A stretch of 64,000 nucleotides of DNA from Candidatus Adlerbacteria bacterium (GTDB lineage: Bacteria; Patescibacteriota; Minisyncoccia; Phycocordibacterales; SBAW01). The first letter of the stretch is position 1. Each line of letters opens with the position of its first letter. The stretch spans positions 77,621-141,620 of the forward strand of contig JARIGK010000004.1 of NCBI GenBank assembly GCA_029288895.1, in the 5' to 3' direction. The notes beneath the pieces are model-generated. The model was not told where the DNA came from and searched no databases. It saw only the letters and a list, made by a program, of their open reading frames with translations. Of the stretch, positions 1-64,000 are shown piece by piece. The translations under genes and the position numbers were made by a program.

Positions 1-98
1 CATACGCAGAATATTCAATCGCTGGCAATTATTATGCAGGACTTCTCCTCAGTAGCCGTATAACTACTGACCAAACGCCTGAAGCGATTGCCACCTTA

Positions 99-587
99 AT
101 GCAAAAATATGTTGCAGAAGGCGATACGCGTAATGATGCATATTTCTACTCCGCAGATACTATAATTATTGATGGTCTGTACCGTGCTCGAGCTATGGCA
201 TTGAGTAGTCGGATTTTGAAGAATAAGACCCCTTCTGACATTGAGCCGTACTTCAAAGCGGTTCAGACCACCATCGATCAATTCAAAGCTAAAGGTCAGG
301 ATATGAACCTGCCTGCAGTTGAAGCTGCCGTATTGAGATGGAGGTTTGCCTATGCTGATTTCCTACTAACCAATTTCGGAAACACACGAAACTCCTCTAT
401 TGTGACGCTTCTCGCCCCGTTTGGGTCTGCGGACGCCACTTCACCGGAAATAATAGGTCGACTAGAATCAATTGCTCTTATACCAACATTGAGCGCAAAC
501 GATCCGACCGTAGTAAAGGCAAAGAATTTGGCCGCAATCTCGCCTGAATTCAAAGCATTCTTGGTAGCAGAGGGAGTGAAATTCTAA
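99..587 (+). CDS. hypothetical protein (162 aa)
   Basis: Long ORF with ordinary, not low-complexity, composition. No recognisable motifs. Confidence 0.35.
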   Translation: MQKYVAEGDTRNDAYFYSADTIIIDGLYRARAMALSSRILKNKTPSDIEPYFKAVQTTIDQFKAKGQDMNLPAVEAAVLRWRFAYADFLLTNFGNTRNSSIVTLLAPFGSADATSPEIIGRLESIALIPTLSANDPTVVKAKNLAAISPEFKAFLVAEGVKF

Positions 588-616
588 ATAGAATAGATGG
601 ATGGTACAGTTGGGTC

Positions 617-1294
617 ATGTTTGTCGACCAACTAGATACGCTTTTTGGATTTTATAGATCGTTTAAGCAAATCCAGGGTGGTGTTGATGTGGCTCCTCTG
701 CAACAAGAACTTTTTGATGAGGAAGGGAAATTAAAGTTTGCCACGCAGTCGCGTTGGCCTCATCACGAAGCAGGGCATATACAGCTGCGCTCTATGGTGC
801 CGGTGCCGCACGGTTCGAAATTGTATTACGGGACGGTGACGGAAAGTATGGATACCCAGCTCTATCCACACTACCCATGCATCCGTGCGTGGGTCGAAGA
901 ATTTGCCGCAACGCATAATGCTCGCCTCGAACGCGTGCTCATTGCTGCCTTACCTGCACGTGCACGAATACATGCACATGCCGACCGTGGGTTTTACCAC
1001 GCACCGCGCGACCGCTACCACTTGGTATTACAAAGCGATGGAAGTTATATGAAAAGCGCAGGGCAGGATGTCTTTATGAAAGAGGGCGACGTGTGGTGGC
1101 TCAACAACAAAGCGCGCCACGAGTCGTGGAATGATTCTGGCCACGCTCGCATACATCTTATTTTTGACCTCTATCCGAACAGTCTTTGGAAAAGAGTAGC
1201 TAACTATATATATTGGGTCTATCTAGGTCTCCGGCCTAATAGACTAAGCGTATATTACATAAATTGGCCCCGCACAAAACAGACGTCGAGCTAA
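617..1294 (+). CDS. aspartyl/asparaginyl beta-hydroxylase family protein (2OG-Fe(II) oxygenase, LpxO/AspH-like)
   Basis: C-terminal 'RHESWNDSGHARIHLIFDLY' resembles the AspH/LpxO 'HEVWN..R..L.FD' iron-binding core, and there is an upstream His-rich stretch (HAHADRGFYHAP). Abuts the next gene convergently. Confidence 0.55.
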   Translation: MFVDQLDTLFGFYRSFKQIQGGVDVAPLQQELFDEEGKLKFATQSRWPHHEAGHIQLRSMVPVPHGSKLYYGTVTESMDTQLYPHYPCIRAWVEEFAATHNARLERVLIAALPARARIHAHADRGFYHAPRDRYHLVLQSDGSYMKSAGQDVFMKEGDVWWLNNKARHESWNDSGHARIHLIFDLYPNSLWKRVANYIYWVYLGLRPNRLSVYYINWPRTKQTSS

Positions 1295-2692
1295 CTAAAG
1301 AATCTTTTTCCCGGGGCGCAGAGGGATGAACTCGATAGCCGGTGCCACATAGTCAAGAATCCATTGGAATTCATTTTCTATTGCTTCGGCAGTGTGCGCA
1401 TATTCAATGGCGCTGTCCCATATGGAGAAGTTGTCCATACCAATGAGTCCGACGCGTTTGGTGCCCATCATGACCGCTATACGGGCCGCCTGAGCAGGGG
1501 AAAGCGATGAATGCTCCCAAATACTACGATCCATACCTTCGCCCGAGCGCGAAAGATGGTTTGCTGCAGAAATAAAGAGCATGTCCGGGTTCATACCCTG
1601 GACAACATCCCACATCGGATGAAGGTTCAAAAGGTTTTTATCAGTATTGGCACACGCATCGGTGATGTGTACAAAATGATGTTCTGGAGTTTTTACCTCA
1701 AACCCAAGGTGGCCTCGTTGGGGATTGGTAAAAGCACGGATGGTGAGATCGGGGAATGAATATTCGCGGGCTTCGTTACTTGCCTCAAATGTTATTTTTT
1801 CGTACAGATCTCCCAGTGCTGCTCGCAACCATGCATGATCATCTTCGGAGAGTGCAGGGCAGATAACTCGGATTGGTTTCAATCCGGCAAATTTGCGTAT
1901 CGAGCCAAGCGGCGCATGATGGGTATGGAAGTGCGAAAGAAGAATAATGTCTGGTGTTAAATCGATCCCTTTAAACACGGGTCGAGGAATCAAAAAATCT
2001 ATCGTACGCTGGAATGGCTGCAAGCCGCGCAGTACGGGGTTTTGGAACGTAGAAGAGTAAAGCCATGGGTCGACAACAAGCGAGCCATGTTCCGATTTGA
2101 GCCATACGCCTGCATGGCCAATAAAACGCAAACCAGGAGAAAATTCTTCCGTTGGATGAGTGCCTCGGTCAAGCTTTTTTAGAACATCCTGTGCTGCAGG
2201 GGATAGAAGTTGCATATACGGAACGTAGTGGTTTATTTCGAGCATCGTATCCTCATACATGGTGCCTGAAAGATGGTCTAGCGCGTTTGCAAGGAGCATA
2301 TGCAATAAACCGGACATTTCTTCCTGTGTCAGCACGATGGGGGCGTGGGTATCTTTATGGAGAGCTGTATATTCCCCCGGATTTGTTTTTGATGAAAAAG
2401 ATACCCGATCAATGACGGAAAATAGAGAAACTAAATGCAGTGCCTCGTCGCCGATAAGAAGCTGAACATGCTCCAAATCGTTTTTGTCTAGAATTTTTTC
2501 TGTAAAGTGTGACGTCCCGAATGCAGAATGGAAGAGCCCAGCTAACTGCACTGTTTCCGGCACTCTCCATGATGCAAGCGTTTCCTCTACTCGAGACAGG
2601 TGGTCAAAGAGAGTTCCGCCGCGCACATGCCGTATTTTATTAGCACCTTTGGAGTTTAAAAACGCTTTGGCAGTGAGGGTGGTAAGCGACAT
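1295..2692 (-). CDS. fusion protein: HD-like N-terminal domain + MBL-fold metallo-hydrolase
   Basis: 465 aa. The middle region 'DIILLSHFHTHHAPLG' is an HxHxDH-like metallo-beta-lactamase motif embedded in an 'AGVWL..SLVVDPW' Lactamase_B_3-like context. The N-terminal ~180 aa are helical and HD-like. Confidence 0.5.
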   Translation of the reverse strand: MSLTTLTAKAFLNSKGANKIRHVRGGTLFDHLSRVEETLASWRVPETVQLAGLFHSAFGTSHFTEKILDKNDLEHVQLLIGDEALHLVSLFSVIDRVSFSSKTNPGEYTALHKDTHAPIVLTQEEMSGLLHMLLANALDHLSGTMYEDTMLEINHYVPYMQLLSPAAQDVLKKLDRGTHPTEEFSPGLRFIGHAGVWLKSEHGSLVVDPWLYSSTFQNPVLRGLQPFQRTIDFLIPRPVFKGIDLTPDIILLSHFHTHHAPLGSIRKFAGLKPIRVICPALSEDDHAWLRAALGDLYEKITFEASNEAREYSFPDLTIRAFTNPQRGHLGFEVKTPEHHFVHITDACANTDKNLLNLHPMWDVVQGMNPDMLFISAANHLSRSGEGMDRSIWEHSSLSPAQAARIAVMMGTKRVGLIGMDNFSIWDSAIEYAHTAEAIENEFQWILDYVAPAIEFIPLRPGKKIL

Positions 2693-2819
2693 ACGCTTAG
2701 TCTACCAAGTGCCTCAGCCAAAAACAAAAACAACCCTTTTCACCCGCCATTTGACATCCGCCCCTATATTCACTAGGTTCTGTACAGAGCAGGGGTCTCT
2801 CACAGGAGGAACAAATCCA

Positions 2820-3275
2820 ATGGCGTATATGAAACGGGCTGCTTTGGCCCTGGTTGCAGCGCTTTCGCTGCTGGTCTGTGCCCACGAGGTATCGGCACAG
2901 GCGAATGCGTCGCTCGAGCAGAAGCTGCTTGGGAAGGCGTGGGTGGGTGCCGTGGATACGCGCCGGGCCAAGTGCACGACATGTCCTCCCAAGGCGGGCA
3001 TGGAAATTGTCTTCAAGAAGACAAGCGCGGGCCTGGTGGCGGACATCTACTACCAGTCTGGTGGTGAAGCGTACGATCGCGCCAACCGCGGAAAGCGCGG
3101 GGCTCCGCACGATGGCGACATCAAGATCGTCTCTCGCCCCAACGGCACCTTCTATGGCGACAACAGATACCACTGGGAATTTGTTTTGTCGCAAGACGGC
3201 ACGCTCGTGTGCAACCGCACGTTTAAGGCGGATAACGATCCCAACAAGCCGTTCAATTTCCGCCCAGCGAGCTGA
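2820..3275 (+). CDS. small secreted protein (signal peptide, Cys-containing)
   Basis: The internal ATG at 2820 is preceded by GGAGGA (2805-2810). The N-terminus 'MAYMKRAALALVAALSLLVCAHEVSAQA' is a classic signal peptide. The upstream part of the long ORF 2484..3275 is unlikely to be coding. Confidence 0.5.
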   Translation: MAYMKRAALALVAALSLLVCAHEVSAQANASLEQKLLGKAWVGAVDTRRAKCTTCPPKAGMEIVFKKTSAGLVADIYYQSGGEAYDRANRGKRGAPHDGDIKIVSRPNGTFYGDNRYHWEFVLSQDGTLVCNRTFKADNDPNKPFNFRPAS

Positions 3276-3285
3276 TGCGAAGTAC

Positions 3286-3322
3286 AAGCCGCCCCTTTCT
3301 CGGGGGCGGCCTTTTCTTTTTA
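3286..3322 (+). terminator. rho-independent terminator (gccgcccc-tttctc-gggggcggc + T-run)
   Basis: Perfect GC stem followed by 'cttttcttttt' immediately after the 2820..3275 stop. Confidence 0.7.
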
Positions 3323-3323
3323 G

Positions 3324-4180
3324 TTAGCTGCGTTTCTTGAGCCGGAATGGGTCGGCGGGGTAGATACCTAAAATTCGTACTTCTTCTGAAAAATACTTCA
3401 AATCGGCAAGCGCATGCTGCATGAGAGGTTCTTCAGGGTGAGCCATGGCTTCCGCGTAAAATTCGGCTGTTTGGAAGTCGCCATTTACGTAGCTTTCAAG
3501 TTTTATAAGGTTAACGCCCGTTGTAGCAAAGCCGCCAAGTGCTTTAAAGAGCGCGCCTGGGGTGTTACGGACCTTAAAAAATAAGCTGGTAATAGTTGGT
3601 TTGCCTTTGTGTGACGCGCGAGGTTGTTTTGCAATCACAATAAAGCGAGTTGTGTTGCCTTTTTGGTCGGCAATATTTTTGGCAAGTATATCCAGGCCGT
3701 AGAGCTTGGCTGCAAGCGGGGAAGCGACCGCTGCTATATGTTTTTCGCCACTTTCTGACAATGCAAGTGCTGCTCCGGCGGTGTCGTCGACCACAACTGG
3801 CTTTATATGATGAGCGCGGAAGTATGCCCGGCACTGTGCGAGTGCGTGCACGTGACTGTGCGCTTCACGAATGTCGGGCAGTTTTGTACCGCGTACGGCT
3901 AGCAAACAGTGCTCGATAGGTTGGAAATGTTCGCCAATAATATGCGTGCCGCTTGTTGGCAAAATGCGATGCACGTCGGCAACGCGACCTGCAATAGAAT
4001 TGTCAATCGGAATAACCGCATATGCTGCTTTGCCATTGCGAACGGCCAAGAAGGCATCTTCAAACATGGCGCACGGGAGAGTTGTGTGGCCAGGGAAGAG
4101 TGCGCGCGCCGCTAAGTCGGAATACGCGCCATGTTCTCCTTGGAAGGCAATCAGGAAAGTCTTTTCTGCCTTTGTAGACA
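3324..4180 (-). CDS. pheA: prephenate dehydratase (PDT + ACT domains)
   Basis: 'TFLIAFQGEHGAYSDLAA...' is a PDT domain and the C-terminal ACT domain contains 'FKVRNTPGALFKALGGFA'. Start chosen at Met 4180 (MSTKAEK); the ORF track extends to 4253 through unlikely N-terminal residues. Confidence 0.85.
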
Positions 4181-4237
4181 TAAAGTACATCAATGGTACG
4201 TGAGTATATGTGTATTTGAAATAGGCCAAATGTGAAA

Positions 4238-4268
4238 ACAAAAAACACCCCATAAGGGGTGTTTTTGC
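4238..4268. terminator. bidirectional terminator (aaaaaacacccc-ataa-ggggtgttttt)
   Basis: Stem-loop flanked by an A-run and a T-run, between pheA (-) and hup (-). Confidence 0.6.
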
Positions 4269-4286
4269 CTAAGCGTATGGGAAATA

Positions 4287-4559
4287 CTACTTAACTGCTT
4301 CTTTCAAAGCTTTTGCCGGCTGGAATTTCGGCACGCGCATCGAAGGGACCTGGACGGTCTCGCCGGTGCGAGGGTTGCGAGCAGTGCGAGCTGCGCGCAT
4401 TTTGACCTTAAAGATACCAAGGCCTGCGATAGAGACGTCATCGTTCTTCTTGAGACCAGAGACGATGGAGTCGATCATCGCTTCGACAGCGCGTTCTGCG
4501 TCGGCTTTAGTGCCGCCGAGAACTCCCTGTACTTTTTCTGCAATATCCTGCTTGTTCAT
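4287..4559 (-). CDS. hup: HU family DNA-binding protein
   Basis: 90 aa. 'MNKQDIAEKV...GLGIFKVKMRAARTARNPRTGE' is a canonical HU/IHF fold including the arm 'RNPRTGE'. Confidence 0.92.
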   Translation of the reverse strand: MNKQDIAEKVQGVLGGTKADAERAVEAMIDSIVSGLKKNDDVSIAGLGIFKVKMRAARTARNPRTGETVQVPSMRVPKFQPAKALKEAVK

Positions 4560-4689
4560 AGCTATAAACTAACGAGTAAAAAGGTGTTTGCCCTGCGCCC
4601 CTAGTATAGCTGGTGCAAAAAACCGCGCAACAGAGCCACGGGGATAGAAAAAATTGACAAATAGTATTTTTATTTCAAAAAAGTGCAAT

Positions 4690-4730
4690 AAAAAAGCCCC
4701 CGCACATGTTGCGGGGGCTTACTTTTTGGC
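4690..4730. terminator. terminator hairpin (gcccccgcaa-catg-ttgcgggggc + TT)
   Basis: 10-bp GC stem with a T-run, downstream of the minus-strand gene 4741..5262. Confidence 0.6.
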
Positions 4731-4740
4731 AAGAATTGCC

Positions 4741-5262
4741 CTACGCGGCCATCGGAAGTCCCAGCCGAACCGAGGATTTCTCGAGCCACGACCCAACCAC
4801 GTTATTGATCAGGAACTCCAAGGTCGCACATTCTGCGTCGATCACCCTCGAGCCTTCGTTGGGGTAGTCGAAGATGGCAACGCCGGGGTAGTGTTGGTAG
4901 TTGGGCGCCTCGTCTTTCCCTCCCCAGAACACTTGCGACATCATAATGCACATGGCGCGCATCGTGGGGGAGCTCTTGTGGAGCGAAAAACCGCCTTCCC
5001 GGACAATCGACAGAGCCTGGTAGGGCTTATGAGGATGGCTCCCGAGTTCAGCGAGATTGTTCATCCGGCAGGAGTATTCCATCCCATCCAAACGGCTCAT
5101 AGACGGTGGCTGGAGTGGGATAGCCCTCTTCTTTACTTCCTCGAGATGGAAGTCCTCGGGGAGATACAGGTGCTTCTCCAGTGCTTTGGTGATGTGGAAT
5201 TTGACCACACGGGGGTTAAACCCGCCCGTGTTGTAAAAGATATGAATCTTGTTCGACAACAA
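4741..5262 (-). CDS. hypothetical protein (173 aa)
   Basis: ORF with a strong AAGGAGG upstream on the minus strand (5266-5272). TTG/ATT start ambiguity. A terminator lies immediately downstream. The overlapping + ORF 4654..5397 runs through the terminator and is rejected. Confidence 0.45.
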   Translation of the reverse strand: MLSNKIHIFYNTGGFNPRVVKFHITKALEKHLYLPEDFHLEEVKKRAIPLQPPSMSRLDGMEYSCRMNNLAELGSHPHKPYQALSIVREGGFSLHKSSPTMRAMCIMMSQVFWGGKDEAPNYQHYPGVAIFDYPNEGSRVIDAECATLEFLINNVVGSWLEKSSVRLGLPMAA

Positions 5263-5439
5263 TGCCTCCTTACGTGGCGAACTGCCGAAGCGACTCTAGC
5301 AAAGATGAGGTATATACGCAAAACGTCCGCCATCCCTGGCCAGCCAAAGGCCAACCATATGGGACAGAGGACGTCTGCGCGAACGAATCCACACTAATTA
5401 TACACAAAAGCGTGAACAAGTCATGAAGTAGAAAACTTT

Positions 5440-6186
5440 TTACGATTTATTCCACACCATCTCAAAAATTTCTCGCACAGTTTTTGCAACATCAGCGTTT
5501 TCTATCGCAACACCTTGGAGATTTTTATAATCTTGGATGCGTACCACATCGCCCACGACATCAATTGCCACTTCTGATGAGTATTGTTCGTAGGGAACTG
5601 TCTTTACTGTGCGGTTTATGCCTGCGTCCATGTCGCGGTAGTCCTTTAGCGAGTCATGCGCGGGGGCAATAACGCGTTGCTGTATATTGTTTTTCTTGAT
5701 AGACGCCACCCATTCGTTTTTGAAATAGCGAACGAGTTCTGGGTCGGCATTCATATCTGTCGCATAAAACCCAACCAATTCTTTGCCGGCCCCGTCCTTT
5801 AAGCCATATTCGAGCAGCTGCTTTACACCCTCGATGCCTTCGTAATAGAGAGTACTTACTTTTGTTGGCTCGCCGCGGGTAAGCGCAAGCAGTTCGGGTA
5901 GCTTTTCTTTTGCACGGGCAAACTTATCTTCGGCAGATGCAAAGACATCCTGTGGCGAGTGGGGGATATACAACTGTTTTTTAACGCGCGGGACGCGTGA
6001 AGCCAATCCTTTCTCTATAAGCTCGTCCAAAATCACGTAGGTAGTTGGCTTCTTGAGCCCGCTTTTGAGCGCAATCGAATATGCCGAGCCGCGCCCGAGC
6101 TGTAGCAGCGCCAAATACACTGCCGTCTGCTTATCTGTGAGCCCAATAGTCTGCAATGCCTCAGTTAATTTCACATCTATAAGCAT
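5440..6186 (-). CDS. TrmB family transcriptional regulator
   Basis: N-terminal wHTH 'LTDKQTAVYLALLQLGRGSAYSIALKSGLKKPTTYVILDELIEKGL' is typical of TrmB, with a C-terminal TrmB-like sensor domain. ATG at 6186 is preferred over the TTG at 6210. Confidence 0.7.
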   Translation of the reverse strand: MLIDVKLTEALQTIGLTDKQTAVYLALLQLGRGSAYSIALKSGLKKPTTYVILDELIEKGLASRVPRVKKQLYIPHSPQDVFASAEDKFARAKEKLPELLALTRGEPTKVSTLYYEGIEGVKQLLEYGLKDGAGKELVGFYATDMNADPELVRYFKNEWVASIKKNNIQQRVIAPAHDSLKDYRDMDAGINRTVKTVPYEQYSSEVAIDVVGDVVRIQDYKNLQGVAIENADVAKTVREIFEMVWNKS

Positions 6187-6290
6187 AAACCTATAGCTAT
6201 TTTTAGTCAATATTTTTGATGAATTTTGCCTATTTATCTAAAATACGTTGGAATATAGAGCCGTTTTAGATATTTTTATAGCCCTTTAAA

Positions 6291-6318
6291 TTGACTTTTC
6301 TCCCAAAACTGGCATAAT
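6291..6318 (+). promoter_or_regulatory. sigma70-type promoter TTGACT-N16/17-cATAATg
   Basis: TTGACT (6291-6296) and CATAAT/ATAATG (6313-6318) in an AT-rich intergenic region, followed by AGGAGA (6349-6354) and ATG 6360. Confidence 0.55.
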
Positions 6319-6359
6319 GTATGCAGTTCAACAGTTCATCGAAACATAGGAGATACTCA

Positions 6360-6632
6360 ATGCTCTACATTTGCTGGTACGAGAAAAGTGTTGTTGAGGA
6401 AGTTAAGGAAAAGCCTGCTGAAGCTACGGGACCGGTAAAAGTTGGCGGCCTCACGAGGTGGCCAGAACGGGGTGGTTATGCCGAACACCCAATTCCTAAA
6501 CAGGAGGAATTTGCTTCCTTCGAGGAGGCAGTGGCTTACTTTAAGTCATGGGAAAAGGAGAGGGAGAATTGGAACCGTTCAATCCAAGTCCTTCTAGTCC
6601 CAGCTGACTTCAAGTTTCCTCCGTGGTGGTAG
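6360..6632 (+). CDS. hypothetical small protein (90 aa), first ORF of the 6.2-8.1 kb small-ORF islet
   Basis: AGGAGA 6 nt upstream of ATG 6360. The ORF track's longer version (6321) lacks an RBS. Confidence 0.45.
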   Translation: MLYICWYEKSVVEEVKEKPAEATGPVKVGGLTRWPERGGYAEHPIPKQEEFASFEEAVAYFKSWEKERENWNRSIQVLLVPADFKFPPWW

Positions 6633-6718
6633 CCCTTAGCTGAACGGGATGTCTTTAGAGAATTTTACGACGGAGCTAACATGATCTTCTCGTAAAAACC
6701 TACTACATCTCAAAATTT

Positions 6719-6800
6719 AGGAGGTCGAAATTCGTCGACCTCCTCTCTATTGAGTCTTTGAAGAAGTTCGAAGACTCATCGAGAACAGATCTTTAACACA
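6719..6800 (+). repeat. intergenic module copy 1: stem-loop (aggaggtcga/tcgacctcct) + TCTCTATTGAG + semi-conserved ~45 nt ending AGATCTTTAACA
   Basis: Perfect 10-bp hairpin 6719-6744. The 11-mer at 6744-6754 is identical in all three copies. 'ctcatcgagaacagatcttta' matches copy 2. Confidence 0.6.
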
Positions 6801-6822
6801 CCGCCCGAGCGCGGAGCAATAG

Positions 6823-7230
6823 ATGGAGATACAGATGTTCGAAGTTGGAAGCAAGTCTTTCGTCGAGTTCGTCAACGAGCTCAAGGCCGAATATGTTGCT
6901 CGCAAGGCAGCCTATGACGCAACCCCGGAATACAAAAGGTTTGATTGGGATGATAACTATATCGAACCCCCAATCGACCCGAGTACTCTTCCGGAGGAAA
7001 CTCTGAAAGAGAGATACGAGTCTGTGCGCAGCTTTGAAGCCAGTAGGGCCAGAAGCGATGCAGTTCGTGCGGAGCGTGAATTTATCCGCAAAACCTGCTT
7101 CCCGCTTCCAGATTACTGGGAGCACAACTCTTCCTCAGGGAAGAAAAGCGTAACTGTCATGATAGATGGGAGAACGAAAGGGCGAGAAGGCCCCACCACC
7201 TACATGCTCCAAATTGCGCCGCGCACATAG
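6823..7230 (+). CDS. hypothetical protein (135 aa)
   Basis: ORF between module copies 1 and 2. Weak GGAG upstream. Acidic/helical composition. Confidence 0.45.
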   Translation: MEIQMFEVGSKSFVEFVNELKAEYVARKAAYDATPEYKRFDWDDNYIEPPIDPSTLPEETLKERYESVRSFEASRARSDAVRAEREFIRKTCFPLPDYWEHNSSSGKKSVTVMIDGRTKGREGPTTYMLQIAPRT

Positions 7231-7245
7231 GAGGACGTGCGAATA

Positions 7246-7320
7246 GGAGAAGCCCCAGCTTCTCCTCTCTATTGAGAACTTGAATAGTCGAGTTCTCATT
7301 GAGACTAGATCTTTACATAC
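7246..7320 (+). repeat. intergenic module copy 2: stem-loop (ggagaagc/gcttctcc) + TCTCTATTGAG + ...CTCATTGAGACTAGATCTTTACAT
   Basis: Hairpin 7246-7265 with compensatory stem changes relative to copy 1. 11-mer at 7266-7276. Confidence 0.6.
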
Positions 7321-7329
7321 GAGGCAACA

Positions 7330-7590
7330 ATGCACGTCAATCGCGTAACAATTGAAAGCTTGGAGGGCGTAAGCTCTATCTACAAGCAGCGCCTTATTGC
7401 TGCCGACATTCCTCACGTCAGGCGACTGATTGGATGGTGGGGTTCGGAACATCTGTGCGAGGTGCTTGGAAACAAGCATAAGCAGGCATGTTTCCAACTC
7501 GAGCACGCGCTGAAAAAGCTCGGCTATGAGTTTTGGTTCGAGCCGCATTTGCGCAAAATCGAAAAAGTAGAAGTTGTTACGGGAACGTAA
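7330..7590 (+). CDS. hypothetical protein (86 aa)
   Basis: ORF following module copy 2. No similarity to its neighbours. Confidence 0.45.
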   Translation: MHVNRVTIESLEGVSSIYKQRLIAADIPHVRRLIGWWGSEHLCEVLGNKHKQACFQLEHALKKLGYEFWFEPHLRKIEKVEVVTGT

Positions 7591-7674
7591 CAGCCAACTA
7601 CTAAACGCTGCAACTTCGAGGGTAGCGCCTCGATAGATAGAGAGAAGTCCTTCTCTGTCGAACCTAAAGGCACT

Positions 7675-7745
7675 GGGCGAGTCCACATGGCTCGCCCTCT
7701 CTATTGAGTTCGCGAAATAGTTCGTGAGTTCATTGAGAAGGAGTA
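7675..7745 (+). repeat. intergenic module copy 3: stem-loop (gggcgag/ctcgccc) + TCTCTATTGAG + ...TTCATTGAGAAGGAG
   Basis: Hairpin 7675-7697, 11-mer at 7698-7708. There is an additional small hairpin agagaag/cttctct at 7641-7656. Confidence 0.55.
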
Positions 7746-7751
7746 GCAAGG

Positions 7752-8033
7752 ATGGTTTGTAGAAAGTTTGAAGTGTATAAGGAGTTCACACTTGTGATTC
7801 CGGACGCTTCGCCTGGCGAAGAACTGATAGATTGCTACTATGTTCTTGCTAAAAAGCTCTATCATTTTCCAATCGGAAAAGATTACACATCAACGAGTAT
7901 CAGAGAAAATGATGATGTGTATGTCACAATTAAGAAAGGAGAATTGTTAATAAGCACTGGAGAGATAAGCTGGGTTGCGCTTGCAGAGCTGTGCAATTTA
8001 AGAAGGATGGAATGGCTCAACGACGACGAGTGA
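7752..8033 (+). CDS. hypothetical protein (93 aa)
   Basis: ORF after module copy 3, followed by a strong terminator. Confidence 0.45.
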   Translation: MVCRKFEVYKEFTLVIPDASPGEELIDCYYVLAKKLYHFPIGKDYTSTSIRENDDVYVTIKKGELLISTGEISWVALAELCNLRRMEWLNDDE

Positions 8034-8039
8034 TAATAC

Positions 8040-8078
8040 AAAACCGCCTCGCAACAACCGAGGCGGTTTCTTTTTTTA
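8040..8078. terminator. rho-independent terminator (aaaaccgcctcg-caacaa-ccgaggcggttt + T9)
   Basis: Long GC stem plus 'ctttttttat'. Bidirectional, sitting between the islet and rny. Confidence 0.8.
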
Positions 8079-8088
8079 TGTAATCTTA

Positions 8089-9621
8089 TTAGCGGGCAAA
8101 CTCTATCGCTCTGCTTTCACGAATGACGTTTACTTTGACTTCGCCCGGATATTTGAGTTCGTTTTCGATGCGGTTAGCGATGTTGCGAGCAAGCTCGCGT
8201 GCTTGGAAGTCCGTCATTTCGTCTGGTTTGACGAAGACGCGTACTTCGCGGCCAGCGGAGATTGCGTAGCATTTCTCGACGCCAGGGAAGGAGGTTGCAA
8301 TTTCTTCTATATCGCCCAAGCGCTTCAAGTACTGCTCGACGCTGTCGCGGCGGGCACCTGGGCGGCCGCCTGAAATTGCGTCCGCAACCTGCACGATGAT
8401 CGATTCCACCGTTTCGTACGGGTACTCTTCGTGGTGCGCCTGCATTGCCTTGACGACTTCTTCTGAAACGCCAAACTTCTGCAAGATGCGGCGGCCGATT
8501 TCCACATGGGTACCGGTGACTTCGTGGTCGAGCGCTTTGCCAATGTCGTGGAGGAGGGCGCCTGCTTTTGCAACCTGGACGTTTGCGCCCATTTCCTCGG
8601 CGATCATGCCGGCGATATGAGCCATTTCCGTTGAGTGCTGCAAGACTGACTGGCCAAATGACGTGCGGAAGTGGAGGCGGCCCAAGATCATCATGAGACG
8701 TGGGTCCAAGTTAAGGACGCCCGTTTCAAAGCAGGCAGCTTCGGCCTTTTCTTTGATGATCTTAGTGACATCGGCCTTTGCCTTTTCGACGTGCTCTTCG
8801 ATCTTTGCTGGCTGGATGCGACCGTCCAAGATCAAGTTTTCAAGCGCCATGCGCGCCACGGCGCGGCGAAGCGGGTCGAACGATGAGAGGACGATCGAGC
8901 CTGGTGTGTCGTCGATGATAACTTCAACGCCCGATGCGCGTTCAAACGCTTTGATGTTGCGCCCTTCTTTGCCGATGATTTTGCCTTTGATTTCGTCGTT
9001 CGGGATAGTAACCGCAGTTGCCATCGTGTCTGCAGCAACCGAGTTGCCGAGACGGTGGATAGCAGTTGTGAGGATTTCTTTTGCACGGCGCTCGACGCGT
9101 TCCATGCCGTCGCGTTCAAGCTTGGCAACGCGGACCATCAAATCTTCGCTCGCTTCTTTTTCAAGCTCTGAAAAAAGCTGTTCTTTTGCTTGGTCTTTGG
9201 TAAGGCCTGCAACGCGCGCAAGTTCCGAGGTGCGCTCGGAAAGGAGGGCCTGCGCCTTTTCTTTGAGCGCGGCAACTTCTTCGATGCGCGCTTTCACAGC
9301 AACAATTTCAGCATCAAGCTCGGCTTGTTTTTTGTCGAGCTGCTCCTCGCGTTTAAAGACACGGTCTTCGGCGCGAGTAATTTTCTCTTCCTTTTCCCTG
9401 AGGTCTGCGTCGGCTTGGGCAAGTTTTTGCTTCGCTTCCTCCTCTGCTTTTTCAGTTACAGCTTTAGCCTCAACTTGCGCATTGAGTAAACTTTGCTGTA
9501 TTTCTAACTCGAGAGAGTTTTTACGAGCGCGTAAAACGAGGAGACGGAGCCAGTAACCGATTCCAGCGCCCAACAGAAGCGCCAAAAGGCCCACGAGGGC
9601 CACTATTGTCTTGGTAACCAT
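8089..9621 (-). CDS. rny: ribonuclease Y
   Basis: N-terminal TM helix, a long coiled-coil, a KH domain ('IIGKEGRNIKAFE') and an HD domain ('HSTEMAHIAGMIAEEMGANVQVAKAGALLHDIGK'). Confidence 0.92.
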   Translation of the reverse strand: MVTKTIVALVGLLALLLGAGIGYWLRLLVLRARKNSLELEIQQSLLNAQVEAKAVTEKAEEEAKQKLAQADADLREKEEKITRAEDRVFKREEQLDKKQAELDAEIVAVKARIEEVAALKEKAQALLSERTSELARVAGLTKDQAKEQLFSELEKEASEDLMVRVAKLERDGMERVERRAKEILTTAIHRLGNSVAADTMATAVTIPNDEIKGKIIGKEGRNIKAFERASGVEVIIDDTPGSIVLSSFDPLRRAVARMALENLILDGRIQPAKIEEHVEKAKADVTKIIKEKAEAACFETGVLNLDPRLMMILGRLHFRTSFGQSVLQHSTEMAHIAGMIAEEMGANVQVAKAGALLHDIGKALDHEVTGTHVEIGRRILQKFGVSEEVVKAMQAHHEEYPYETVESIIVQVADAISGGRPGARRDSVEQYLKRLGDIEEIATSFPGVEKCYAISAGREVRVFVKPDEMTDFQARELARNIANRIENELKYPGEVKVNVIRESRAIEFAR

Positions 9622-9715
9622 AAAAAGTTGAAATATTCATATAAGTGAAACGCACACCCTTACAGTAGCAGGGGTGTGCGTTTGCAGCAACTAAAGATGG
9701 TGCCCGGAGGCAGGC

Positions 9716-10360
9716 CTATTTTTTAGCCGGAGTTTCGGGGATTGTGGCACCCTTGCTCGTGAAGATGTCGTCGATGATGCCGTACTTTTTAGCCTCATCT
9801 GCTGACATAAAGTAGTCGCGCTCGACGTCCTTCTCGATCTTCGAGAGAGTCTGGCCGGTTGCCTTCGAGAGGATCTTATTGAGGCGCTCGCGGGTAGCTA
9901 AAATGTGCCGGGCGGTGATTTCGATATCAGTTGCCTGGCCCTGCGCGCCGCCCCATGGCTGGTGGATCATCACTTCGGCGTTGGGGAGTGCAAAGCGCTT
10001 ACCTTTTGCACCTGCGGCCAAGATAATTGCTGCGGCCGATGCTGCCATACCAACGCAGACAGTCGCGACATCTGGTTTGATGTGGTTCATCGTGTCGAGC
10101 ATTGCCAAACCAGCAGACACCGAGCCGCCAGGGGAGTTGATGTAGAGCTGGATGTCCTTCTTTGGATCTTCCGATGCCAAGAACAGAAGCTGGGCGATAA
10201 CCAAGTTTGCGGTGTGGTCTTCTATCGGCCCCGAGAGGAAGATAATCCGGTCTTTAAGCAGACGCGAATAAATATCGAACGCACGTTCGCCGTACGGGCT
10301 CTTTTCAATAACCATCGGCACGAGCTGGTTGCGGATGTCGTATTTTTTGAGATGTTCCAT
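9716..10360 (-). CDS. clpP: ATP-dependent Clp protease proteolytic subunit
   Basis: '[18 protein letters not shown]...[32 protein letters not shown]' shows the canonical ClpP Ser-His-Asp context. Confidence 0.95.
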
Positions 10361-10369
10361 GCAGGAACT

Positions 10370-11431
10370 TTACTCCTTTTCTTCTTTGCCTTCAAGCAAC
10401 TGCAAGACTTTCTCGTTGCGGAGCACCGTTTCGATATGGATGCGGACGAGCTCGGGGCGGGCGTCGGGGAAGTGCTCGAGTGCATGTTTGAGCTCGTTGG
10501 CAACAGCCTCTTCGTCTGCTTCAATCTTTTCTTCTTCGGCGATTTTGTTCAGCGTCAGCTGGAGTTTTGCGCGCTGCGTTGCCTGCTGGCGGAATTCGGC
10601 GCGGATCTGCTCTTCAGTTTTCTCGACGCGCTTCAAGTAGTCGTCGAATGAGAGGCCAAAGCGCTGCGTGTCCTCGCGCATCTGGTTCAAAATTTTATCA
10701 AGTTCGCTGTCGATGAAGATGGCAGGCACTTCGATGGTCGTTTTCTCGAGCAATGCCTCGACGATTTTGCCGCGGCGCGCATCTTTTGCCTTCTGCTCCT
10801 TCTCCGTCTTCATATTGCTGCGGAGCTTCTGCTTCAAATCTTCGACGCCAGTAAAATCACCAAGCGATTTTGCAAAGTCATCAGTAAGTTCAGGCAAATT
10901 CTCCGGTTCCGCTGTTTTTTCTTCGCCTTGCGGGTTGGAATTTGATTTCGCATATGCGCGGCGGATAGACGTGAGCGCTTCGTCGACTTCTGCATCCAAA
11001 ATATCTACCACCGTTTCAACTTCGACGCCTTCGCCGATCTTCTTCCAATTCTTTGGGAGCGAAATTTCAGGGTAGACGCTCGTGCGCACAACAATAGCCA
11101 CAGGGTTGCCTGGTGCCAACTTGGTGATGCGTATATCGGGGCGGCCTACGGCATCTTTTGCGTGTGCCTGCACCAGTTCGACATAGAAGTCGCGCATAAA
11201 GAGCTCAACTGCCTCTTCGAGGATGGCTACCTCGCCAAACTTCTTCTGTGCAATGTCGGCAGGGACATGGCCTTTGCGGAAGCCAGGCATATCAAGCTGG
11301 GCAGCCAATAGGGCCAAGGCCTTGTCGTGGTAGGGGGCAATAACATCAGCCGGGATTTCGCCGGTGAGTTCTATTTCTGATTCGGGCAGCTGTTTCTTAG
11401 CGAATGACTTCGCGAGTTCTTCAAATGACAT
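10370..11431 (-). CDS. tig: trigger factor (short form, 353 aa)
   Basis: N-terminal ribosome-binding signature 'GFRKGHVP'. The tig-clpP adjacency is classic. Confidence 0.85.
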   Translation of the reverse strand: MSFEELAKSFAKKQLPESEIELTGEIPADVIAPYHDKALALLAAQLDMPGFRKGHVPADIAQKKFGEVAILEEAVELFMRDFYVELVQAHAKDAVGRPDIRITKLAPGNPVAIVVRTSVYPEISLPKNWKKIGEGVEVETVVDILDAEVDEALTSIRRAYAKSNSNPQGEEKTAEPENLPELTDDFAKSLGDFTGVEDLKQKLRSNMKTEKEQKAKDARRGKIVEALLEKTTIEVPAIFIDSELDKILNQMREDTQRFGLSFDDYLKRVEKTEEQIRAEFRQQATQRAKLQLTLNKIAEEEKIEADEEAVANELKHALEHFPDARPELVRIHIETVLRNEKVLQLLEGKEEKE

Positions 11432-11454
11432 GGAGCGATACTACTGTATTGTGG

Positions 11455-11627
11455 CTATGCGGGCAACTGCGCCTCTTGTTCTTGCTGGCGCATCGCGCGG
11501 TTGTGGCGTTCTTGCTGTACAAGGAAGTACACGCCCGCGACAACTAATATAAGAACGATGATGATAGTAGCCGAAAGGGGCCCGACGGACCCCTCTCTTT
11601 TTTCTGTTGTGCGAGGAGAATCGTCCA
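11455..11627 (-). CDS. possible small membrane protein (57 aa, not in ORF track)
   Basis: Manual translation gives 'MDDSPRTTEKREGSVGPLSATIIIVLILVVAGVYFLVQQERHNRAMRQQEQEAQLPA' with one clear TM helix. Weak GAGGT upstream. It fills the tig-ppa gap. Confidence 0.3.
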
Positions 11628-11665
11628 TGAGGTAATTGTACCTCGGGGACCGATATCCACACCAA

Positions 11666-12202
11666 TTATTTAGCGAACTTTTGGTTGTAGAGCTCGACGG
11701 AGCGCTTCACTGCCTCCATTGCCTCAGCTTTACCTTTGATGCCGTTGATTTCTACTGGTGCTGGCTTGCCCTTGAGCGCTTTGTAGGTCTCGAGGAAGTG
11801 CTGGATCTCTTTGAGGGTGTGCTTGTTCAAATCGGCAACATCCTGCACGTCATCCCAGCGCTTGTCGTTTGTTGGTACGGCAACGATTTTAAAATCGCTT
11901 TCGCCTGTGTCGATCATTTCAATGACGCCAACGGGGCGGACTGCGACCATAATGCCAGGGTTAAGCGGCCAGGTAGTCATGACAATAACGTCGAGGGCGT
12001 CGCCATCGTCCCAAAGGGTCTTTGGTGCAAAGCCGTAGTCGTAGGGGAAGGCAGCGTCCGAGTAGTTTGCACGGTCGAGTGCAATAAGGCCGGTCTCCTT
12101 ATCTATCTCGTACTTATTGTGCGAGCCTTTAGGGACCTCGATAATGACATTAATTTCGTTCGGGACATTGTCGCCGAGCGGTACATCGTGCCAGAGATTC
12201 AT
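11666..12202 (-). CDS. ppa: inorganic pyrophosphatase
   Basis: 'DGDALDVIV' and 'YDYGFAPKT' family I PPase signatures. Confidence 0.92.
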   Translation of the reverse strand: MNLWHDVPLGDNVPNEINVIIEVPKGSHNKYEIDKETGLIALDRANYSDAAFPYDYGFAPKTLWDDGDALDVIVMTTWPLNPGIMVAVRPVGVIEMIDTGESDFKIVAVPTNDKRWDDVQDVADLNKHTLKEIQHFLETYKALKGKPAPVEINGIKGKAEAMEAVKRSVELYNQKFAK

Positions 12203-12225
12203 GGTTAGAAGTATAGCTTAGGTTA

Positions 12226-13428
12226 TTACTCGACCGCGATATTCTCGTCGGTTGCTGCTTCGTCCGCAGGAACTTCGCCTTGTTCATCTGCGATGGTGTC
12301 GCCGCGGGTCGACTGGATGTCGATGCGCCAGCCGGTCAACTTGGCTGCCAAACGGACGTTCTGCCCACCGCGGCCAATTGCCAAGGACTGCTGGTCTTCT
12401 GCGACTTTAATTGATGCTTTGTGTTCTGCCTCGTCCAAATCAACTGAGGTAATGCGTGCTGGCGAGAGAGCCTCTTCGATAAATGCCTTTGGATCCTCGT
12501 TCCACTCGATGATGTCGATCTTTTCGCCGCCAAGTTCCGACGTCACCGTCGAAACACGAACGCCGCGCTGGCCAACGAGCGAGCCGACTGGGTCAACATG
12601 CGGGTCTGTGGATGCCACCGCGACCTTCGAGCGCGAACCTGCTTCGCGAGCGATTGCTTTAAAGACAACGGTGCCGTGTGCTGCTTCTGGCGCTTCCATT
12701 TCGAAGAGCTTTGCCAAAAACTGTGGGTTTGCACGCGAAAGGCGGAGGTAAATACCGCGAGGTGATTCTTCTACTTGGTAGAGCAATGCGCGGATGCGCT
12801 CGCCTTGGCGGTAGCGTTCGCCTGGAATTTGTTCGTCGTACGGCAAGATGCCGGTTGCGCGGCCGAGGTCCACATAAATATTGCCGCGTTCCATGCGCTG
12901 CACGGTGCCAGTGACAATAGAACCTGCGCGCTGGCCAAATTCTGCAACAACAGACACCTTTTCTGCTTCGCGGATCTTCTGGATGATGACCTGTTTTGCC
13001 GTTTGTGCTGCGATGCGGCCGTAGTCGTCCTTCATTTCAAGCGGGAAGACGAGCTCGTCGCCAACCTTTGCGTCGCGCTTGATAAACTTTGCGTCTTCGA
13101 TAGTGATGTGCTGCTCGGGGTTAAAGCGGGGGAGCAAGAGGATAGGGTTGCCTTCCTCGTCGTACTGCTGTTCCTGCACTTCTTCCTCTGCGCCTTCTTC
13201 GACAAAGCGGACGGTGGTGTCATCAACCACTTCTTTTACTTGAGAAAATTCGGTCGAGCCGCTGTCCATGTCGAGGGTGGCACGGATAATCTGCCCGCGT
13301 TTTGCGTACTCTTTTTTATATGCAGTTGCGAGTGCAGCCTCGATTGCTTCGATGACTTTTGCACGGGGGATACCGCGCTCCTCTTCGAGCTCGCCGAGCA
13401 CTGAATTCATTACTTTGAGGTCAAACAT
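12226..13428 (-). CDS. nusA: transcription termination/antitermination factor NusA
   Basis: NusA N-terminal domain, an S1 domain and two KH domains ('GRGGQNVRLAAKLTGWRIDI'). Confidence 0.92.
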   Translation of the reverse strand: MFDLKVMNSVLGELEEERGIPRAKVIEAIEAALATAYKKEYAKRGQIIRATLDMDSGSTEFSQVKEVVDDTTVRFVEEGAEEEVQEQQYDEEGNPILLLPRFNPEQHITIEDAKFIKRDAKVGDELVFPLEMKDDYGRIAAQTAKQVIIQKIREAEKVSVVAEFGQRAGSIVTGTVQRMERGNIYVDLGRATGILPYDEQIPGERYRQGERIRALLYQVEESPRGIYLRLSRANPQFLAKLFEMEAPEAAHGTVVFKAIAREAGSRSKVAVASTDPHVDPVGSLVGQRGVRVSTVTSELGGEKIDIIEWNEDPKAFIEEALSPARITSVDLDEAEHKASIKVAEDQQSLAIGRGGQNVRLAAKLTGWRIDIQSTRGDTIADEQGEVPADEAATDENIAVE

Positions 13429-13520
13429 AAGGGTTTAGTTAGTTTGTTTAAAAGGAGAACCGCCCTCTCGGGGCGGTTTCCAGATATCCACACTGTACTC
13501 CTCATATATACTGTAGTCAA

Positions 13521-14297
13521 GTGAAGCGGGATATGCGGCTCTATATAACGGTAGGTGCAGGGCTTATAGCCTCGGGGCTTTTGGCATGGGCCTCCTTCTA
13601 TATATATACGGGGAAGGGGTGGCTCGTACTTGAGCGCAAAGAAACCGTGGCGGATTTTTACTTTAACCGCGGCCTCTACTATTTTAACGGCAAAGCCTAT
13701 AACCTTTCTGTTGCAGAACATGCATTTGAGCAGGCGCTGGCGCACGCCGGTGGCCCATACCCATACGCGCACTACGAGCTTGGCCGCATCTATTTTATCC
13801 ATGGCAATTTCTCGTCTGCGTTGGCAGAAATGGATATGGAGCTTGGGGCATACCCCGACCACGCAAAAGCCCACTATATGAAAGGTCTCATCTATGGGTA
13901 TCGAAAACAATACATCCAGGCCGAGCACGAGTTTATTGCGTTTAATGCGGCCGTGCCACGGCAGTGGGCTGGATACAACGATTTGGCGTGGGTTTATTTC
14001 TCTGAAGGTGCGTATGCCGATTCAGCACGTGCTGCACAACAAGGGCTTGCTGTCGTACCGGGTAACCCCTGGCTCCAAAATTCGTACGCAGTTGCAGAAC
14101 TTAACCTGGGTAAGTACAAAGAGGCAGAACTATATTTCACAAAATCGTATGATGCATTTATGGCGATGAGCGAAGAAGAGTGGGGACGGTCATACCCAGG
14201 GAACGATCCTGCACAATACGCATCAGGGCTCGAGCAGATTCGTACTGCTGTTGCGCACAACCTTACGCTTGTCCACAGTAAACTCGGGGAACAGTAG
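13521..14297 (+). CDS. membrane-anchored TPR-repeat protein
   Basis: N-terminal TM helix 'LYITVGAGLIASGLLAWASFYIY' followed by TPR-like repeats (multiple 'A..Y..G..Y...G.Y..A' blocks). Confidence 0.55.
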   Translation: MKRDMRLYITVGAGLIASGLLAWASFYIYTGKGWLVLERKETVADFYFNRGLYYFNGKAYNLSVAEHAFEQALAHAGGPYPYAHYELGRIYFIHGNFSSALAEMDMELGAYPDHAKAHYMKGLIYGYRKQYIQAEHEFIAFNAAVPRQWAGYNDLAWVYFSEGAYADSARAAQQGLAVVPGNPWLQNSYAVAELNLGKYKEAELYFTKSYDAFMAMSEEEWGRSYPGNDPAQYASGLEQIRTAVAHNLTLVHSKLGEQ

Positions 14298-14322
14298 GCC
14301 CAGTGCTACACTAAATTCACAT

Positions 14323-15198
14323 ATGAAGCAGATCTTGAATGCAGATCGCGTTCGTATAGCTGGAACGTCTCTCGCTGTGTTGGCTCTCCTTGCAGGGGCG
14401 CATTTTTTTGCTGACGCTCGCTCGTCATCTGTTGAAGTCGGGTTTGCGTCATTGTCGCCAAATGGTACTGCTGGGGGGAGTATTATCCCCGCATCGTGCA
14501 GCTCTTCATTCGATTCTGGCGATGTCCAATCATGCACACGTACCAACTCGTGCGGACAATCAAACACAGGAGTTACCACCGATTGTTCGGGGACGTGCTC
14601 TGTAAGTGCTCCGGCCGAATCAGGCTGCCCACAGCCACCAACTGTCTATATATGCACTGGCGCAAACTGTACGCCGACAAGCAACTCGACTGTTACCGTC
14701 ATTGCGGGGTCGGCCGTCACTGTTAAATGGGTATGCCCATCGCCGAACACGTCGGTGTCCGGTACAAGTAACCCTGTAAATAGCGGCTTTTCATTCTCTG
14801 GCGGAGCCTTGCAAGGCACGAAAACTGCGACGATTAACCAGAGCAGTACATTTACGGTGGCCTGCGATCAAACTGGTACCCAAGCAAGCGTGACTGCGAC
14901 TGCAATTAACCCAACAGCATCTGTCACGGCAACGCCATCCCGCGTCCACTCGGGCCAAACTTCGACCATTAGCTGGTATGCATCAGGTGTCACAAGCTGC
15001 ACCTTGAATGGTCCGGGCACGGTAGATGGTCCGGTAACGGCAACGGGCGGCAACATTGCATCTCAAAGCAGCCCTCGTCAAAAAGGTACCGCAGCAATCA
15101 CAGGGCAGAGCACCTACACACTCACGTGCCAGACAAGCGGTGGGCCAAAAACCGCAAGCGTGGTCGTCAACTTAGTCCCTGTTGAGATAGAACTCTAA
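14323..15198 (+). CDS. secreted/surface Ser/Thr/Cys-rich protein with Ig-like repeats
   Basis: Internal ATG 14323 gives a signal-anchor 'RIAGTSLAVLALLAGAHFFA'. The remainder is Ser/Thr/Cys-rich with repeated 'TVT..S...TC' beta-strand-like units. The stop overlaps the start of the downstream ATPase (TAAATG). Confidence 0.55.
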   Translation: MKQILNADRVRIAGTSLAVLALLAGAHFFADARSSSVEVGFASLSPNGTAGGSIIPASCSSSFDSGDVQSCTRTNSCGQSNTGVTTDCSGTCSVSAPAESGCPQPPTVYICTGANCTPTSNSTVTVIAGSAVTVKWVCPSPNTSVSGTSNPVNSGFSFSGGALQGTKTATINQSSTFTVACDQTGTQASVTATAINPTASVTATPSRVHSGQTSTISWYASGVTSCTLNGPGTVDGPVTATGGNIASQSSPRQKGTAAITGQSTYTLTCQTSGGPKTASVVVNLVPVEIEL

Positions 15199-16938
15199 AT
15201 GGTAGTCGACGAGCGCCGGCTCAAAGACTTTTTATTTGATACGGGCGTTCTACCCCGAGGCGAACTTGATCGCGCCCATACCCTTGCGCGCGAGCGTGAT
15301 ACGTCGCTTGCCGACACGCTTGTTGCCACGGGTATGCTCCGCGATGATGATGTGCGCCGCGCACTTGCGCATGTGCTTGGCGTGCCGTTTGTCATCATTT
15401 CAAAAGATATGCTCGTACCAGAAGCTCTGTCGCTCTTGCCCGAGCCGTTTTCGCGCGCGCGCAACGCGGTGGTGCTCTCAGTACAGGGAAATGCGGTAGA
15501 AGTCGCGCTGCTCGATATAGACGACCTTAGGGCTGTTCAAGAACATGTTGGCGCTGCCCGCGTGGTGCGCCCGCGTTTGACGAATCGCGAATCATTGATG
15601 CGCGCATTGCTTTACTATCAGAAACATTTGAAAGATACGTTTGGTGCTGCGTTGGCTGCCGAATGCGCTCGCATTGGCGCGGCTTCATCGATGAGCGATG
15701 CGTCGAGCCATGACGCGCTCGTGCGCGCTGCCGACTTATTGTTGTCGCACGCACTGCATCAGCAGGCACATGCCGTCCATATCGAACAGGGCGAGCGGGG
15801 GTTGCGCGTACGCTATCGCACACAGGGCGGCCTCTTTGACGCGATGACACTGCCGGGCGCTGCCGCCATGCCGCTTATCGCACGCTTTAAATTGCTCGCA
15901 CAACTGCCGCTCCAAAGCGACACGCCAGGGCTTGGGCGATTTAAAATTTCGCACACCGATGGCTCAGTTGTTGGCATTACCGTCTCGACGGTGCCGCAGA
16001 TAACAGAAGCGGGTACAGGAGAAAAACTTGTGCTGGCCTTTGTGCACGAAGGGAGCGGCCGCCGCGGCCTTTCGCTTGCGGCACTATCCTGGACGCCGTC
16101 GAATACGAGAGAACTCCGCCGCGCACTGTCGGCCCGTTCGGGGCTCGTGCTTGTTTGTGGCGACGAAGGCGCAGGGAAGACAACACTGTTGTATACGTTG
16201 ATGGATCAGCTCGCGAGCGGGGAGAAAAGTTTAGTAAGTGTCGAGTCCCAGGTGAGCTATATCGTCCCTGCAGTGGCGCAGATGGAAGTTAACGAGGGCC
16301 TTGGCCTTACGCCAGCGTCGTGCCTGCGCGCACAACTGCGCCAAGATGCGGACGTCATTATGGTGGACTGCGCACTCGACGACGAAGTTGCGACGCTTGC
16401 CGCAAACGCTGCCAATAGAGGCGCGCTTGTACTTATGAGCGTCCCCGCTTCATCTGCCGCAGAAGGCGTCGAGTATCTGCAGGAGCTTGGTGTGCCCTCG
16501 GCGTTGCTCGCATCAACACTTGTAGCGTCTATTGCAACGGCGACTGTACCGCGTCTGTGCCCTCACGTCCGAAATGAACATCGCCTCTCGCGTACAGAGC
16601 AGTCAGAACTTGAAGAGCGCATTGATATCAAACGCGTGTTGGATGAATTAAAGGCCGAACACATGCTCGGCGCACACACGGCATGGAAAGAAGTGCAGAT
16701 GTTTGATGCATCACCGTGTGCAGAATGCGAAGGTGGCTACAAGGGGACGCTCGGCCTCCAAGAGGTGTTGCCCGTAACGCGCACGCTCAAAGACGCGATC
16801 CGAGGCGGGGCAGGTGCAGAGGAATTGGCCGCGCAGGCGAAGGAAGAAGGGATGATGACAATTGCCGACGACGCCCTGTATAAAGCGGTGCAAGGCAGTG
16901 TTAGTGCCGAGGTACTCCTTCTCGTAGCAGGCCGCTAG
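15199..16938 (+). CDS. GspE/PilB-family secretion ATPase homologue with divergent catalytic motifs
   Basis: T2SSE_N-like N-terminal domain. Walker A 'GDEGAGKTT' and a C-terminal tetracysteine Zn motif (CPHV...C...CAEC) are present. Canonical Walker B 'DIIMVGEIRD' is replaced by 'DVIMVDCALDD' and the His-box 'TLHTN' by 'SVPAS'. The gene is GC-rich. Confidence 0.7.
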   Translation: MVVDERRLKDFLFDTGVLPRGELDRAHTLARERDTSLADTLVATGMLRDDDVRRALAHVLGVPFVIISKDMLVPEALSLLPEPFSRARNAVVLSVQGNAVEVALLDIDDLRAVQEHVGAARVVRPRLTNRESLMRALLYYQKHLKDTFGAALAAECARIGAASSMSDASSHDALVRAADLLLSHALHQQAHAVHIEQGERGLRVRYRTQGGLFDAMTLPGAAAMPLIARFKLLAQLPLQSDTPGLGRFKISHTDGSVVGITVSTVPQITEAGTGEKLVLAFVHEGSGRRGLSLAALSWTPSNTRELRRALSARSGLVLVCGDEGAGKTTLLYTLMDQLASGEKSLVSVESQVSYIVPAVAQMEVNEGLGLTPASCLRAQLRQDADVIMVDCALDDEVATLAANAANRGALVLMSVPASSAAEGVEYLQELGVPSALLASTLVASIATATVPRLCPHVRNEHRLSRTEQSELEERIDIKRVLDELKAEHMLGAHTAWKEVQMFDASPCAECEGGYKGTLGLQEVLPVTRTLKDAIRGGAGAEELAAQAKEEGMMTIADDALYKAVQGSVSAEVLLLVAGR

Positions 16939-16959
16939 CGAACGCGGTATATTTGAGTA

Positions 16960-17742
16960 GTGAAAAAGCGCATCATTGCCGGGAACTGGAAGCTGTATAT
17001 AGAAGAGGTAGATGCGGCAAAGAAGCTCGCGTCGACATTGAAGCGTGCGCGCAGCAAAACTCCGAATATTGATTTGATTGTGTTGCCATCGGCGACACTG
17101 TTGGGCACGGTTGCCGGGGCGCTTAAAGGATCGAACATTGCCGTGGGCGCCCAAGCAATACAACCATTCCAAAGTGGCGCGTATACCGGCTACGTGTCGC
17201 CTGCTGCCGTAAAGGAAGTGGGTGCGACGTGGGCACTCGTAGGGCACAGCGAGCGCCGCATGCAAACAATTGATGGCGTGCCTGCTGCGGGCGAAAGTGA
17301 CGAGCAGGTTGCCGCACAAGTACGCGCCGCTCACGAAGCGGGGCTCAAAGTAATGCTCTGTATTGGTGAGGTAGAGCGCGACCCGGGCGGCGCGCATTTT
17401 TCTGTTATCGAACGCCAACTTTCATCGGCACTTTCACCGCTCGCAAAAACAAATATCAAATTGGCGATTGCCTACGAACCCGTGTGGGCAATAGGGAAGA
17501 CGTCGGCAGATGCAATGAAGCCAGCTGATTTAGAAGAGATGGTGATTTTTATCCGCCGCACGCTGACAGAGTTGTTTGACCGCGCGGCTGCTGCAAAAAT
17601 CCCGATTTTGTACGGAGGCTCGGTCGATGCAAGTAACGCGCACGAGTTGCTTACGCAGGGTGGTGTTGTTGGGTTTTTGGTGGGGCGTGCAAGTACGGAT
17701 AGCAAATCATGTATAGAACTTTTGAAGGTATGCCAGGGATAA
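16960..17742 (+). CDS. tpiA: triosephosphate isomerase
   Basis: GTG start. 'IAGNWKL', 'VGHSERR' and 'ILYGGSV' TIM signatures. Confidence 0.9.
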   Translation: MKKRIIAGNWKLYIEEVDAAKKLASTLKRARSKTPNIDLIVLPSATLLGTVAGALKGSNIAVGAQAIQPFQSGAYTGYVSPAAVKEVGATWALVGHSERRMQTIDGVPAAGESDEQVAAQVRAAHEAGLKVMLCIGEVERDPGGAHFSVIERQLSSALSPLAKTNIKLAIAYEPVWAIGKTSADAMKPADLEEMVIFIRRTLTELFDRAAAAKIPILYGGSVDASNAHELLTQGGVVGFLVGRASTDSKSCIELLKVCQG

Positions 17743-18821
17743 AAAATATCAAAGACGCAGATGTCCACGGTAAGCGCGTGCTTGTACATACAGACTTTGA
17801 TGTCCCGTTGAAGAATGGCGCCGTCGCAGACGACTTCCGCATTCGCGCAGCATTGCCAACGCTGCAACTTTTGAAGGAGAGAGGTGCGACGCAGATTGTC
17901 ATTATTTCGAAACTTGGTCGCCCAGGAGGAAAGGTAGTGGAGGAATTGCGCATGGCGCCTATTGCGGCACATCTTGCGACACTTATTGATATGTCGAATA
18001 TCGAGGTGCGGGAAAATTTGCGCTTTGACCCGCGCGAGGAAGCAAGCGACGAAAGTTATGCGAAAGAGTTAGCGACGTTGGGAGACATCTTTGTAAATGA
18101 AGCATTTGCCGACAGCCATCGCGCACATGCATCGATTGTTGGGATACCGAAATTCCTCCCGAGCTACGCGGGGCTGCGTTTTGCCGAAGAGGTTGTGCGC
18201 GTGAGCGAGGCGCTCGTGCCACCTCAAAAATCACTCGCAATCATTGGTGGTGCAAAATTTGAAACAAAACAGCCGTTGCTTGAGGCGCTTGTATCGCGCT
18301 ACGGCACAATATTCCTTGGCGGCGCACTCGCAAATGATTTGCTCAAGAGCCGCGGTATGCCTGTTGGGGCGTCACTTATTTCTGAAACGCCTATACCGGC
18401 ATCACTCGCAGAAAATTTCCATATCCAAGCGCCTGTTGATTTAGTGGTGCGAACGGGGGAGGGCGCTGCTCGCTCAGCGAAGACGGGTGATGTGCATCAC
18501 GACGAACGCATCGTCGACATTGGCGAAAATACCGCAGCCCAGTGGGGTGAACAAATAAAAAGCGCAGAGTTTGTGCTGTGGAACGGCCCCGTCGGAATTT
18601 ATGAGGATAGTTTTGTTGGAGGAACTGATGTGTTGGCAGGGGCACTTGCAAGCTCGCCGTGCCGCGCAATTGTCGGAGGCGGTGATACAGCCGCGGCGCT
18701 GTCGAAATTCTCGTTCGACCCTGCACGTGTCTTTATTTCGACAGGCGGCGGCGCGATGCTCGAGTTGTTGGCAAAAGGCACACTGCCCGGCATCGAAGCA
18801 CTTACATCTTCGAAGGAATAA
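17730..18821 (+). CDS. pgk: phosphoglycerate kinase
   Basis: 'KRVLVHTDFDVPL' and 'ISKLGRP' PGK N-domain motifs. Start placed at Met 17730 to minimise overlap with tpiA. Confidence 0.88.
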   Translation: MPGIKNIKDADVHGKRVLVHTDFDVPLKNGAVADDFRIRAALPTLQLLKERGATQIVIISKLGRPGGKVVEELRMAPIAAHLATLIDMSNIEVRENLRFDPREEASDESYAKELATLGDIFVNEAFADSHRAHASIVGIPKFLPSYAGLRFAEEVVRVSEALVPPQKSLAIIGGAKFETKQPLLEALVSRYGTIFLGGALANDLLKSRGMPVGASLISETPIPASLAENFHIQAPVDLVVRTGEGAARSAKTGDVHHDERIVDIGENTAAQWGEQIKSAEFVLWNGPVGIYEDSFVGGTDVLAGALASSPCRAIVGGGDTAAALSKFSFDPARVFISTGGGAMLELLAKGTLPGIEALTSSKE

Positions 18822-19110
18822 GGTGGACGTGCACATGGGGCACGTCTTTGCCCACAATAGAGAGGTGGATATAGTCAGCGCTATATTCGCTTTTTAGTTT
18901 TTGCGCGAGCATTTTTGCACGGCGGAAGAGATTGTCGGAAAGGTCGTCCGGCAGATCCTGAAACCATTGGTGGTGTGCTTTAGGGATGAGGAGGGTGTGG
19001 CCAGGTGCGTTAGGGTGGATGTCGAGGAATGCGATGAATTCGTCATCCTCAAATGTCTTTTGTGCTGGGATTTCGCCCGCGACAATCTTGCAGAAAATAC
19101 AGTTTTCCAT
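18802..19110 (-). CDS. HIT family protein (histidine triad)
   Basis: 'CIFCKIVAGEIP' and the triad 'HVHVHLIP'. Confidence 0.88.
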   Translation of the reverse strand: MENCIFCKIVAGEIPAQKTFEDDEFIAFLDIHPNAPGHTLLIPKAHHQWFQDLPDDLSDNLFRRAKMLAQKLKSEYSADYIHLSIVGKDVPHVHVHLIPSKM

Positions 19111-19132
19111 ACCCCTCCATTATACTGATGAG

Positions 19133-20794
19133 ATGCGGAAAGAGTATCGCCTGCGCGACAGGGCCCACGAAGACCTACTTCAAGACCTGCTACACGCTCG
19201 CGGTATTGAAGATACTGAACTCCAGCAGATGTTCCTCTCGCCTGACTTCGAGCGCGACAGCCACGACCCGATGCTATTGCCCGACATGGAAAAAGCAGTG
19301 GCGCGTGTGTGGGATGCAAAACAAAGAGGCGAGAAAGTTGCGGTGTGGAGCGACTACGACGCTGACGGTTTGCCTGCGGGCGTCATGCTTACGCAATTTT
19401 TAAAGAGTATTGGAGTTGATGTTATTCATCACATCCCACATCGCAATAACGAAGGCTTTGGGTTGAATGAAAACGGCATCGCTATGCTTGCAGAAAAAGG
19501 CGTAACGCTGATGATTACGGCCGACTGCGGCACCACGGACACACAACAAATGCTGTTTGCAAAAGAAAAAGGCATCGACACGATTGTGACAGACCACCAC
19601 ATTGTGCCCGAGCCTATACCGACCGCACAGTTTGCACTGATTAACCCGCACCGCCCCGACAGCGCATACCCATTCCATGAACTATGCGGCGCCGGCACCG
19701 CGTGGAAGTTGGTGCAGGGTATATTGCAAAAACATCGGCCGGAAAACTACATGAAAGGGGAAGAGAAGTGGTTTTTAGATTTGGTAGGTATCGCAACCCT
19801 TTCCGATATGGTGTTGCTGCAGGGCGAAAACAGAATGTTGGCCCACTTTGGGTTGGTTGTCATGCGCCGCGCACGCCGCCCGGGGTTGGCTGCACTCCTT
19901 AAACTTTTGAAAATGAAACCCACAACGATTACTGAAGATGATGTTGGGTTTATGATCTCGCCGCGCATCAACGCCGCATCGCGCATGGGCGACCCGATGG
20001 TCGCGGCGCGCTTGCTCGCCGCGGGGGAAGATGACAACCCAGCAATACTTGCAGAAGAACTCCAGGCATTAAATGACGAGCGGAAGGGTGTGGTGGCTGC
20101 GACTGTCAAAGAAGCAAACAAACGCTTGAGCGAAATGACACCAAGCCCGCTTATTGTCTTAGGCAGCCCCAACTGGCGGCCGGGGATTTTGGGGCTTGTA
20201 GCGAGCGCGCTTGTCGAGGCGCACGGGAAGCCCGTCTTTTTGTGGGGGCGCGAAGGCGGCGACACACTCAAAGGCTCGTGCCGCTCGGACGGTGCAGTAA
20301 ACATTGTGGAGTGTATGCGCGGCGCGCATGATGTGTTTGCCGACTACGGCGGGCATCATGGCGCTGGCGGGTTTTCACTGACAGAAGAACATGCGCATGA
20401 ACTGCATCCAAAGTTGGAACAGGCGTACACATCGCTCCAAACAAGCACGCCTGCTGCAGTAGAGGTTGTGATAGATAGGGAAGTGGAGTTGGCCGAGCTT
20501 GCACATGCGTTGCGCGCGGTGCAAAAATTGGCACCCTTTGGCGTGGGCCATACAAAGCCGCTTTTTAAAATCCCGAATGTGCGCGTGGCGAATATAAAAA
20601 TGTTTGGCAAAACACAAAATCACTTAGGGCTCACTCTTACCACTAACTCTGCCCGCGCCGAGGGCGTCGCGTTTTTCTCGGGCCCCGACTCATTCCAAAA
20701 ACCCATTACTGTTGGTTCTACTTACTCCATCGTCGGCCATATCGAACTCGACTGGCGCGGCGCCCTCCGCATCCGCATCATCGACGTCCTGTAA
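19133..20794 (+). CDS. recJ: single-stranded-DNA-specific exonuclease RecJ
   Basis: DHH motifs ('AVWSDYDADG', 'MITADCG', 'TDHH') and a DHHA1 domain ('GGHHGAGGFSL'). Start at ATG 19133. The upstream part of the ORF 18986 overlaps the HIT gene. Confidence 0.9.
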   Translation: MRKEYRLRDRAHEDLLQDLLHARGIEDTELQQMFLSPDFERDSHDPMLLPDMEKAVARVWDAKQRGEKVAVWSDYDADGLPAGVMLTQFLKSIGVDVIHHIPHRNNEGFGLNENGIAMLAEKGVTLMITADCGTTDTQQMLFAKEKGIDTIVTDHHIVPEPIPTAQFALINPHRPDSAYPFHELCGAGTAWKLVQGILQKHRPENYMKGEEKWFLDLVGIATLSDMVLLQGENRMLAHFGLVVMRRARRPGLAALLKLLKMKPTTITEDDVGFMISPRINAASRMGDPMVAARLLAAGEDDNPAILAEELQALNDERKGVVAATVKEANKRLSEMTPSPLIVLGSPNWRPGILGLVASALVEAHGKPVFLWGREGGDTLKGSCRSDGAVNIVECMRGAHDVFADYGGHHGAGGFSLTEEHAHELHPKLEQAYTSLQTSTPAAVEVVIDREVELAELAHALRAVQKLAPFGVGHTKPLFKIPNVRVANIKMFGKTQNHLGLTLTTNSARAEGVAFFSGPDSFQKPITVGSTYSIVGHIELDWRGALRIRIIDVL

Positions 20795-20805
20795 ATTTTT
20801 CCAAA

Positions 20806-20838
20806 AGAAAAACCCGCGTCGTTTCCGACGCGGGTAGT
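20806..20838. terminator. bidirectional terminator (aaaaacccgcgtcg-tttc-cgacgcgggta)
   Basis: 9-bp GC stem flanked by an A-run and 'tagtaatct', between the convergent recJ (+) and the 20842 gene (-). Confidence 0.7.
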
Positions 20839-20841
20839 AAT

Positions 20842-21246
20842 CTAGAAGAGGCAGCCTTGCTGGAGCTCCTTCAGTACATGTGTACTCAGAAGATCGGAAC
20901 GAACGTGCTCCACCTTCATGTTCGCGCAGTAATCACGGGTTTTCGGAATCACCCATTCGATATTCGGATAGGCTTCCTTCACCTCGTCAATGAGCCATGA
21001 CGTGAAGTTGCAGCACTCGCTAAGAAGTAGAACCTTCTTCGCTTTCGGCGCTTCTTTCATGTACGTCTTGAATCCTTCTTTGTCGAGTTCGAAACGCCAC
21101 GTAGTAACTTGGGTGACGTATCCTTTGGCCTGACCTGAGGCACACGGCACGATAAAGACAGTGTCGATCCCGTCCAGTTGGAAGGGGAACGAGCCTTCGT
21201 CCTTAATCACCTTGAGAAACTCCGAAGTCGTATAGATGCCACGCAT
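20842..21246 (-). CDS. hypothetical protein (134 aa)
   Basis: Start at Met 21246 (MRGIYTTSEF) with AGGAGA 6 nt upstream on the minus strand. Contains 'CASGQ' and 'SECCNF' Cys motifs. Family not recognised. Confidence 0.45.
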   Translation of the reverse strand: MRGIYTTSEFLKVIKDEGSFPFQLDGIDTVFIVPCASGQAKGYVTQVTTWRFELDKEGFKTYMKEAPKAKKVLLLSECCNFTSWLIDEVKEAYPNIEWVIPKTRDYCANMKVEHVRSDLLSTHVLKELQQGCLF

Positions 21247-21294
21247 TTCTGTCTCCTGGGTTGTGATGAACGTTCTGGCAACAGTATGCACCCG

Positions 21295-21365
21295 TATTTG
21301 ACATAGTTCAAAAATAATGGCTTTTTATGCTTGACAGTCAAAAATATTTTGACTAAAATAGGGCA
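21295..21365. promoter_or_regulatory. divergent promoter/operator region with three TTGAC-containing palindromes
   Basis: Plus strand: TTGACA (21331-36) - 17 nt - TAAAAT (21354-59) - ATG 21366 (leaderless). Palindromes TTTGACATAGTTCAAA (21297-21312), TTGACAGTCAA (21331-41) and TATTTTGACTAAAATA (21345-60). The minus-strand TTGAAC-17-CATACT promoter for gene 20842 overlaps. Confidence 0.55.
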
Positions 21366-22202
21366 ATGCTAGGAACACCCAAGCAAAGTATTGAGGACTT
21401 GATAGTCGAGGCGCTGGCAAAAAAGCCTTATATTGCAGGCCCAGAGTTGGTTGCTTCTATACAAAAAGAGCGCCCTAACACCACAAAACAGGCGGTATAT
21501 ATAGCGCTCAAAACACTGCTTGCGAGCGAAACGGTGGCTAAGGCGGGCGGCGAATATTTCCTTACCCGTGTGTGGCTCGGGAAGATCCAGCGTTTGTTGG
21601 GGTTGAAGAATGAGACGCAGAATGTGCCGGACGCCATCTTCGATTTGCAAGATGGTGAATCTATCTCATATCGCTTCCCAAGCTTGTTGTCGTGTGACAC
21701 CTATTGGGCGCACATCTTTAACACGCTTGTTGAATGGACGCCCAAAGAGCGCCCAATTTGTATCTGGAACCCGCATGAATGGTTCGCCGTTGGCCGCACC
21801 GAAGTCGAAAAAGAAATCTTTAACGAATATGAGCGTCACGACAAATATATTTTCCATACCATTGGTGGCCGTACGGCGCTTGACCGTGCATTTCTTAAAG
21901 AGTGGGGGAGCAAGCGCGTGCAAATCAATATGGATGAAAATTTCCTTCCGCAGAATTACTATCTAAACGTATTTGGAGATTTTATTGTGGAAGTGTTTTT
22001 TGATGACGCAATTGTAGGAAAGATAGAAGCGTTTTATCAGAAATATGAAACGTTGACGCCGGAAAACACGAAGGAGTTCGAAAAGCTGCTTGAAGAAAAA
22101 TATCCCGTGCGTATGAAAATTTCTCACAAAAAGAAAAAAGCTGCAGAACTCCGCAAACAGCTTTCCAAAGAGTTCTACGTTCCAGAACATTTGAATCTGT
22201 AA
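21366..22202 (+). CDS. putative winged-helix transcriptional regulator (278 aa), leaderless
   Basis: N-terminus 'SIEDLIVEALAKKPYIAGPELVASIQKERPNTTKQAVYIALKTLLASETVAK' is wHTH-like. C-terminal domain unknown. The promoter lies immediately upstream with no 5'UTR. Confidence 0.4.
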   Translation: MLGTPKQSIEDLIVEALAKKPYIAGPELVASIQKERPNTTKQAVYIALKTLLASETVAKAGGEYFLTRVWLGKIQRLLGLKNETQNVPDAIFDLQDGESISYRFPSLLSCDTYWAHIFNTLVEWTPKERPICIWNPHEWFAVGRTEVEKEIFNEYERHDKYIFHTIGGRTALDRAFLKEWGSKRVQINMDENFLPQNYYLNVFGDFIVEVFFDDAIVGKIEAFYQKYETLTPENTKEFEKLLEEKYPVRMKISHKKKKAAELRKQLSKEFYVPEHLNL

Positions 22203-22232
22203 AAAGAAAAACCCGACCGAAGTCGGGTTATG
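22203..22232. terminator. bidirectional terminator (aaacccgac-cgaag-tcgggtt)
   Basis: Stem-loop preceded by 'aaaaagaaaa', between convergent genes. Confidence 0.6.
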
Positions 22233-22809
22233 CTCTGCGCTTTCGATAGATGCGCTTGGTGGATTGAATCGTCACAGCTCGCAGAGTGTCGGCAAGAATG
22301 ACACGCTTACTGGTGCCTCGAAAAGCAATCATCCCAACGTACTGCCTTTTGGTTTCGTGAGGCATGATGAGGTGTGGGACGCCGTGGCCACCAGGCTCAC
22401 CAAGTTCGTATTCAACGCATACGCGAGCTTGTGTAGCGAGGTTTTCGAGCATCATTAATGCTTCGGCATTCACTTGGGGAAGAAGCTTCCGATGGCTTTC
22501 ATCCTCCACTGTCATCTTCAGTAGAGTCTGCTGTAGTTCGTCTGTGATGCGCCAGCGCGTAAGACCGTCTTGGCTTTCTGTGATGATGTGAGGCAGAAGG
22601 CGTGTATATCCGTAGAGATATCCTACGCGCCCATACGTTGCCCAGTTTGGTCGTCTCGCCAACAGATTGAGAGCGACACGTAGGTCATGTATTGGGTGCT
22701 GTGGGTTAGGGCATCTGTCGAGGACGCGGTGCCATGGTGTTTGAGCCACGATGTTACTCCCTTTGAAGTGCTTTGTCCGCACTGTAATTACTTTTGCGAT
22801 ATACTGCAA
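22228..22809 (-). CDS. hypothetical protein (193 aa)
   Basis: Long ORF with only a TTG start at 22809. It abuts the rnhA start with no intergenic space. No recognisable domain. Confidence 0.35.
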   Translation of the reverse strand: MQYIAKVITVRTKHFKGSNIVAQTPWHRVLDRCPNPQHPIHDLRVALNLLARRPNWATYGRVGYLYGYTRLLPHIITESQDGLTRWRITDELQQTLLKMTVEDESHRKLLPQVNAEALMMLENLATQARVCVEYELGEPGGHGVPHLIMPHETKRQYVGMIAFRGTSKRVILADTLRAVTIQSTKRIYRKRRA

Positions 22810-22811
22810 GC

Positions 22812-23516
22812 GTGGAAAAAATTACTATTTTTACTGATGGCGCGTCGAAGGGGAATCCGGGCAGGGGCGGGTGGGGCGCGATCGTAAGTGATGGGGAGAC
22901 GGTTGTGGAGTTGGGGGCACGCGACGAACATACGACCAACAACAAAATGGAACTGACGGGTGCGCTCGAGGCGCTCCGAAATGCGCCGCATGCGGAATGG
23001 CCGGCGGTTATCTACACTGATTCGAAGTATGTGATCAACGGCATCACCAAGTGGGTCAAAGGGTGGGAGCGCAACGGATGGATGACGCAGCAGAAAGAGC
23101 CGGTATTGAATAGAGAATTGTGGGAGCAATTGCTCGATGCGACACGTGCGCGCACCGGAAAGATTCAGTGGGAGTATGTTGGCGGCCACGTCGGCATTGC
23201 CGGTAATGAACGAGTCGATGAGATCGCCTCTAACTTTGCAGATAATATCCCAGTCGAACTCTACTCGGGTCCCGCTTCTGCCTACACAGTTGCTATCGAA
23301 AATTTAAATTTTGACGAGATAAAGCAAAAAGAAAAATCTGCATCAAGCAAGCGCTCAAATGCAAAAGCCTATTCGTACGTCAGTAAGGTTGATGGTGTTA
23401 TTGAGGTACATAAAACATGGGCCGAGTGTGAAGCTCGCGTCAAAGGCCGTGCTGCACGTTTTAAGAAAGCTACGTCGCCCGAAGAAGAGGCGGAGATTAT
23501 AGAATCTTTTTCATAA
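22812..23516 (+). CDS. rnhA: ribonuclease HI with ~90-aa C-terminal extension
   Basis: 'ITIFTDGASKGNPGRGGWGAIV', 'ELTGALEALR', 'IYTDSKYVINGI' and 'HVGIAGNERVDEIA' are RNase HI catalytic DEDD motifs. GTG 22812 is proposed as the start. Confidence 0.8.
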   Translation: MEKITIFTDGASKGNPGRGGWGAIVSDGETVVELGARDEHTTNNKMELTGALEALRNAPHAEWPAVIYTDSKYVINGITKWVKGWERNGWMTQQKEPVLNRELWEQLLDATRARTGKIQWEYVGGHVGIAGNERVDEIASNFADNIPVELYSGPASAYTVAIENLNFDEIKQKEKSASSKRSNAKAYSYVSKVDGVIEVHKTWAECEARVKGRAARFKKATSPEEEAEIIESFS

Positions 23517-23558
23517 AATTTGAGCGAATCTATATCAGCCTTTCGCTAGAGTGCGAGG

Positions 23559-24941
23559 GTGAAGCCGCTCTATAGAAACATACTGCTTGCTCTCGGGTTT
23601 GTATGCATCTTTGCTGCGCGCGGTTTGATATATCAAACCAATTGGAACAGTCAGACACTGTTGCAGCTGGTGCATACAATTGACGCAGAAAAGGGGAAGA
23701 AGGTTGTGGTGGTGGGGAAGGTGGCAGACGACCCCGACAGGCGTGACACAACGCTGCATGTGAATGTTGATGTCGAAACTGTTGATGGCGTTCCAAAAAA
23801 CGGCACGCTTATCGCATTCTTCCCGCCCGAAACAAAACTGGAATATGGCCAACATGTTGTGGCGAAGGGGACGCTGCGCTTGCCCGATGCATTTGAAACA
23901 GAAACTGGCGTCTTTGATTACCCGCACTACCTACAAGCCCAAGGAATTTCTGCGATGCTTACAAGTGCGCAGCTTTCTTCGTCGTCATCCGTACACATTT
24001 CTTTGTTTGGAGTGTTGTATGGCATCAAACATATGTTTGATGCATCGCTCGAGAAAATTTTTATCCCGCCGCATGGTGCACTCATCGACGGCGTCTTGCT
24101 TGGCGAACGCCGCGGCATCCCTGACGATTTGCAACGCGCATTTATTGTCTCGAGCTTGGTGCACATCGTTGTCCTTTCGGGCCACGTACTCACTTTGGTG
24201 GCCGACGCCATTATGCGCACGCTTGGCTTTTTGCCGCGCAAATACAAATATCCGCTGGGCGCGCTTATGATCGTGCTCTTTGTATTGATGGTTGGTGCCT
24301 CGTCGACGGCAGTCCGTGCGGGCATTATGGCGCTCATTGGTTTGATAGGCCGCGTTGCACACCGGCACGCGGACGCACTGCGTTCGTTATTCATCGCAGC
24401 TGCCATAATGATTCTCTGGAACCCACCCGTCGTATTGTGGGACACATCATTTATTTTGAGCATGTTGGCTGCGTTTGGGTTGATCACGCTTTCGCCACTC
24501 GTAGAGACATGGCTACACTGGGTGCCAGAAAAGTTCGAGCTGCGCGCGATCGCTACATCAACCTTGTCTGTCGAAATTTTTATTGTGCCCGCGCTTCTGT
24601 ACTTCACTGGAACATTTTCTGTTTTTGCATTGCCCGCGAACATACTCGCATTGCCGGTGTTGCCGTGGGCAATGTTGTTTGGATTTTTGGCAGGTGCGCT
24701 AAACTTGCTACCCGGTGTTGCTGGTGTAGTGCTCGCATTTGTGCCAGCGTTTTTTGCGCAACTACTTCTGCGCTGGATCATCTATATTGCCACCACGATA
24801 CAAAGTATCCCGCACTCGAGTTACCTCGTGCGCGGGTTTCCTTTGTGGGCGATGGCCCTGTGTCATGTGCCGCTTATTGCGGTTTCCAGCTGGACAATGC
24901 GGCGAATCGCTCCTCGACGAGCGACCAGTTCAAATTCTTAA
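23559..24941 (+). CDS. comEC: ComEC/Rec2 family competence protein (DNA internalisation channel), short form without C-terminal MBL domain
   Basis: N-terminal TM plus OB-like DUF4131 region, then a polytopic Competence domain ('LLGERRGIPDDLQRAFIVSSLVHIVVLSGHVLTLVA'). Confidence 0.75.
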   Translation: MKPLYRNILLALGFVCIFAARGLIYQTNWNSQTLLQLVHTIDAEKGKKVVVVGKVADDPDRRDTTLHVNVDVETVDGVPKNGTLIAFFPPETKLEYGQHVVAKGTLRLPDAFETETGVFDYPHYLQAQGISAMLTSAQLSSSSSVHISLFGVLYGIKHMFDASLEKIFIPPHGALIDGVLLGERRGIPDDLQRAFIVSSLVHIVVLSGHVLTLVADAIMRTLGFLPRKYKYPLGALMIVLFVLMVGASSTAVRAGIMALIGLIGRVAHRHADALRSLFIAAAIMILWNPPVVLWDTSFILSMLAAFGLITLSPLVETWLHWVPEKFELRAIATSTLSVEIFIVPALLYFTGTFSVFALPANILALPVLPWAMLFGFLAGALNLLPGVAGVVLAFVPAFFAQLLLRWIIYIATTIQSIPHSSYLVRGFPLWAMALCHVPLIAVSSWTMRRIAPRRATSSNS

Positions 24942-25479
24942 AGAAGGCGTCGATATATTTTCCTTTGCCTTGTGCGCCATAGTCGACGAGGAAGGCATGC
25001 TCCCACACATCGAGTGCAAGCACGATAGGGAGGGTAACGAAGTGGCCCTGGTGCTGTTCGCCCGAGAAGCCTGCCAACAATTGCTGGCCGTATGCATCCC
25101 AGTAGAGGATAGCCCAGCCCGGTCCGCGCATATTTCCAATTGCTTTAAAGTACGGCTCGAAGTGCTCGGCCTTCATGTACTCCTTTTCGAATTGCTTGGC
25201 GAGCGCACTTTCTGGGTTGAGTGCTTTGGCGCCGCCTTCAAATTGCTGGAAGTAGTATTCGTGCAAACGCATGCCGCCAAACTCAAACGAGCGGCGGCGG
25301 ATCAGTTCTGACAGGGCGTGCGCGTTTGCCTCGCTGTCTTGTGCGTACTCAGGCAACTTTTTTGAGATTGCATTAAAGTTTTTTACGTAGCCTTGGTAGA
25401 GACCAATATGTTCTTCGACGGATTCGCTCGAGATGCCATCAAGCTCGGGGATGTTAAATGTCTTTGCGGTGTATTCCAT
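24874..25479 (-). CDS. sodA: Fe/Mn superoxide dismutase
   Basis: 'HHSKHH'-equivalent N-terminal metal ligands and the C-terminal 'DVWEHAFLVDY' signature. Confidence 0.92.
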   Translation of the reverse strand: MEYTAKTFNIPELDGISSESVEEHIGLYQGYVKNFNAISKKLPEYAQDSEANAHALSELIRRRSFEFGGMRLHEYYFQQFEGGAKALNPESALAKQFEKEYMKAEHFEPYFKAIGNMRGPGWAILYWDAYGQQLLAGFSGEQHQGHFVTLPIVLALDVWEHAFLVDYGAQGKGKYIDAFFKNLNWSLVEERFAALSSWKPQ

Positions 25480-25529
25480 ACAATAAATCTTAATGTGTAG
25501 TGTTCATATTCTATTGTACACGCCCCAAA

Positions 25530-25563
25530 AATTGACATGAAGAGCGAGGAGAGTATGGTGAGA
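25530..25563 (+). promoter_or_regulatory. putative promoter TTGACA-N16-TATGGT
   Basis: TTGACA at 25530-35, upstream of the small ORF 25581. Confidence 0.35.
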
Positions 25564-25580
25564 AATGGAGGGCGCATGTA

Positions 25581-25763
25581 ATGGAACAAAACGAGAAAAA
25601 TAGTACTTTGCCGGACACACCGGAAGATCGGCCTGCGGGCCTTGTAATACTCGAGCGGGATATCGATGTGTTCGATAACCCATTCGATTTTGAACTCAAC
25701 TTTTGTCGCGGATGCGATAGAGAGGGAGAGTGTGACGACGGTGCATGTATGACCATGGGCTGA
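25581..25763 (+). CDS. small acidic Cys-rich peptide (60 aa)
   Basis: GGAGGG 11 nt upstream. The C-terminus 'CRGCDREGECDDGACMTMG' carries five Cys. A promoter-like sequence lies upstream. Confidence 0.35.
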   Translation: MEQNEKNSTLPDTPEDRPAGLVILERDIDVFDNPFDFELNFCRGCDREGECDDGACMTMG

Positions 25764-25765
25764 AA

Positions 25766-25802
25766 AAACAAAAAGGCGACCACAGGGGTCGCCTTTACTG
25801 TA
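25766..25802 (-). terminator. terminator of rpmB (read on minus strand: ggcgaccc-ctgt-ggtcgcc + TTTTTGTTTTTT)
   Basis: Hairpin followed on the minus strand by a long T-run. Confidence 0.7.
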
Positions 25803-25815
25803 TTTGGAGTTCTAG

Positions 25816-26058
25816 TTAGATGAGGCCTGCTGCCTTGAGGGTCTTGTACGCACCGTTTTTAGCGATGGTCTTGAGGCCCTGGGTAGAAACGGTGACCGTA
25901 ACGCTCTTGTTGAGCTCCGGTACGAAAATGCGCTTCTTTTGCAAGTTAACCTGCTTGCGGACGTTGCCCGTTGGGTTGAACTTGGTAGCACGAATACGGT
26001 TGCTGTAGCCGCCTGCAACCTTCGAAGTCTTGCCCGTTATTTCGCAAACTTTTGCCAT
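25816..26058 (-). CDS. rpmB: 50S ribosomal protein L28
   Basis: 'MAKVCEITGKTSKVAGGYSNRIRATKF' is the canonical bL28 N-terminus. Confidence 0.9.
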   Translation of the reverse strand: MAKVCEITGKTSKVAGGYSNRIRATKFNPTGNVRKQVNLQKKRIFVPELNKSVTVTVSTQGLKTIAKNGAYKTLKAAGLI

Positions 26059-26095
26059 ATCAGTTGTCGCGACATGATATCATTAATATATAAAT

Positions 26096-26728
26096 ATGCA
26101 AACGGACGTCATTTTTGGCCTTATTATTCTCATCATTTCGGTAATTTTGCACGAAGTGGCCCATGGCTACATGGCCAACTGGCTGGGCGACCCCACGGCG
26201 CGTTTAGCTGGCCGCCTTACCTTAAACCCGCTTTCGCACATCGACCCGGTGGGCTCCATTCTCCTGCCAGCGCTCCTTACTATGACTGGCTCGCCCTTCC
26301 TTATCGGGTACGCAAAGCCAGTGCCGTACAACCCCTACAACTTAAAGAGTGCATTGGGCGAGACATTGGTTGCGGCCGCGGGCCCGGGCACCAACTTGCT
26401 GTTGGCGCTTATCTTTGCAGCGCTTATCCGCACGGGCGGGGTAGCGATGGCGACACCGATGCTGTCGGCGTTTGCGACAATCGTGTACGTAAACCTTCTG
26501 TTGGCACTCTTTAATATCATCCCGATCCCGCCACTTGATGGCTCAAAAGTGTTGTCAGGCTTGCTTGGAACCCGCAACGCAGTGGGCCGCGCGTACGAGT
26601 CATTCCGTGTGAGCCTCGAACGTTTAGGCGTCCTTTCGGGCACGCTCGTGATGCTTATCGTCTTCTATGCGCTGTACCCATATTTTGCTTCGGTACTGCA
26701 ATGGCTCTTTGCCCTTTTGATAGGGTAG
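26096..26728 (+). CDS. site-2 protease family (M50) zinc metalloprotease
   Basis: 'HEVAHG' HExxH motif within TM1, a polytopic membrane protein, and the 'NLLPIPPLDGSK' LDG motif. Confidence 0.7.
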   Translation: MQTDVIFGLIILIISVILHEVAHGYMANWLGDPTARLAGRLTLNPLSHIDPVGSILLPALLTMTGSPFLIGYAKPVPYNPYNLKSALGETLVAAAGPGTNLLLALIFAALIRTGGVAMATPMLSAFATIVYVNLLLALFNIIPIPPLDGSKVLSGLLGTRNAVGRAYESFRVSLERLGVLSGTLVMLIVFYALYPYFASVLQWLFALLIG

Positions 26729-26802
26729 AGGGGCACCTAGTTGCACGGTTAACTTATATATAGTAGATTGTTGGCAACGCCTGACGGGCGTTTTTAATTC
26801 GA

Positions 26803-27219
26803 ATGGCACGTATCTCACAGCTTGTCCGCAAAGGACGCACACAACTGAAAGCAAAATCAAAGTCACCGGCTCTTGGCCGCGGCTTTAACGTGCTTAAGAA
26901 CCGCCCCGTCTTCTACCCGTCGCCATTTAAGCGCGGCGTTTGCACCAAGGTCACTACAATGACTCCTCGCAAGCCTAACTCCGCTATCCGCAAAATCGCC
27001 CGCGTACGCTTGACCAACGGTCAGGAAATCACCGCATACATCCCAGGTGAAGGCCACAACCTCCAGGAGCACTCAGTCGTCGTCGTTCGCGCAGGCCGCG
27101 TGAAGGACATCAACGTCCGCTACCAGATCGTCCGCGGTCGCTTGGATGCAGGTGCAGTCGAGAAGCGCAACGTCTCTCGCTCGCGCTACGGTGTTAAACG
27201 CTCAGGTGGCAAAAAATAA
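26803..27219 (+). CDS. rpsL: 30S ribosomal protein S12
   Basis: '[48 protein letters not shown]' is near-identical to consensus uS12. Confidence 0.96.
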
Positions 27220-27229
27220 ATAAGGAATA

Positions 27230-27706
27230 TTGTATATGCGTCGTCCAGTAAAAAATCGTAATATCGTCGGCCCGGACATGAAGTTCAACTCAACGAAGGT
27301 TGAGAAGTTCATCAACTCTGTTATGTGGGACGGCAAAAAGTCGACTGCCCGCAAGGTTGTCTACGATGCATTCGACATCATCCAGGAAAAGACCAAGGCA
27401 GAATCTCCATTGGAAGTATTTGAAACTGCGCTCCGCAACGTTGGCCCTGCAATGGAAATCCGTTCTCGCCGTGTCGGTGGTGCAAACTACCAGGTGCCGC
27501 GCGAAGTTCGCCCAGAGCGCAAGCAGGCTCTCGCGTACCGCTGGATCCTCCAGGCAGCACGCGCACGCAAAGGTATGCCGATGGCAAACCGCCTTGCAGA
27601 AGAAATCATTGCAGCATCGAACAACGAAGGTCCAGCAATCAAGAAGAAGGACGATACGCACAAGATGGCAGAGTCCAACAAAGCCTTCGCACACTTCGCT
27701 TGGTAA
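27230..27706 (+). CDS. rpsG: 30S ribosomal protein S7
   Basis: '[26 protein letters not shown]' and '[14 protein letters not shown]' uS7 signatures. Confidence 0.95.
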
Positions 27707-27754
27707 TTTTTTTCAAGTTGGAAACTTCCTACTGATGAGGTAGGTTACAAAGAG

Positions 27755-27790
27755 CGGCATATGCCGTTCTTTTGTTTTGTAATAGGGGAG
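27755..27790 (+). terminator. rho-independent terminator after rpsG (cggcatatgccg palindrome + ttcttttgttttg)
   Basis: Palindromic GC stem followed by a T-rich tract. Confidence 0.6.
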
Positions 27791-27797
27791 TAGCGTA

Positions 27798-27974
27798 ATG
27801 GACGAAAAGCAATCTCCTAAGCCGAGGAGGTCGGGATGGTCGTTCGACCCGCACTTTGGGCCTAAGGCTCCGATTGATTGCGACCACGTCGCAGGGTCGG
27901 ATATTTGCCCGCGCTGCGGAGCACAACTTCATGCAAAGCCACACACCCCAGAATCTCCGACGCCCGCCGCTTAG
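27798..27974 (+). CDS. small zinc-ribbon-like protein (58 aa, not in ORF track)
   Basis: AGGGGAG 8 nt upstream of ATG 27798. Translation 'MDEKQSPKPRRSGWSFDPHFGPKAPIDCDHVAGSDICPRCGAQLHAKPHTPESPTPAA' with a C-x-H...C-x2-C motif. A terminator follows immediately. Confidence 0.4.
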   Translation: MDEKQSPKPRRSGWSFDPHFGPKAPIDCDHVAGSDICPRCGAQLHAKPHTPESPTPAA

Positions 27975-27992
27975 GCGGGCTTTTCTTTTACC
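27961..27992. terminator. bidirectional terminator (gcccgccgc-tta-ggcgggc + TTTTCTTTT)
   Basis: Hairpin overlapping the stop of the small ORF. It also serves the convergent minus-strand gene that ends at 27988. Confidence 0.65.
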
Positions 27993-28671
27993 TAAATGTT
28001 GCTAGCTGCGCTTCCGCGAGAGGGATATCTTCGTGGCGATTGATAGGCAACCACGCATCTTGTTGCTCGACATGCACAGGGTTTTTTGCCGCCAAGGCAT
28101 TAACAAGATCTGGTAAAAGATATTCTTTCAATGTTTTTGATTCTTCCATTGTTTGCGCAAAAATCTGCTCGTCGAGCACCATCACTCCGGTTGATACTAA
28201 GTTACTTTCTGGCGCGGCGGGCTTTTCAGTGATGCGCGCGAGCGTTCCATCTTCTTTCATTGATATAACTCCGAAGCGTTCTGGATGGTCGCTTGGTGCC
28301 GCGAGTACCGCGTAGGTATGGGTTGCCATACGCGCAAGTGCCTCACTGCCGTGGATGTCGTCGCCCAGCATAACGAGAAACTTCCCAGACACGTACGGTT
28401 TGCACTGGGCAAGTGCGTGCGCCGTCCCTCGCGGTTCGTCTTGCATAACGTAGCGCACGGGGAGGTTGTAGAAGACGTCTCCGCAGTGCGCGCGAATTGC
28501 TTCATGGAGATGGGAAACGACAAGAATAAGTTCGTCGACCGAAGAGGGGAGGGCGCCCACGATATGGTCTAAAAGTGGTTTGCCGGCAACTTCGATGAGT
28601 GGTTTTGGGATGCGTTCTGTCAGAGGGAGCAACCGAGTGCCTTTGCCTGCGGCTAAGATGACGCATTTCAT
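27988..28671 (-). CDS. sugar-phosphate nucleotidyltransferase (NTP_transferase family)
   Basis: 'ILAAGKGTRLLPLTERIPKPL' is the G-x-G-T-R nucleotide-binding signature. 227 aa short form. Confidence 0.75.
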   Translation of the reverse strand: MKCVILAAGKGTRLLPLTERIPKPLIEVAGKPLLDHIVGALPSSVDELILVVSHLHEAIRAHCGDVFYNLPVRYVMQDEPRGTAHALAQCKPYVSGKFLVMLGDDIHGSEALARMATHTYAVLAAPSDHPERFGVISMKEDGTLARITEKPAAPESNLVSTGVMVLDEQIFAQTMEESKTLKEYLLPDLVNALAAKNPVHVEQQDAWLPINRHEDIPLAEAQLATFR

Positions 28672-28802
28672 AGGGTGTATCTGTATGAGAATAGCGGATT
28701 ATTGGCAAAAGTTACAGAAAATGTTCTTTTGCTTTTTTTGAGCGAGAGGAGTATTGTATGGGCAACGCGCTTTCGCGCTATTTTTAATCCTCATTATTGT
28801 AT

Positions 28803-30956
28803 ATGGCAGACACCAGAGACTATCCATTGGAGCGCGTGCGTAACTTCGGCATCATTGCGCACATCGACGCGGGCAAGACCACGACGTCGGAACGCATCCT
28901 CTACTACACCGGTTCACAGCACAAAATCGGCGAAGTGCACGAAGGCGAAACCACCACCGACTGGATGGAGCAGGAGCGCGAACGCGGCATCACTATTACC
29001 GCGGCGGCTATCACCTGCTTCTGGAGCAAATCAAACGAGCCAGACAAGAAAGACCCTGCTAAGAAGACCCGCTTCAACATCATCGACACTCCAGGCCACA
29101 TCGACTTTACCGTCGAAGTGAAGCGCTCAATGCGCGTCTTGGACGGCGCAGTCTGTGTCTTCGACGGCGTTGCAGGCGTCGAACCTCAGTCTGAAACAAA
29201 CTGGCGCTACGCCGACGAGGCAAACGTGCCGCGCATCTGCTTCATCAACAAGCTCGACCGCATGGGCGCGTCGTTCGAAAAGTCGTACCAGTCAATTCTT
29301 GACCGCCTTTCTCCAAAAGCAGTCCGCATGCAGTTGCCGATTGGTGCAGAAGAAGCGCTCGAAGGCGTCGTCGACCTCCTGTCGATGAAGGCATACAAGA
29401 ACGAAGGTGCGATGGGCGACGAAATCGTCGAAATGCCATTCCCTGAAGCGATGCGCGCAGAAGCTGAAAAGTACCGCGGCCAGCTTATCGAAAAGATTGT
29501 CGAAAACGACGAGGCGCTTATGACCTCATACCTTGATGGCCAAGAGCCCTCGATGGAACAGTTGAAAGCAACGCTTCGCAAAGCAGTTATCGCAAACCAG
29601 ATCTTCCCGGTATACACCGGCTCGGCACTCAAAAACAAAGGCGTGCAGCACGTGCTCGACGCAGTCGTCGACTACTTGCCATCTCCGCTCGACATGCCGG
29701 CGGTGAAGGGTACCGACCCACGCACGGGTGATGAAATCGAACGCCATGCATCGGACTCGGAGCCGTTCTGCGCGCTCGCATTCAAACTCCAAGCAGACCC
29801 ATTCGTCGGCCAGCTTACCTTCTTCCGCGTGTACTCGGGTTCGATCGAAGCAGGCTCATACATTTACAACGCAACAACAGGCCAGAAAGAACGCCTCGGC
29901 CGCATCGTGCGCTTGCAGGCAAACCAGCGCGAAGAAGTAAAGAAAGTCTACGCCGGCGAAATCGCTGCAGCCGTAGGTCTCAAAGACACGAAGACCTCGC
30001 ACACGCTCTGCGATGAAGCAAATCCAATCGTTTTGGAGCAGATCAAATTCCCAGAACCAGTTATCTCGCTCCGCATCGAGCCGAAGACCAAAGCAGACCA
30101 GGAGAAGATGGGTATCGCACTCAAGAAACTTTCTGACGAAGACCCAACCTTCCGCGTGACCTCTGACCCAGAAACTGCCGAGACACTTATCTCAGGCATG
30201 GGCGAACTCCATTTGGAAATCTTGGTTGACCGCATGAAGCGCGAGTTCAACGTCGAAGCAAACGTCGGTACGCCGCAGGTTGCCTACCGCGAAACGATCC
30301 TCCAGGAGGCAGAAGCAGAAGGTAAGTACATCAAGCAGACGGGCGGTAAGGGCCAGTACGGCCACGTGCGCCTGCGCTTGAAGCCGCTGCAGCCGCTCGA
30401 AGAAGGCGCAAAGATTCCGAAGAACGTAACGCGCGAAGAGCACTTCGAATTCATCAACAGCATCAAGGGCGGTGTCGTCCCGCAAGAATTTATTGCCCCG
30501 GTTGAAAAGGGCATCCGCGAAGCAATGGAACGTGGCTTTGTTGCAGGCTTCAAGATGGTTGATATTTCGGCCGAGCTCTACGACGGTTCGTACCACGATG
30601 TCGACTCCTCAGAAATCGCCTTCAAGATTGCAGCATCGATGGGCTTCCAGGAAGCTGCACAAAAAGCGCGCGCCGTGTTGCTCGAGCCGATCATGAAAGT
30701 GGAAGTTGTCGTCCCAGAAAAGTTCATGGGTGACGTCACTGGCTCGCTTTCAGGTAAGCGCGGTGCAATCGAAGGCATGGAAGAACGCGGTTTGGCCCGC
30801 GCCGTTAAGGCAAAAGTACCGCTGTCTGAAATGTTCGGCTACACCACACAGCTCCGCTCGATGACCGAAGGCCGCGGTTCGTTCACTATGGAATTCGACC
30901 ACTATGAAGTCGTTCCTCCGAACGTCGCAGCTGATATCATCGCAAAGCGCAAATAA
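28803..30956 (+). CDS. fusA: elongation factor G
   Basis: '[24 protein letters not shown]' G1 motif, 'DTPGHIDF' and 'NKLDR'. Five-domain length. ATG 28803 is preferred over the upstream TTG. Confidence 0.96.
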
Positions 30957-30998
30957 TCTCCTCCGTAAGAACAGCATGGGCGCCGCGTCTTCAGATAT

Positions 30999-32006
30999 AT
31001 GAAGAAATTAACCGCGGCGCTTTTTGCTTTATTGGTATTGATATCTGCATCTCCCGTATCGGCAAATAGTTACATTGCTCCAACCTCGTGTCCGCAATTT
31101 TCTGTAAATCTCTACATGGGTGCGCGTGATGCGGCCATGGGTGGGCAGGTGAGCCAACTCCAGCAATTTCTCAATCAGCGTTATGGCAACCAGCTTGTCA
31201 CCGGCTACTTTGGTGTGATGACCGCGGCGAATGTATCGCGCTTGCAGCAAGAGCTCGGTATTGCTCGCGTGGGCGGCGTGGGCCCTCTGACGCGCGCAGC
31301 AATCGCAAAACTTTGCAGCACAAGCGGTACGCCCACGCCGACAGCAGGCAGCCTCTCTGCGTACCCATCGTCGGGCACGGCACCTTTGGCTGTGAACTTT
31401 ACCGCGACTGTACCGGACACGAACCAATACATCATCGACTTTGGTGATGGTGCGAACAGCGGCCCTATTGGTGCAGGCGTCGTGGCACACACATACCAAA
31501 ACCCTGGCACGTACACCGCGAACCTCTCGCGCTATATCTCGTGCCTCTACGCGACACCAGTGCACTGCATGATCGCCGTGATGCCGATTGCGTCAGCGAC
31601 GGTCACTGTTGCGGCACCTCAAACACAAACAAATACGCTCCAAGTCACAAGCCCTGCGGCGGGGCAGATATATACACGCGGCAGCCAGATGAACATCAGC
31701 TGGAGCGGCCTCGTGCGCGAAACATTTGCCTACGAGCCACATGCAAGCATTGTCGACCTCTACACGGCAGCAGGTACTAAAGTGGGTACCATCGCAATCA
31801 CGAATGATTTGAAAGGTAGCTATGACTGGCATATCCCTGGCTTTCCGCAAACTATGATGTGCACGATGCAATATCCAAATGCACTCTGCGGCACCAATGT
31901 GCAGGGCCAGTACTACATCCAAGTCACCGCGGTTGTGGGCAATGGCTTTGGCACAAACGAAACAGTCATTGGTACAGCGCAAAGCGGCGTCTTCGGAGTT
32001 CAATAA
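30999..32006 (+). CDS. secreted protein: signal peptide + peptidoglycan-binding (PG_binding_1) + PKD domain
   Basis: Signal peptide 'MKKLTAALFALLVLISASPVSA'. 'QLQQFLNQRYGNQLVTGYFGVMTAANVSRLQQELGIARVGGVGPLTRAAI' is PGBD-like. 'PLAVNFTATV...IIDFGDG...HTYQNPGTYTANLS' is a PKD domain. Confidence 0.65.
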   Translation: MKKLTAALFALLVLISASPVSANSYIAPTSCPQFSVNLYMGARDAAMGGQVSQLQQFLNQRYGNQLVTGYFGVMTAANVSRLQQELGIARVGGVGPLTRAAIAKLCSTSGTPTPTAGSLSAYPSSGTAPLAVNFTATVPDTNQYIIDFGDGANSGPIGAGVVAHTYQNPGTYTANLSRYISCLYATPVHCMIAVMPIASATVTVAAPQTQTNTLQVTSPAAGQIYTRGSQMNISWSGLVRETFAYEPHASIVDLYTAAGTKVGTIAITNDLKGSYDWHIPGFPQTMMCTMQYPNALCGTNVQGQYYIQVTAVVGNGFGTNETVIGTAQSGVFGVQ

Positions 32007-32065
32007 ACAAAAAAGATATCCCCACACACCGCTTGTCGGAAGCGGGGAAGAGAATACACTAGTAA

Positions 32066-32112
32066 GTAACAGGGCATCCCGGAAACGGGAGGCCCTTTCT
32101 CTTTTATTTTTG
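32066..32112 (+). terminator. rho-independent terminator (gggcatcccg-gaaa-cgggaggccc + tttctcttttatttttg)
   Basis: Strong GC hairpin followed by a long T-rich tract. Confidence 0.7.
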
Positions 32113-32125
32113 TAACTTTCTATCG

Positions 32126-34120
32126 ATGGAAAAATTCGCACGTGCACTCGAACTCGCAACCGCCTACTTCGCAGTAGGCGTGTTGATGGTGCTGGTCGCA
32201 GGCACCGCCGTGCCGCCTTCAGGCGCGCCGTTTGCTGCAGCCGCAGTGGCGGGATGTACGCCTCCATCATTTTCGAACCTCACTATCACCGCAGCCAATT
32301 TGTATACGCCCTGGAGTGTGCCGCTCTTGTCGGCCATCAATGATGCGTCGTTCCCAACTGTAAGTGCCACGGGTTTGCCGCCGGGTATTACACTCAAAGA
32401 CCAGACCACCACGCTCACCACAGGCGCTGGCTCCGTGCTCCACACCTGGGTCTTGGATGGTGCGCCGACGCAGCTTGGCACCTACACCATCACGGTAACT
32501 GCGCAGAATAGCTGCGGTGGTGCGTCGACCGTTATCACACTTCCGATCAATAACACCCAGACTGCCGCGGGGACTGTCTCGTGCCCGGCGGGGTACGCGG
32601 GCGCATACCCCAACTGTGTTTCAAGCTCGGGCCCGAGTGTATCGTTTGACCAAGCATCGCTTGTGGCAACAAGTTCGACAGCGATAATTACCGGCACGTC
32701 GCGCACGTCGTCGGTAAAATTGACCGTCCAAACTCCGAACGGCATTACCTACAGTAGCGAAACTGCACCTGTCGGCGGTGGGCGCTGGACAATCGTGCTC
32801 AAAAATTTAACGAGTGGCCTCTATTCGCTCTATTTGTACGACGGCAATAATTCGCCATTGTTGCCGGGCAGCTTAACCGTTACGTTGCCCGGTGATACCA
32901 AGCCTGCGCAGAACTTTTCCAGCGGTTCTAGCGAACCGGGACAAAGTTTTACTCCGGCATCAGCGAAGGCGTCTGCGCAGGCAACAAGGACTTCAACGTT
33001 TTCATGCAGCAATATTCCTACAACGCTCAAAATAGGGAGCCGCGGAAGCACGGTGCTTGCACTGCAAAAATCACTTATCTCAATAGGCGCATTGCCGTCT
33101 GATTCAGCAACCGGCTATTTTGGCCAAGCGACAAATTCGGCGGTCGCACGCCTGTGTCCATCAATTTCGGCAACAACCGTGCAGACGACAACAAGTTTGC
33201 CGGCATGCCCGAAAGTCGCCGTACCGCCGTGCCAGCATGGGACGCTTGTATCGCTTGGGGCCGACCAAAACCACTGCACGCTTGGTTATATGTGCCAGCA
33301 ACAGCCGGGCTCGAACTGCCCATCGGTGACCGCACCTCTGTGTTCGGGCGGGACAATAGTTTCAAGTGGCACAGACATAAATGGCTGCTCGACCGGCTAT
33401 TCGTGCCAGAAAGTGTCATGCCCCACTGTGCCGCAGCCAACCTGCGCACCAGGCCTGCGGCTTGTAACAGGCCCTGATGCAAACGGATGCGCAACCGTGT
33501 CCTACTGTATTGATGGCAACGGAAATACAACAAGCGTCACAGGCGCCTCGTCTGCCACAACAAATAATTCAACCAGCATCTTTAGTAATTTCTTTGGCGG
33601 TTTGGGCTCTATAGGTTCGTCATTTAGCAGTTACTACAGTTCAATTTTTGGTACCCAACCGACAGCAGGTGTCACCACATCGGCGGCAGGGAGTGCTGCT
33701 GCTGCAAGTAATGCGTCGCAGGCGTACACGACGCTTTCTTCGAAATATACCAACGCAACACTTACCAAGTGCACCGCTACCGATGGTAGCGTGAGTTATA
33801 CCGCAAAAGGGTTTAACAACGACGGCACAAGCTATGAAATCCAAACCTACCCCGTTGGAGTAACGCCAAGCGGCGCGTGTCAGATAACGCAATACACTGG
33901 CCCTGCAGCACTGCGTGGCAGTAATAGCATTGGAGGAACAGTGACAAGCCCAAGTAGTGGCGTGGGTGCAAGTAGCTATGGCGGCGCTGATGGAAGTACT
34001 GGCGGCACTGCCGGGGCAGACGCTTCATCCGGCAACGCAAGCGCAGCAGATGCATCAGCCGCTGCAAACGGCGACTCGAGCGGCGATGGCACAGGCGGCG
34101 GAACAGGAGGTACCTATTAG
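32126..34120 (+). CDS. large secreted/wall-associated protein with internal PG_binding_1 domain, three ~31-aa Cys-repeats and Gly/Ser/Ala-rich tail
   Basis: N-terminal hydrophobic anchor. 'STVLALQKSLISIGALPSDSATGYFGQATNSAVARL' is PGBD-like. The repeat C-P-x-V-x3-C-x2-G-x-V/L-x3-G-x-D-x-N-x-C-x2-G-Y-x-C-Q occurs three times. C-terminal 120 aa are G/S/A/D-rich. Confidence 0.6.
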   Translation: MEKFARALELATAYFAVGVLMVLVAGTAVPPSGAPFAAAAVAGCTPPSFSNLTITAANLYTPWSVPLLSAINDASFPTVSATGLPPGITLKDQTTTLTTGAGSVLHTWVLDGAPTQLGTYTITVTAQNSCGGASTVITLPINNTQTAAGTVSCPAGYAGAYPNCVSSSGPSVSFDQASLVATSSTAIITGTSRTSSVKLTVQTPNGITYSSETAPVGGGRWTIVLKNLTSGLYSLYLYDGNNSPLLPGSLTVTLPGDTKPAQNFSSGSSEPGQSFTPASAKASAQATRTSTFSCSNIPTTLKIGSRGSTVLALQKSLISIGALPSDSATGYFGQATNSAVARLCPSISATTVQTTTSLPACPKVAVPPCQHGTLVSLGADQNHCTLGYMCQQQPGSNCPSVTAPLCSGGTIVSSGTDINGCSTGYSCQKVSCPTVPQPTCAPGLRLVTGPDANGCATVSYCIDGNGNTTSVTGASSATTNNSTSIFSNFFGGLGSIGSSFSSYYSSIFGTQPTAGVTTSAAGSAAAASNASQAYTTLSSKYTNATLTKCTATDGSVSYTAKGFNNDGTSYEIQTYPVGVTPSGACQITQYTGPAALRGSNSIGGTVTSPSSGVGASSYGGADGSTGGTAGADASSGNASAADASAAANGDSSGDGTGGGTGGTY

Positions 34121-34237
34121 GTCTCTCTTGCGGCTAGGGTAGCGCTTTGCTACTATGTCCCTAACACTGCATCAGCCGTGTTTGGCGTGCTTTATATTGT
34201 TCGGAATTATTCATTATAAATAATAGTAATTTTAGGT

Positions 34238-35431
34238 ATGGCAACATTTGAACGTGCAAAGCCGCACATGAACGTCGGCACCATCGGCCACGTCGACCAC
34301 GGAAAGACGACCTTGACGGCGTCTATCCTCCACACCCTCGACATGCTGAAAGCAGAGGGCTACAGCGCCCGCGTCGAAGGCGTTGACGGTATCGACAACG
34401 CGCCGGAAGAAAAGGCTCGCGGTATCACCATCGCGCTCCACCACTCGGAATACGAGTCGCCGAAGCGCCACTACGCGCACATCGACGCTCCGGGCCACGC
34501 AGACTACATCAAGAACATGATCACCGGCGCAGCCCAGATGGACGGCGCAGTGCTCGTGGTTGCAGCAACTGACGGCGTTATGCCTCAGACTCGCGAACAC
34601 ATCCTCCTCGCAAAGCAGGTTGGTGTGCCGAAGATCATCTGCTTCCTCAACAAGTGCGACATGGTTGACGACAAGGATCTTATCGACCTCGTCGAAGAAG
34701 AAGTAAAGGAAGCTCTTGCAAAGCAGGGCTACGCTGATGCTCCGGTTATCCGCGGCTCAGGCCTCAAGGCTCTCGAGAGCACTGACATCAACAATGAGTG
34801 GTCACAGAAGGTCAAAGACCTCATCGACACCATGGACAGCTACTATCCGGACCCAGTCCGCGAAACTGATAAGCCGTTCCTCATGCCTATCGAAGACATC
34901 TTCTCGATCGAAGGCCGCGGTACCGTGGTTACGGGCCGTATCGAACGCGGTGTAGTTAAGGTTGGTGAAGAAGTCGAAATCGTCGGCTTGGAAGCTACAA
35001 CTAAGACCACCATCACTGGTATCGAAATGTTCAACAAGCAGTTGGACACTGGTATGGCAGGCGACAACGCGGGCATCTTGCTCCGCGGTACAAAGAAGGA
35101 AGACATCCACCGCGGCCAGGTTTTGGCTAAGGCTGGCTCTGTGACTCCTCACACTGAGTTCGAAGGCGAGGTATACATCTTGACCAAGGACGAAGGTGGC
35201 CGCCACACGCCGTTCTTCTCTGGCTACAAGCCACAGTTCTATATCCGCACCACTGACGTTACGGGCGAAGTGACGCTTGCTGCAGGTACTGAAATGGTTA
35301 TGCCGGGCGACACCGTCACCTTTAAGGTGAAGTTGGTAGCGCCGGTTGCGCTTGAAGAGAAGACTCGTTTCGCAGTCCGCGAAGGCGGTAAGACCGTCGG
35401 CGCAGGCGTCGTTACGAAGATTGTTGCGTAA
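34238..35431 (+). CDS. tuf: elongation factor Tu
   Basis: '[12 protein letters not shown]', 'DAPGHADY' and 'NKCD' G-motifs. 397 aa. Confidence 0.97.
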
Positions 35432-35451
35432 GTAACTCTCACACTTGAAAA

Positions 35452-35490
35452 AGAAAGGCCCCGCAGAAATGCGGGGTTTTTCGTTCTTAT
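35452..35490. terminator. bidirectional terminator (aaaggccccgca-gaaa-tgcggggttttt)
   Basis: GC hairpin flanked by A- and T-runs after tuf. Confidence 0.75.
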
Positions 35491-35708
35491 ACGCAGCCCA
35501 TGGCTTTAGGAACTCGGGGCGTAAAGTCTCTGGGCTTGTGACTACGTGAGAGCCTAAGGCTCAAAACATCATAGGCGCTCAGGTTGTAGTCCTTCGCGTG
35601 CTGCCAGGCGAGCCTCTGGTCGCCCTTGTCTCGGGCTTCCTTGGCTAGCCTCATCCCATCCTGGTGTTGCTTCACGATTGCGAACTGCTTCTCAGCATTG
35701 ATATACAT
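35487..35708 (-). CDS. hypothetical small basic protein (74 aa)
   Basis: Start at Met 35708 (MYINAEKQF...) with GAGGAGG 5 nt upstream on the minus strand. The track's longer form (35747) lacks an RBS. Confidence 0.4.
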   Translation of the reverse strand: MYINAEKQFAIVKQHQDGMRLAKEARDKGDQRLAWQHAKDYNLSAYDVLSLRLSRSHKPRDFTPRVPKAMGCV

Positions 35709-35765
35709 CGCCGCCTCCTCTAATTTCCTCTGTCGCCATCCTAACACGAGAGATTTAATTTAGCG

Positions 35766-35794
35766 TTGCAATTAAGGCAGCAATGAGGCATACT
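35766..35794 (+). promoter_or_regulatory. sigma70-type promoter TTGCAA-N17-CATACT upstream of rpsJ
   Basis: TTGCAA 35766-71, CATACT 35789-94. Leader ~75 nt to ATG 35873. Confidence 0.5.
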
Positions 35795-35872
35795 CACAGA
35801 CGGTTAGATTTATTAGGAGTTAGCTAAAAGGTACTAGGTTACTTCGAAAGAAGAGAACTAGATCCAAACAAC

Positions 35873-36241
35873 ATGGCAACCGAAGAAACAAAGAAAGCTC
35901 CGGCAAAGCGCACCAAGAAGGCAGAGCCTGCATCGGCGCAGAAGCTCCGCATCAAGGTCCGCGCCTACGAGCACAAAGTTCTTGATCAGTCTGTGCGCCA
36001 GATTATGGACACCGCGCTTCGCTACGATGCGAAGATTGCAGGCCCGATCCCGCTGCCAACTGAAATCAAGAAGTACACGGTCAACCGCTCAACCTTCATC
36101 TACAAGGATGCGCGCGAGCAGTTCGAGATGCGCATTCATAAGCGTGTCATCGACATCCTCGAGCCTAATGCCAAGGTGATCGAAGCATTGACCAACCTCT
36201 CGCTGCCTTCGGGCGTGACGATCGAGGTCAAAATGATCTAA
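35873..36241 (+). CDS. rpsJ: 30S ribosomal protein S10 (with ~20-aa basic N-terminal extension)
   Basis: 'KLRIKVRAYEHKVLDQSVRQIMDTALRYDAKIAGPIPLPT' uS10 core. Confidence 0.92.
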   Translation: MATEETKKAPAKRTKKAEPASAQKLRIKVRAYEHKVLDQSVRQIMDTALRYDAKIAGPIPLPTEIKKYTVNRSTFIYKDAREQFEMRIHKRVIDILEPNAKVIEALTNLSLPSGVTIEVKMI

Positions 36242-36267
36242 ACGACACAATCAAGTCGAAAAACAAA

Positions 36268-36296
36268 GAACCTTCCAGCAATGGGAGGTTTTTTGT
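36268..36296 (+). terminator. terminator/attenuator hairpin after rpsJ (ccttcc-agcaat-gggagg + TTTTTTGTTTG)
   Basis: 6-bp stem with one G-U pair followed by a T6 run. Unexpected inside the S10 operon. Confidence 0.5.
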
Positions 36297-36313
36297 TTGT
36301 AGCAGGGATGTAC

Positions 36314-36342
36314 TTGCTATTTTCATGAAACTATGCTATATT
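36314..36342 (+). promoter_or_regulatory. strong sigma70-type promoter TTGCTA-N17-TATATT
   Basis: TTGCTA 36314-19, TATATT 36337-42. It would drive a ~450-nt untranslated leader before rplC. Confidence 0.55.
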
Positions 36343-36348
36343 GATGAG

Positions 36349-36790
36349 GTTCGGGTGGCCCCACCGCCCGGATTTCTACCCTCACTGGGCGGCAGGTATT
36401 CTGCTGTGTTGCTCCCCACATCCCCCGGAAGCAACCCTCGAGTAGGATGCTGTCGTCCAGTGAGACCTCGTTTCGGTCTTTTTGAAATTTATTTCTACTG
36501 CAGTCTGGGAGACGCAGAGGAGGAGCTCGTCGAAGCAAGGTGGCCAGGAAACTGTCCTCTGGGCAAGTCGATAGGATTCTTTGGTACCTTGCTTTGGCGG
36601 GTTTCCCTTCTCTCAAACTACACAGTTCTTTGTTTGTTCGAGCCCTCGCCATTTGGTGAGGGTTTCTGCTTTTTGGGCTCCATACATTGGACCACCCTAT
36701 GTATTTGCATAATTTATACACCTCGTGTATAGTCTCGTGGACTCTTACATAGAGTTGATCCACGTCCCGGGCGCCAAGCCCAGAGGGACC
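36349..36790 (+). other. ~440-nt GC-rich structured untranslated region between rpsJ and rplC (candidate leader/ncRNA)
   Basis: No convincing ORF: both overlapping track ORFs are Pro/Gly/Cys-rich and run into rplC. Multiple nested GC hairpins, e.g. ccgccc...gggcgg and gagccc...gggctc (36651-36691). Confidence 0.25.
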
Positions 36791-36800
36791 ACTAGACAAC

Positions 36801-37424
36801 ATGAAGTTTATACTCGGCGAAAAGCAGCATATGGTCACCATCTTTGATGAAGATGGTATTGCGCATGCAGCAACGATTGTTGTTGCAACCCCCGCAACGG
36901 TGACCCAGATCAAAACCACTGAAAAGGAAGGCTACAACGCTGTCCAAATCGGCCAGGGCGAGGCAAAAGAAAACCGCGTCAACAAGGCACAGGTTGGCCA
37001 CGCAAAGGGCAAAGCATTGAAGAATTTCCGCGAACTCCGCCAGCGCGATGGCAAACTCCCTGAAGGTGTCGAAGTTGGCGCATCGATCGATGTCTCTGCA
37101 TTTGCAGCAGGCGAGAAGGTACAAGTCTCGGCAATCTCAAAAGGTAAGGGCTTCCAAGGCGTAGTGAAGCGCCACGGCTTCCATGGCGGCCCACGCAGCC
37201 ACGGCCAGAAGCACAGCGAACGCGCACCGGGTTCTATCGGTGGCTCGGGTGGCCGCGCAGGCGGTCGCGTTGCAAAGGGTATGCGCATGGCAGGCCGCAT
37301 GGGCCAGGACCGCGTAACCGTCCGCAACTTGAAGGTCCTCCAGGTGCACCCAGAAACCCACGAAATTGTTATCGCAGGTGCTATCCCGGGCCGCCGCGGC
37401 ACGCTTGTTGAAATCCGTGGCTAA
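36801..37424 (+). CDS. rplC: 50S ribosomal protein L3
   Basis: 'GKGFQGVVKRHGF' and 'GGPRSHGQKHSERAPGSIG' uL3 signatures. Confidence 0.95.
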   Translation: MKFILGEKQHMVTIFDEDGIAHAATIVVATPATVTQIKTTEKEGYNAVQIGQGEAKENRVNKAQVGHAKGKALKNFRELRQRDGKLPEGVEVGASIDVSAFAAGEKVQVSAISKGKGFQGVVKRHGFHGGPRSHGQKHSERAPGSIGGSGGRAGGRVAKGMRMAGRMGQDRVTVRNLKVLQVHPETHEIVIAGAIPGRRGTLVEIRG

Positions 37425-37434
37425 CGAAATTTTT

Positions 37435-38100
37435 ATGGAAGCAACACTCTACAACATCAAAGGCGAAAAGAAGGGGACGGTGAATGTACCGGAAAGCATC
37501 TTCGGCGTGCCATTTAATGCAGACCTCCTCCACACTGTCGTTACCTCGATGCAGGCAAACGCACGCACCCCAGTCGCACACACTAAAGACCGCTCTGAAG
37601 TTCGCGGCGGCGGCAAGAAGCCATGGCAGCAGAAGGGCACTGGCCGCGCACGCCACGGCTCATCACGCTCACCAATTTGGCGCGGCGGCGGTATCACGCA
37701 CGGCCCTCGCAACGAACGCGACTACTCTGTCAAAATCAACCGCCAGCAGCGCCAGAAGGCACTCTTGGTTGCGCTTTCTCGCAAGTGGAAGGACGGCGAA
37801 GTTATCTTTGTCGACTCGCTTGAGATGGCAGCACCAAAGACCGCAGATGCAAAGAAAATGATCGATGCGCTCGGCAAGGCTGGCTTTAAGTTTAAGACCA
37901 ACAACTCGGCACTTATTGCGCTCCCTGCACGCCACACTGCAACCGTTAAAAGCTTTGCAAACATGGGCCACATTGCAGTCGAAGAGGTCCGCACCTTGAA
38001 CCCGGTCAACGTCCTCTCTTCGAAGTACCTCATCATCGCAAACCCGGAATCAGCATTTGAAACGCTCGGCAAAAAGCGCGTCGTGAAGGCAGAGAAATAA
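37435..38100 (+). CDS. rplD: 50S ribosomal protein L4
   Basis: 'KPWQQKGTGRARHGS...PIWRGGG' uL4 signature. Start at ATG 37435 just after the rplC stop. Confidence 0.93.
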   Translation: MEATLYNIKGEKKGTVNVPESIFGVPFNADLLHTVVTSMQANARTPVAHTKDRSEVRGGGKKPWQQKGTGRARHGSSRSPIWRGGGITHGPRNERDYSVKINRQQRQKALLVALSRKWKDGEVIFVDSLEMAAPKTADAKKMIDALGKAGFKFKTNNSALIALPARHTATVKSFANMGHIAVEEVRTLNPVNVLSSKYLIIANPESAFETLGKKRVVKAEK

Positions 38101-38105
38101 TCTAT

Positions 38106-38393
38106 ATGAAAAAGCACTCAGGTAACATAATTCTCTCGCCGCGCATTACTGAAAAGGGCGCATACATGTCGGAAAAGGGCGTCTACGTCTTTAACGTCAG
38201 CGTCAATGCCAACAAGCTCGAGATTGCAGAAGCAGTATCGGAGCTCTACAAGGTAACGCCACGCCAGGTCCGCGTTGTTGCTGTGCCGCGCAAGGTCGTC
38301 CAGACTCGCAACACCAACCGCAAGGGTATGACTGCAGGCGGCAAGAAGGCCTACGTCTACTTGAAAGAAGGCGATAAGATCGAGCTCGCATAA
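38106..38393 (+). CDS. rplW: 50S ribosomal protein L23
   Basis: 'ILSPRITEKGAYMSEKGVYVFNVSVNANKLEIAEAV' uL23. Confidence 0.92.
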   Translation: MKKHSGNIILSPRITEKGAYMSEKGVYVFNVSVNANKLEIAEAVSELYKVTPRQVRVVAVPRKVVQTRNTNRKGMTAGGKKAYVYLKEGDKIELA

Positions 38394-38403
38394 GTAAACG
38401 CAT

Positions 38404-39252
38404 ATGAAATCCTATAAGCCATACACAAAATCGCGCCGCCACATGACCGGCATCAACTTCCGCGAGAAGTTGTCGGGCCATGCGCCGCACAAGGCACTCG
38501 TCTCGGGTGGCAAGCGCTCTGTGGGCCGCAACAACGCAGGCCGCATTTCGGTGCGCCACAAGGGCGGTGGCCACAAGCGCCTCTTCCGCGACGTCGACTT
38601 TACCTACAAGAAGATGGTTCCGGCAGTTGTTGAAACTGTCGAGTACGATCCGAACCGCTCGGGCTTTATCGGCCTCGTGCTCTACAAGGACGGCGAGCGC
38701 CGCTACATCCTCCTCCCTCGCACGGCGAAGGTTGGCGACACTGTCATGACCGGCGAAAACGTCCCAGCAGTACCAGGCAACCGCATGCCTCTCAAGTCGA
38801 TGCCAATTGGCGCGTTTGTTTACAACGTCGAAATCAAGCCGGGCAACGGCGGCAAACTTGGCCGCTCGGCAGGTACCTACATCGAACTTATCGCGCGCGA
38901 CGCAGGCTATGCGGACTTGAAGATGCCGTCATCAGAAGTCCGCAAAGTTCTCGAAACCTGCTACGCAACCTTGGGCGAAGTCTCGAACGACGAACACCAC
39001 TTGGTGAAGATTGGTAAGGCCGGCCGCTCCCGCTGGAAGGGTATCCGCCCTACAGTCCGCGGTACCGCGATGAACCCAGTAGACCACCCGCACGGCGGCG
39101 GTGAAGGCCGCCAGGGCCGAGGTTTGCGCCGCGCAAAGTCTGCGTGGGGTAAACCAACAGGCAAGGGCCAGAAGACCCGCACGCCGAAGAAGTACTCAAA
39201 CTATCTCATAGTGTCTCGCCGCAAAGTCGGCAAGCGCTCACAGCAAGCCTAA
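38404..39252 (+). CDS. rplB: 50S ribosomal protein L2
   Basis: 'RPTVRGTAMNPVDHPHGGGEGR' uL2 signature. Confidence 0.96.
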   Translation: MKSYKPYTKSRRHMTGINFREKLSGHAPHKALVSGGKRSVGRNNAGRISVRHKGGGHKRLFRDVDFTYKKMVPAVVETVEYDPNRSGFIGLVLYKDGERRYILLPRTAKVGDTVMTGENVPAVPGNRMPLKSMPIGAFVYNVEIKPGNGGKLGRSAGTYIELIARDAGYADLKMPSSEVRKVLETCYATLGEVSNDEHHLVKIGKAGRSRWKGIRPTVRGTAMNPVDHPHGGGEGRQGRGLRRAKSAWGKPTGKGQKTRTPKKYSNYLIVSRRKVGKRSQQA

Positions 39253-39262
39253 TATCAAAAAG

Positions 39263-39298
39263 AAAAATCCCCGCCCTAAGGCGGGGATTGTCGTTGTT
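39263..39298. repeat. direct repeat copy L: aaaaATCCCCGCC-ctaa-GGCGGGGATTGTCGTT (terminator-like hairpin)
   Basis: 9-bp GC stem. Apart from the loop it is identical to the copy at 39716-39749. Immediately after the rplB stop. Confidence 0.7.
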
Positions 39299-39339
39299 GT
39301 GTCGCGTGGTAGTATCGATGCGGACAAGGAGGCTTACTA

Positions 39340-39684
39340 ATGCCAATTAAATTTCTGATTGTCGCAGGCGCTACACTGCTCTTGGGCAGCTGGATTTTCT
39401 CATCGTATCGGTGGCACAATCGTTATGATCAGCTTCGAAGTCTCATGAAGTTCAACATAGGCGACCGAGTCGTTAGGATGGGGCGCGTAGACATACACAG
39501 CCCCATCGATTACACGATGGACCCGTACCTTCCGACCCGTATGGGGCAGTGTATCGATATTGCTGTGCGAAGAGCCACTGGCACGGTAGAGAAATTCAAT
39601 ATCGTGCGCTGTTCTTCCTTGTGGGACGGCGGTCCCTTCCGGAACATGACTTCGGAGGACTATCATCGACGTGTTGTGTGCTAA
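39340..39684 (+). CDS. hypothetical membrane-anchored protein (114 aa) inserted between rplB and rpsS
   Basis: AAGGAGG 8 nt upstream of the ATG. N-terminal TM 'FLIVAGATLLLGSWIFSSY'. Putative promoter TTGTCG-N16-TAGTAT (39289-39316). Followed by an agccc/gggct hairpin + TTTTTCTTTTT (39685-39711). Confidence 0.5.
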   Translation: MPIKFLIVAGATLLLGSWIFSSYRWHNRYDQLRSLMKFNIGDRVVRMGRVDIHSPIDYTMDPYLPTRMGQCIDIAVRRATGTVEKFNIVRCSSLWDGGPFRNMTSEDYHRRVVC

Positions 39685-39715
39685 AGCCCGTAGAGGGCTT
39701 TTTCTTTTTCCAAAA

Positions 39716-39751
39716 ATAAATCCCCGCCGAAAGGCGGGGATTGTCGTTAGA
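39716..39751. repeat. direct repeat copy R: aaaATCCCCGCC-gaaa-GGCGGGGATTGTCGTT
   Basis: Second copy of the rplB-proximal hairpin element. On the minus strand it is followed by 'tttatttttgg', serving as the terminator of the minus-strand gene 39747..39953. Confidence 0.7.
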
Positions 39752-39953
39752 TGCCCAAGTAATGGTTTTCGCAAAAACCTTCGTTCTCGGGAAGCTGCTT
39801 TGCAGCAATTCCTTGAATGTAGGCTTGGACGACTTCCGGCGCTGGCATATCCATGCCCCTCATGCGTGGAAACACGAGGTCGACACCTGCGTCCAGGGCA
39901 TCGACGCGCTCTTTTGCAGTGGCTTTTGAAAGTTCGACTTCACGATCGCCCAT
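39747..39953 (-). CDS. hypothetical small protein (68 aa) encoded antisense within the r-protein cluster
   Basis: GAGGAGG 6 nt upstream of the ATG on the minus strand. Preceded by a 24-codon Lys-rich micro-ORF (MNSVERAVQNTKKLLKKAKKKKKL, 39961-40035) that has its own GGAGGG RBS. Minus-strand promoter-like TTGATG-N17-TATGGT near 40100. Confidence 0.45.
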   Translation of the reverse strand: MGDREVELSKATAKERVDALDAGVDLVFPRMRGMDMPAPEVVQAYIQGIAAKQLPENEGFCENHYLGI

Positions 39954-40089
39954 CAGTTCCTCCTCTAAAGCTTTTTCTTCTTCTTGGCCTTCTTGAGAAG
40001 CTTTTTCGTGTTTTGGACAGCCCGTTCAACACTGTTCATAACACCCTCCCTCTGGTAAAGCCAATGTCCGAGATAAGAATACACCATAT

Positions 40090-40118
40090 TTGACTATTCC
40101 TGGGGCATCAAGTAGTAT
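40090..40118 (+). promoter_or_regulatory. sigma70-type promoter TTGACT-N17-TAGTAT upstream of rpsS
   Basis: TTGACT 40090-95, TAGTAT 40113-18. ~100-nt leader with hairpins before ATG 40221. Confidence 0.6.
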
Positions 40119-40220
40119 CTGTGTACTTCCGTGCCGCAAGGTCTAGCCGCTCGCTGGCTACGACGGGCAGGGAATTTAATTTTGGCAAAGTCTGCGTTAG
40201 CAGACGTCAAATATACAAGA

Positions 40221-40571
40221 ATGGCACGATCGCTTAAAAAAGGCCCATACGTAGACGAAAAGCTTCTCAAGAAGATTGAGGGCAAGAAACCCCAGACAAC
40301 CGGGGTTATTAATACATGGGCACGCCGCAGCCAGATTGCCCCTGAAATGGTGGGCTTTAAGTTTGGCGTCCACAACGGCAAAACGCATATTGAAGTGTTG
40401 GTCAACGAAGACATGGTAGGCCACCGCTTGGGCGAATTCTCACCAACCAAGAAGTTCCTCCGCCACGGCGGTAAGATGCAGAAGGAAATGGAAGCAAAGG
40501 CTAAGGAGTCTGAAATTGCATCTGCACAGGCTGCAAAGGCTGCTGGCGACGCTAAGGATAAGAAGAAATAA
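40221..40571 (+). CDS. rpsS: 30S ribosomal protein S19 (with Lys/Ala-rich C-terminal extension)
   Basis: '[20 protein letters not shown]...[18 protein letters not shown]' uS19. The ORF-track start at 40131 is upstream of the true Met. Confidence 0.93.
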
Positions 40572-40577
40572 AATTAT

Positions 40578-40970
40578 ATGGCAGGCTCAACCGCACAACT
40601 GAAGAACTACCGCCAGTCGCCCCGCAAGGTGCGCTTGGTTGCAGACCTCGTCCGCGGTAAGCGCGCAGACCGCGCATTGGCCCAGCTTTCGATGTTGCCA
40701 AAACGCGCATCAGACCCAGTTGCGAAGTTGATCAAATCAGCTGTCGCAAACGCAGGTGCAGGCGCTGAAGGCCTCGTCGTTTCCAAGATCGAAGTCAACG
40801 GCGGTATTGTATTTAAACGCTTTATGCCCCGCGCACGCGGCCGCGCATCGGCTATCCGCAAAAAGACAAGCATCATCACTCTGACCCTCTCGGCTATTGA
40901 GCCAAAAGCTAAGGCACCGAAGAAGGCAGCAGCAAAAGCACCTAAGGCAGCAGAAGAAACCCAAAACTAA
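40578..40970 (+). CDS. rplV: 50S ribosomal protein L22
   Basis: 'YRQSPRKVRLVADLVRGKRADRALAQL' uL22. Confidence 0.93.
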   Translation: MAGSTAQLKNYRQSPRKVRLVADLVRGKRADRALAQLSMLPKRASDPVAKLIKSAVANAGAGAEGLVVSKIEVNGGIVFKRFMPRARGRASAIRKKTSIITLTLSAIEPKAKAPKKAAAKAPKAAEETQN

Positions 40971-40971
40971 T

Positions 40972-41640
40972 ATGTCGAAAGTAGTTAATCCATTTGCACA
41001 CCGTTTGGGCATCATCCATGACTGGCGTCATCGCTGGTTTGCGACGGGCCCGAAATTCCAAGAATATTTGAAGGCGGATATTTTGCTGCGCCAGTTCTTG
41101 CAGAAGGAGCTCCGCGGTATGTACGTTGGCGGTATTGAATTTGAACGCAACGACAAGACCCTCCGCATTAAGATCGCAACCTCACGCCCAGGCATCATCA
41201 TTGGCCGCTCGGGCGAAGGCTCTATCAAGCTCAAGAACAAGATTGTCGCCTTTTTGAACGACAAGAAGCTTACGGCGCCGGAAATCAAACTCGATATCGA
41301 AGAAGTTCGCTCGCCAGAATCAAACGCTGCCATCGTGGCCTACATGATCGCAGAAGGGTTGGAGAAGCGCCTCCCATTCCGTCGCGTCTTGAAGCAGACG
41401 GTTGAAAAGGTCATGGCTAACCGCGACGTAAAGGGTGTTCGTATCGCCTTGGGCGGCATGCTCGGCGGCGGTTCGATGTCCCGCACTGAAGAATTGAAGA
41501 AGGGCCGCGTTCCGTTGCAGACTTTCCGTTCGAACATCGACTACGCAAAGGAGCGCGCAAACTTGCCACTTGGCGTGATCGGCATCAAAGTCTGGATCTA
41601 CAAAGGCGAAGTCTTCGGAGACGAGAAGGGCGACAAATAA
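40972..41640 (+). CDS. rpsC: 30S ribosomal protein S3
   Basis: KH domain 'GIIHDWRHRWFA', 'IIGRSGEGS' and 'GGMLGGGSMSRTE' uS3. ATG 40972 directly follows the rplV stop. Confidence 0.94.
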   Translation: MSKVVNPFAHRLGIIHDWRHRWFATGPKFQEYLKADILLRQFLQKELRGMYVGGIEFERNDKTLRIKIATSRPGIIIGRSGEGSIKLKNKIVAFLNDKKLTAPEIKLDIEEVRSPESNAAIVAYMIAEGLEKRLPFRRVLKQTVEKVMANRDVKGVRIALGGMLGGGSMSRTEELKKGRVPLQTFRSNIDYAKERANLPLGVIGIKVWIYKGEVFGDEKGDK

Positions 41641-41646
41641 ACTACC

Positions 41647-42069
41647 ATGCTTTTCCCTAAGAAAGTAAAATTCCGCAAGTCACACACGATGCGCCGCAAC
41701 GTAAAGCGCGCAATGGTCGCGTCGCGTGGTGCAACGTTGGCATTCGGCTCACACGGCCTCAAGGCTGTGACCCATGCCCGCGTCCGCTCAAACCAGATCG
41801 AATCTGCTCGTAAGGTTATCGCCCGCTCGCTCGGCAAGACCGGCAAGAGCTGGATCCGCATCTTCCCTGACAAGCCATACACCAAGAAACCGCCGGAAGT
41901 GAAGCTCGGTAAGGGTAAGGGTGACTTGGAAGGTTACGAAGTCGAAGTCTGGCCAGGCCGCATCCTCTTTGAAGTAGACGGCGTCGACGCAAAGTTGGCA
42001 TCGACCGCGCTCATCAGCGCTTCGAAGAAGCTCCCGCTCAAAGCAAAGGTCGTGTCCCGCACCCACTAA
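41647..42069 (+). CDS. rplP: 50S ribosomal protein L16
   Basis: 'MLFPKKVKFRKSH' uL16 N-terminus. Confidence 0.95.
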   Translation: MLFPKKVKFRKSHTMRRNVKRAMVASRGATLAFGSHGLKAVTHARVRSNQIESARKVIARSLGKTGKSWIRIFPDKPYTKKPPEVKLGKGKGDLEGYEVEVWPGRILFEVDGVDAKLASTALISASKKLPLKAKVVSRTH

Positions 42070-42075
42070 ACGTAT

Positions 42076-42273
42076 ATGGCAAAGAAAGTATCACTCAAAA
42101 ACAATAGCGTTGAAGATTTGAACCGCCTCGTGGCAGAGAAGCGAGAAGAGCTCCGCTCCTTGCGCTTTTCGGTCGCAGGTAGTAAAAATCGAAATGTGAA
42201 GTTGGCTCGCAAGCTCCGCAAGGAGGTCGCACGCAGCCTGACTGAGCTTAATGCCCGCGCAAAGAATGCATAA
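42076..42273 (+). CDS. rpmC: 50S ribosomal protein L29
   Basis: 65 aa, helical. 'LVAEKREELRSLRFSVAGSKNRNVKLARKLRKEVARSL' uL29. Confidence 0.9.
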   Translation: MAKKVSLKNNSVEDLNRLVAEKREELRSLRFSVAGSKNRNVKLARKLRKEVARSLTELNARAKNA

Positions 42274-42274
42274 T

Positions 42275-42520
42275 ATGGAAACCAAAACCGTACATAAGAA
42301 AACTCTCCGCGGCGTCGTCGTCTCGGACAAAATGCAGGACACTGCAGTGGTTTCCGTGCAGCGCTACGTAAAGCACCCGAAGTACAAGAAGTACATCAAG
42401 TTGAACAAGAAGTACCACGTCCACAACCCTGGCAATAAGGCAAAGATGGGGGAGAAGGTTACTATCCGTTCGACCCGTCCTCTTTCCAAGACCAAATCGT
42501 TCGAGATCGTTTCCGAATAA
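42275..42520 (+). CDS. rpsQ: 30S ribosomal protein S17
   Basis: 'KKTLRGVVVSDKMQDTAVVSVQRYVKHPKYKKYIK' uS17. ATG 42275 follows the rpmC stop. Confidence 0.93.
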   Translation: METKTVHKKTLRGVVVSDKMQDTAVVSVQRYVKHPKYKKYIKLNKKYHVHNPGNKAKMGEKVTIRSTRPLSKTKSFEIVSE

Positions 42521-42526
42521 ACTTAT

Positions 42527-42907
42527 ATGATCCAAGACCGCTCACTCGTTGTTGTTGCAGATAATTCCGGCGCCAAGATTGGCCGCATTTTCAAGATTCC
42601 TGGCTCGTCCAAGAAGCGCTATGCGGAAATCGGCGAAATCGTCGTGCTCTCGGTACAGACCGCAGAGCCTCGCAAGGCTGTAAAGAAAAAGGATGTCTTG
42701 AAGGCTGTTGTCGTACGCCAGAAGAAGCCATTCCGCCGCAAAGACGGTAGCTACATCCGCTTCGATGAAAATGCAGTCGTCATCATCGAAGGTACTGGCA
42801 AGAGCCCGCAGGAGCCAAAGGCAGGCCGCATCTTCGGCCCTATCCCTCGCGAATTGCAGGAGCTTGGCTACCAGACCATTATTTCTCGCGCACCTGAAGT
42901 CGTGTAA
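42527..42907 (+). CDS. rplN: 50S ribosomal protein L14
   Basis: 'MIQDRSLVVVADNSGAK' uL14 N-terminus. Confidence 0.95.
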   Translation: MIQDRSLVVVADNSGAKIGRIFKIPGSSKKRYAEIGEIVVLSVQTAEPRKAVKKKDVLKAVVVRQKKPFRRKDGSYIRFDENAVVIIEGTGKSPQEPKAGRIFGPIPRELQELGYQTIISRAPEVV

Positions 42908-42920
42908 TTTTTGAATTTTT

Positions 42921-43148
42921 ATGAACACACTTCACATCAAAAAGGGAGATACGGTTGTTGTATTGTCGGGTAACGACCGCGGTAAGTCGGGCAAAGTCAC
43001 TGCCGTCTTCCCAAAGACCAACAAAGTCGTCGTCGAAGGCATCGGTATGCACAAAAAGCACCAGAAGCCTCGCCGCGAAGGCCAGAGCGGCCAGATTGTC
43101 GACAAACAGCATGCGATCCACGCAAGCAATGTAGCGAAGAAGAAGTAA
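42921..43148 (+). CDS. rplX: 50S ribosomal protein L24
   Basis: KOW motif 'IKKGDTVVVLSGNDRGKSGKV'. Confidence 0.93.
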   Translation: MNTLHIKKGDTVVVLSGNDRGKSGKVTAVFPKTNKVVVEGIGMHKKHQKPRREGQSGQIVDKQHAIHASNVAKKK

Positions 43149-43157
43149 ACCACCACC

Positions 43158-43694
43158 ATGCCTAAACTCGTTAAAGAACAGCAGAAGAGTGCGTACGCAG
43201 ACCTCAAAGGTAATTTTGGGTGGACTGGCGTCATGCAAACCCCGAAGGTGGAGAAGGTTGTTATCTCTGTCGGTACTGGCTCGACCAAAGACAAGAACAA
43301 GATCAAGTTGATCGAAGGCCGTTTGGCTACCATCACTGGCCAGAAGCCGGCATACCGCATCACCAAGAAGGCAATTGCGACCTACAAGACTCGCGTTGGC
43401 GACAAAGTTGGCTATCAGGTTACGCTTCGCGGCAAGCGCGCAGAAGACTTCTTGAACCGCCTCCTCCACGTTGCGCTTCCTCGTACGAAAGACTTTAAGG
43501 GCATCCCAGGCAATTCTATCGATGACATGGGCAACTACACGCTCGGTATCAAAGAACACACCGTCTTCCCAGAAACAGCAGACGAAGAATTGAAGGACGT
43601 CTTCGGTATGGCAATCACTGTCGTCACTACTGCAAAGACTAAAGACGAAGCAAAAGCCTACCTCACACACTTGGGCTTCCCATTCAAAAAGTAA
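43158..43694 (+). CDS. rplE: 50S ribosomal protein L5
   Basis: 'LKEQQKSAYADLKGNFGWTGVMQTPKVEKVVISVGTG' uL5. Confidence 0.95.
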   Translation: MPKLVKEQQKSAYADLKGNFGWTGVMQTPKVEKVVISVGTGSTKDKNKIKLIEGRLATITGQKPAYRITKKAIATYKTRVGDKVGYQVTLRGKRAEDFLNRLLHVALPRTKDFKGIPGNSIDDMGNYTLGIKEHTVFPETADEELKDVFGMAITVVTTAKTKDEAKAYLTHLGFPFKK

Positions 43695-43710
43695 TTTTCT
43701 TACTCCTCGA

Positions 43711-43746
43711 AAAAGCGACCTCCTCACCGAGGTCGCTTTTTCTTTT
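43711..43746. terminator. cassette hairpin 1: aaaaaGCGACCTC-ctcacc-GAGGTCGC + TTTTTCTTTTG
   Basis: 8-bp stem and T-run immediately after the rplE stop. First of six hairpin+TTTTTCTTTT elements. Confidence 0.7.
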
Positions 43747-43788
43747 GGGATTGTGTATGGTTTTGAAAGTTTTACGAGAGGTGTTTAT

Positions 43789-44025
43789 ATGCCTGATGGT
43801 TCGTTGCCAGAAGTACCACCGCCTGGGAAAAAGAGATACAGGATGGTGTGTCGGGACCGTGGGGTCAATCCTTTCAAGAGTCGATCCTTTGAAATGGACA
43901 GACCCCTACAGAGACACACCAAGACTGTCGATGTGGATGAACATATCCCATTTGAGCAGGTCGAGAAGTGGGCTCGCGAAGAACAAGGGCCCTACGAGTT
44001 TCTCAAGCTTGAAGTGGTGAGTTGA
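43789..44025 (+). CDS. hypothetical protein (78 aa), cassette 1 of rplE/rpsN insertion
   Basis: GAGAGG 8 nt upstream of ATG 43789. Basic N-terminus with an acidic C-terminus. Confidence 0.45.
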   Translation: MPDGSLPEVPPPGKKRYRMVCRDRGVNPFKSRSFEMDRPLQRHTKTVDVDEHIPFEQVEKWAREEQGPYEFLKLEVVS

Positions 44026-44034
44026 ATATTGCAA

Positions 44035-44064
44035 GGCGATCCATTCGGGTCGCTTTTTCTTTTG
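44035..44064. terminator. cassette hairpin 2: GCGATCC-attc-GGGTCGC + TTTTTCTTTTG
   Basis: Same architecture as hairpin 1, with a G-U pair in the stem. Confidence 0.65.
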
Positions 44065-44137
44065 GGGTAGGGTAAGGTGGCGGCAGGCAGCGTATCGCCT
44101 GTGTTCCTTTCAACCATCAACTAAAGGGATATCTGTC

Positions 44138-44677
44138 ATGACTGCCAATACGGCACGAAACGACGGTAATAAAAAGAAGTCTAAACAAAGGCTCTCGGCT
44201 GAACAGACTGGCGTCCTCCAACAGAGGCTCCAGGATGTTATCCGCCGCGTCGAGGAGGGGAAACTTTCTTTTGACGTTGTGGCGCAATCGCTTCAGCGTA
44301 TCTCGGAAGAGACATTCATCTCTCACTACAAAGACAAAAAGCCGAAGGAGACGTGGGAGATTTTCACACGTCCGCCTCTGGCCGAGCGGAGAAAGTCGTT
44401 GTCGCCTTATGGCATGACGCTTCCGCACAAGGTCAAACGTCTTGAGTTTCCGGAACGGAATCCCGAGCGGATAATGATGGAGCTTTGGGAAAAGGAGAAT
44501 ATCCCGAAACCTCAAATAAATCACGGTCGTGTACCGGTCAACGCCATCCTTAACGCCGTTGAACTGCTGCCCCAGGATGTGCAGATTGTGGCCGCGACCG
44601 TCCAATGGTTTGGGACAAATATTGGTATGTCCTACCTTGGCGAATTTTCCCGAGCGGCAGAATTGCGGGGTTTCTAA
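44138..44677 (+). CDS. hypothetical protein (179 aa), cassette 2
   Basis: AAGGGA upstream. Basic N-terminus (KKKSKQR). No recognisable domain. Confidence 0.45.
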   Translation: MTANTARNDGNKKKSKQRLSAEQTGVLQQRLQDVIRRVEEGKLSFDVVAQSLQRISEETFISHYKDKKPKETWEIFTRPPLAERRKSLSPYGMTLPHKVKRLEFPERNPERIMMELWEKENIPKPQINHGRVPVNAILNAVELLPQDVQIVAATVQWFGTNIGMSYLGEFSRAAELRGF

Positions 44678-44689
44678 AACAATGTACAT

Positions 44690-44721
44690 TGGCGACCCAT
44701 TCGGGTCGCTTTTTCTTTTGA
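44690..44721. terminator. cassette hairpin 3: GCGACCC-attc-GGGTCGC + TTTTTCTTTTG (preceded by 12-bp palindrome caatgtacattg)
   Basis: Near-identical to hairpin 2. The palindrome lies at 44681-44692. Confidence 0.7.
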
Positions 44722-44779
44722 TGACAAGGATGGTTAGATGGTTTATGCTCGTGCCAGGCACATTTTGGAGGAATAGAAC

Positions 44780-45295
44780 ATGCCGGAGAAGAGAATTCTG
44801 CAGTTGGTCGGCTCATGCGGCGAATGCCCGCGCTATCAGTATTACAGTGGCGGAACGAGTAAGTGCATCGAAGTCGACCAGATTGTTCGCGACAAGCATG
44901 TCGTTGCGCCGTTCTGCCCGCTGGCGCCGTATCCTGCGGACATTATTGCCGATCAGGCCGAGACAATTCGGGTCATGCGGGAAGGGAACGATACGCTGTT
45001 CGTCTTCCTTCTTCTGGAGCGCATTGGCAAAAAGCTTAATGCAATCCGCAAGGATGGGACTATGGTGCTCGAAATTCCGCTGAAGGAAGAAGGCAAAACT
45101 GTTTGCCTCGATCTCCACTATGTGGACGAGGAAAGGAGTCGGCTATTTCCTCGCCCAGAAATTCGCTTCAAGTATCAGGACTCGTGGTACATCCTGGACA
45201 TCGAGGCGAAGCCGCCGATTCTCAAAAAGGTGGTTAGACATCCGGGCGGCAGCGAAGCTGGAGAATTGTACGAGTCTGTCCCGCTGGCAGTCTGA
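44780..45295 (+). CDS. hypothetical protein (171 aa) with N-terminal Cys cluster, cassette 3
   Basis: GGAGGA 7 nt upstream. 'CGECPRY...C...C' is a possible Zn-binding N-terminus. Confidence 0.45.
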   Translation: MPEKRILQLVGSCGECPRYQYYSGGTSKCIEVDQIVRDKHVVAPFCPLAPYPADIIADQAETIRVMREGNDTLFVFLLLERIGKKLNAIRKDGTMVLEIPLKEEGKTVCLDLHYVDEERSRLFPRPEIRFKYQDSWYILDIEAKPPILKKVVRHPGGSEAGELYESVPLAV

Positions 45296-45300
45296 CAAAC

Positions 45301-45333
45301 AAGCGACCTTTGAGAGGGTCGCTTTTTCTTTTG
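45301..45333. terminator. cassette hairpin 4: GCGACC-tttgaga-GGGTCGC + TTTTTCTTTTG, fused to promoter TTGACA-N16-TAGTAT (45331-45358)
   Basis: The T-run of the terminator runs directly into a consensus -35 TTGACA. TAGTAT at 45353-58. Confidence 0.7.
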
Positions 45334-45389
45334 ACAAAACGTGCACTGCAAGTAGTATGTGCAGCGGATTCACAAAACAGGAGAAGCTC

Positions 45390-46022
45390 ATGCTGAGCGT
45401 AGAACAAAGGTTTCTTGGTGCCTACAAGGGCGCACTTTTAGAAGCCATCATGCAAGAGGATTCGAAATTCGTACTGGATGCCAAGATCGAATCGCTGTAT
45501 GACTGGCTCAATCTGATGAATTGGGGCAATGTTGAAACTTGCCGCGAGACAGCCTCGCTCATCGAGTTGCCCATTTTATTTTCGTTCCGGTTCCAGCGTA
45601 ACCCTGCGGCGCGTATACGCTTCACTCGGCATCAATTCCGTGATTGCTCGACGGAAGTGCAGCGTGATGCGCACGATTTAGCACTGTTGCGCAGTGCCTA
45701 TCTCGCTGAGTTGCTCTATGGAAAGGGTGAAGAGGAGGCGGTCAGCTTCGTTCTCCGTCAATACGATACGGACTTCCTTTTTACCCGCTCCATCAAGGAG
45801 CTGGAAGAGCGCGCTCCATTACTCGACCTTTCGGGGTTAAAAACACCTCGTACTTGCAAACTGTACATAGAAACGAAGATGTTCAGTGGCGCGTGTTATG
45901 GAGCTGTGCACGGACCCGACTACCTGCATCTTGCCCGGTGGCAAGAAGGCCGCATCGAACACAACCCTTTAGTGAAAGAGGTTGGCCTGAGGCTTTTCAG
46001 GGAAGCGTACGGATACACATAG
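45390..46022 (+). CDS. hypothetical protein (210 aa), cassette 4
   Basis: AGGAGA 6 nt upstream of ATG 45390. The track's longer version (45120) overlaps cassette 3 and crosses hairpin 4, so it is rejected. Confidence 0.45.
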   Translation: MLSVEQRFLGAYKGALLEAIMQEDSKFVLDAKIESLYDWLNLMNWGNVETCRETASLIELPILFSFRFQRNPAARIRFTRHQFRDCSTEVQRDAHDLALLRSAYLAELLYGKGEEEAVSFVLRQYDTDFLFTRSIKELEERAPLLDLSGLKTPRTCKLYIETKMFSGACYGAVHGPDYLHLARWQEGRIEHNPLVKEVGLRLFREAYGYT

Positions 46023-46029
46023 CAGTTCT

Positions 46030-46063
46030 TAAGCGACCCACCCGGGCCGCTTTTTTCTTTTTA
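46030..46063. terminator. cassette hairpin 5: GCGACCC-acc-cGGGCCGC + TTTTTTCTTTTT
   Basis: Imperfect version of the same element, with one mismatch. Confidence 0.55.
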
Positions 46064-46216
46064 TAAAATATGGGGCTGGTGGTAGGGGATTATTGATATT
46101 TTTGAAAAATGTGTTAAAAAAGCTGCAGCTGATGGTAGTGGCATTCCGCCATATCCACTGACAGCTCTTTGTCGTCCAGCCTACCCTGTGCCAATGACGG
46201 GGATGGTTATAGCGCA

Positions 46217-46891
46217 ATGGAGAAACTAATGCGTGCTGTGTCTCGTGACCAAGCGACTAATCTTATTGGGCGTATTGCAACGACTATAAATTTTGGACCT
46301 CTGGATTCCCAATTCGTCCAAAAGGCAATCATCGAAGGCCTCGACGACGAGGAATTCGGTGACAACGTCACCAGCTTTCTCAAGAATGGGGCCAAAAGAG
46401 TCATCGCCCTTCCGAAATCTCTGGACATCAACCATCATCTACGTCCGGAAAACGTAGACCAGGTGTCGCAACTCTGGAAAGGTCCGTTTCCGAGCGATGG
46501 GACTCGAGGTAATGTAGTGGACCACCTTCCAGACTTGCAATCCCTGGAATTTTCCAGAGTTGCCTTTAGTCGTCCAAAAGGGAGCCAGCTCGCTGCTGGT
46601 CATATCTACCAGGAATTAGTGGGGCAAGTGCCGCTCCTTGGCTTTCGGGTAGGGATGGCGCTTATGCGGGACTATAAAGAGCGTGGCAAAGATTCTGCGC
46701 TTGAGTGGTATCGTGCTACCTACGACATTCGGGACATGACATTCATGGGCACAGTCCTGCGCCGACCAAGTGACGGGTACCCATTCTTTTATGGCCTGCA
46801 GCATATAAATAGTGTGTGGGATTGGGGTTCCGTGGGGCTTTGGGATCTCACGTTTTCGGAGCAGGAGGCTATACCTATTTACGTCCCCTAG
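46217..46891 (+). CDS. hypothetical protein (~225 aa), cassette 5
   Basis: Start 46217 or 46229, the latter with GGAGA 6 nt upstream. No recognisable domain. Confidence 0.42.
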   Translation: MEKLMRAVSRDQATNLIGRIATTINFGPLDSQFVQKAIIEGLDDEEFGDNVTSFLKNGAKRVIALPKSLDINHHLRPENVDQVSQLWKGPFPSDGTRGNVVDHLPDLQSLEFSRVAFSRPKGSQLAAGHIYQELVGQVPLLGFRVGMALMRDYKERGKDSALEWYRATYDIRDMTFMGTVLRRPSDGYPFFYGLQHINSVWDWGSVGLWDLTFSEQEAIPIYVP

Positions 46892-46904
46892 AGCTGGGGT
46901 TTGT

Positions 46905-46940
46905 TCGGGCCCGCGGTAAAACGCGGGCCTTTTTTCTTTG
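46905..46940. terminator. cassette hairpin 6: GGCCCGCG-gtaaaa-CGCGGGCC + TTTTTTCTTTG
   Basis: 8-bp GC stem and T-run immediately after the cassette 5 stop. Confidence 0.7.
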
Positions 46941-46942
46941 GT

Positions 46943-46971
46943 TTGACTTATAGGGTGGGGTCGAGTATATT
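46943..46971 (+). promoter_or_regulatory. sigma70-type promoter TTGACT-N17-TATATT upstream of rpsN, followed by short leader hairpin agccc-gttt-gggct + T7 (46979-47000)
   Basis: TTGACT 46943-48, TATATT 46966-71. The attenuator-like hairpin sits right at the predicted 5' end of the transcript. Confidence 0.6.
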
Positions 46972-47083
46972 GATGCCTAGCCCGTTTGGGCTCCTTTTTT
47001 TCGTCAGGTGCCGCTTAGTCGCAAGGCGAGGCAAACCCACGAGATCATAACTCCCTAGGTATAAGGGGAGTAACCATTCAAAA

Positions 47084-47269
47084 ATGGCAAAAAAATCTAC
47101 AATCGCACGCTCTAACAAGACCCCGAAGTTTAAGTCTCGGGTAGTTCGCCGTTGCTTCCGCTGCGGCCGCAAGCGCGCCTTTATGCGTGATTTCGGCATG
47201 TGCCGCGCATGCTTCCGCGAAGCTGCTAACGAAGGCCTTATCCCTGGCGTCCGCAAATCATCTTGGTAA
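47084..47269 (+). CDS. rpsN: 30S ribosomal protein S14 type Z (zinc-binding)
   Basis: 61 aa with '[23 protein letters not shown]' C4 zinc motif. Confidence 0.95.
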
Positions 47270-47272
47270 TTT

Positions 47273-47662
47273 ATGGTAACTGACCCTATCTCAGACTTGA
47301 TCGTCCGCATCCAGAACGCGTCTCGCGCAAAGAAGACGTCGGTCTCTTTGCCATTCTCGAAGATGAAGTTGGCTGTCGCAGAAGTCCTTGAACAGGAGGG
47401 CTATATCGGCGGCATCGACAAGAAGGCAAGCAAGGAAGGCGTTCTCTCATTCGAACTTTCCTACAAAAACGGCACTCCGGCAGTTAATGGCGTTAAGCGT
47501 ATCTCGAAGCCATCGCGCCGCATGTACGCAAGCGTCCACGACATCAAGCCGGTAAAGCGCGGCTACGGCCTCGTTGTCCTTTCGACCCCGGCAGGCATCT
47601 TGTCTGGTAAGGCTGCAAAGCAGAAGAATGTCGGCGGCGAAATCCTGTTCGAAATCTGGTAA
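47273..47662 (+). CDS. rpsH: 30S ribosomal protein S8
   Basis: 'DPISDLIVRIQNA' uS8 N-terminus. Confidence 0.95.
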   Translation: MVTDPISDLIVRIQNASRAKKTSVSLPFSKMKLAVAEVLEQEGYIGGIDKKASKEGVLSFELSYKNGTPAVNGVKRISKPSRRMYASVHDIKPVKRGYGLVVLSTPAGILSGKAAKQKNVGGEILFEIW

Positions 47663-47666
47663 TCAT

Positions 47667-48197
47667 ATGTCACGTCTTGCAAAACAACCTATCGTCCCCG
47701 GCAAAGCTGAAGTCAGCGTGTCTGGTGATGTCATTTCAGTAAAAGGCCCTAAGGGCACGCTCACGAAGCCTACCCACCGCCTCGTCAATGTTGAAGTTGG
47801 CGCAGACGGTGTCCAGGTCTCGGTCCGCGGTGCATCGCTTGAAGCAAAGGCACTCGTTGGCACCTACGCATCGCATGTCAAAAACATGATCAAGGGTGTC
47901 ACCGAAGGCTACACCAAGAAGCTCCTCATCGAAGGTGTCGGCTACAAGTGGGACGTCCAAGGCAAAAAGCTCAACTTGGCGCTTGGCTTCTCGCACCCTG
48001 TGTCCGTTGATATCCCAGAAGGCCTTACCGTCAAAGCAGACAAGGGCGCACTTACCATCGAAGGCCACGACAAAGAAGCAGTAGGCCAGTTCGCGGCAAA
48101 CATCCGCGCCATGAAGAAGCCGGAGCCGTACAAGGGTAAGGGTATCCGCTACGAAGGGGAAGTTATCCGCCGCAAGCAGGGTAAGAAGGCAGCATAA
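47667..48197 (+). CDS. rplF: 50S ribosomal protein L6
   Basis: 'MSRLAKQPIVPGKAEVSVSGDVISVKGPKGTL' uL6. ATG 47667 follows the rpsH stop. Confidence 0.94.
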   Translation: MSRLAKQPIVPGKAEVSVSGDVISVKGPKGTLTKPTHRLVNVEVGADGVQVSVRGASLEAKALVGTYASHVKNMIKGVTEGYTKKLLIEGVGYKWDVQGKKLNLALGFSHPVSVDIPEGLTVKADKGALTIEGHDKEAVGQFAANIRAMKKPEPYKGKGIRYEGEVIRRKQGKKAA

Positions 48198-48208
48198 CGA
48201 ATTGATTT

Positions 48209-48511
48209 ATGGATAAACGCACACGCCGCCACAATCGCATACGCGCAAAAGTACAGGGCACAACAGAACGCCCTCGCCTTGCTGTGTACAAATCTAACCG
48301 CTATATGGAAGCGCAGATCATTGATGATACGAAGGGCCACACCTTGGCATCTGCAAAGATGGATGATGCTGCAAAGGCAGGCGCAGAAGTTGCCAAGAAG
48401 GCAAAGGCAGCAGGTGTCACACGCGTTGTGTTCGACCGCGGTGGCTTCCGCTACACTGGTCGTGTCGCAGCATTGGCAGAGGCAGCACGTGCGGCAGGTC
48501 TTGAATTCTAG
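48209..48511 (+). CDS. rplR: 50S ribosomal protein L18
   Basis: '[34 protein letters not shown]' uL18. Confidence 0.93.
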
Positions 48512-48525
48512 TACTCAAACTTTAT

Positions 48526-49119
48526 ATGGCTGAAAACGAAAACACACAGGTAATAGAAACCACAGAAGCTGCAGCGCCTGCTGCAGATGCTTCGAGCGCG
48601 CCTCGCAATGACCGCGGTCCTCGCGGCCGTGGTGGCCGTGGAGGCGACCGTGGTGGCCGCCGCCCGTCGTCGCGCCCTCCTCGCCCGAAAAGCGAGTTCG
48701 ATCAGCGCATGATCAACATCCGCCGCGTCGCCCGCGTCGTTGCCGGTGGCCGCCGCTTCTCATTCTCAGTTGCGATTATCATCGGCAACAAGAAGGGCAA
48801 AGTTGGCGTAGGCTTGGGCAAAGCAGGGGACACCACCTTGGCAATCGACAAGGCAGTCCGCGATGCAAAGAAGAACATGATCACCGTATCGCTCACCAAA
48901 GACAACTCAATCGCACACGAAGTGTCGGCAAAGTACAACGCAGCACGCGTGACCATGATGCCAGCACACGGCCGCGGGTTGGTCGCAGGCTCATCAGTTC
49001 GCCCAGTGCTCGAGCTTGCTGGTGTCACTAACATCGTCGCAAAGATCCACTCTGGCTCGAAGAATGGTTTGAACAACGCACGCGCAGCAGTCGAAGCGCT
49101 CAAGAACCTCAAGGCGTAA
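48526..49119 (+). CDS. rpsE: 30S ribosomal protein S5 (with Arg/Gly-rich N-terminal extension)
   Basis: 'INIRRVARVVAGGRRFSFSVAIIIGNKKGKVGVGLGKA' uS5 dsRBD-like domain. Confidence 0.94.
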   Translation: MAENENTQVIETTEAAAPAADASSAPRNDRGPRGRGGRGGDRGGRRPSSRPPRPKSEFDQRMINIRRVARVVAGGRRFSFSVAIIIGNKKGKVGVGLGKAGDTTLAIDKAVRDAKKNMITVSLTKDNSIAHEVSAKYNAARVTMMPAHGRGLVAGSSVRPVLELAGVTNIVAKIHSGSKNGLNNARAAVEALKNLKA

Positions 49120-49132
49120 TCTCTAACACTAT

Positions 49133-49576
49133 ATGCAGCTCCACGAACTCAAACGCAAAACAGAAAACAAGACCGCAAAGCGCGTCGGTCGCGGCGGTGG
49201 CCGTGGTAAGACCTCGGGCCGCGGTACCAAGGGTCAGAACGCACGTTCAGGCCACAAGAAGCGCCCAGAAATCCGCGAAATCTTGAAGAAGCTTCCAAAG
49301 CGTCGCGGTCGCGGTATCGCGGGCCTCGTCTCTATCCAGAGCAAGCCGCTTGTCGTAAACATCTCGTCGCTCGAAGTCGCATTCAAGGCAGGTGATGTTG
49401 TAAACCCAACAACCCTCCTCGAGCGTGGCCTTATCCGCGCACGTAAAGGCGACGCAACTCCAAAGGTAAAAATTTTGGGCAATGGTGAAATCACCAAAAA
49501 GCTCACATTCTCGGGTGTTGTTATCTCGGGCTCTGCAAAGGAAAAGATAGAAAAAGCGGGCGGTTCGGTAGCGTAA
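49133..49576 (+). CDS. rplO: 50S ribosomal protein L15
   Basis: 'LKRKTENKTAKRVGRGGGRGKTSGRGTKGQ' uL15. It follows rpsE directly, with no L30 gene. Confidence 0.93.
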   Translation: MQLHELKRKTENKTAKRVGRGGGRGKTSGRGTKGQNARSGHKKRPEIREILKKLPKRRGRGIAGLVSIQSKPLVVNISSLEVAFKAGDVVNPTTLLERGLIRARKGDATPKVKILGNGEITKKLTFSGVVISGSAKEKIEKAGGSVA

Positions 49577-49582
49577 ACCTCT

Positions 49583-50845
49583 ATGCTTCAAAAACTCACA
49601 CTGCTTTTGACCGACAAGCTTCTCCGCAACCGGCTGCTCTTTGTGCTGGGTGCCTTGGCTGTGTTCCGCGTGCTTGCAAGCATCCCGATCCCAGGCATCA
49701 ACGCACAGCAGTTGCAGCTGTTTTTCGCAAATAACCAATTCTTTGGCCTCTTGAACTTGTTCTCAGGCGGCGGCCTCTCGAACCTTTCGCTCGTACTCTT
49801 GGGCGTTGGCCCCTACATCACTGCGTCGATTATCTTGCAGCTCCTTACTATGATGGTGCCGTCGCTCAAGGCGCTCTATCAAGAAGAAGGGGAGGCAGGC
49901 CGCGTCAAGTTTAGCCAGTACACTCGTTTTCTTACACTCCCAGTGGCCGTGGTGCAGGGCATTAGCTTCTTGCTTATCCTCCAGCGCGAAGGCGTTATGC
50001 CGGGCCTTTCGTCCTTCCAGTTTGGTATTAACTTGCTCGTCATTGTTGCGGGCTCATTGCTGTTGATGTGGCTTGGCGAGCTCATCTCGGAGTTTGGGTT
50101 GGGCAACGGCGTTTCGGTCCTTATCTTTGCCGGTATCGTTGCACGCTTGCCGCAGGATGCATCACAGGCACTCTTTGCATTTAACTCGAGCCAGCTCCCG
50201 GTCTACTTGGGATTCATCGCAGCAGCAGTTGCTGTCGTGGCGGCCGTTGTCGTTGTCACAGAAGCAGAGCGTCCAGTGCCGGTGACGTACGCTAAGCGCG
50301 TGCGCGGTATGAAGTTCTTTGGCGGCGCTTCGACCTACTTGCCACTTCGTTTGAACCAGGCAGGCGTGATCCCGATTATCTTCGCACTCTCGCTCTTGCT
50401 TATCCCGCAGATGGCAGCAACTTTCTTCCAGACCTCGCACATCGCATGGTTGGCCACTGCTGCAAGCGCTGTCTTGCACACCTTCCAGAATTTGGCAGTG
50501 TACGGCGCACTCTACTTTGTGCTCGTCTTCCTCTTTACCTACTTCTACACCGCAGTCACGTTCGACCCGCATCAGATCTCTGAGAACTTGCAGAAGAACG
50601 GCGCATTTATCCCAGGTGTCCGCCCGGGCCAGTCCACCATGGAACACTTGGGCCGCGTTATCACACGCATCACCTTCGTCGGCGCATTGTTCCTCGGCGT
50701 TATCGCAGTCTTGCCGATCGCTATGCAGTCGCTCACCGGCATCCAGTCGCTTGCCCTCGGCGGCACCGCACTCTTGATCGTTGTCTCTGTCATCTTGGAC
50801 CTCGCGCGCCGCATTGACGCGCAGATCTCAATCCGCGAATATTAA
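49583..50845 (+). CDS. secY: preprotein translocase subunit SecY
   Basis: 10-TM protein. 'GVGPYITASIILQLLTMMVPSL' is SecY TM2 and 'NGVSVLIFAGIVARLP' matches. Confidence 0.95.
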   Translation: MLQKLTLLLTDKLLRNRLLFVLGALAVFRVLASIPIPGINAQQLQLFFANNQFFGLLNLFSGGGLSNLSLVLLGVGPYITASIILQLLTMMVPSLKALYQEEGEAGRVKFSQYTRFLTLPVAVVQGISFLLILQREGVMPGLSSFQFGINLLVIVAGSLLLMWLGELISEFGLGNGVSVLIFAGIVARLPQDASQALFAFNSSQLPVYLGFIAAAVAVVAAVVVVTEAERPVPVTYAKRVRGMKFFGGASTYLPLRLNQAGVIPIIFALSLLLIPQMAATFFQTSHIAWLATAASAVLHTFQNLAVYGALYFVLVFLFTYFYTAVTFDPHQISENLQKNGAFIPGVRPGQSTMEHLGRVITRITFVGALFLGVIAVLPIAMQSLTGIQSLALGGTALLIVVSVILDLARRIDAQISIREY

Positions 50846-50849
50846 GCAA

Positions 50850-51266
50850 ATGGGAAAGACTGTCGACATCCACAAGGCTGCCGGCGTTCTATTGAAAGAT
50901 AGAAAGTTCCTTATCACGCGCACACGTGGCAAGGAATTTTTTATTGCACCGGGTGGGCGGCTTGAAGCAGGGGAGAGTGTGACCGATGCTCTCATTCGCG
51001 AACTGAAAGAAGAGCTTTCAATCGATACAAAAGCTGAAGATTTTGAAGTGTTGGGCACGTTTTATGCCCCGGCAGCAGGCGCGGAAGACAAATATCTCCA
51101 GAGCGATGTTTTTATCGTCAAACATTGGGCGGGCGAAATTATACCTGCTGCAGAAGTAGAAGAAGTGAAATGGATCGATTCAAATATGCCAGAAGGCTTG
51201 GTGCTCGGCTCAATATTTTTACATGATGTTCTGCCCGCTCTTAAAGAGCGCAATCTTATTGACTAG
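50850..51266 (+). CDS. NUDIX hydrolase
   Basis: Nudix box 'GGRLEAGESVTDALIRELKEELS' (GX5EX7REUXEEXGU). Start at ATG 50850. Confidence 0.85.
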   Translation: MGKTVDIHKAAGVLLKDRKFLITRTRGKEFFIAPGGRLEAGESVTDALIRELKEELSIDTKAEDFEVLGTFYAPAAGAEDKYLQSDVFIVKHWAGEIIPAAEVEEVKWIDSNMPEGLVLGSIFLHDVLPALKERNLID

Positions 51267-51269
51267 TAT

Positions 51270-51842
51270 ATGAAAGGGAAACTTATTTTAGTGGTGAGTC
51301 CGGCGGGTGGTGGGAAAAGTACGCTGCTCAAATATCTCCGCGAGCAGATGCCGGATATTGTGTTTCCAGTGTCGTGCACGACGCGCCCTATGCGTCCAGG
51401 CGAGGTAGAAGGCGCGGTCTACCATTTCATCAGTGACGAGGAGTTCCAGAAGCGTGCAGCAAATAACGAATTTTTGGAATGGGTCTATACCGACGGCAAA
51501 CGCTACGGCACGCTTAAATCAGAAATCGTCCCGCCTGTAGAGGCAGGCAAAACTGTCGTGCGCGAAATTGACATCAAAGGCCTCTACAAAATTGAAGAGA
51601 TTTTGCCGAAAGAAAATGTGCGCACTATCTACATTGATGCGGGCACGTGGGATGATTTGGAAAAGCGCATCGTCGCCCGCGCCCCAATAGAGCAGACCGA
51701 ACTTGCTTCGCGTCGCGCACGTTTCGAAGCAGAGGCACCATTTAAAGATCATGCCGACATTGTCGTTAAAAACCCCGATGGTGGGCTCGAGCAGGCAAAG
51801 CAGGATTTTATTGCAGCAGTCAAAACACTCGCGGTGGCGTAG
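51270..51842 (+). CDS. gmk: guanylate kinase
   Basis: P-loop 'SPAGGGKST', 'CTTRPMRPGEVEGAVYHFIS' and 'EF' guanylate kinase signature. Confidence 0.88.
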   Translation: MKGKLILVVSPAGGGKSTLLKYLREQMPDIVFPVSCTTRPMRPGEVEGAVYHFISDEEFQKRAANNEFLEWVYTDGKRYGTLKSEIVPPVEAGKTVVREIDIKGLYKIEEILPKENVRTIYIDAGTWDDLEKRIVARAPIEQTELASRRARFEAEAPFKDHADIVVKNPDGGLEQAKQDFIAAVKTLAVA

Positions 51843-51857
51843 TGTACAATACAAAAC

Positions 51858-52448
51858 GTGGAAAAACAGACACTCATATTTTTAGGTCCGCAGGGTTCGG
51901 GAAAGGGTACACAGATACAGCTTTTAAAAGAATATCTCCAGAAGAACGATTCAACTCGTGCGGTATTTGAATTTGGTATGGGGCAAGGACTGCGTGAGCT
52001 CGCAACCTCTCCTAGTTTTGCAGGAAAGAAGACCGACTCTATCTTAAAGAACGGAGGTCTTATCCCGTATGCAATCTCGTGCAGCGTATTCACCCAGTTC
52101 TTGATGAATAATTATTCTGGGGAAGAGCATCTGATTATTGATGGCTTCCCACGAACCGCCGACCAAGTGCCTGCGCTCGATTCAGCGCTCGAGTTTTTCG
52201 AAGCAAAGCCGATAACCGTGGTGTGTATAAATATTTCTGATGAAGAAGCAGTGACGCGCTTACTGAAGCGTGGGCGCAGCGATGACACAGAAGAGGCAAT
52301 ACGAAAGCGCCTTGCATGGTCGCGCAAAGATACTATGCCTAACATTGCCTGGTTTAAGACAGCGCCTAACTACCGCGTACTCGAAATAGATGGCGCACGC
52401 TCTGTCGAAGAAATTCAGAAAGACATCATCACACAGCTCGGGCTCTAA
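51858..52448 (+). CDS. adk: adenylate kinase (short, no Zn lid)
   Basis: 'LIFLGPQGSGKGTQ' P-loop and 'LIIDGFPRTADQ'. Confidence 0.9.
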   Translation: MEKQTLIFLGPQGSGKGTQIQLLKEYLQKNDSTRAVFEFGMGQGLRELATSPSFAGKKTDSILKNGGLIPYAISCSVFTQFLMNNYSGEEHLIIDGFPRTADQVPALDSALEFFEAKPITVVCINISDEEAVTRLLKRGRSDDTEEAIRKRLAWSRKDTMPNIAWFKTAPNYRVLEIDGARSVEEIQKDIITQLGL

Positions 52449-52453
52449 CGTAT

Positions 52454-53218
52454 ATGATCGCAAAAACAAAAGAAGATTACGAAGGATTGCGCATGTCGGG
52501 CAAAATTTTGTCTGGCGCATTGAAAGAAACTGCCAAGTTGGTAAAGGCGGGAGTTTCGACTGCGCAGCTTGATTTGGCAGCCGATGAATATATCCGCGCG
52601 CACGGTGGTGTGCCTGCATTCCTCAACTACAAGCCCTCTGGTGCCTCGTACCCATTTCCAGCAGCGCTCTGCGTTTCTGTAAACGACGAAGTCGTGCACG
52701 GCATACCGCGCGAAGATGTTGTATTGGAAGATGGCGACATCATTACGCTCGACCTTGGAGTGAACTACAACGGCTACTTTACTGACTCTGCAATTTCTGT
52801 GGCAGTGGGGGAGGCAACAAAAGAAACACAGCGTTTTTTTGATGCGGGCCGCGAAGCGCTTTCGGCTGGCATTAAAGCGGCGAAGGCAAACGGCCACACC
52901 GGCGACATTGGTGCGGCGGTGGAGGCGGTAGTCCGCCGCTATGGCTACAGTGTTGTTGAAGAGTTGGGCGGCCACGCAGTAGGCGGCGGTGTGCACGAAA
53001 AACCTTTTATAGAAAATACGGGCACTGCGGGCACGGGCGAAGTCATGCCCGAAGGCTTGGTTATTGCCATTGAGCCAATTGTGGCAGAAGGCAAAGGTAG
53101 CATTGTCATAGAAGATGACGAATGGACCTACTCGACAGAAGACGGCTCGCGCGCCTGCCACTTTGAACAAACCATCATTCTCACCAAAGACGGTGCAGAG
53201 ATAATCACACCGTTTTAA
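52454..53218 (+). CDS. map: type I methionine aminopeptidase
   Basis: 'VVHGIPRE', 'DIITLDLGV', 'GHAVGGGVHE' and 'LVIAIEP' metal-ligand motifs. Confidence 0.93.
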   Translation: MIAKTKEDYEGLRMSGKILSGALKETAKLVKAGVSTAQLDLAADEYIRAHGGVPAFLNYKPSGASYPFPAALCVSVNDEVVHGIPREDVVLEDGDIITLDLGVNYNGYFTDSAISVAVGEATKETQRFFDAGREALSAGIKAAKANGHTGDIGAAVEAVVRRYGYSVVEELGGHAVGGGVHEKPFIENTGTAGTGEVMPEGLVIAIEPIVAEGKGSIVIEDDEWTYSTEDGSRACHFEQTIILTKDGAEIITPF

Positions 53219-53700
53219 AGGGCGCCTTTGATGTGTGCGTAGAGCGCGCACAACCCAACAAGAAATACACCGTACTCAATAAACGCCACCGGGGTGGGGC
53301 GGAAGTAATACGCAATAACCCAATGCTCGCGCGGCTCTTTTTTGGGAGCAAGAAATTGGAATCGTCGTTTTGAAAACGGCCATAGCCATGCGATGCCCCA
53401 GCCCAAACCAATCGTGTCGTGTATAAGATGCATCGCAATACACAAAAGTAAAAGTGTGCAGATTATGGGCCCTGCAAAGAAATAGACGAGCGCGATGATG
53501 GGCACCCACACGAGCGGGTAGTGAGGGTACGTACGGTGGTCGTGATACGTTGACCTCGAAGCGAGATACCAGAGCATGTCGACGTCGGGCAAAAGAGCAA
53601 AGATAACCCCGAGCGCAATGAACGATGGTGTCGTGGGCACAGAAAAGAGATGTGCGGTGGCGAGTGAGAGCATGATCCCAAACCCTATATCGAGCGGCAT
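53215..53700 (-). CDS. membrane-bound metal-dependent hydrolase (DUF457/YdjM-like)
   Basis: Start at Met 53700 (MPLDIGFGIML...). Four TM helices with 'HLIHD' and 'HDHRTYPH' His clusters. The upstream part of the 396-aa track ORF is antisense to ndk and is rejected. Confidence 0.6.
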   Translation of the reverse strand: MPLDIGFGIMLSLATAHLFSVPTTPSFIALGVIFALLPDVDMLWYLASRSTYHDHRTYPHYPLVWVPIIALVYFFAGPIICTLLLLCIAMHLIHDTIGLGWGIAWLWPFSKRRFQFLAPKKEPREHWVIAYYFRPTPVAFIEYGVFLVGLCALYAHIKGAL

Positions 53701-53751
53701 GCGTCCAGTATAACAGTTGCTAAATTCCTCATATATTGTAGAGTTAGCGCC

Positions 53752-54336
53752 ATGATGCATCCCAAGGAGGAAAAGACCTTCGTGCTTATTAAGCCAGACG
53801 GCGTCCGCAAGGGCCTTATTGGCGAGATCATTAACCGCTTCGAGCGACGCGACTTGAAGGTGGTTGCTATGGAAATGTTCCAGCCAACCAAGGCTGAGAT
53901 GGACAACCACTACCCTAAAGACGAGAAGTGGATAGCGCGCATTGGCGAGCGCACCTCGGCAACATACGCAAAATACGACCACGATATCAAGCGCGACTTT
54001 GGTACCACCGATACGATTAAGATCGGCAAAGAAGTGCGCAAGTGGCTCATCGACTTTATGGTTTCGGCACCGCTCGTCAAAATGGTGGTGCAGGGCCCGC
54101 ACGCCGTCGACATGGTGCGCAAAATTGTCGGCCCTACGATGCCGTACTTGGCAGAGATGGGCACTATCCGCGGAGACTATTCGGCAGACTCGGCAATTTC
54201 TGCAAACATCGAAAAGCGCGCAATCTACAACCTCATCCACGCGTCGGAAACTCCAGACGAAGCAAAACACGAAATCGCTCACTGGTTTGGCAAGAAAACG
54301 ATTTTCAAATACAAACGCTTCGGCATCGACGAGTAG
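53752..54336 (+). CDS. ndk: nucleoside diphosphate kinase (with insertions)
   Basis: 'ERTFVLIKPDGV' and 'RNLIHASE' (active-site His) NDK signatures. 194 aa because of inserts. Confidence 0.8.
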   Translation: MMHPKEEKTFVLIKPDGVRKGLIGEIINRFERRDLKVVAMEMFQPTKAEMDNHYPKDEKWIARIGERTSATYAKYDHDIKRDFGTTDTIKIGKEVRKWLIDFMVSAPLVKMVVQGPHAVDMVRKIVGPTMPYLAEMGTIRGDYSADSAISANIEKRAIYNLIHASETPDEAKHEIAHWFGKKTIFKYKRFGIDE

Positions 54337-54339
54337 AAG

Positions 54340-54376
54340 CGAACAGGCCGCCCCGTGGGGCGGTTTTTTCGTTTGT
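54340..54376 (+). terminator. rho-independent terminator (gaacaggccgcccc-gt-ggggcggtttttt)
   Basis: GC hairpin + T7 run after ndk. Confidence 0.8.
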
Positions 54377-54580
54377 GATATAGTAGGTGCAGACTGCAGG
54401 GGCAAATGTCCTTAAGTGATCTACAGGGAGTCCGCTGTCCGGCAGCACCGTGGTGTGGCTGGTAGGACACCCACTTTGCACAAAAGTAGACACTTGCTCC
54501 TGTAGTCTACGAGAACTCCCGACGTAGGTCGGGATTTCTCGTACTCGGGGCCGGAAAGGAGGATACGTTATACTACTTTT

Positions 54581-55948
54581 GTGCAATCCACAATACATTT
54601 TTTCGGCGGGGCAGGGACAGTGACAGGTTCCAACTTTTTGCTCGACACAGGTGGCGCTAAATTCCTCGTCGACTGTGGGCTCTTCCAGGGCGAACATTCG
54701 TTTGACGATGCCAACTGGATGCCATTTCCGTTCGACCCGTCGTCTATTTCATATTTAATTAACACGCACGCGCATATCGACCACATCGGCCGTATCCCAA
54801 AGCTCGTAAAGGATGGCTACCGTGGCCGCATTATTTCAACTGAGGCAACGCGCGCCTTGGCCGAGCCCATGCTCTTGGATGCGATGGAGCTCTCGCGCAA
54901 AACTGCAGAAAAAATTGGCAAAGAGCCGCTCTATGATGAGCGCGATATTGCGCAAGCGATGTCGCAGTGGGACACGGTGCCGTATCACAAAGAAGTTACG
55001 TTGCCCGACGGCGTCATGCTCGAATTTTTTAATAGCGGCCACATCTTGGGTTCGGCAATGGCGAAATTTTCGCGTGGTGGCAAATCAATTGTCTTTACGG
55101 GCGACTTGGGCGGCGGCAATTCTCCCTTGTTGCCTTTGTGCGAAAACCCGAAGGGTATCAACTACCTTGTGATGGAAAGCGTCTATGGCGACAAAACTCA
55201 GGCCGACAAAGAGCGCAGCACTCGTCTGAATGATTTAGCACGCGTCATCAAAGACACTGCCGCACGCAATGGCACGCTGCTTATCCCAGCATTTTCTACA
55301 GAACGCACGCAGGATATTTTGTTTGATATCCGCGAGTTGTTTGCAACGAATGCCGTGCAGCATATGCCCGTCTTTCTTGATTCGCCTTTGGCGCAAAAAA
55401 TTACCGAAAGCTATTTGCGCTACCCGCAGTACTTTAATGCACAGATGCAGCGACGCGTCGAAGAAGGGGAGAAGCTGTTTGAATTGCCAGGCCTCCGCTA
55501 CGTGCACGATGCGATGGAATCGCACGATGTGTCATCGAGCCAGGGCCCCAAAATAATTATTGCAGGTTCTGGCATGAGCAACGGCGGCCGCGTGGTGGCG
55601 CACGAGGCGGCTATTTTGCCCGACAAAAACTCCACCGTGCTTATCGTGGGCTACCAAGCCGCAGGCAGCCTTGGCCGCAAAATTGCCGAAGGTGCTAAGA
55701 AAGTCACCATCAAAGGCAAACCGGTACCCGTGCGCGCGCATGTGGAAACAATCTACAGCTACTCGGCGCATATGGACTCGGGGCAATTGCTTGAGTTTGT
55801 CGAAAAAATCGGCGAGCCGCTCCACGACATTTTTGTCACCATGGGCGAGCCTGCATCGTCGGCGTTTTTGGCGCAGCGTATTCGCGACTATGCAGGGCTG
55901 CATGCCACAGTGCCCGCAGAAGGGGGAAGTGCTGTTATCGAGCTATAA
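54581..55948 (+). CDS. beta-CASP family MBL-fold ribonuclease (RNase J/CPSF-like)
   Basis: 'HAHIDHIG' MBL motif 2, beta-CASP motifs and a C-terminal RMMBL 'SAHMD' His. GTG start 15 nt after AGGAGG. Confidence 0.78.
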   Translation: MQSTIHFFGGAGTVTGSNFLLDTGGAKFLVDCGLFQGEHSFDDANWMPFPFDPSSISYLINTHAHIDHIGRIPKLVKDGYRGRIISTEATRALAEPMLLDAMELSRKTAEKIGKEPLYDERDIAQAMSQWDTVPYHKEVTLPDGVMLEFFNSGHILGSAMAKFSRGGKSIVFTGDLGGGNSPLLPLCENPKGINYLVMESVYGDKTQADKERSTRLNDLARVIKDTAARNGTLLIPAFSTERTQDILFDIRELFATNAVQHMPVFLDSPLAQKITESYLRYPQYFNAQMQRRVEEGEKLFELPGLRYVHDAMESHDVSSSQGPKIIIAGSGMSNGGRVVAHEAAILPDKNSTVLIVGYQAAGSLGRKIAEGAKKVTIKGKPVPVRAHVETIYSYSAHMDSGQLLEFVEKIGEPLHDIFVTMGEPASSAFLAQRIRDYAGLHATVPAEGGSAVIEL

Positions 55949-55955
55949 TTGGCAG

Positions 55956-56555
55956 ATGGATTTAAAGAACAACACGCAGAAAATCAAACTTGGCGTCTCG
56001 GGCGCGGCAGAAACTGGCCACTGCGGTCCTGATGCCTACGATATGGGTCTCGAGCTTGGCCGCCAAATTGCAAGACAGGGCGCTATTTTGCTGACAGGTG
56101 CAACAACTGGCTTCCCAATGTGGTCGGCCATGGGCGCTACAGAAGCGGGCGGTATTTCTGTGGGCCTCTCGCCGGCCGCCACGCCGCGCGAACATATCGA
56201 AACATACAACTTGCCACTGGAATATATGGACATGGTGCTTTACACCGGCTTTGGGTACCCTGGCCGCGACATTATCTTTACGCATTCGACAGACGCCATG
56301 CTCTTTGGCTGCGGCCGCATCGGTACCATCCACGAATTTACTGTGGCCTTTGAGGATGGCAAACCCATTGGCGTGCTCCAGGGCAGCTGGGAGACAGACG
56401 AGGTGATTAAAGACATCTTGGAAGGCGGCCACCGCCCCAACGATCTCATCGTTTTTGAAAGTGACCCACAAGTACTTGTAGAAAAGGTTATTGAAAAGGT
56501 CAAAAAGCAAAAAGCCGCCCAATTGGCGGCCCTTACTGCAACTCCTGTTGCCTAG
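55956..56555 (+). CDS. TIGR00725/SLOG-like Rossmann-fold protein
   Basis: 'KIKLGVSGAAETGHCGPDAYDMGLELGRQIARQGAILLTGATTG' resembles the LOG/DprA-like nucleotide-binding fold. Start at ATG 55956 just after the preceding stop. Confidence 0.45.
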   Translation: MDLKNNTQKIKLGVSGAAETGHCGPDAYDMGLELGRQIARQGAILLTGATTGFPMWSAMGATEAGGISVGLSPAATPREHIETYNLPLEYMDMVLYTGFGYPGRDIIFTHSTDAMLFGCGRIGTIHEFTVAFEDGKPIGVLQGSWETDEVIKDILEGGHRPNDLIVFESDPQVLVEKVIEKVKKQKAAQLAALTATPVA

Positions 56556-56556
56556 A

Positions 56557-56907
56557 TTACTTAACTTTTGAGACGACCTTTGCGAAGGTGGCAGGGGACT
56601 GCTCTGCGAGTGCCGAGAGCATTTTGCGGTTAAGCGCAATATTGCTCTTCTTGAGCGCACCAATAAACTTGCTGTACGAAAGAGTTTCGCCCATGGTGTC
56701 GAGGCCTGCGTTGATGCGGACGTTCCAGAGGCGGCGGAAGTCGTTCTTCTTGTCGCGGCGGTGCGCAAATGCGTACTTGCCAGCGTGGAAGATAGCTTCG
56801 CGTGCAGCCTTTGTCTTCTTGCTGCGGGCAAAGCGGTAGCCCTTGGTCATCGCCAAGATATTCTTGCGGCGCTTTGTTGTATTTGTACCTCCTTTTACGC
56901 GTGCCAT
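56557..56907 (-). CDS. rplT: 50S ribosomal protein L20
   Basis: 'MARVKGGTNTTKRRKNILAMTKGYRFARS' bL20. Confidence 0.95.
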   Translation of the reverse strand: MARVKGGTNTTKRRKNILAMTKGYRFARSKKTKAAREAIFHAGKYAFAHRRDKKNDFRRLWNVRINAGLDTMGETLSYSKFIGALKKSNIALNRKMLSALAEQSPATFAKVVSKVK

Positions 56908-56926
56908 GGTAGTTCGTTATTAAAAA

Positions 56927-57127
56927 TTAGTTCTTAGACGGTGATGCGGTACCGATGTAGCGCTGCGAGACCTTCGGAGAGAGAGTCAACTGCTGCGAAC
57001 GGCGGCCTGCCATCTGGGTCGAGCGGCCTTCCTTTGCGTTGAAATGGTTCTGGCCCGGCTTGCGCGCAACAATCTTCCCCGTACGGGTGATCTTAATGCG
57101 CTTCGTAAATGACTTGTTGGTCTTCAT
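56927..57127 (-). CDS. rpmI: 50S ribosomal protein L35
   Basis: 'MKTNKSFTKRIKITRTGKIVARKPGQNH' bL35. Confidence 0.9.
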   Translation of the reverse strand: MKTNKSFTKRIKITRTGKIVARKPGQNHFNAKEGRSTQMAGRRSQQLTLSPKVSQRYIGTASPSKN

Positions 57128-57136
57128 ATAGATTTT

Positions 57137-57652
57137 CTAGGATTTCTTGCCGGACTTTTCGATAACACAGGTCAGGCCTTTGGGGCTTTTCGTAACGGGG
57201 TCGCTGATCTTAAACTCGGCCGGGATGATGTTCAAAAATCGCTCCAGGCGCTCCTTCAAGAACGCAAACTCCATGTACTTGTACCGCCCCCACAAAAACA
57301 AGTCGACCTTAACGCGATGGCCTTCGCCCAGCCATTCTGCGGCCCTTTTGGCCTTGAGCATCATGTCATTTTCGCCGGTGCCTATCTTTACCTGGACCGA
57401 TTTAGTCTCGGTGGTATGGGATTTGGCCTTTATTTCACGGCGCCGTTTCTCTTGTTCGTATTGGAATTTACCATATTCCATTATTTTTGCAACGGGCGGG
57501 TTGGCATTGGGGGAGATCTCGATAAGGTCCAACCCGGCCTCTTGGGCCTGGGCAATAGCCTCAGACAAGGGGATAACGCCGATGTTCTCTCCTTCGGGGC
57601 CTATGACGCGTACCTCCTGGGCGCGTATTTGGTGGTTGATGCGGGTATCCAA
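57137..57652 (-). CDS. infC: translation initiation factor IF-3
   Basis: 'INHQIRAQEVRVIGPEGENIGV' and a C-terminal domain. Probable non-AUG start, as is typical for infC. Confidence 0.92.
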   Translation of the reverse strand: MDTRINHQIRAQEVRVIGPEGENIGVIPLSEAIAQAQEAGLDLIEISPNANPPVAKIMEYGKFQYEQEKRRREIKAKSHTTETKSVQVKIGTGENDMMLKAKRAAEWLGEGHRVKVDLFLWGRYKYMEFAFLKERLERFLNIIPAEFKISDPVTKSPKGLTCVIEKSGKKS

Positions 57653-57741
57653 GGTAGTTTCTTAGTGAATTGCAGTATAGCACACAGCCCTTTTCCTGTC
57701 TGTTTCATAGATTTTTTAGACGATAGGGTACAATAGCGTAG

Positions 57742-57769
57742 TGAAAGACTACTCGTGCGCACCCGTCTA
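57742..57769 (+). promoter_or_regulatory. ECF-type promoter TGAAAG-N16-CGTCTA driving leaderless sigma gene
   Basis: -35 TGAAAG 57742-47 and -10 CGTCTA 57764-69. ATG 57775 lies ~6 nt downstream. Confidence 0.5.
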
Positions 57770-57774
57770 TATAT

Positions 57775-58311
57775 ATGGAGGACAGTAAAGACGCATTCTC
57801 CCGCATATTTGAGGCCCATTCTGATGAGCTGTTCAGGCATGCGTTCCTTCGTCTGTCCGACCGCGAACGCGCGCTCGAGCTGACTCAGGAGACCTTCCTT
57901 AAGGCATGGAACTATGTCGTCGAGGGAGGGGATGTGCGGCAATACCGTTCCTTCTTGTACCGTATCTTAAACAACCTCATCATCGATGAGTACAGGAAGC
58001 ACAAGAGCCAGTCACTGGATGCCATGCTCGAAAATGAGGAAACCAGCACCCAGGTGGAGGCTGAACTGTTGCGCGACGACACTGATGAGTTGGAAGCGGC
58101 AGTTGTCCGCTTCGACAGTGCCCGCGCTGTGGCGGCGCTTGCCAATGTGGGCGAGGCGTACCGGAGCGTGCTTGTGATGCGCTACATCGATGGCCTCTCG
58201 CCAAAGGAGATTGCAGAAAGCCTTGGCGAAAGCGAAAATACAGTATCGGTCCGCATCCACCGCGGTATTAAAAAACTGCAAACCCTGCTCGAAGACCCCA
58301 AACTCCAATGA
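57775..58311 (+). CDS. ECF-family RNA polymerase sigma factor (sigma-70 regions 2 and 4)
   Basis: 'FLRLSDRERALELTQETFLKAWNY' is region 2 and 'VLVMRYIDGLSPKEIAESLGESENTVSVRIHRGIKKL' is region 4. Confidence 0.9.
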   Translation: MEDSKDAFSRIFEAHSDELFRHAFLRLSDRERALELTQETFLKAWNYVVEGGDVRQYRSFLYRILNNLIIDEYRKHKSQSLDAMLENEETSTQVEAELLRDDTDELEAAVVRFDSARAVAALANVGEAYRSVLVMRYIDGLSPKEIAESLGESENTVSVRIHRGIKKLQTLLEDPKLQ

Positions 58312-59234
58312 GTAACCTACAACGACAACTTCAAAATGAAACGCGCGATATGCGCATGACCGATGCAGAAAAGGCGGCGATGCGCGCGCGTCTTGTTGCT
58401 GCCATGACACCTGCGCGTTCCGTACCGCACAAGAGTCCATACCAGTGGATGTTTTATACACGCACAGTCGCAACATTTGCGCTCGTGCTTGTAATTATTG
58501 TCTCGACGGGTACCGCGTACGCGGCAGAAGGTGCGTTGCCGGGTGCGACGCTCTACCCGATCAAAACAAATGTCATAGAGCCATTGACGGTGGCGCTTGC
58601 CACAACGCCTGCAGCAAAAGCAGAAGCAAACGCAACTATCGCAGCAACGCGTGTTGAAGAAGCGCAGACGCTTGCCGCACAAGGCAACCTTACGCCAGAC
58701 GTTGCAAAAGTAATTTCTGAAAACTACACCGTCCACGCAACCGCAGCGCTTGCCCTTGCTGCAGACGCTGATGGCGAAGGTTCTACCGAGCCTGCGCAAG
58801 ATTCCTCCAGCGGTTCTGGGGAACCGGGAGGGAATCCTGCTTCGGCATCCGCAACAGCAGGGGAGCCGCGACAAGGTCTTGCTACGGCATCAGTGAAGTC
58901 TGATGATGGGACCGATGCGGTAACGTCAGAAGTGACGGGCGGTGTGGGTGGCGAAGTCGCTGTCGCACCGCAGGCTAAAGTGATGTCACTATCGCTTGGG
59001 TTGGCTACGGGCGCATCAAACACGGCAACTGCAACCGCATCGACGACTGCACCGAAAGCCCCAACAAGTTTTGCACGCAAAGCATCAACCACCGTGCTTA
59101 TGGCAACAGCTACTACGACTGCGACATCAACCAACAGCCTTTCGCACCGCATCCGTGCAACGCTCTCGACCCAGGCAAAAATCTTGGACTCCCTCAATGT
59201 CGAGGTGGGGATTTCGATGAAGCATTTAAAATAA
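58308..59234 (+). CDS. putative membrane anti-sigma factor / DUF5667-like protein
   Basis: Translationally coupled to the sigma gene (ATGA overlap). Single TM 'VATFALVLVIIVSTGTAYA', then a helical domain and a Thr/Ala-rich tail. Confidence 0.55.
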   Translation: MSNLQRQLQNETRDMRMTDAEKAAMRARLVAAMTPARSVPHKSPYQWMFYTRTVATFALVLVIIVSTGTAYAAEGALPGATLYPIKTNVIEPLTVALATTPAAKAEANATIAATRVEEAQTLAAQGNLTPDVAKVISENYTVHATAALALAADADGEGSTEPAQDSSSGSGEPGGNPASASATAGEPRQGLATASVKSDDGTDAVTSEVTGGVGGEVAVAPQAKVMSLSLGLATGASNTATATASTTAPKAPTSFARKASTTVLMATATTTATSTNSLSHRIRATLSTQAKILDSLNVEVGISMKHLK

Positions 59235-59254
59235 GGCCTATATACTGGTAGGTA

Positions 59255-60637
59255 ATGGCCGATCAAGCCGCATTGCCGTCTATACCGACGCTGCTTTCGC
59301 ACACCCGTGCACTCTTTCGCGGCCGCGTTGTTTCTACTCTTATATATATTCTCCTGGCTGCTATTGTCGCTACTGCACTCGGCATCAGCGGCCTTTTTGT
59401 ATATAGGGCATCATGGGGCGCAGAAATTTTCATCGCACTCTTTGTTATCTACGTGTGTGTGCTGCTGCGCTTCTTTGCAGCACTTCTGACAGATTTCGCA
59501 TCACCTATGCCACTTGGCGCCTGGGGTGCCCTCCGCGCGTCGAAGGGGAAGAGAGCGCTCCGCGTTGTCGGTGCCACGGCTGCATACTTCTGTGTTGTCT
59601 TGGGCGGGCTCGTACTCTTCCTTGTGCCCGGCATCGTAGCAGCAGTTGTCTTTATAGCCGCACCATTTTTCATCGCCTCAGGTGAAGAGCTGAGCATTAC
59701 TGCGGCGTTTTGGAAAAGCTATAGCTCTGTGCGTCTCGCATGGCGCGGCGTCTTTATACGGCTCGCATTTGGCGTCTTAGCGCTTGTGCTGTTTGCGCAA
59801 GCGTCGCACACGGCAGGCATCCTCGTGCCACACTATGAGCACAACGCCATTGGCGTATGGTTCTTACTTTCGCTACAACCATTCCTCAACTTGTGTATCG
59901 CACTGTTGTCCGTAGTCTATGTTGCGACACTCTCAATGCACGTCAAAATGGCAGCTGCGGCGCAGCCTCTTGCTGTACAGCAGGGAGGGAAGGGATTGCT
60001 CTACACCATGGGTGCCATCGGGGCTATAAGTTTCCTTGTGTTGCCGGTGCTGTTGGCCGCGTACAACATTGGGCAAAACAGTTTGCTGTTGCGAGAGTAT
60101 GCAGCACTTGGCTTGCAGTTGCCCGACAGAGATACCCGCGTGTTTGCATCGCACCGCTTTGGCGTGATGTTTTCGTACCCAGCAAGCTGGAGTGATGGCA
60201 CGCTTGCAGAAACGGCATCCACAGACGGCCACACCGTAATTTACCTTGTCCATAACGACTTGGGCGGCTACACCAAAAAATTTATCCTGCGAAAGTTTTT
60301 GACGAAGCAAAGCGTTGCGCAGTTTGCAGCAGGGTATGAAGCAGAAGTCACAAAGAAGGGTGATGTTATTACAAACAAAAGCACTGCGGGCGGTGTCTAC
60401 TCAGCTGTTGTTATAGAGACGGTGCCGGCGCAGGGCTCGATGCCTGCGGTGCGCGAAGCGCATGACATTATCGTCTTCCCGGGCTCGATGTTCCGTTCAA
60501 ATGGTATGTACACGGTCGACTTCTACGACAAAGCGGATGTGTACCTCAGAGATTTTGCCTCGGTATTCGACACTATTTCAAGCACTATGACGGGCATTGT
60601 GCCGGCAGATGTGCCTGATACACACGAAGGACGATAA
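59255..60637 (+). CDS. polytopic membrane protein with C-terminal extracytoplasmic domain
   Basis: At least six hydrophobic helices in the first 260 aa, followed by a ~190-aa soluble domain. Confidence 0.55.
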   Translation: MADQAALPSIPTLLSHTRALFRGRVVSTLIYILLAAIVATALGISGLFVYRASWGAEIFIALFVIYVCVLLRFFAALLTDFASPMPLGAWGALRASKGKRALRVVGATAAYFCVVLGGLVLFLVPGIVAAVVFIAAPFFIASGEELSITAAFWKSYSSVRLAWRGVFIRLAFGVLALVLFAQASHTAGILVPHYEHNAIGVWFLLSLQPFLNLCIALLSVVYVATLSMHVKMAAAAQPLAVQQGGKGLLYTMGAIGAISFLVLPVLLAAYNIGQNSLLLREYAALGLQLPDRDTRVFASHRFGVMFSYPASWSDGTLAETASTDGHTVIYLVHNDLGGYTKKFILRKFLTKQSVAQFAAGYEAEVTKKGDVITNKSTAGGVYSAVVIETVPAQGSMPAVREAHDIIVFPGSMFRSNGMYTVDFYDKADVYLRDFASVFDTISSTMTGIVPADVPDTHEGR

Positions 60638-60638
60638 T

Positions 60639-62774
60639 ATGAAAAAAATTCCACTACACACTCTTTCAATACTCGTTGCAGCAGCTCTTCTTGTTGTAGT
60701 TGTCCCGTATGTGCACGCGCAAGATGAGGATGGGGGAAGTAACGATAGCGCAAACGTTGATTACAACAACTACGGCGACTCGGGAGGCAATCCCGGTGCC
60801 GTTGATAGTGGCATTCCAACCGCGGCTAGTGAAGTCGATTACAACAATTATGGCGACAGCGGTGGCACTACTATATTCCAAAGTCAACCAATAAATACGA
60901 ATTTTACTGAGCCTGACAATACGCAAGTTGATTTTCCTCCTCAAGAAGAAATTTCATATCCTCCTCAGGAACCAAGTGTAGACGCGTCTTCCAATGCGTG
61001 GTTCTCTAACCCAGACTTTGCAAGTGATGGAAGTGCTAGCTACTACCCGCAGCAGACCGCCGACTATCCGCAAGAAGAGATTACCTATCCACCTGAACCT
61101 ACGCCTATATATGTGCCACCGGACGCAACCCCGGTTGTAAATGGCCAATACCAGGAAGATCAAAACAAAGCGGCAGGTGGTTCAAATGGTGCAAACGGCT
61201 ATTATCAAGAAGACCAGAGTGAAGCGAGCGGTGGTAGAAACGGCGCAAATGGTTACTACCAAGAAGACCAAAATAGCGCTGCGGGTGGTCCGTACGCTAA
61301 TAACACCGGTGGCTCCGATCAACGTTACTATCAGGAAGATCAAAACAGTGCCGCAGGCGCACCTCTACCAGGTACACAATACAAAGTCGACCCTTCAACA
61401 TACGTTGGCTGTGCCCAGGGTGATTGTGGGCCGGGCGATGGTGTTGGCCACAGTGAACCAATGCCGCCTTCAAAGGATGGCACGACGAATAAAGATGGTG
61501 ATAAGTTTGTTCCAGCTCCTTCATCTGATAATAAAACCGATAATGCGGGAGATATTCGCACTGCAGGCGACCGCGATTTAAATGGGTATGGACCGTCGTC
61601 GCCTTCAGAACAGCAGGCTCCATCAACTGTTGCTAAAGCTGCAACAACGATTGCCGCAGGTCTTGATACGCTCTTTGGCCGCGACGTGGTAGCAAATGAT
61701 TCGAAACCTGCTTCATCAAACGCTGGCAATGGTGGAGGAAATATTACGTACGTGAACTTGACGCAAGATGGCACAGGCCTTCTTTCGCTGCCAGCGGGCC
61801 AGACACCACCTCCGGGATACACGCGCGTGTACACAACATCTGATGGTGGTATAACGACAGACTCGAAGTTAGCCGCATCGACAGACCCTCGTACTGCAGG
61901 TGACCGCGACTTAAATGGATATAACGGAAATGGGAATGCAGGAGCGGCACCGAAATACAATTCGATTGGTGAATTGATCGACAACCTCCCGAACAAAGGC
62001 GTAACAAACACGAGCAATAATTCGTCGGCAGGGACTGCTGTGGAGCCATCGAAGGCACTTGTTTCGCAAGCGTATCTCTTTGGTGGCACGGGTGGTGCGG
62101 CCACTGTCGTCGATGCATACAAGCCGATACTTGAAGCTCAGTATAAAGAGATTGCCGTTGCATCGCCCAGCGCAAAACTTCCGCCGTTTAGCAGCCTTTC
62201 AGGATGGCAACTTGCGGGCTTGAAAGATACTATCGAAAACCATAATGGTGATACTGCAGCGGTGGCCGCTGTACTTAACGGCGCAACCAACACAACAGTG
62301 TCGCCAAGTGCAGCGTCTTCGGGCGGGCAGATACCCAACACGGTTCCAGGTGCACCAGCGTATAGCGATATTAAATATGTTCCACCATCGACTCCTACAT
62401 ATCAAGGGCCTACGGGTACAGGCGAAGTGACAGACCGGGGCCCTTCAGCTCCTAAACCTGCATCCCCATCGTCGAAACCTGCTGGCCCAGTATGGACAGG
62501 AGAAGGTGATACAAAGCAACCAACTTCGCCTACTGGTCCTGTGGGTTCAGGAGGAATAGGTGAACAGGATGTTGGTAAAACAGGCAATCTTGGAACGCCT
62601 CCTGTGTCTGGTAAACCTGTGGGTTCAGGAGGAATAGGTGAACAAGATGTCGGCCGCGGCACAAACACACCTCCTGCCACTACTCCTGCTACGTTCACAC
62701 CTCCACCGTCAAGTTTTAGTCAAAGGTTAATAAAGGTGGGTGCATGCTTTATCAGCTTCATGTGCGATTACTAA
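60639..62774 (+). CDS. large secreted low-complexity repeat protein (711 aa)
   Basis: Signal peptide 'MKKIPLHTLSILVAAALLVVVVPYVHA'. Tandem 17-aa 'NGANGYYQEDQNxAAGG' repeats (51-nt DNA repeats, 61148-61365). Two 'RTAGDRDLNGY' units and two 'PVGSGGIGEQDVG' units (62538-62656). Confidence 0.65.
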   Translation: MKKIPLHTLSILVAAALLVVVVPYVHAQDEDGGSNDSANVDYNNYGDSGGNPGAVDSGIPTAASEVDYNNYGDSGGTTIFQSQPINTNFTEPDNTQVDFPPQEEISYPPQEPSVDASSNAWFSNPDFASDGSASYYPQQTADYPQEEITYPPEPTPIYVPPDATPVVNGQYQEDQNKAAGGSNGANGYYQEDQSEASGGRNGANGYYQEDQNSAAGGPYANNTGGSDQRYYQEDQNSAAGAPLPGTQYKVDPSTYVGCAQGDCGPGDGVGHSEPMPPSKDGTTNKDGDKFVPAPSSDNKTDNAGDIRTAGDRDLNGYGPSSPSEQQAPSTVAKAATTIAAGLDTLFGRDVVANDSKPASSNAGNGGGNITYVNLTQDGTGLLSLPAGQTPPPGYTRVYTTSDGGITTDSKLAASTDPRTAGDRDLNGYNGNGNAGAAPKYNSIGELIDNLPNKGVTNTSNNSSAGTAVEPSKALVSQAYLFGGTGGAATVVDAYKPILEAQYKEIAVASPSAKLPPFSSLSGWQLAGLKDTIENHNGDTAAVAAVLNGATNTTVSPSAASSGGQIPNTVPGAPAYSDIKYVPPSTPTYQGPTGTGEVTDRGPSAPKPASPSSKPAGPVWTGEGDTKQPTSPTGPVGSGGIGEQDVGKTGNLGTPPVSGKPVGSGGIGEQDVGRGTNTPPATTPATFTPPPSSFSQRLIKVGACFISFMCDY

Positions 62775-62787
62775 GCTGATATGAAAT

Positions 62788-62824
62788 ACAAAAACTCCCC
62801 CGCTTGGGGGAGTTTTTAGTAGGA
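62788..62824. terminator. bidirectional terminator (aaaaactccccc-gctt-gggggagttttt)
   Basis: Perfect hairpin flanked by A5 and T5, between convergent genes. Confidence 0.85.
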
Positions 62825-62839
62825 GGGAAGAGAGTGTAA

Positions 62840-63469
62840 TTAGTTGGTCTTGAAGGTTGTAGGCCACGTGACCGAAACACCGGATGGGCCGATCGATTCG
62901 ATCATGTAGTAGTACGTCGTGCTTGCAGTGGTGTTGGTCAAGCCAAGCGAGTTGTTGGTGCCTGCGCCGGTCGTCATGCTCATGACGCCCGAGCCGCTGA
63001 TGTTCGGAGCTTTGCCAGGGCCGGTCGCTTCCGTCACAACCAGCGGCGAGGTGCTGTAGTAGACAACACCGGTTGCGGTCTGGTTGGTGTTCCAGAGCAC
63101 GTTCATGCCGCTGTTGTTTGGTGCCAACGTAACGTTCGAGATAATTGGTGCGCCGCCAACAGATGCGGTGCCGCCGTAGACCTCGTTAAATTTGGCGATA
63201 GTCATAGGGCCGACACGACCAACCTGCGGCAAACCGTACTTCGCCTGGAAGCGCGACACTGCGGCTGCTGTCATCGAGCCGAAGTAGCCCGTGACCAAAC
63301 CCTGCGGGTATATAGACGAGTCTGTTGCAAGCGTCTGCTGCAGTGTTGTCACATCAGCGTTGCGCGAGCCGACACTCATCTGGCTGGAGATGGATGCCGC
63401 AAGCGCAGGGGCAGCAAAGGAAAGTGCTGCAATGGCGCCAACGAGAGAAAGAGCGAATTGCTTTTTCAT
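62840..63469 (-). CDS. secreted protein: signal peptide + PG_binding_1 + FN3-like domain
   Basis: Start at Met 63469 (MKKQFALSLVGAIAALSFAAPALA). 'TTLQQTLATDSSIYPQGLVTGYFGSMTAAAVSRFQAKYGLPQVGRVGPMT' is PGBD-like, paralogous to the 30999 and 32126 proteins. C-terminal beta-sandwich-like domain. Confidence 0.65.
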   Translation of the reverse strand: MKKQFALSLVGAIAALSFAAPALAASISSQMSVGSRNADVTTLQQTLATDSSIYPQGLVTGYFGSMTAAAVSRFQAKYGLPQVGRVGPMTIAKFNEVYGGTASVGGAPIISNVTLAPNNSGMNVLWNTNQTATGVVYYSTSPLVVTEATGPGKAPNISGSGVMSMTTGAGTNNSLGLTNTTASTTYYYMIESIGPSGVSVTWPTTFKTN

Positions 63470-63640
63470 AAATATTTTATTAATAACGGCTAATGGGTAA
63501 CCTACTCGCACGCGGATACTGACGAGCAGATGATTGATTCATTACACGCATCCGTTCGTCTTAATACAAAGCTCATCAATAGCTTGCTACACCTATAGAG
63601 GCGTGAACAAATTACATCGTGCACTAATCTATTTTTTCGT

Positions 63641-63913
63641 ATGGCAACGATTATCGACGACAATGCAGCGGTCGTAGAACGCGTGCGCAGTGAGGATTCG
63701 TCTTCGGGCTGGATCGTGGCAATCGTGATACTGCTCTTGGTTATAGTGGGTGGCGTGTTTGCATGGATGCGCTACCACCCGCGCACAGCAGCGCCTGCAT
63801 CAAACGGCGGCGCAAGCATCAACGTGACGCTCCCGGCGGGCGGCGGTTCGAACGCGGGCGGCTCAAGTGGTGGCACTACTGGCAGTTCTAATTCTGGCGG
63901 AAGCGCCCAATAA
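63641..63913 (+). CDS. small membrane protein with Gly/Ser-rich tail (90 aa)
   Basis: TM 'WIVAIVILLLVIVGGVFAWM' and a C-terminal GGSNAGGSSGGTTGSSNSGGS tail. Confidence 0.4.
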   Translation: MATIIDDNAAVVERVRSEDSSSGWIVAIVILLLVIVGGVFAWMRYHPRTAAPASNGGASINVTLPAGGGSNAGGSSGGTTGSSNSGGSAQ

Positions 63914-63915
63914 TA

Positions 63916-64000
63916 TGTTGGCATTCCTTGGCTCGTATGCGCTCGCGTCGTTCCTTGGAGGCGGCATTATCTTGGCCCTTATCATCTACTTCCTCTTCTT
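63916..64000 (+). CDS. membrane protein, 5' fragment (continues beyond window)
   Basis: ATG 63916. The hydrophobic 'MLAFLGSYALASFLGGGIILALIIYFLF' has no stop before the window end. Confidence 0.3.

Follow-up and report, generated by a model that had tools for sequence, protein, structure and literature searches.

A putative lineage-specific accessory gene island with locus-specific terminator modules between rplE and rpsN of a Candidatus Adlerbacteria bacterium

The genome of the Candidatus Adlerbacteria bacterium carries, between the ribosomal protein genes rplE (end at 43694) and rpsN (start at 47084), a gap of 3,389 bp with five plus-strand open reading frames, c1 to c5; coordinates refer to the window, i.e. 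the whole stretch of 64,000 nucleotides that was analyzed. With slightly better than even confidence, we read this region as a lineage-specific accessory gene island built by recombination in an ancestral gap that separates two transcription units; no evidence for a dedicated mobile element was found. The genes of the locus are as follows.

43158..43694, + strand: rplE (uL5), which closes the rpsS-rplE transcription unit, from the ORF and its translation
43789-44025, + strand: c1, 78 aa, hydrophilic, pI 6.7; Shine-Dalgarno sequence gagagg
44138-44677, + strand: c2, 179 aa, pI 9.7
44780-45295, + strand: c3, 171 aa; four cysteines (C13, C16, C29, C46) are invariant
45390-46022, + strand: c4, 210 aa, all-alpha, predicted ADP-ribosylglycohydrolase-like fold
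46229-46891, + strand: c5, 220 aa; start with a GGAGAA Shine-Dalgarno sequence, as in the deposited gene call
47084..47269, + strand: rpsN (uS14, 61-aa zinc type), at the head of the following unit

The original prediction of an array of five mutually unrelated ORFs, each with its own ribosome-binding site, was confirmed: a Shine-Dalgarno sequence precedes each of c1 to c5, and no pair of the proteins is similar at E <= 1e-3. Only the length of c5 was corrected, from 225 to 220 aa, since an upstream ATG had been used in place of the better start. The boundaries of c1 to c4 are identical to the deposited NCBI gene calls, and coding-type GC1/2/3 values (0.61/0.39/0.53 for c5) indicate that these are real coding sequences. 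Their codon adaptation is below that of the core genes (CAI 0.51-0.64 versus 0.59-0.87), and the GC content of the array is 0.507 versus 0.53 in the flanks. These genes are small, fast-evolving and mostly of unknown function.

Each ORF is followed, 5-15 nt past its stop codon, by a stable hairpin with a U-run. Together with the hairpin behind rplE, six such structures, the putative terminators T1 to T6, were identified, with folding z-scores of -2.6 to -5.2 relative to shuffled sequences.

43709..43746, + strand: T1, predicted intrinsic terminator of rplE (hairpin 43709-43742), GAAAAAGCGACCTC-CTCACC-GAGGTCGCTTTTTC plus tail; -23.4 kcal/mol, z-score -5.2
44033..44064, + strand: T2, terminator module (hairpin 44033-44056), GGCGATCC-ATTC-GGGTCGC TTTTTCTTTTG; -14.0 kcal/mol; reference copy for the 30-nt repeat family
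44691..44720, + strand: T3, terminator module (hairpin 44691-44710), GGCGACCC-ATTC-GGGTCGC TTTTTCTTTTG; -15.0 kcal/mol; 97% identical to T2
45301..45333, + strand: T4, terminator module (hairpin 45301-45324), AAGCGACCTT-TGAG-AGGGTCGCTT TTTCTTTTG; -14.1 kcal/mol
46031..46062, + strand: T5, terminator module (hairpin 46031-46052), GCGACCC-ACCC-GGGCCGC with an A.C mismatch, TTTTTTCTTTT; -10.8 kcal/mol
46907..46940, + strand: T6, predicted strong terminator (hairpin 46907-46930), GGGCCCGCG-GTAAAA-CGCGGGCC TTTTTTCTTTGG; -20.8 kcal/mol

These hairpins had been described as six copies of one element, and this holds for five related stems, including the fifth with its A.C mismatch; the stem of the sixth, GGGCCCGCG, is of another kind, and only the tail is common to all. 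A repeat search accordingly returned five copies of a 30-nt unit (those at 44035 and 44691 being 97% identical), and the 16-mer GGTCGCTTTTTCTTTT has four exact occurrences, in the array only, and nine matches with up to three mismatches versus 1.06 expected. A promoter-like hexamer had been proposed after every copy; a consensus scan scored such sites in only three of the six spacers, at 44721, at 45331 (TTGACA-N16-TAGTAT, 45331-45358, into which T4 continues directly) and at 46943.

The proposal that the hairpins form special, conserved punctuation applies to the combination of stem and tail and not to the tail itself. The tail TTTTTCTTTT is an ordinary terminator tail of this genome, and TTTT(T)CTTTT also follows about 9 of the 23 terminator-like hairpins that the window contains outside the array, whereas a stem of the GCGRYC type is found in 5 of the 6 array hairpins versus 1 of those 23. 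The composite of GCGRYC stem and tail occurred 20 times in the 1.33 Mb scanned (window and relatives), each time within an rplE-rpsN gap, although these gaps make up 9.5% of that sequence; the other two variable junctions described below, 117 kb in total, yielded none. A generic terminator explains the tail, but in the sequence scanned, which for this genome covers 64 kb of a 298-kb contig, the module is confined to this locus across six genomes. Hairpins of the same type occur as single copies in numerous unrelated contigs of metagenomic and viral origin.

An intact operon had been thought to be invaded at this site. The comparison with relatives contradicts this: about 65 related Paceibacteria have open, variable junctions at rpsJ|rplC, rplB|rpsS and rplE|rpsN, with conserved boundaries, so that rplE|rpsN represents an ancestral operon boundary in the clade. 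Of 21 junctions, these three are expanded in the majority of related loci (37-67 loci scored), with median lengths of 549 bp (rpsJ-rplC), 1038 bp (rplB-rpsS) and 1226 bp (rplE-rpsN; range 26-9429 bp, more than 300 bp in 57 of 67 loci); the remaining 18 have medians of 80 bp or less. The features of these junctions, beyond the hairpins, are listed below.

36242..36800, no strand: third hot spot, rpsJ|rplC; about 460 bp unique to this genome, between a terminator and a conserved promoter with leader (36700-36800)
39253..40220, no strand: second hot spot, rplB|rpsS, with ORF 39340-39684, which has a terminator of its own; the conserved promoter and leader are at 40088-40190
46943..46971, + strand: predicted rpsN promoter, TTGACT-N17-TATATT, 10 of 12 consensus positions matched
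46977..47083, + strand: structured leader at the 5' end of the rpsN-rpsH... unit, conserved in at least 20 relatives

All three hot spots are bounded by a conserved terminator and by a conserved promoter with structured leader; the rplE terminator and the promoter/leader regions 5' of rpsN, rpsS and rplC can be aligned at 73-96%, and the interiors are unique. T1 marks the left edge of the variable region and is conserved: its stem is also found 3' of rplE in the relatives L004, L005 and L008, with a DNA match of 81-87% to L004 and L008. T6, with its dissimilar stem, is the putative right-hand insulator ahead of the rpsN promoter, and relatives have a terminator at the equivalent site (GGGCGGCC...GGCCGCC TTTTCTTTTG) immediately 5' of the promoter. 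The rpsN promoter is kept in most relatives, even in L030 with a gap of 83 bp, in support of the original prediction that it restarts the downstream genes. The leader comprises a 5' hairpin with U-run, a long-range helix, an inner helix and a hairpin that sequesters the Shine-Dalgarno sequence, with compensatory changes in 7 of 20 predicted pairs; no Rfam family matched, even at E <= 1. From this anatomy, the S10-spc cluster of the Adlerbacteria-like Paceibacteria clade would consist of four units (rpsJ | rplC-rplB | rpsS-rplE | rpsN-secY), of which the rplE unit would be closed by the strong terminator T1 and the rpsN unit would open with its own promoter and a probably autoregulatory leader, and the spacer between the two may tolerate extra DNA.

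For the contents of the gap, a predicted variation among relatives was borne out, as different loci carry different genes. The array design is repeated with other genes in L003, L001, L005, L008 and L236, the gap contents of relatives include Cas1, two-component systems and surface proteins of 1,700 aa, and 325 of 365 clusters of gap ORFs are singletons. Four of the five cargo genes have homologs at 28-48% identity, in varying combinations among relatives. For c1, a singleton in the protein collection, a homolog (38-41%) is located in the gap of L004; the C-terminal half of c2 matches an ORF in the gap of L003 (28% identity, E 5e-7) that lies directly upstream of and adjoins the c4 homolog of that relative; and c3 shares 34-37% identity with an ORF in the gap of L001. 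No homologs of c1 to c4 were found by searches outside the rplE-rpsN gap. These four genes are old, fast-evolving residents of the gap, and c4 is the oldest recognisable one, with homologs in the same gap of L003, L236-L239 and L240; it occupies the gap in five lineages, at 25-48% identity to the c4 of this genome (L003 versus L236, 60%). In contrast, c5 is a strict orphan, with only a self-match among 5.8 billion proteins and no match by tblastn in 80 relatives. Conserved core genes of ordinary divergence would look otherwise: subsets are shared, but the distribution is patchy and the divergence extreme, with cargo at only 28-44% identity where core proteins are 75-98% identical (SecY, 87-90%). 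RplE shares 58-81% identity with its counterparts in 80 Paceibacteria loci, and the rpsN product is 97-98% identical in the closest relatives.

The patchiness could be explained without any insertion, by differential loss from a larger ancestral array, and we consider it unlikely, though worth weighing, that the genes are simply an old accessory set that differs between lineages by loss and rapid divergence, with nothing mobile and with terminators alike through orthology, gene conversion or common selection for a GC-rich stem. The persistence of c4 in five lineages is consistent with such inheritance, as are the lack of mobility genes, a GC content close to that of the flanks, and the terminators that orthologous genes carry along: T3 resembles the module 3' of the c2 homolog in L003, and T5 is near-identical, including the A.C mismatch, to the module 3' of the c4 homolog there, which indicates that the modules are old. 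Convergence would also be cheap, given the single hairpin copies in unrelated organisms. However, the singleton clusters and the orphan c5 would require many independent gains or extreme divergence, gap length varies from 26 bp to 9.4 kb with widely different contents, and exact repeats reach beyond the hairpins into non-structural sequence.

Such repeats are a recurrent feature of the gaps. Inserted units are repeatedly flanked by direct repeats of 24-70 nt of local boundary sequence, which supports the predicted cassette-like organization and suggests gain and loss by homology; around single genes, long repeats indicate duplicative insertion events. The repeats comprise 30 nt (97%) in this array, 53 nt (exact) in L003, and the 3' end of rplE in L022 and L023; in L007, L008 and L068 the repeated sequence is a terminator or promoter module. 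Gaps have about 5-fold the density of direct repeats seen elsewhere. In the second hot spot, copies of the boundary hairpin form a 37-nt direct repeat on either side of ORF 39340-39684 (at 39259-39295 and 39712-39748); this hairpin is duplicated in L003 as well, 436 nt apart. Strain-level relatives were searched for and none was found, so that no recent gain or loss event was caught.

The predicted mobile or recombinational system was not supported in this form: no integrase or transposase is encoded in or beside this array and the related arrays examined, and no recombinase was found in the cargo, in repeat-flanked ORFs, or among the 25 Pfam families most often matched by gap ORFs, out of 60 families matched. 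The main idea of the original prediction, an integron-like capture in which the hairpins are att-type sites (perhaps as folded single strands) for a recombinase encoded elsewhere in the genome and cassettes of one ORF and one site, once excised as circles, enter at the boundary hairpin and so build the array, is in our view rather improbable. It would account for unrelated ORFs in the same orientation, each with a related imperfect palindrome 3', for a module specific to one locus across six genomes, and for single genes between hairpin-containing direct repeats in two different hot spots. It would also account for the A.C mismatch and near-identical loops common to this genome and L003, far better conserved than the proteins, for c4 distances discordant with core-gene distances, and for c3, which lies between c2 and c4 here and is missing in L003, where the homologs of c2 and c4 are adjacent and the junction resembles a hybrid of T3 (left) and T4 (right). 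Against it, attC sites are far longer than the array elements (20-34 nt), in which no consistent GTTRRRY core is present; termination accounts for all of their features, from the GC stem and short loop to the U-run and the distance from the stop codon; and arrays are always flanked by ribosomal protein genes, never by an integrase. Furthermore, the L022/L023 repeat is the coding end of rplE, with no hairpin, which argues against hairpin-specific recognition, and cargo families with recognisable homologs are confined to one locus, without sign of a circulating cassette pool.

For the accessory island that we favour, the gap would hold five 'moron-like' same-strand units of Shine-Dalgarno sequence, ORF and intrinsic terminator, some with a promoter-like site; phage "morons" and integrase-less cassette arrays are the closest analogy. 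The internal terminators would be paralogs derived from a single module of about 30 nt (GCGRYC...GRYCGC hairpin and T5-C-T4 tail), kin to the rplE terminator and to the c4-associated terminator that predates the lineage split. Gene turnover would rest on recombination in which short boundary sequences (24-70 nt) are used or duplicated, which leaves an inserted unit between direct repeats and needs no self-encoded recombinase. Repeats of this length are short for RecA-dependent recombination, which counts against this explanation, and as they often include hairpins, a structure-specific enzyme acting in trans would fit too. Some read-through from rplE probably reaches the cargo past the internal terminators, which are weaker (-11 to -15 kcal/mol), and the strong outer ones (-21 and -23 kcal/mol) would shield the ribosomal units.

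Position downstream of a highly expressed unit, with the weaker internal terminators, would also suit selfish or de novo modules, i.e. toxin-antitoxin-like or addiction genes, or ORFs newly born in a read-through-transcribed spacer, that persist through position and not through benefit to the cell; orphan status, small size, low codon adaptation and fast evolution point the same way. We give this only a slight chance: no defence or toxin-antitoxin model was matched in PADLOC, Pfam or NCBIfam, the paired small genes typical of toxin-antitoxin systems are absent, and the strong T1 should restrict read-through. Moreover, c1, c3 and c4 keep motif residues across 25-48% identity, and c4 appears to have an ancient fold, unlike de novo ORFs.

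The claim that no cargo protein is recognisable stands for c1, c2, c3 and c5, for which no family match or usable fold was obtained (family searches for c1 and c2, family and PDB searches for c5, and an AlphaFold model of c3 that is unusable at pLDDT 42), but not for c4. The latter was modelled with an ADP-ribosylglycohydrolase-like fold, at moderate confidence only (pLDDT 69, alignment of four sequences), and ARH metal-binding motifs are not evident in it. In support of this fold, the rplE-rpsN gap of L240 contains a bona fide ARH gene. Fast evolution, locus-restricted homologs and the c4 fold make a role of the cargo in conflict or immunity the likeliest, e.g. in countering toxins that ADP-ribosylate, by reversal or by blocking.

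The gene array between rplE and rpsN is a real and unusual structure, though no integron-like mobile system placed in an intact operon. The description that fits best is a clade-wide 'safe harbour' between the units of a rewired ribosomal protein cluster, which in the lineage of the window genome is filled with moron-like single-gene units; the terminators of these units are paralogs of a locus-specific module, and unit turnover leaves direct repeats.

The window includes the ribosomal protein cluster (str-S10-spc) of a genome from the Patescibacteria (CPR). The nearest RplE matches are at most 81% identical and lie in MAGs labelled Candidatus Paceibacterota, Adlerbacteria or Parcubacteria, and exact-protein look-ups with RplE, RpsN, RpsL, RpsH, RplN and the product of the fourth array gene (c4) found no strain-level relatives on record. 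Between the end of rplE (43694) and the start of rpsN (47084) lie five ORFs, referred to as cargo genes c1 to c5:

43789-44025, + strand, c1, 78 aa
44138-44677, + strand, c2, 179 aa
44780-45295, + strand, c3, 171 aa
45390-46022, + strand, c4, 210 aa
46229-46891, + strand, c5, 220 aa

All five are preceded by a Shine-Dalgarno sequence and have the base pattern of real genes (GC1 > GC2 < GC3), and the deposited NCBI gene calls (one contig) are identical to c1-c4 and to the 220-aa form of c5. Codon adaptation is lower in the cargo (0.51-0.64) than in core genes (0.59-0.87), and the composition of the array is barely off that of the host (GC 0.507 vs 0.53). The predicted proteins are hydrophilic, without long hydrophobic stretches (pI 5.7-9.7; 5.7-6.7 in four of the five), and pairwise comparison found no similarity among them. 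ORF, Shine-Dalgarno and folding analysis hence upheld the original prediction of an array of five unrelated ORFs, each with its own ribosome-binding site and hairpin. An assembly artefact was rejected, because independent MAGs share the architecture.

The hairpins after rplE and c1-c5 (T1 to T6) start 5-15 nt past the respective stop codon, and a U-run directly follows each stem. Their folding energies are -23.4, -14.0, -15.0, -14.1, -10.8 and -20.8 kcal/mol (z-scores -2.6 to -5.2), so that the outer hairpins T1 and T6 are clearly the strongest. Intrinsic (Rho-independent) terminators have a GC-rich stem of about 5-14 bp with a loop of 3-8 nt; all six hairpins fold accordingly and have, 3' of the stem, a U-rich tract of the form T5-6 C T3-4, so that by stem and U-tract T1-T6 are predicted terminators of this kind. 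The tail had been proposed as an element special to the array, which did not hold: of the 23 unrelated terminator-like hairpins in other parts of the window, about 9 have T(3-6)-C-T(3-5) behind them as well (3288, 20812, 22210, 27962 and 39266 among others), and this is the usual terminator tail of the genome. In the window genome and its relatives, the U-tract of many terminators has one C interrupting it at a constant position, TTTT(T)CTTTT, frequently with a G after it, a lineage-typical terminator signature (seen also at 35459).

The stem is specific to the locus. GCG[AG][CT]C opens five of the six array hairpins versus one of the 23 others in the window, the latter being the terminator of the L28 gene rpmB (25772-25796, - strand; GGCGACC...GGTCGCC, with a different tail); T6 has only the tail in common with the other array hairpins. 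The 16-mer GGTCGCTTTTTCTTTT occurs four times exactly and, in a search of the window, only in the array, and a repeat search returned a 30-nt unit in five copies, including a pair at 97% identity. The composite motif of stem, loop, stem and tail was scanned in the window and 80 related Paceibacteria loci (1.33 Mb; L-numbers below), where all 20 occurrences fell into rplE-rpsN gaps, which make up 9.5% of this sequence. Eighteen belong to the window genome, L001, L003, L004, L005 and L008, and the remaining two represent a single palindromic site of L072, which is more distant; none occurs in the two other variable junctions (117 kb; see below). A search in related loci, as suggested in the original prediction, therefore places the combination of stem and tail at rplE-rpsN only. 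Metagenome and viral collections were scanned with AAAAGAAAAAN{0,2}GCGRCCN{3,12}GGYCGC, which proved too generic a pattern: more than 120 metagenome and 35 viral loci were returned on unrelated contigs, nearly all with a single copy (two in L091), and none of these contigs carried rplE/rpsN or a cargo homolog. L091 was rejected as a second array (duplicated gene end, 56%-GC organism). Since single copies are scattered over unrelated contigs, a lone hairpin is uninformative; the signal is the clustering of copies at the rplE-rpsN locus. Rfam searches, of the window at the gathering threshold and of the array at E <= 1, gave only sub-threshold sRNA matches, on T6.

The terminators after c4 and its homologs are alike in the window genome (GCGACCCACCCGGGCCGC) and L003 (GCGACCCATCCGGGCCGC), with an A.C mismatch common to both, and in other lineages read GCGGCCC...GGGCCGC (L236) and GCGGTCGAAGG...CCTTCGACCGC (L240). 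The rplE terminator, GAAAAAGCGACC(TC)...(GA)GGTCGCTTTTT, is common to the window genome, L004, L005 and L008. Because terminators after orthologous genes are alike and relatives have the rplE terminator in common, the module family is old and bound to this locus; its conservation about equals that of the promoter and leader preceding rpsN (84-87% identity).

For the organisation of the cluster at large, 22 cluster proteins were placed on the 80 related loci and every junction gap was measured. Only three junctions are expanded in the majority of loci; the 18 others have medians of at most 80 bp, including the canonical S10/spc boundary rpsQ to rplN, which is closed (median 9 bp).

Expanded junctions of the ribosomal protein cluster in related loci
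rpsJ to rplC: median gap 549 bp; >300 bp in 25 of 37 loci; maximum 3803 bp
rplB to rpsS: median gap 1038 bp; >300 bp in 46 of 50 loci; maximum 6892 bp
rplE to rpsN: median gap 1226 bp; >300 bp in 57 of 67 loci; range 26-9429 bp

Each of the three open junctions ends with a conserved promoter and a conserved leader. When the gap DNA of the window was aligned to that of relatives, only the boundaries matched, and the interiors were unique:

43696-43761, rplE terminator
46931-47083, promoter and leader before rpsN
40088-40190, boundary block at the rpsS gap
36700-36800, boundary block at the rplC gap

Small rplE-rpsN gaps include those of L049 (26 bp) and L030 (83 bp), and in L030 the promoter is still present. 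Since even this relative keeps the rpsN promoter, the predicted units, rpsJ, rplC-rplB, rpsS-rplE and rpsN-..., with variable DNA between them, represent a clade-wide organisation. The premise that rplE and rpsN are adjacent thus applies to bacteria generally but is wrong for this clade, because the promoter-bounded gap is kept across relatives and the junction is an ancestral operon boundary; likewise, the gap survey and the conserved promoter and leader contradict the proposed invasion of an intact operon, as the junction was already an inter-unit boundary across the clade. The cluster of Gammaproteobacteria and Bacilli is highly conserved; of the insertions analysed there, most fall between classical operons and one within the rpoBC operon (PMC8046335). 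A description of interrupted ribosomal protein operons in CPR was not found in the literature.

The promoter before rpsN (TTGACTT-N-GTATATT) and a leader of about 105 nt behind it span window 46943-47083 and are also present upstream of rpsN in L002-L037. The leader consists of a 5' hairpin with a U-run, UUCUGU/ACAGAA as a long-range helix, an inner helix, and a further hairpin in which the Shine-Dalgarno sequence is sequestered. The inner helix covaries from GCC/GGC to UCU/GGA, and the consensus fold has compensatory changes in 7 of 20 pairs; no Rfam match was obtained even at E <= 1. The leader is a candidate new ribosomal-protein autoregulatory leader, and its predicted ligand is likely S8 or S14. 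The spc operon of Escherichia coli is autoregulated by S8, and the likeness lies in a structured RNA upstream of an spc gene block that includes rpsH; by this analogy, the leader could be bound by one of its encoded proteins. It differs from the E. coli system in position (before rpsN here, at rplE in E. coli) as well as in sequence and structure, and no Rfam family matches it. Ribosomal-protein leaders have been surveyed (PMC3616713). The analogous promoter and leader block before rpsS (window 40088-40220) reads CTTCCGTGCCGCAAGG...GGGCAGGG and visibly covaries in L002, L013, L018 and L027; the one before rplC (window 36700-36800) reads GTTGATCCACGTCCC-stem-GGGACCAATAGACAACATG. Neither gave an Rfam match at the gathering threshold.

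Across the clade, the rplE-rpsN gaps encode two-component systems, Pif1 helicases, ABC transporters, sigma factors, Cas1 and glycosyltransferases, and in one case a 1,704-aa surface protein; 325 of 365 clusters of gap ORFs are singletons. The closest subclade has the same design as the window, i.e. small + strand orphan ORFs that each have a GCGRYC-type hairpin and T5CT4 tail behind them, and these units often begin with a TTGACA/TTGCAA promoter-like sequence. Homologs were obtained for four of the five cargo genes of the window, every one of them inside an rplE-rpsN gap; for c5, the 80 related loci and protein databases yielded none.

Homologs of the cargo genes in rplE-rpsN gaps of relatives
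c1: L004, 38-41% identity
c2: L003, 28% identity
c3: L001, 34-37% identity
c4: L003, 44% identity
c4: L236-L239, sole cargo gene of the gap, 48% identity
c4: L240, first of seven genes, 25-28% identity

The cargo appears to evolve far faster than the core, because for the same pairs of genomes core proteins show 75-98% identity (SecY 87-90%, EF-Tu 91-93%). For c4, identity is higher between L003 and L236 (60%) than between the window genome and L003 (44%), although the latter are by far the closer pair. Since motif residues are invariant in c1, c3 and c4 (four cysteines in c3), these three are constrained proteins and not noise. In c4, a His-Asp pair (residues 100-101) and an acidic residue (E/D) N-terminal of a GAxxGAxxG motif are conserved. 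Gene order also varies: in L003 the homologs of c2 and c4 are adjacent with one module between them, and in the window the c3 unit intervenes. Comparison of the junction in relatives (80 loci), another check named in the original prediction, accordingly showed that they differ in both the genes of the gap and their order. A lineage-specific ribosomal protein role of the cargo is unlikely, given the genes' own terminators, the pI of 5.7-6.7 in four of five proteins and the very poor conservation.

None of the cargo proteins had a credible family match in Pfam, PHROGs, PADLOC or NCBIfam, nor did PDB sequence searches with c2, c3, c4 and c5 give a credible match; a search of 1.84 billion representative proteins (HMMER) with c4 added no further full-length relatives, but only a fragment of 64 aa and, within a protein of 4,212 aa, a weak repeat match. 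An AlphaFold model of c4 from a 4-sequence alignment is all-alpha (pLDDT 69, pTM 0.73), and in this model c4 has the predicted all-alpha fold of ADP-ribosylglycohydrolases (ARHs); matches in a viral fold library are weak and not significant, and point to the same fold. The earlier statement that no cargo protein is recognisable therefore stands for sequence, but not for the modelled structure of c4; structure prediction, as had been recommended, was informative for c4; the c3 model, from a single sequence, was unusable. By sequence, c4 is not a member of the ADP-ribosylglycohydrolase family (ARH/DraG, PF03747), as Pfam, NCBIfam and PDB searches gave no match, and hhalign with the bona fide ARH of L240 gave a probability of 1.3%. 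ARHs carry di-metal-binding acidic motifs, including a C-terminal Asp/Thr motif; c4 falls short of the usual ARH length by about 80-100 residues, its metal-binding motifs are not evident, and alignment by eye leaves one acidic residue at the site of the C-terminal motif. On its model, c4 may represent an ARH that is divergent or inactive. Our best guess for the cargo is a role in conflict or immunity. The rplE-rpsN gap of L240 (6001-12333; GCA_964829305.1) contains the c4 homolog and, after it, six genes, among them one for a DUF350 protein and one for a bona fide ADP-ribosylglycohydrolase, weakly Tri1-like, so that two ARH-fold proteins are encoded in one gap.

The gaps are also enriched in direct repeats. 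Of exact copies measuring 20 nt or more, there are 22 in 243 kb of gaps versus 18 in the remaining 1,014 kb of the loci (about 5-fold denser), with none in shuffled gaps, and several bracket single genes. The c2 homolog of L003 stands between the copies of a 53-nt exact repeat, which is made up of the 3' stem arm, the tail and a promoter-like sequence. In the rplB-rpsS gap of the window, the boundary hairpin on the rplB side, AAATCCCCGCC-nnnn-GGCGGGGATTGTCGTT, recurs as a direct repeat of 37 nt (89%; 39259-39748) on both sides of a + strand ORF with its own terminator (39340-39684, 114 aa), and this hairpin is also duplicated in L003, 436 nt apart; b1 of the window's rplB-rpsS gap gave no tblastn match in L003. 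Small - strand ORFs follow the repeat-flanked ORF at about 39745-40040. Elsewhere, the flanking repeat is the 3' end of rplE (L022, 24 nt; L023, 47 nt, 92%), a terminator with flanks (L007, about 70 nt) or a terminator plus the promoter -35 region (L068 and L008).

Two explanations of unit turnover were weighed. A site-specific, hairpin-recognising recombinase would account for the repeats that contain hairpins, but the repeat is the rplE 3' end in L022 and L023, and no recombinase was found among the repeat-flanked ORFs or the window cargo. Because the repeated sequence is whatever occupies the boundary, and not always a hairpin, gain and loss of units by short-homology (Campbell-type) integration and excision is favoured as the putative route, with a site-specific enzyme as the less likely alternative. 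Spread of the module by a REP/REPIN-RAYT or IS200/IS605 system was rejected for the window, with no Y1 transposase (tblastn with the L236 protein) and the module at one locus in 1.33 Mb. IS200-like elements are present in the rplB-rpsS gap of L236 and L038, and their palindromes differ from the array module; the IS200/RAYT-type Y1 transposase genes concerned lie at L236 1452-2215 (also in L237) and L038 3568-4265, with palindromes of their own (AATGTGCGACTCCCGGGAGTCGCACATT). True mobile elements hence also use the hot-spot junctions. A phage origin of the cargo was rejected (no PHROG matches; viral fold search insignificant), as was integration at a tRNA gene, because neither the window nor any of 28 relatives contains a tRNA or tmRNA gene.

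Besides short-homology turnover, a more elaborate scheme was considered, in which the hairpins double as recombination sites of a miniature, integrase-less gene-capture platform at the three super-operon break points of Paceibacteria, operated by a recombinase in trans or a hairpin-dependent single-strand mechanism linked to natural transformation, with duplication of boundary hairpins, and with fast-evolving immunity-type cargo (such as the ARH-like c4) that would protect these episymbionts from ADP-ribosylating or other toxins; we regard this scheme as improbable.

Among known systems, phage morons, integrase-less cassette arrays, rAID-1 arrays and core-gene hot spots of horizontal transfer come closest, and the array fails defining features of each. 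A moron, reportedly introduced by Hendrix and colleagues, is an independent transcription unit between genes that are adjacent in related phages. Similarly, the units of the window consist of a small gene with a factor-independent terminator (five of five units) and sometimes a promoter (promoter-like site in three of six spacers), they are mostly without assigned function, their presence varies between relatives, and rplE and rpsN are adjacent or nearly so in some of these (26 bp in L049, 83 bp in L030). In contrast to morons, the host is a bacterial ribosomal protein cluster without PHROG matches, five units stand in tandem with a paralogous terminator module common to them, composition is not atypical (GC 0.507 vs 0.53), and recognisable homologs are confined to one, long-inherited locus.

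Integrons and CALINs resemble the array in their unrelated, mostly small ORFs, which share one orientation and each have an imperfect inverted repeat from a single family behind them, and in content that differs between relatives. However, neither IntI nor attI was found; rplE heads the array and rpsN follows it, likewise in L003, L001, L236 and L240. The repeats are 20-34 nt long, terminator-like and followed by a U-run, whereas attC sites are roughly 57-141 nt long with R''/L''-L'/R' boxes; their GTTRRRY core is found behind only two of the five cargo ORFs, and its position differs. Promoter-like sites occur in some units, unlike in integron cassettes, which are mostly promoterless. With no IntI, attI or attC features and no recombinase match in the cargo, the cassette-type mobile system that had been envisaged is not supported. 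The rAID-1 arrays of orphan immunity genes in Bacteroidales have a conserved XerD-family recombinase and skewed GC (bioRxiv 10.1101/471110); the array has neither an adjacent XerD-family recombinase nor skewed GC, and family-library searches matched no cargo sequence to a known immunity family.

Like other hot spots of horizontal transfer, the array is a variable island between highly conserved genes able to anchor recombination, at a junction that, once opened, tends to stay variable; in comparison with the hot spots of Gammaproteobacteria and Bacilli, this clade opens three junctions inside the canonical S10 and spc operons. CIMEs arise by tandem accretion at the 3' end of a gene, with att direct repeats between units. 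Here, direct repeats likewise separate units, and the repeat in L022 and L023 is the 3' end of the upstream rplE; the units differ from CIMEs in that they are single-gene and 0.3-1.2 kb in size. We know of no integrative element or integrase for these units.

The chief interest lies in the clade-wide three-break architecture, the three uncatalogued leaders and the repeat-flanked insertions without mobility genes. The most conserved gene cluster of bacteria is arranged otherwise in a large CPR clade, as four units with three fixed open junctions, and the leaders are candidates for new RNAs of ribosomal-protein autoregulation in organisms whose ribosomes are reduced. In the small, dense CPR genomes, where intergenic space is scarce, the hot-spot junctions may be among the main landing pads for new genes. 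Single genes between boundary direct repeats offer a handle on gene gain without obvious mobile elements, and the fast-evolving, one-locus orphan families, of which one is ARH-like, plausibly take part in conflict between host and symbiont or with phage. Variable islands in a block of marker genes also matter for binning of CPR MAGs, ribosomal-protein phylogenomics and synteny-based annotation.

Further features were observed in and around the gaps. About 460 bp of the rpsJ-rplC gap of the window (36242-36700) align to none of the 80 related loci; terminators at 36272 and 36640-36665 and a promoter-like site at 36314-36342 frame the stretch. As there is no convincing ORF and no Rfam match, it could represent either a small RNA specific to the lineage or a gene in decay. 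L003 has, at 13548-13615, between its last cassette terminator and its rpsN promoter, a tRNA-like sequence with an acceptor-like stem and a perfect T-arm (GGTTCGAGTCC) and without a proper D-arm, for which ARAGORN makes no call; the 37 nt preceding it are common to L005 (about 3340-3376). In the window, rplO directly follows rpsE, with rpmD (L30) absent between them (49119-49133); loss of L30 is a known CPR trait. The str/S10 region is further interrupted by two genes between fusA and tuf (30999-34120), with products of 335 aa (signal-peptide-like N-terminus) and 664 aa, and by a - strand ORF of 86 aa between tuf and rpsJ (35487-35747).
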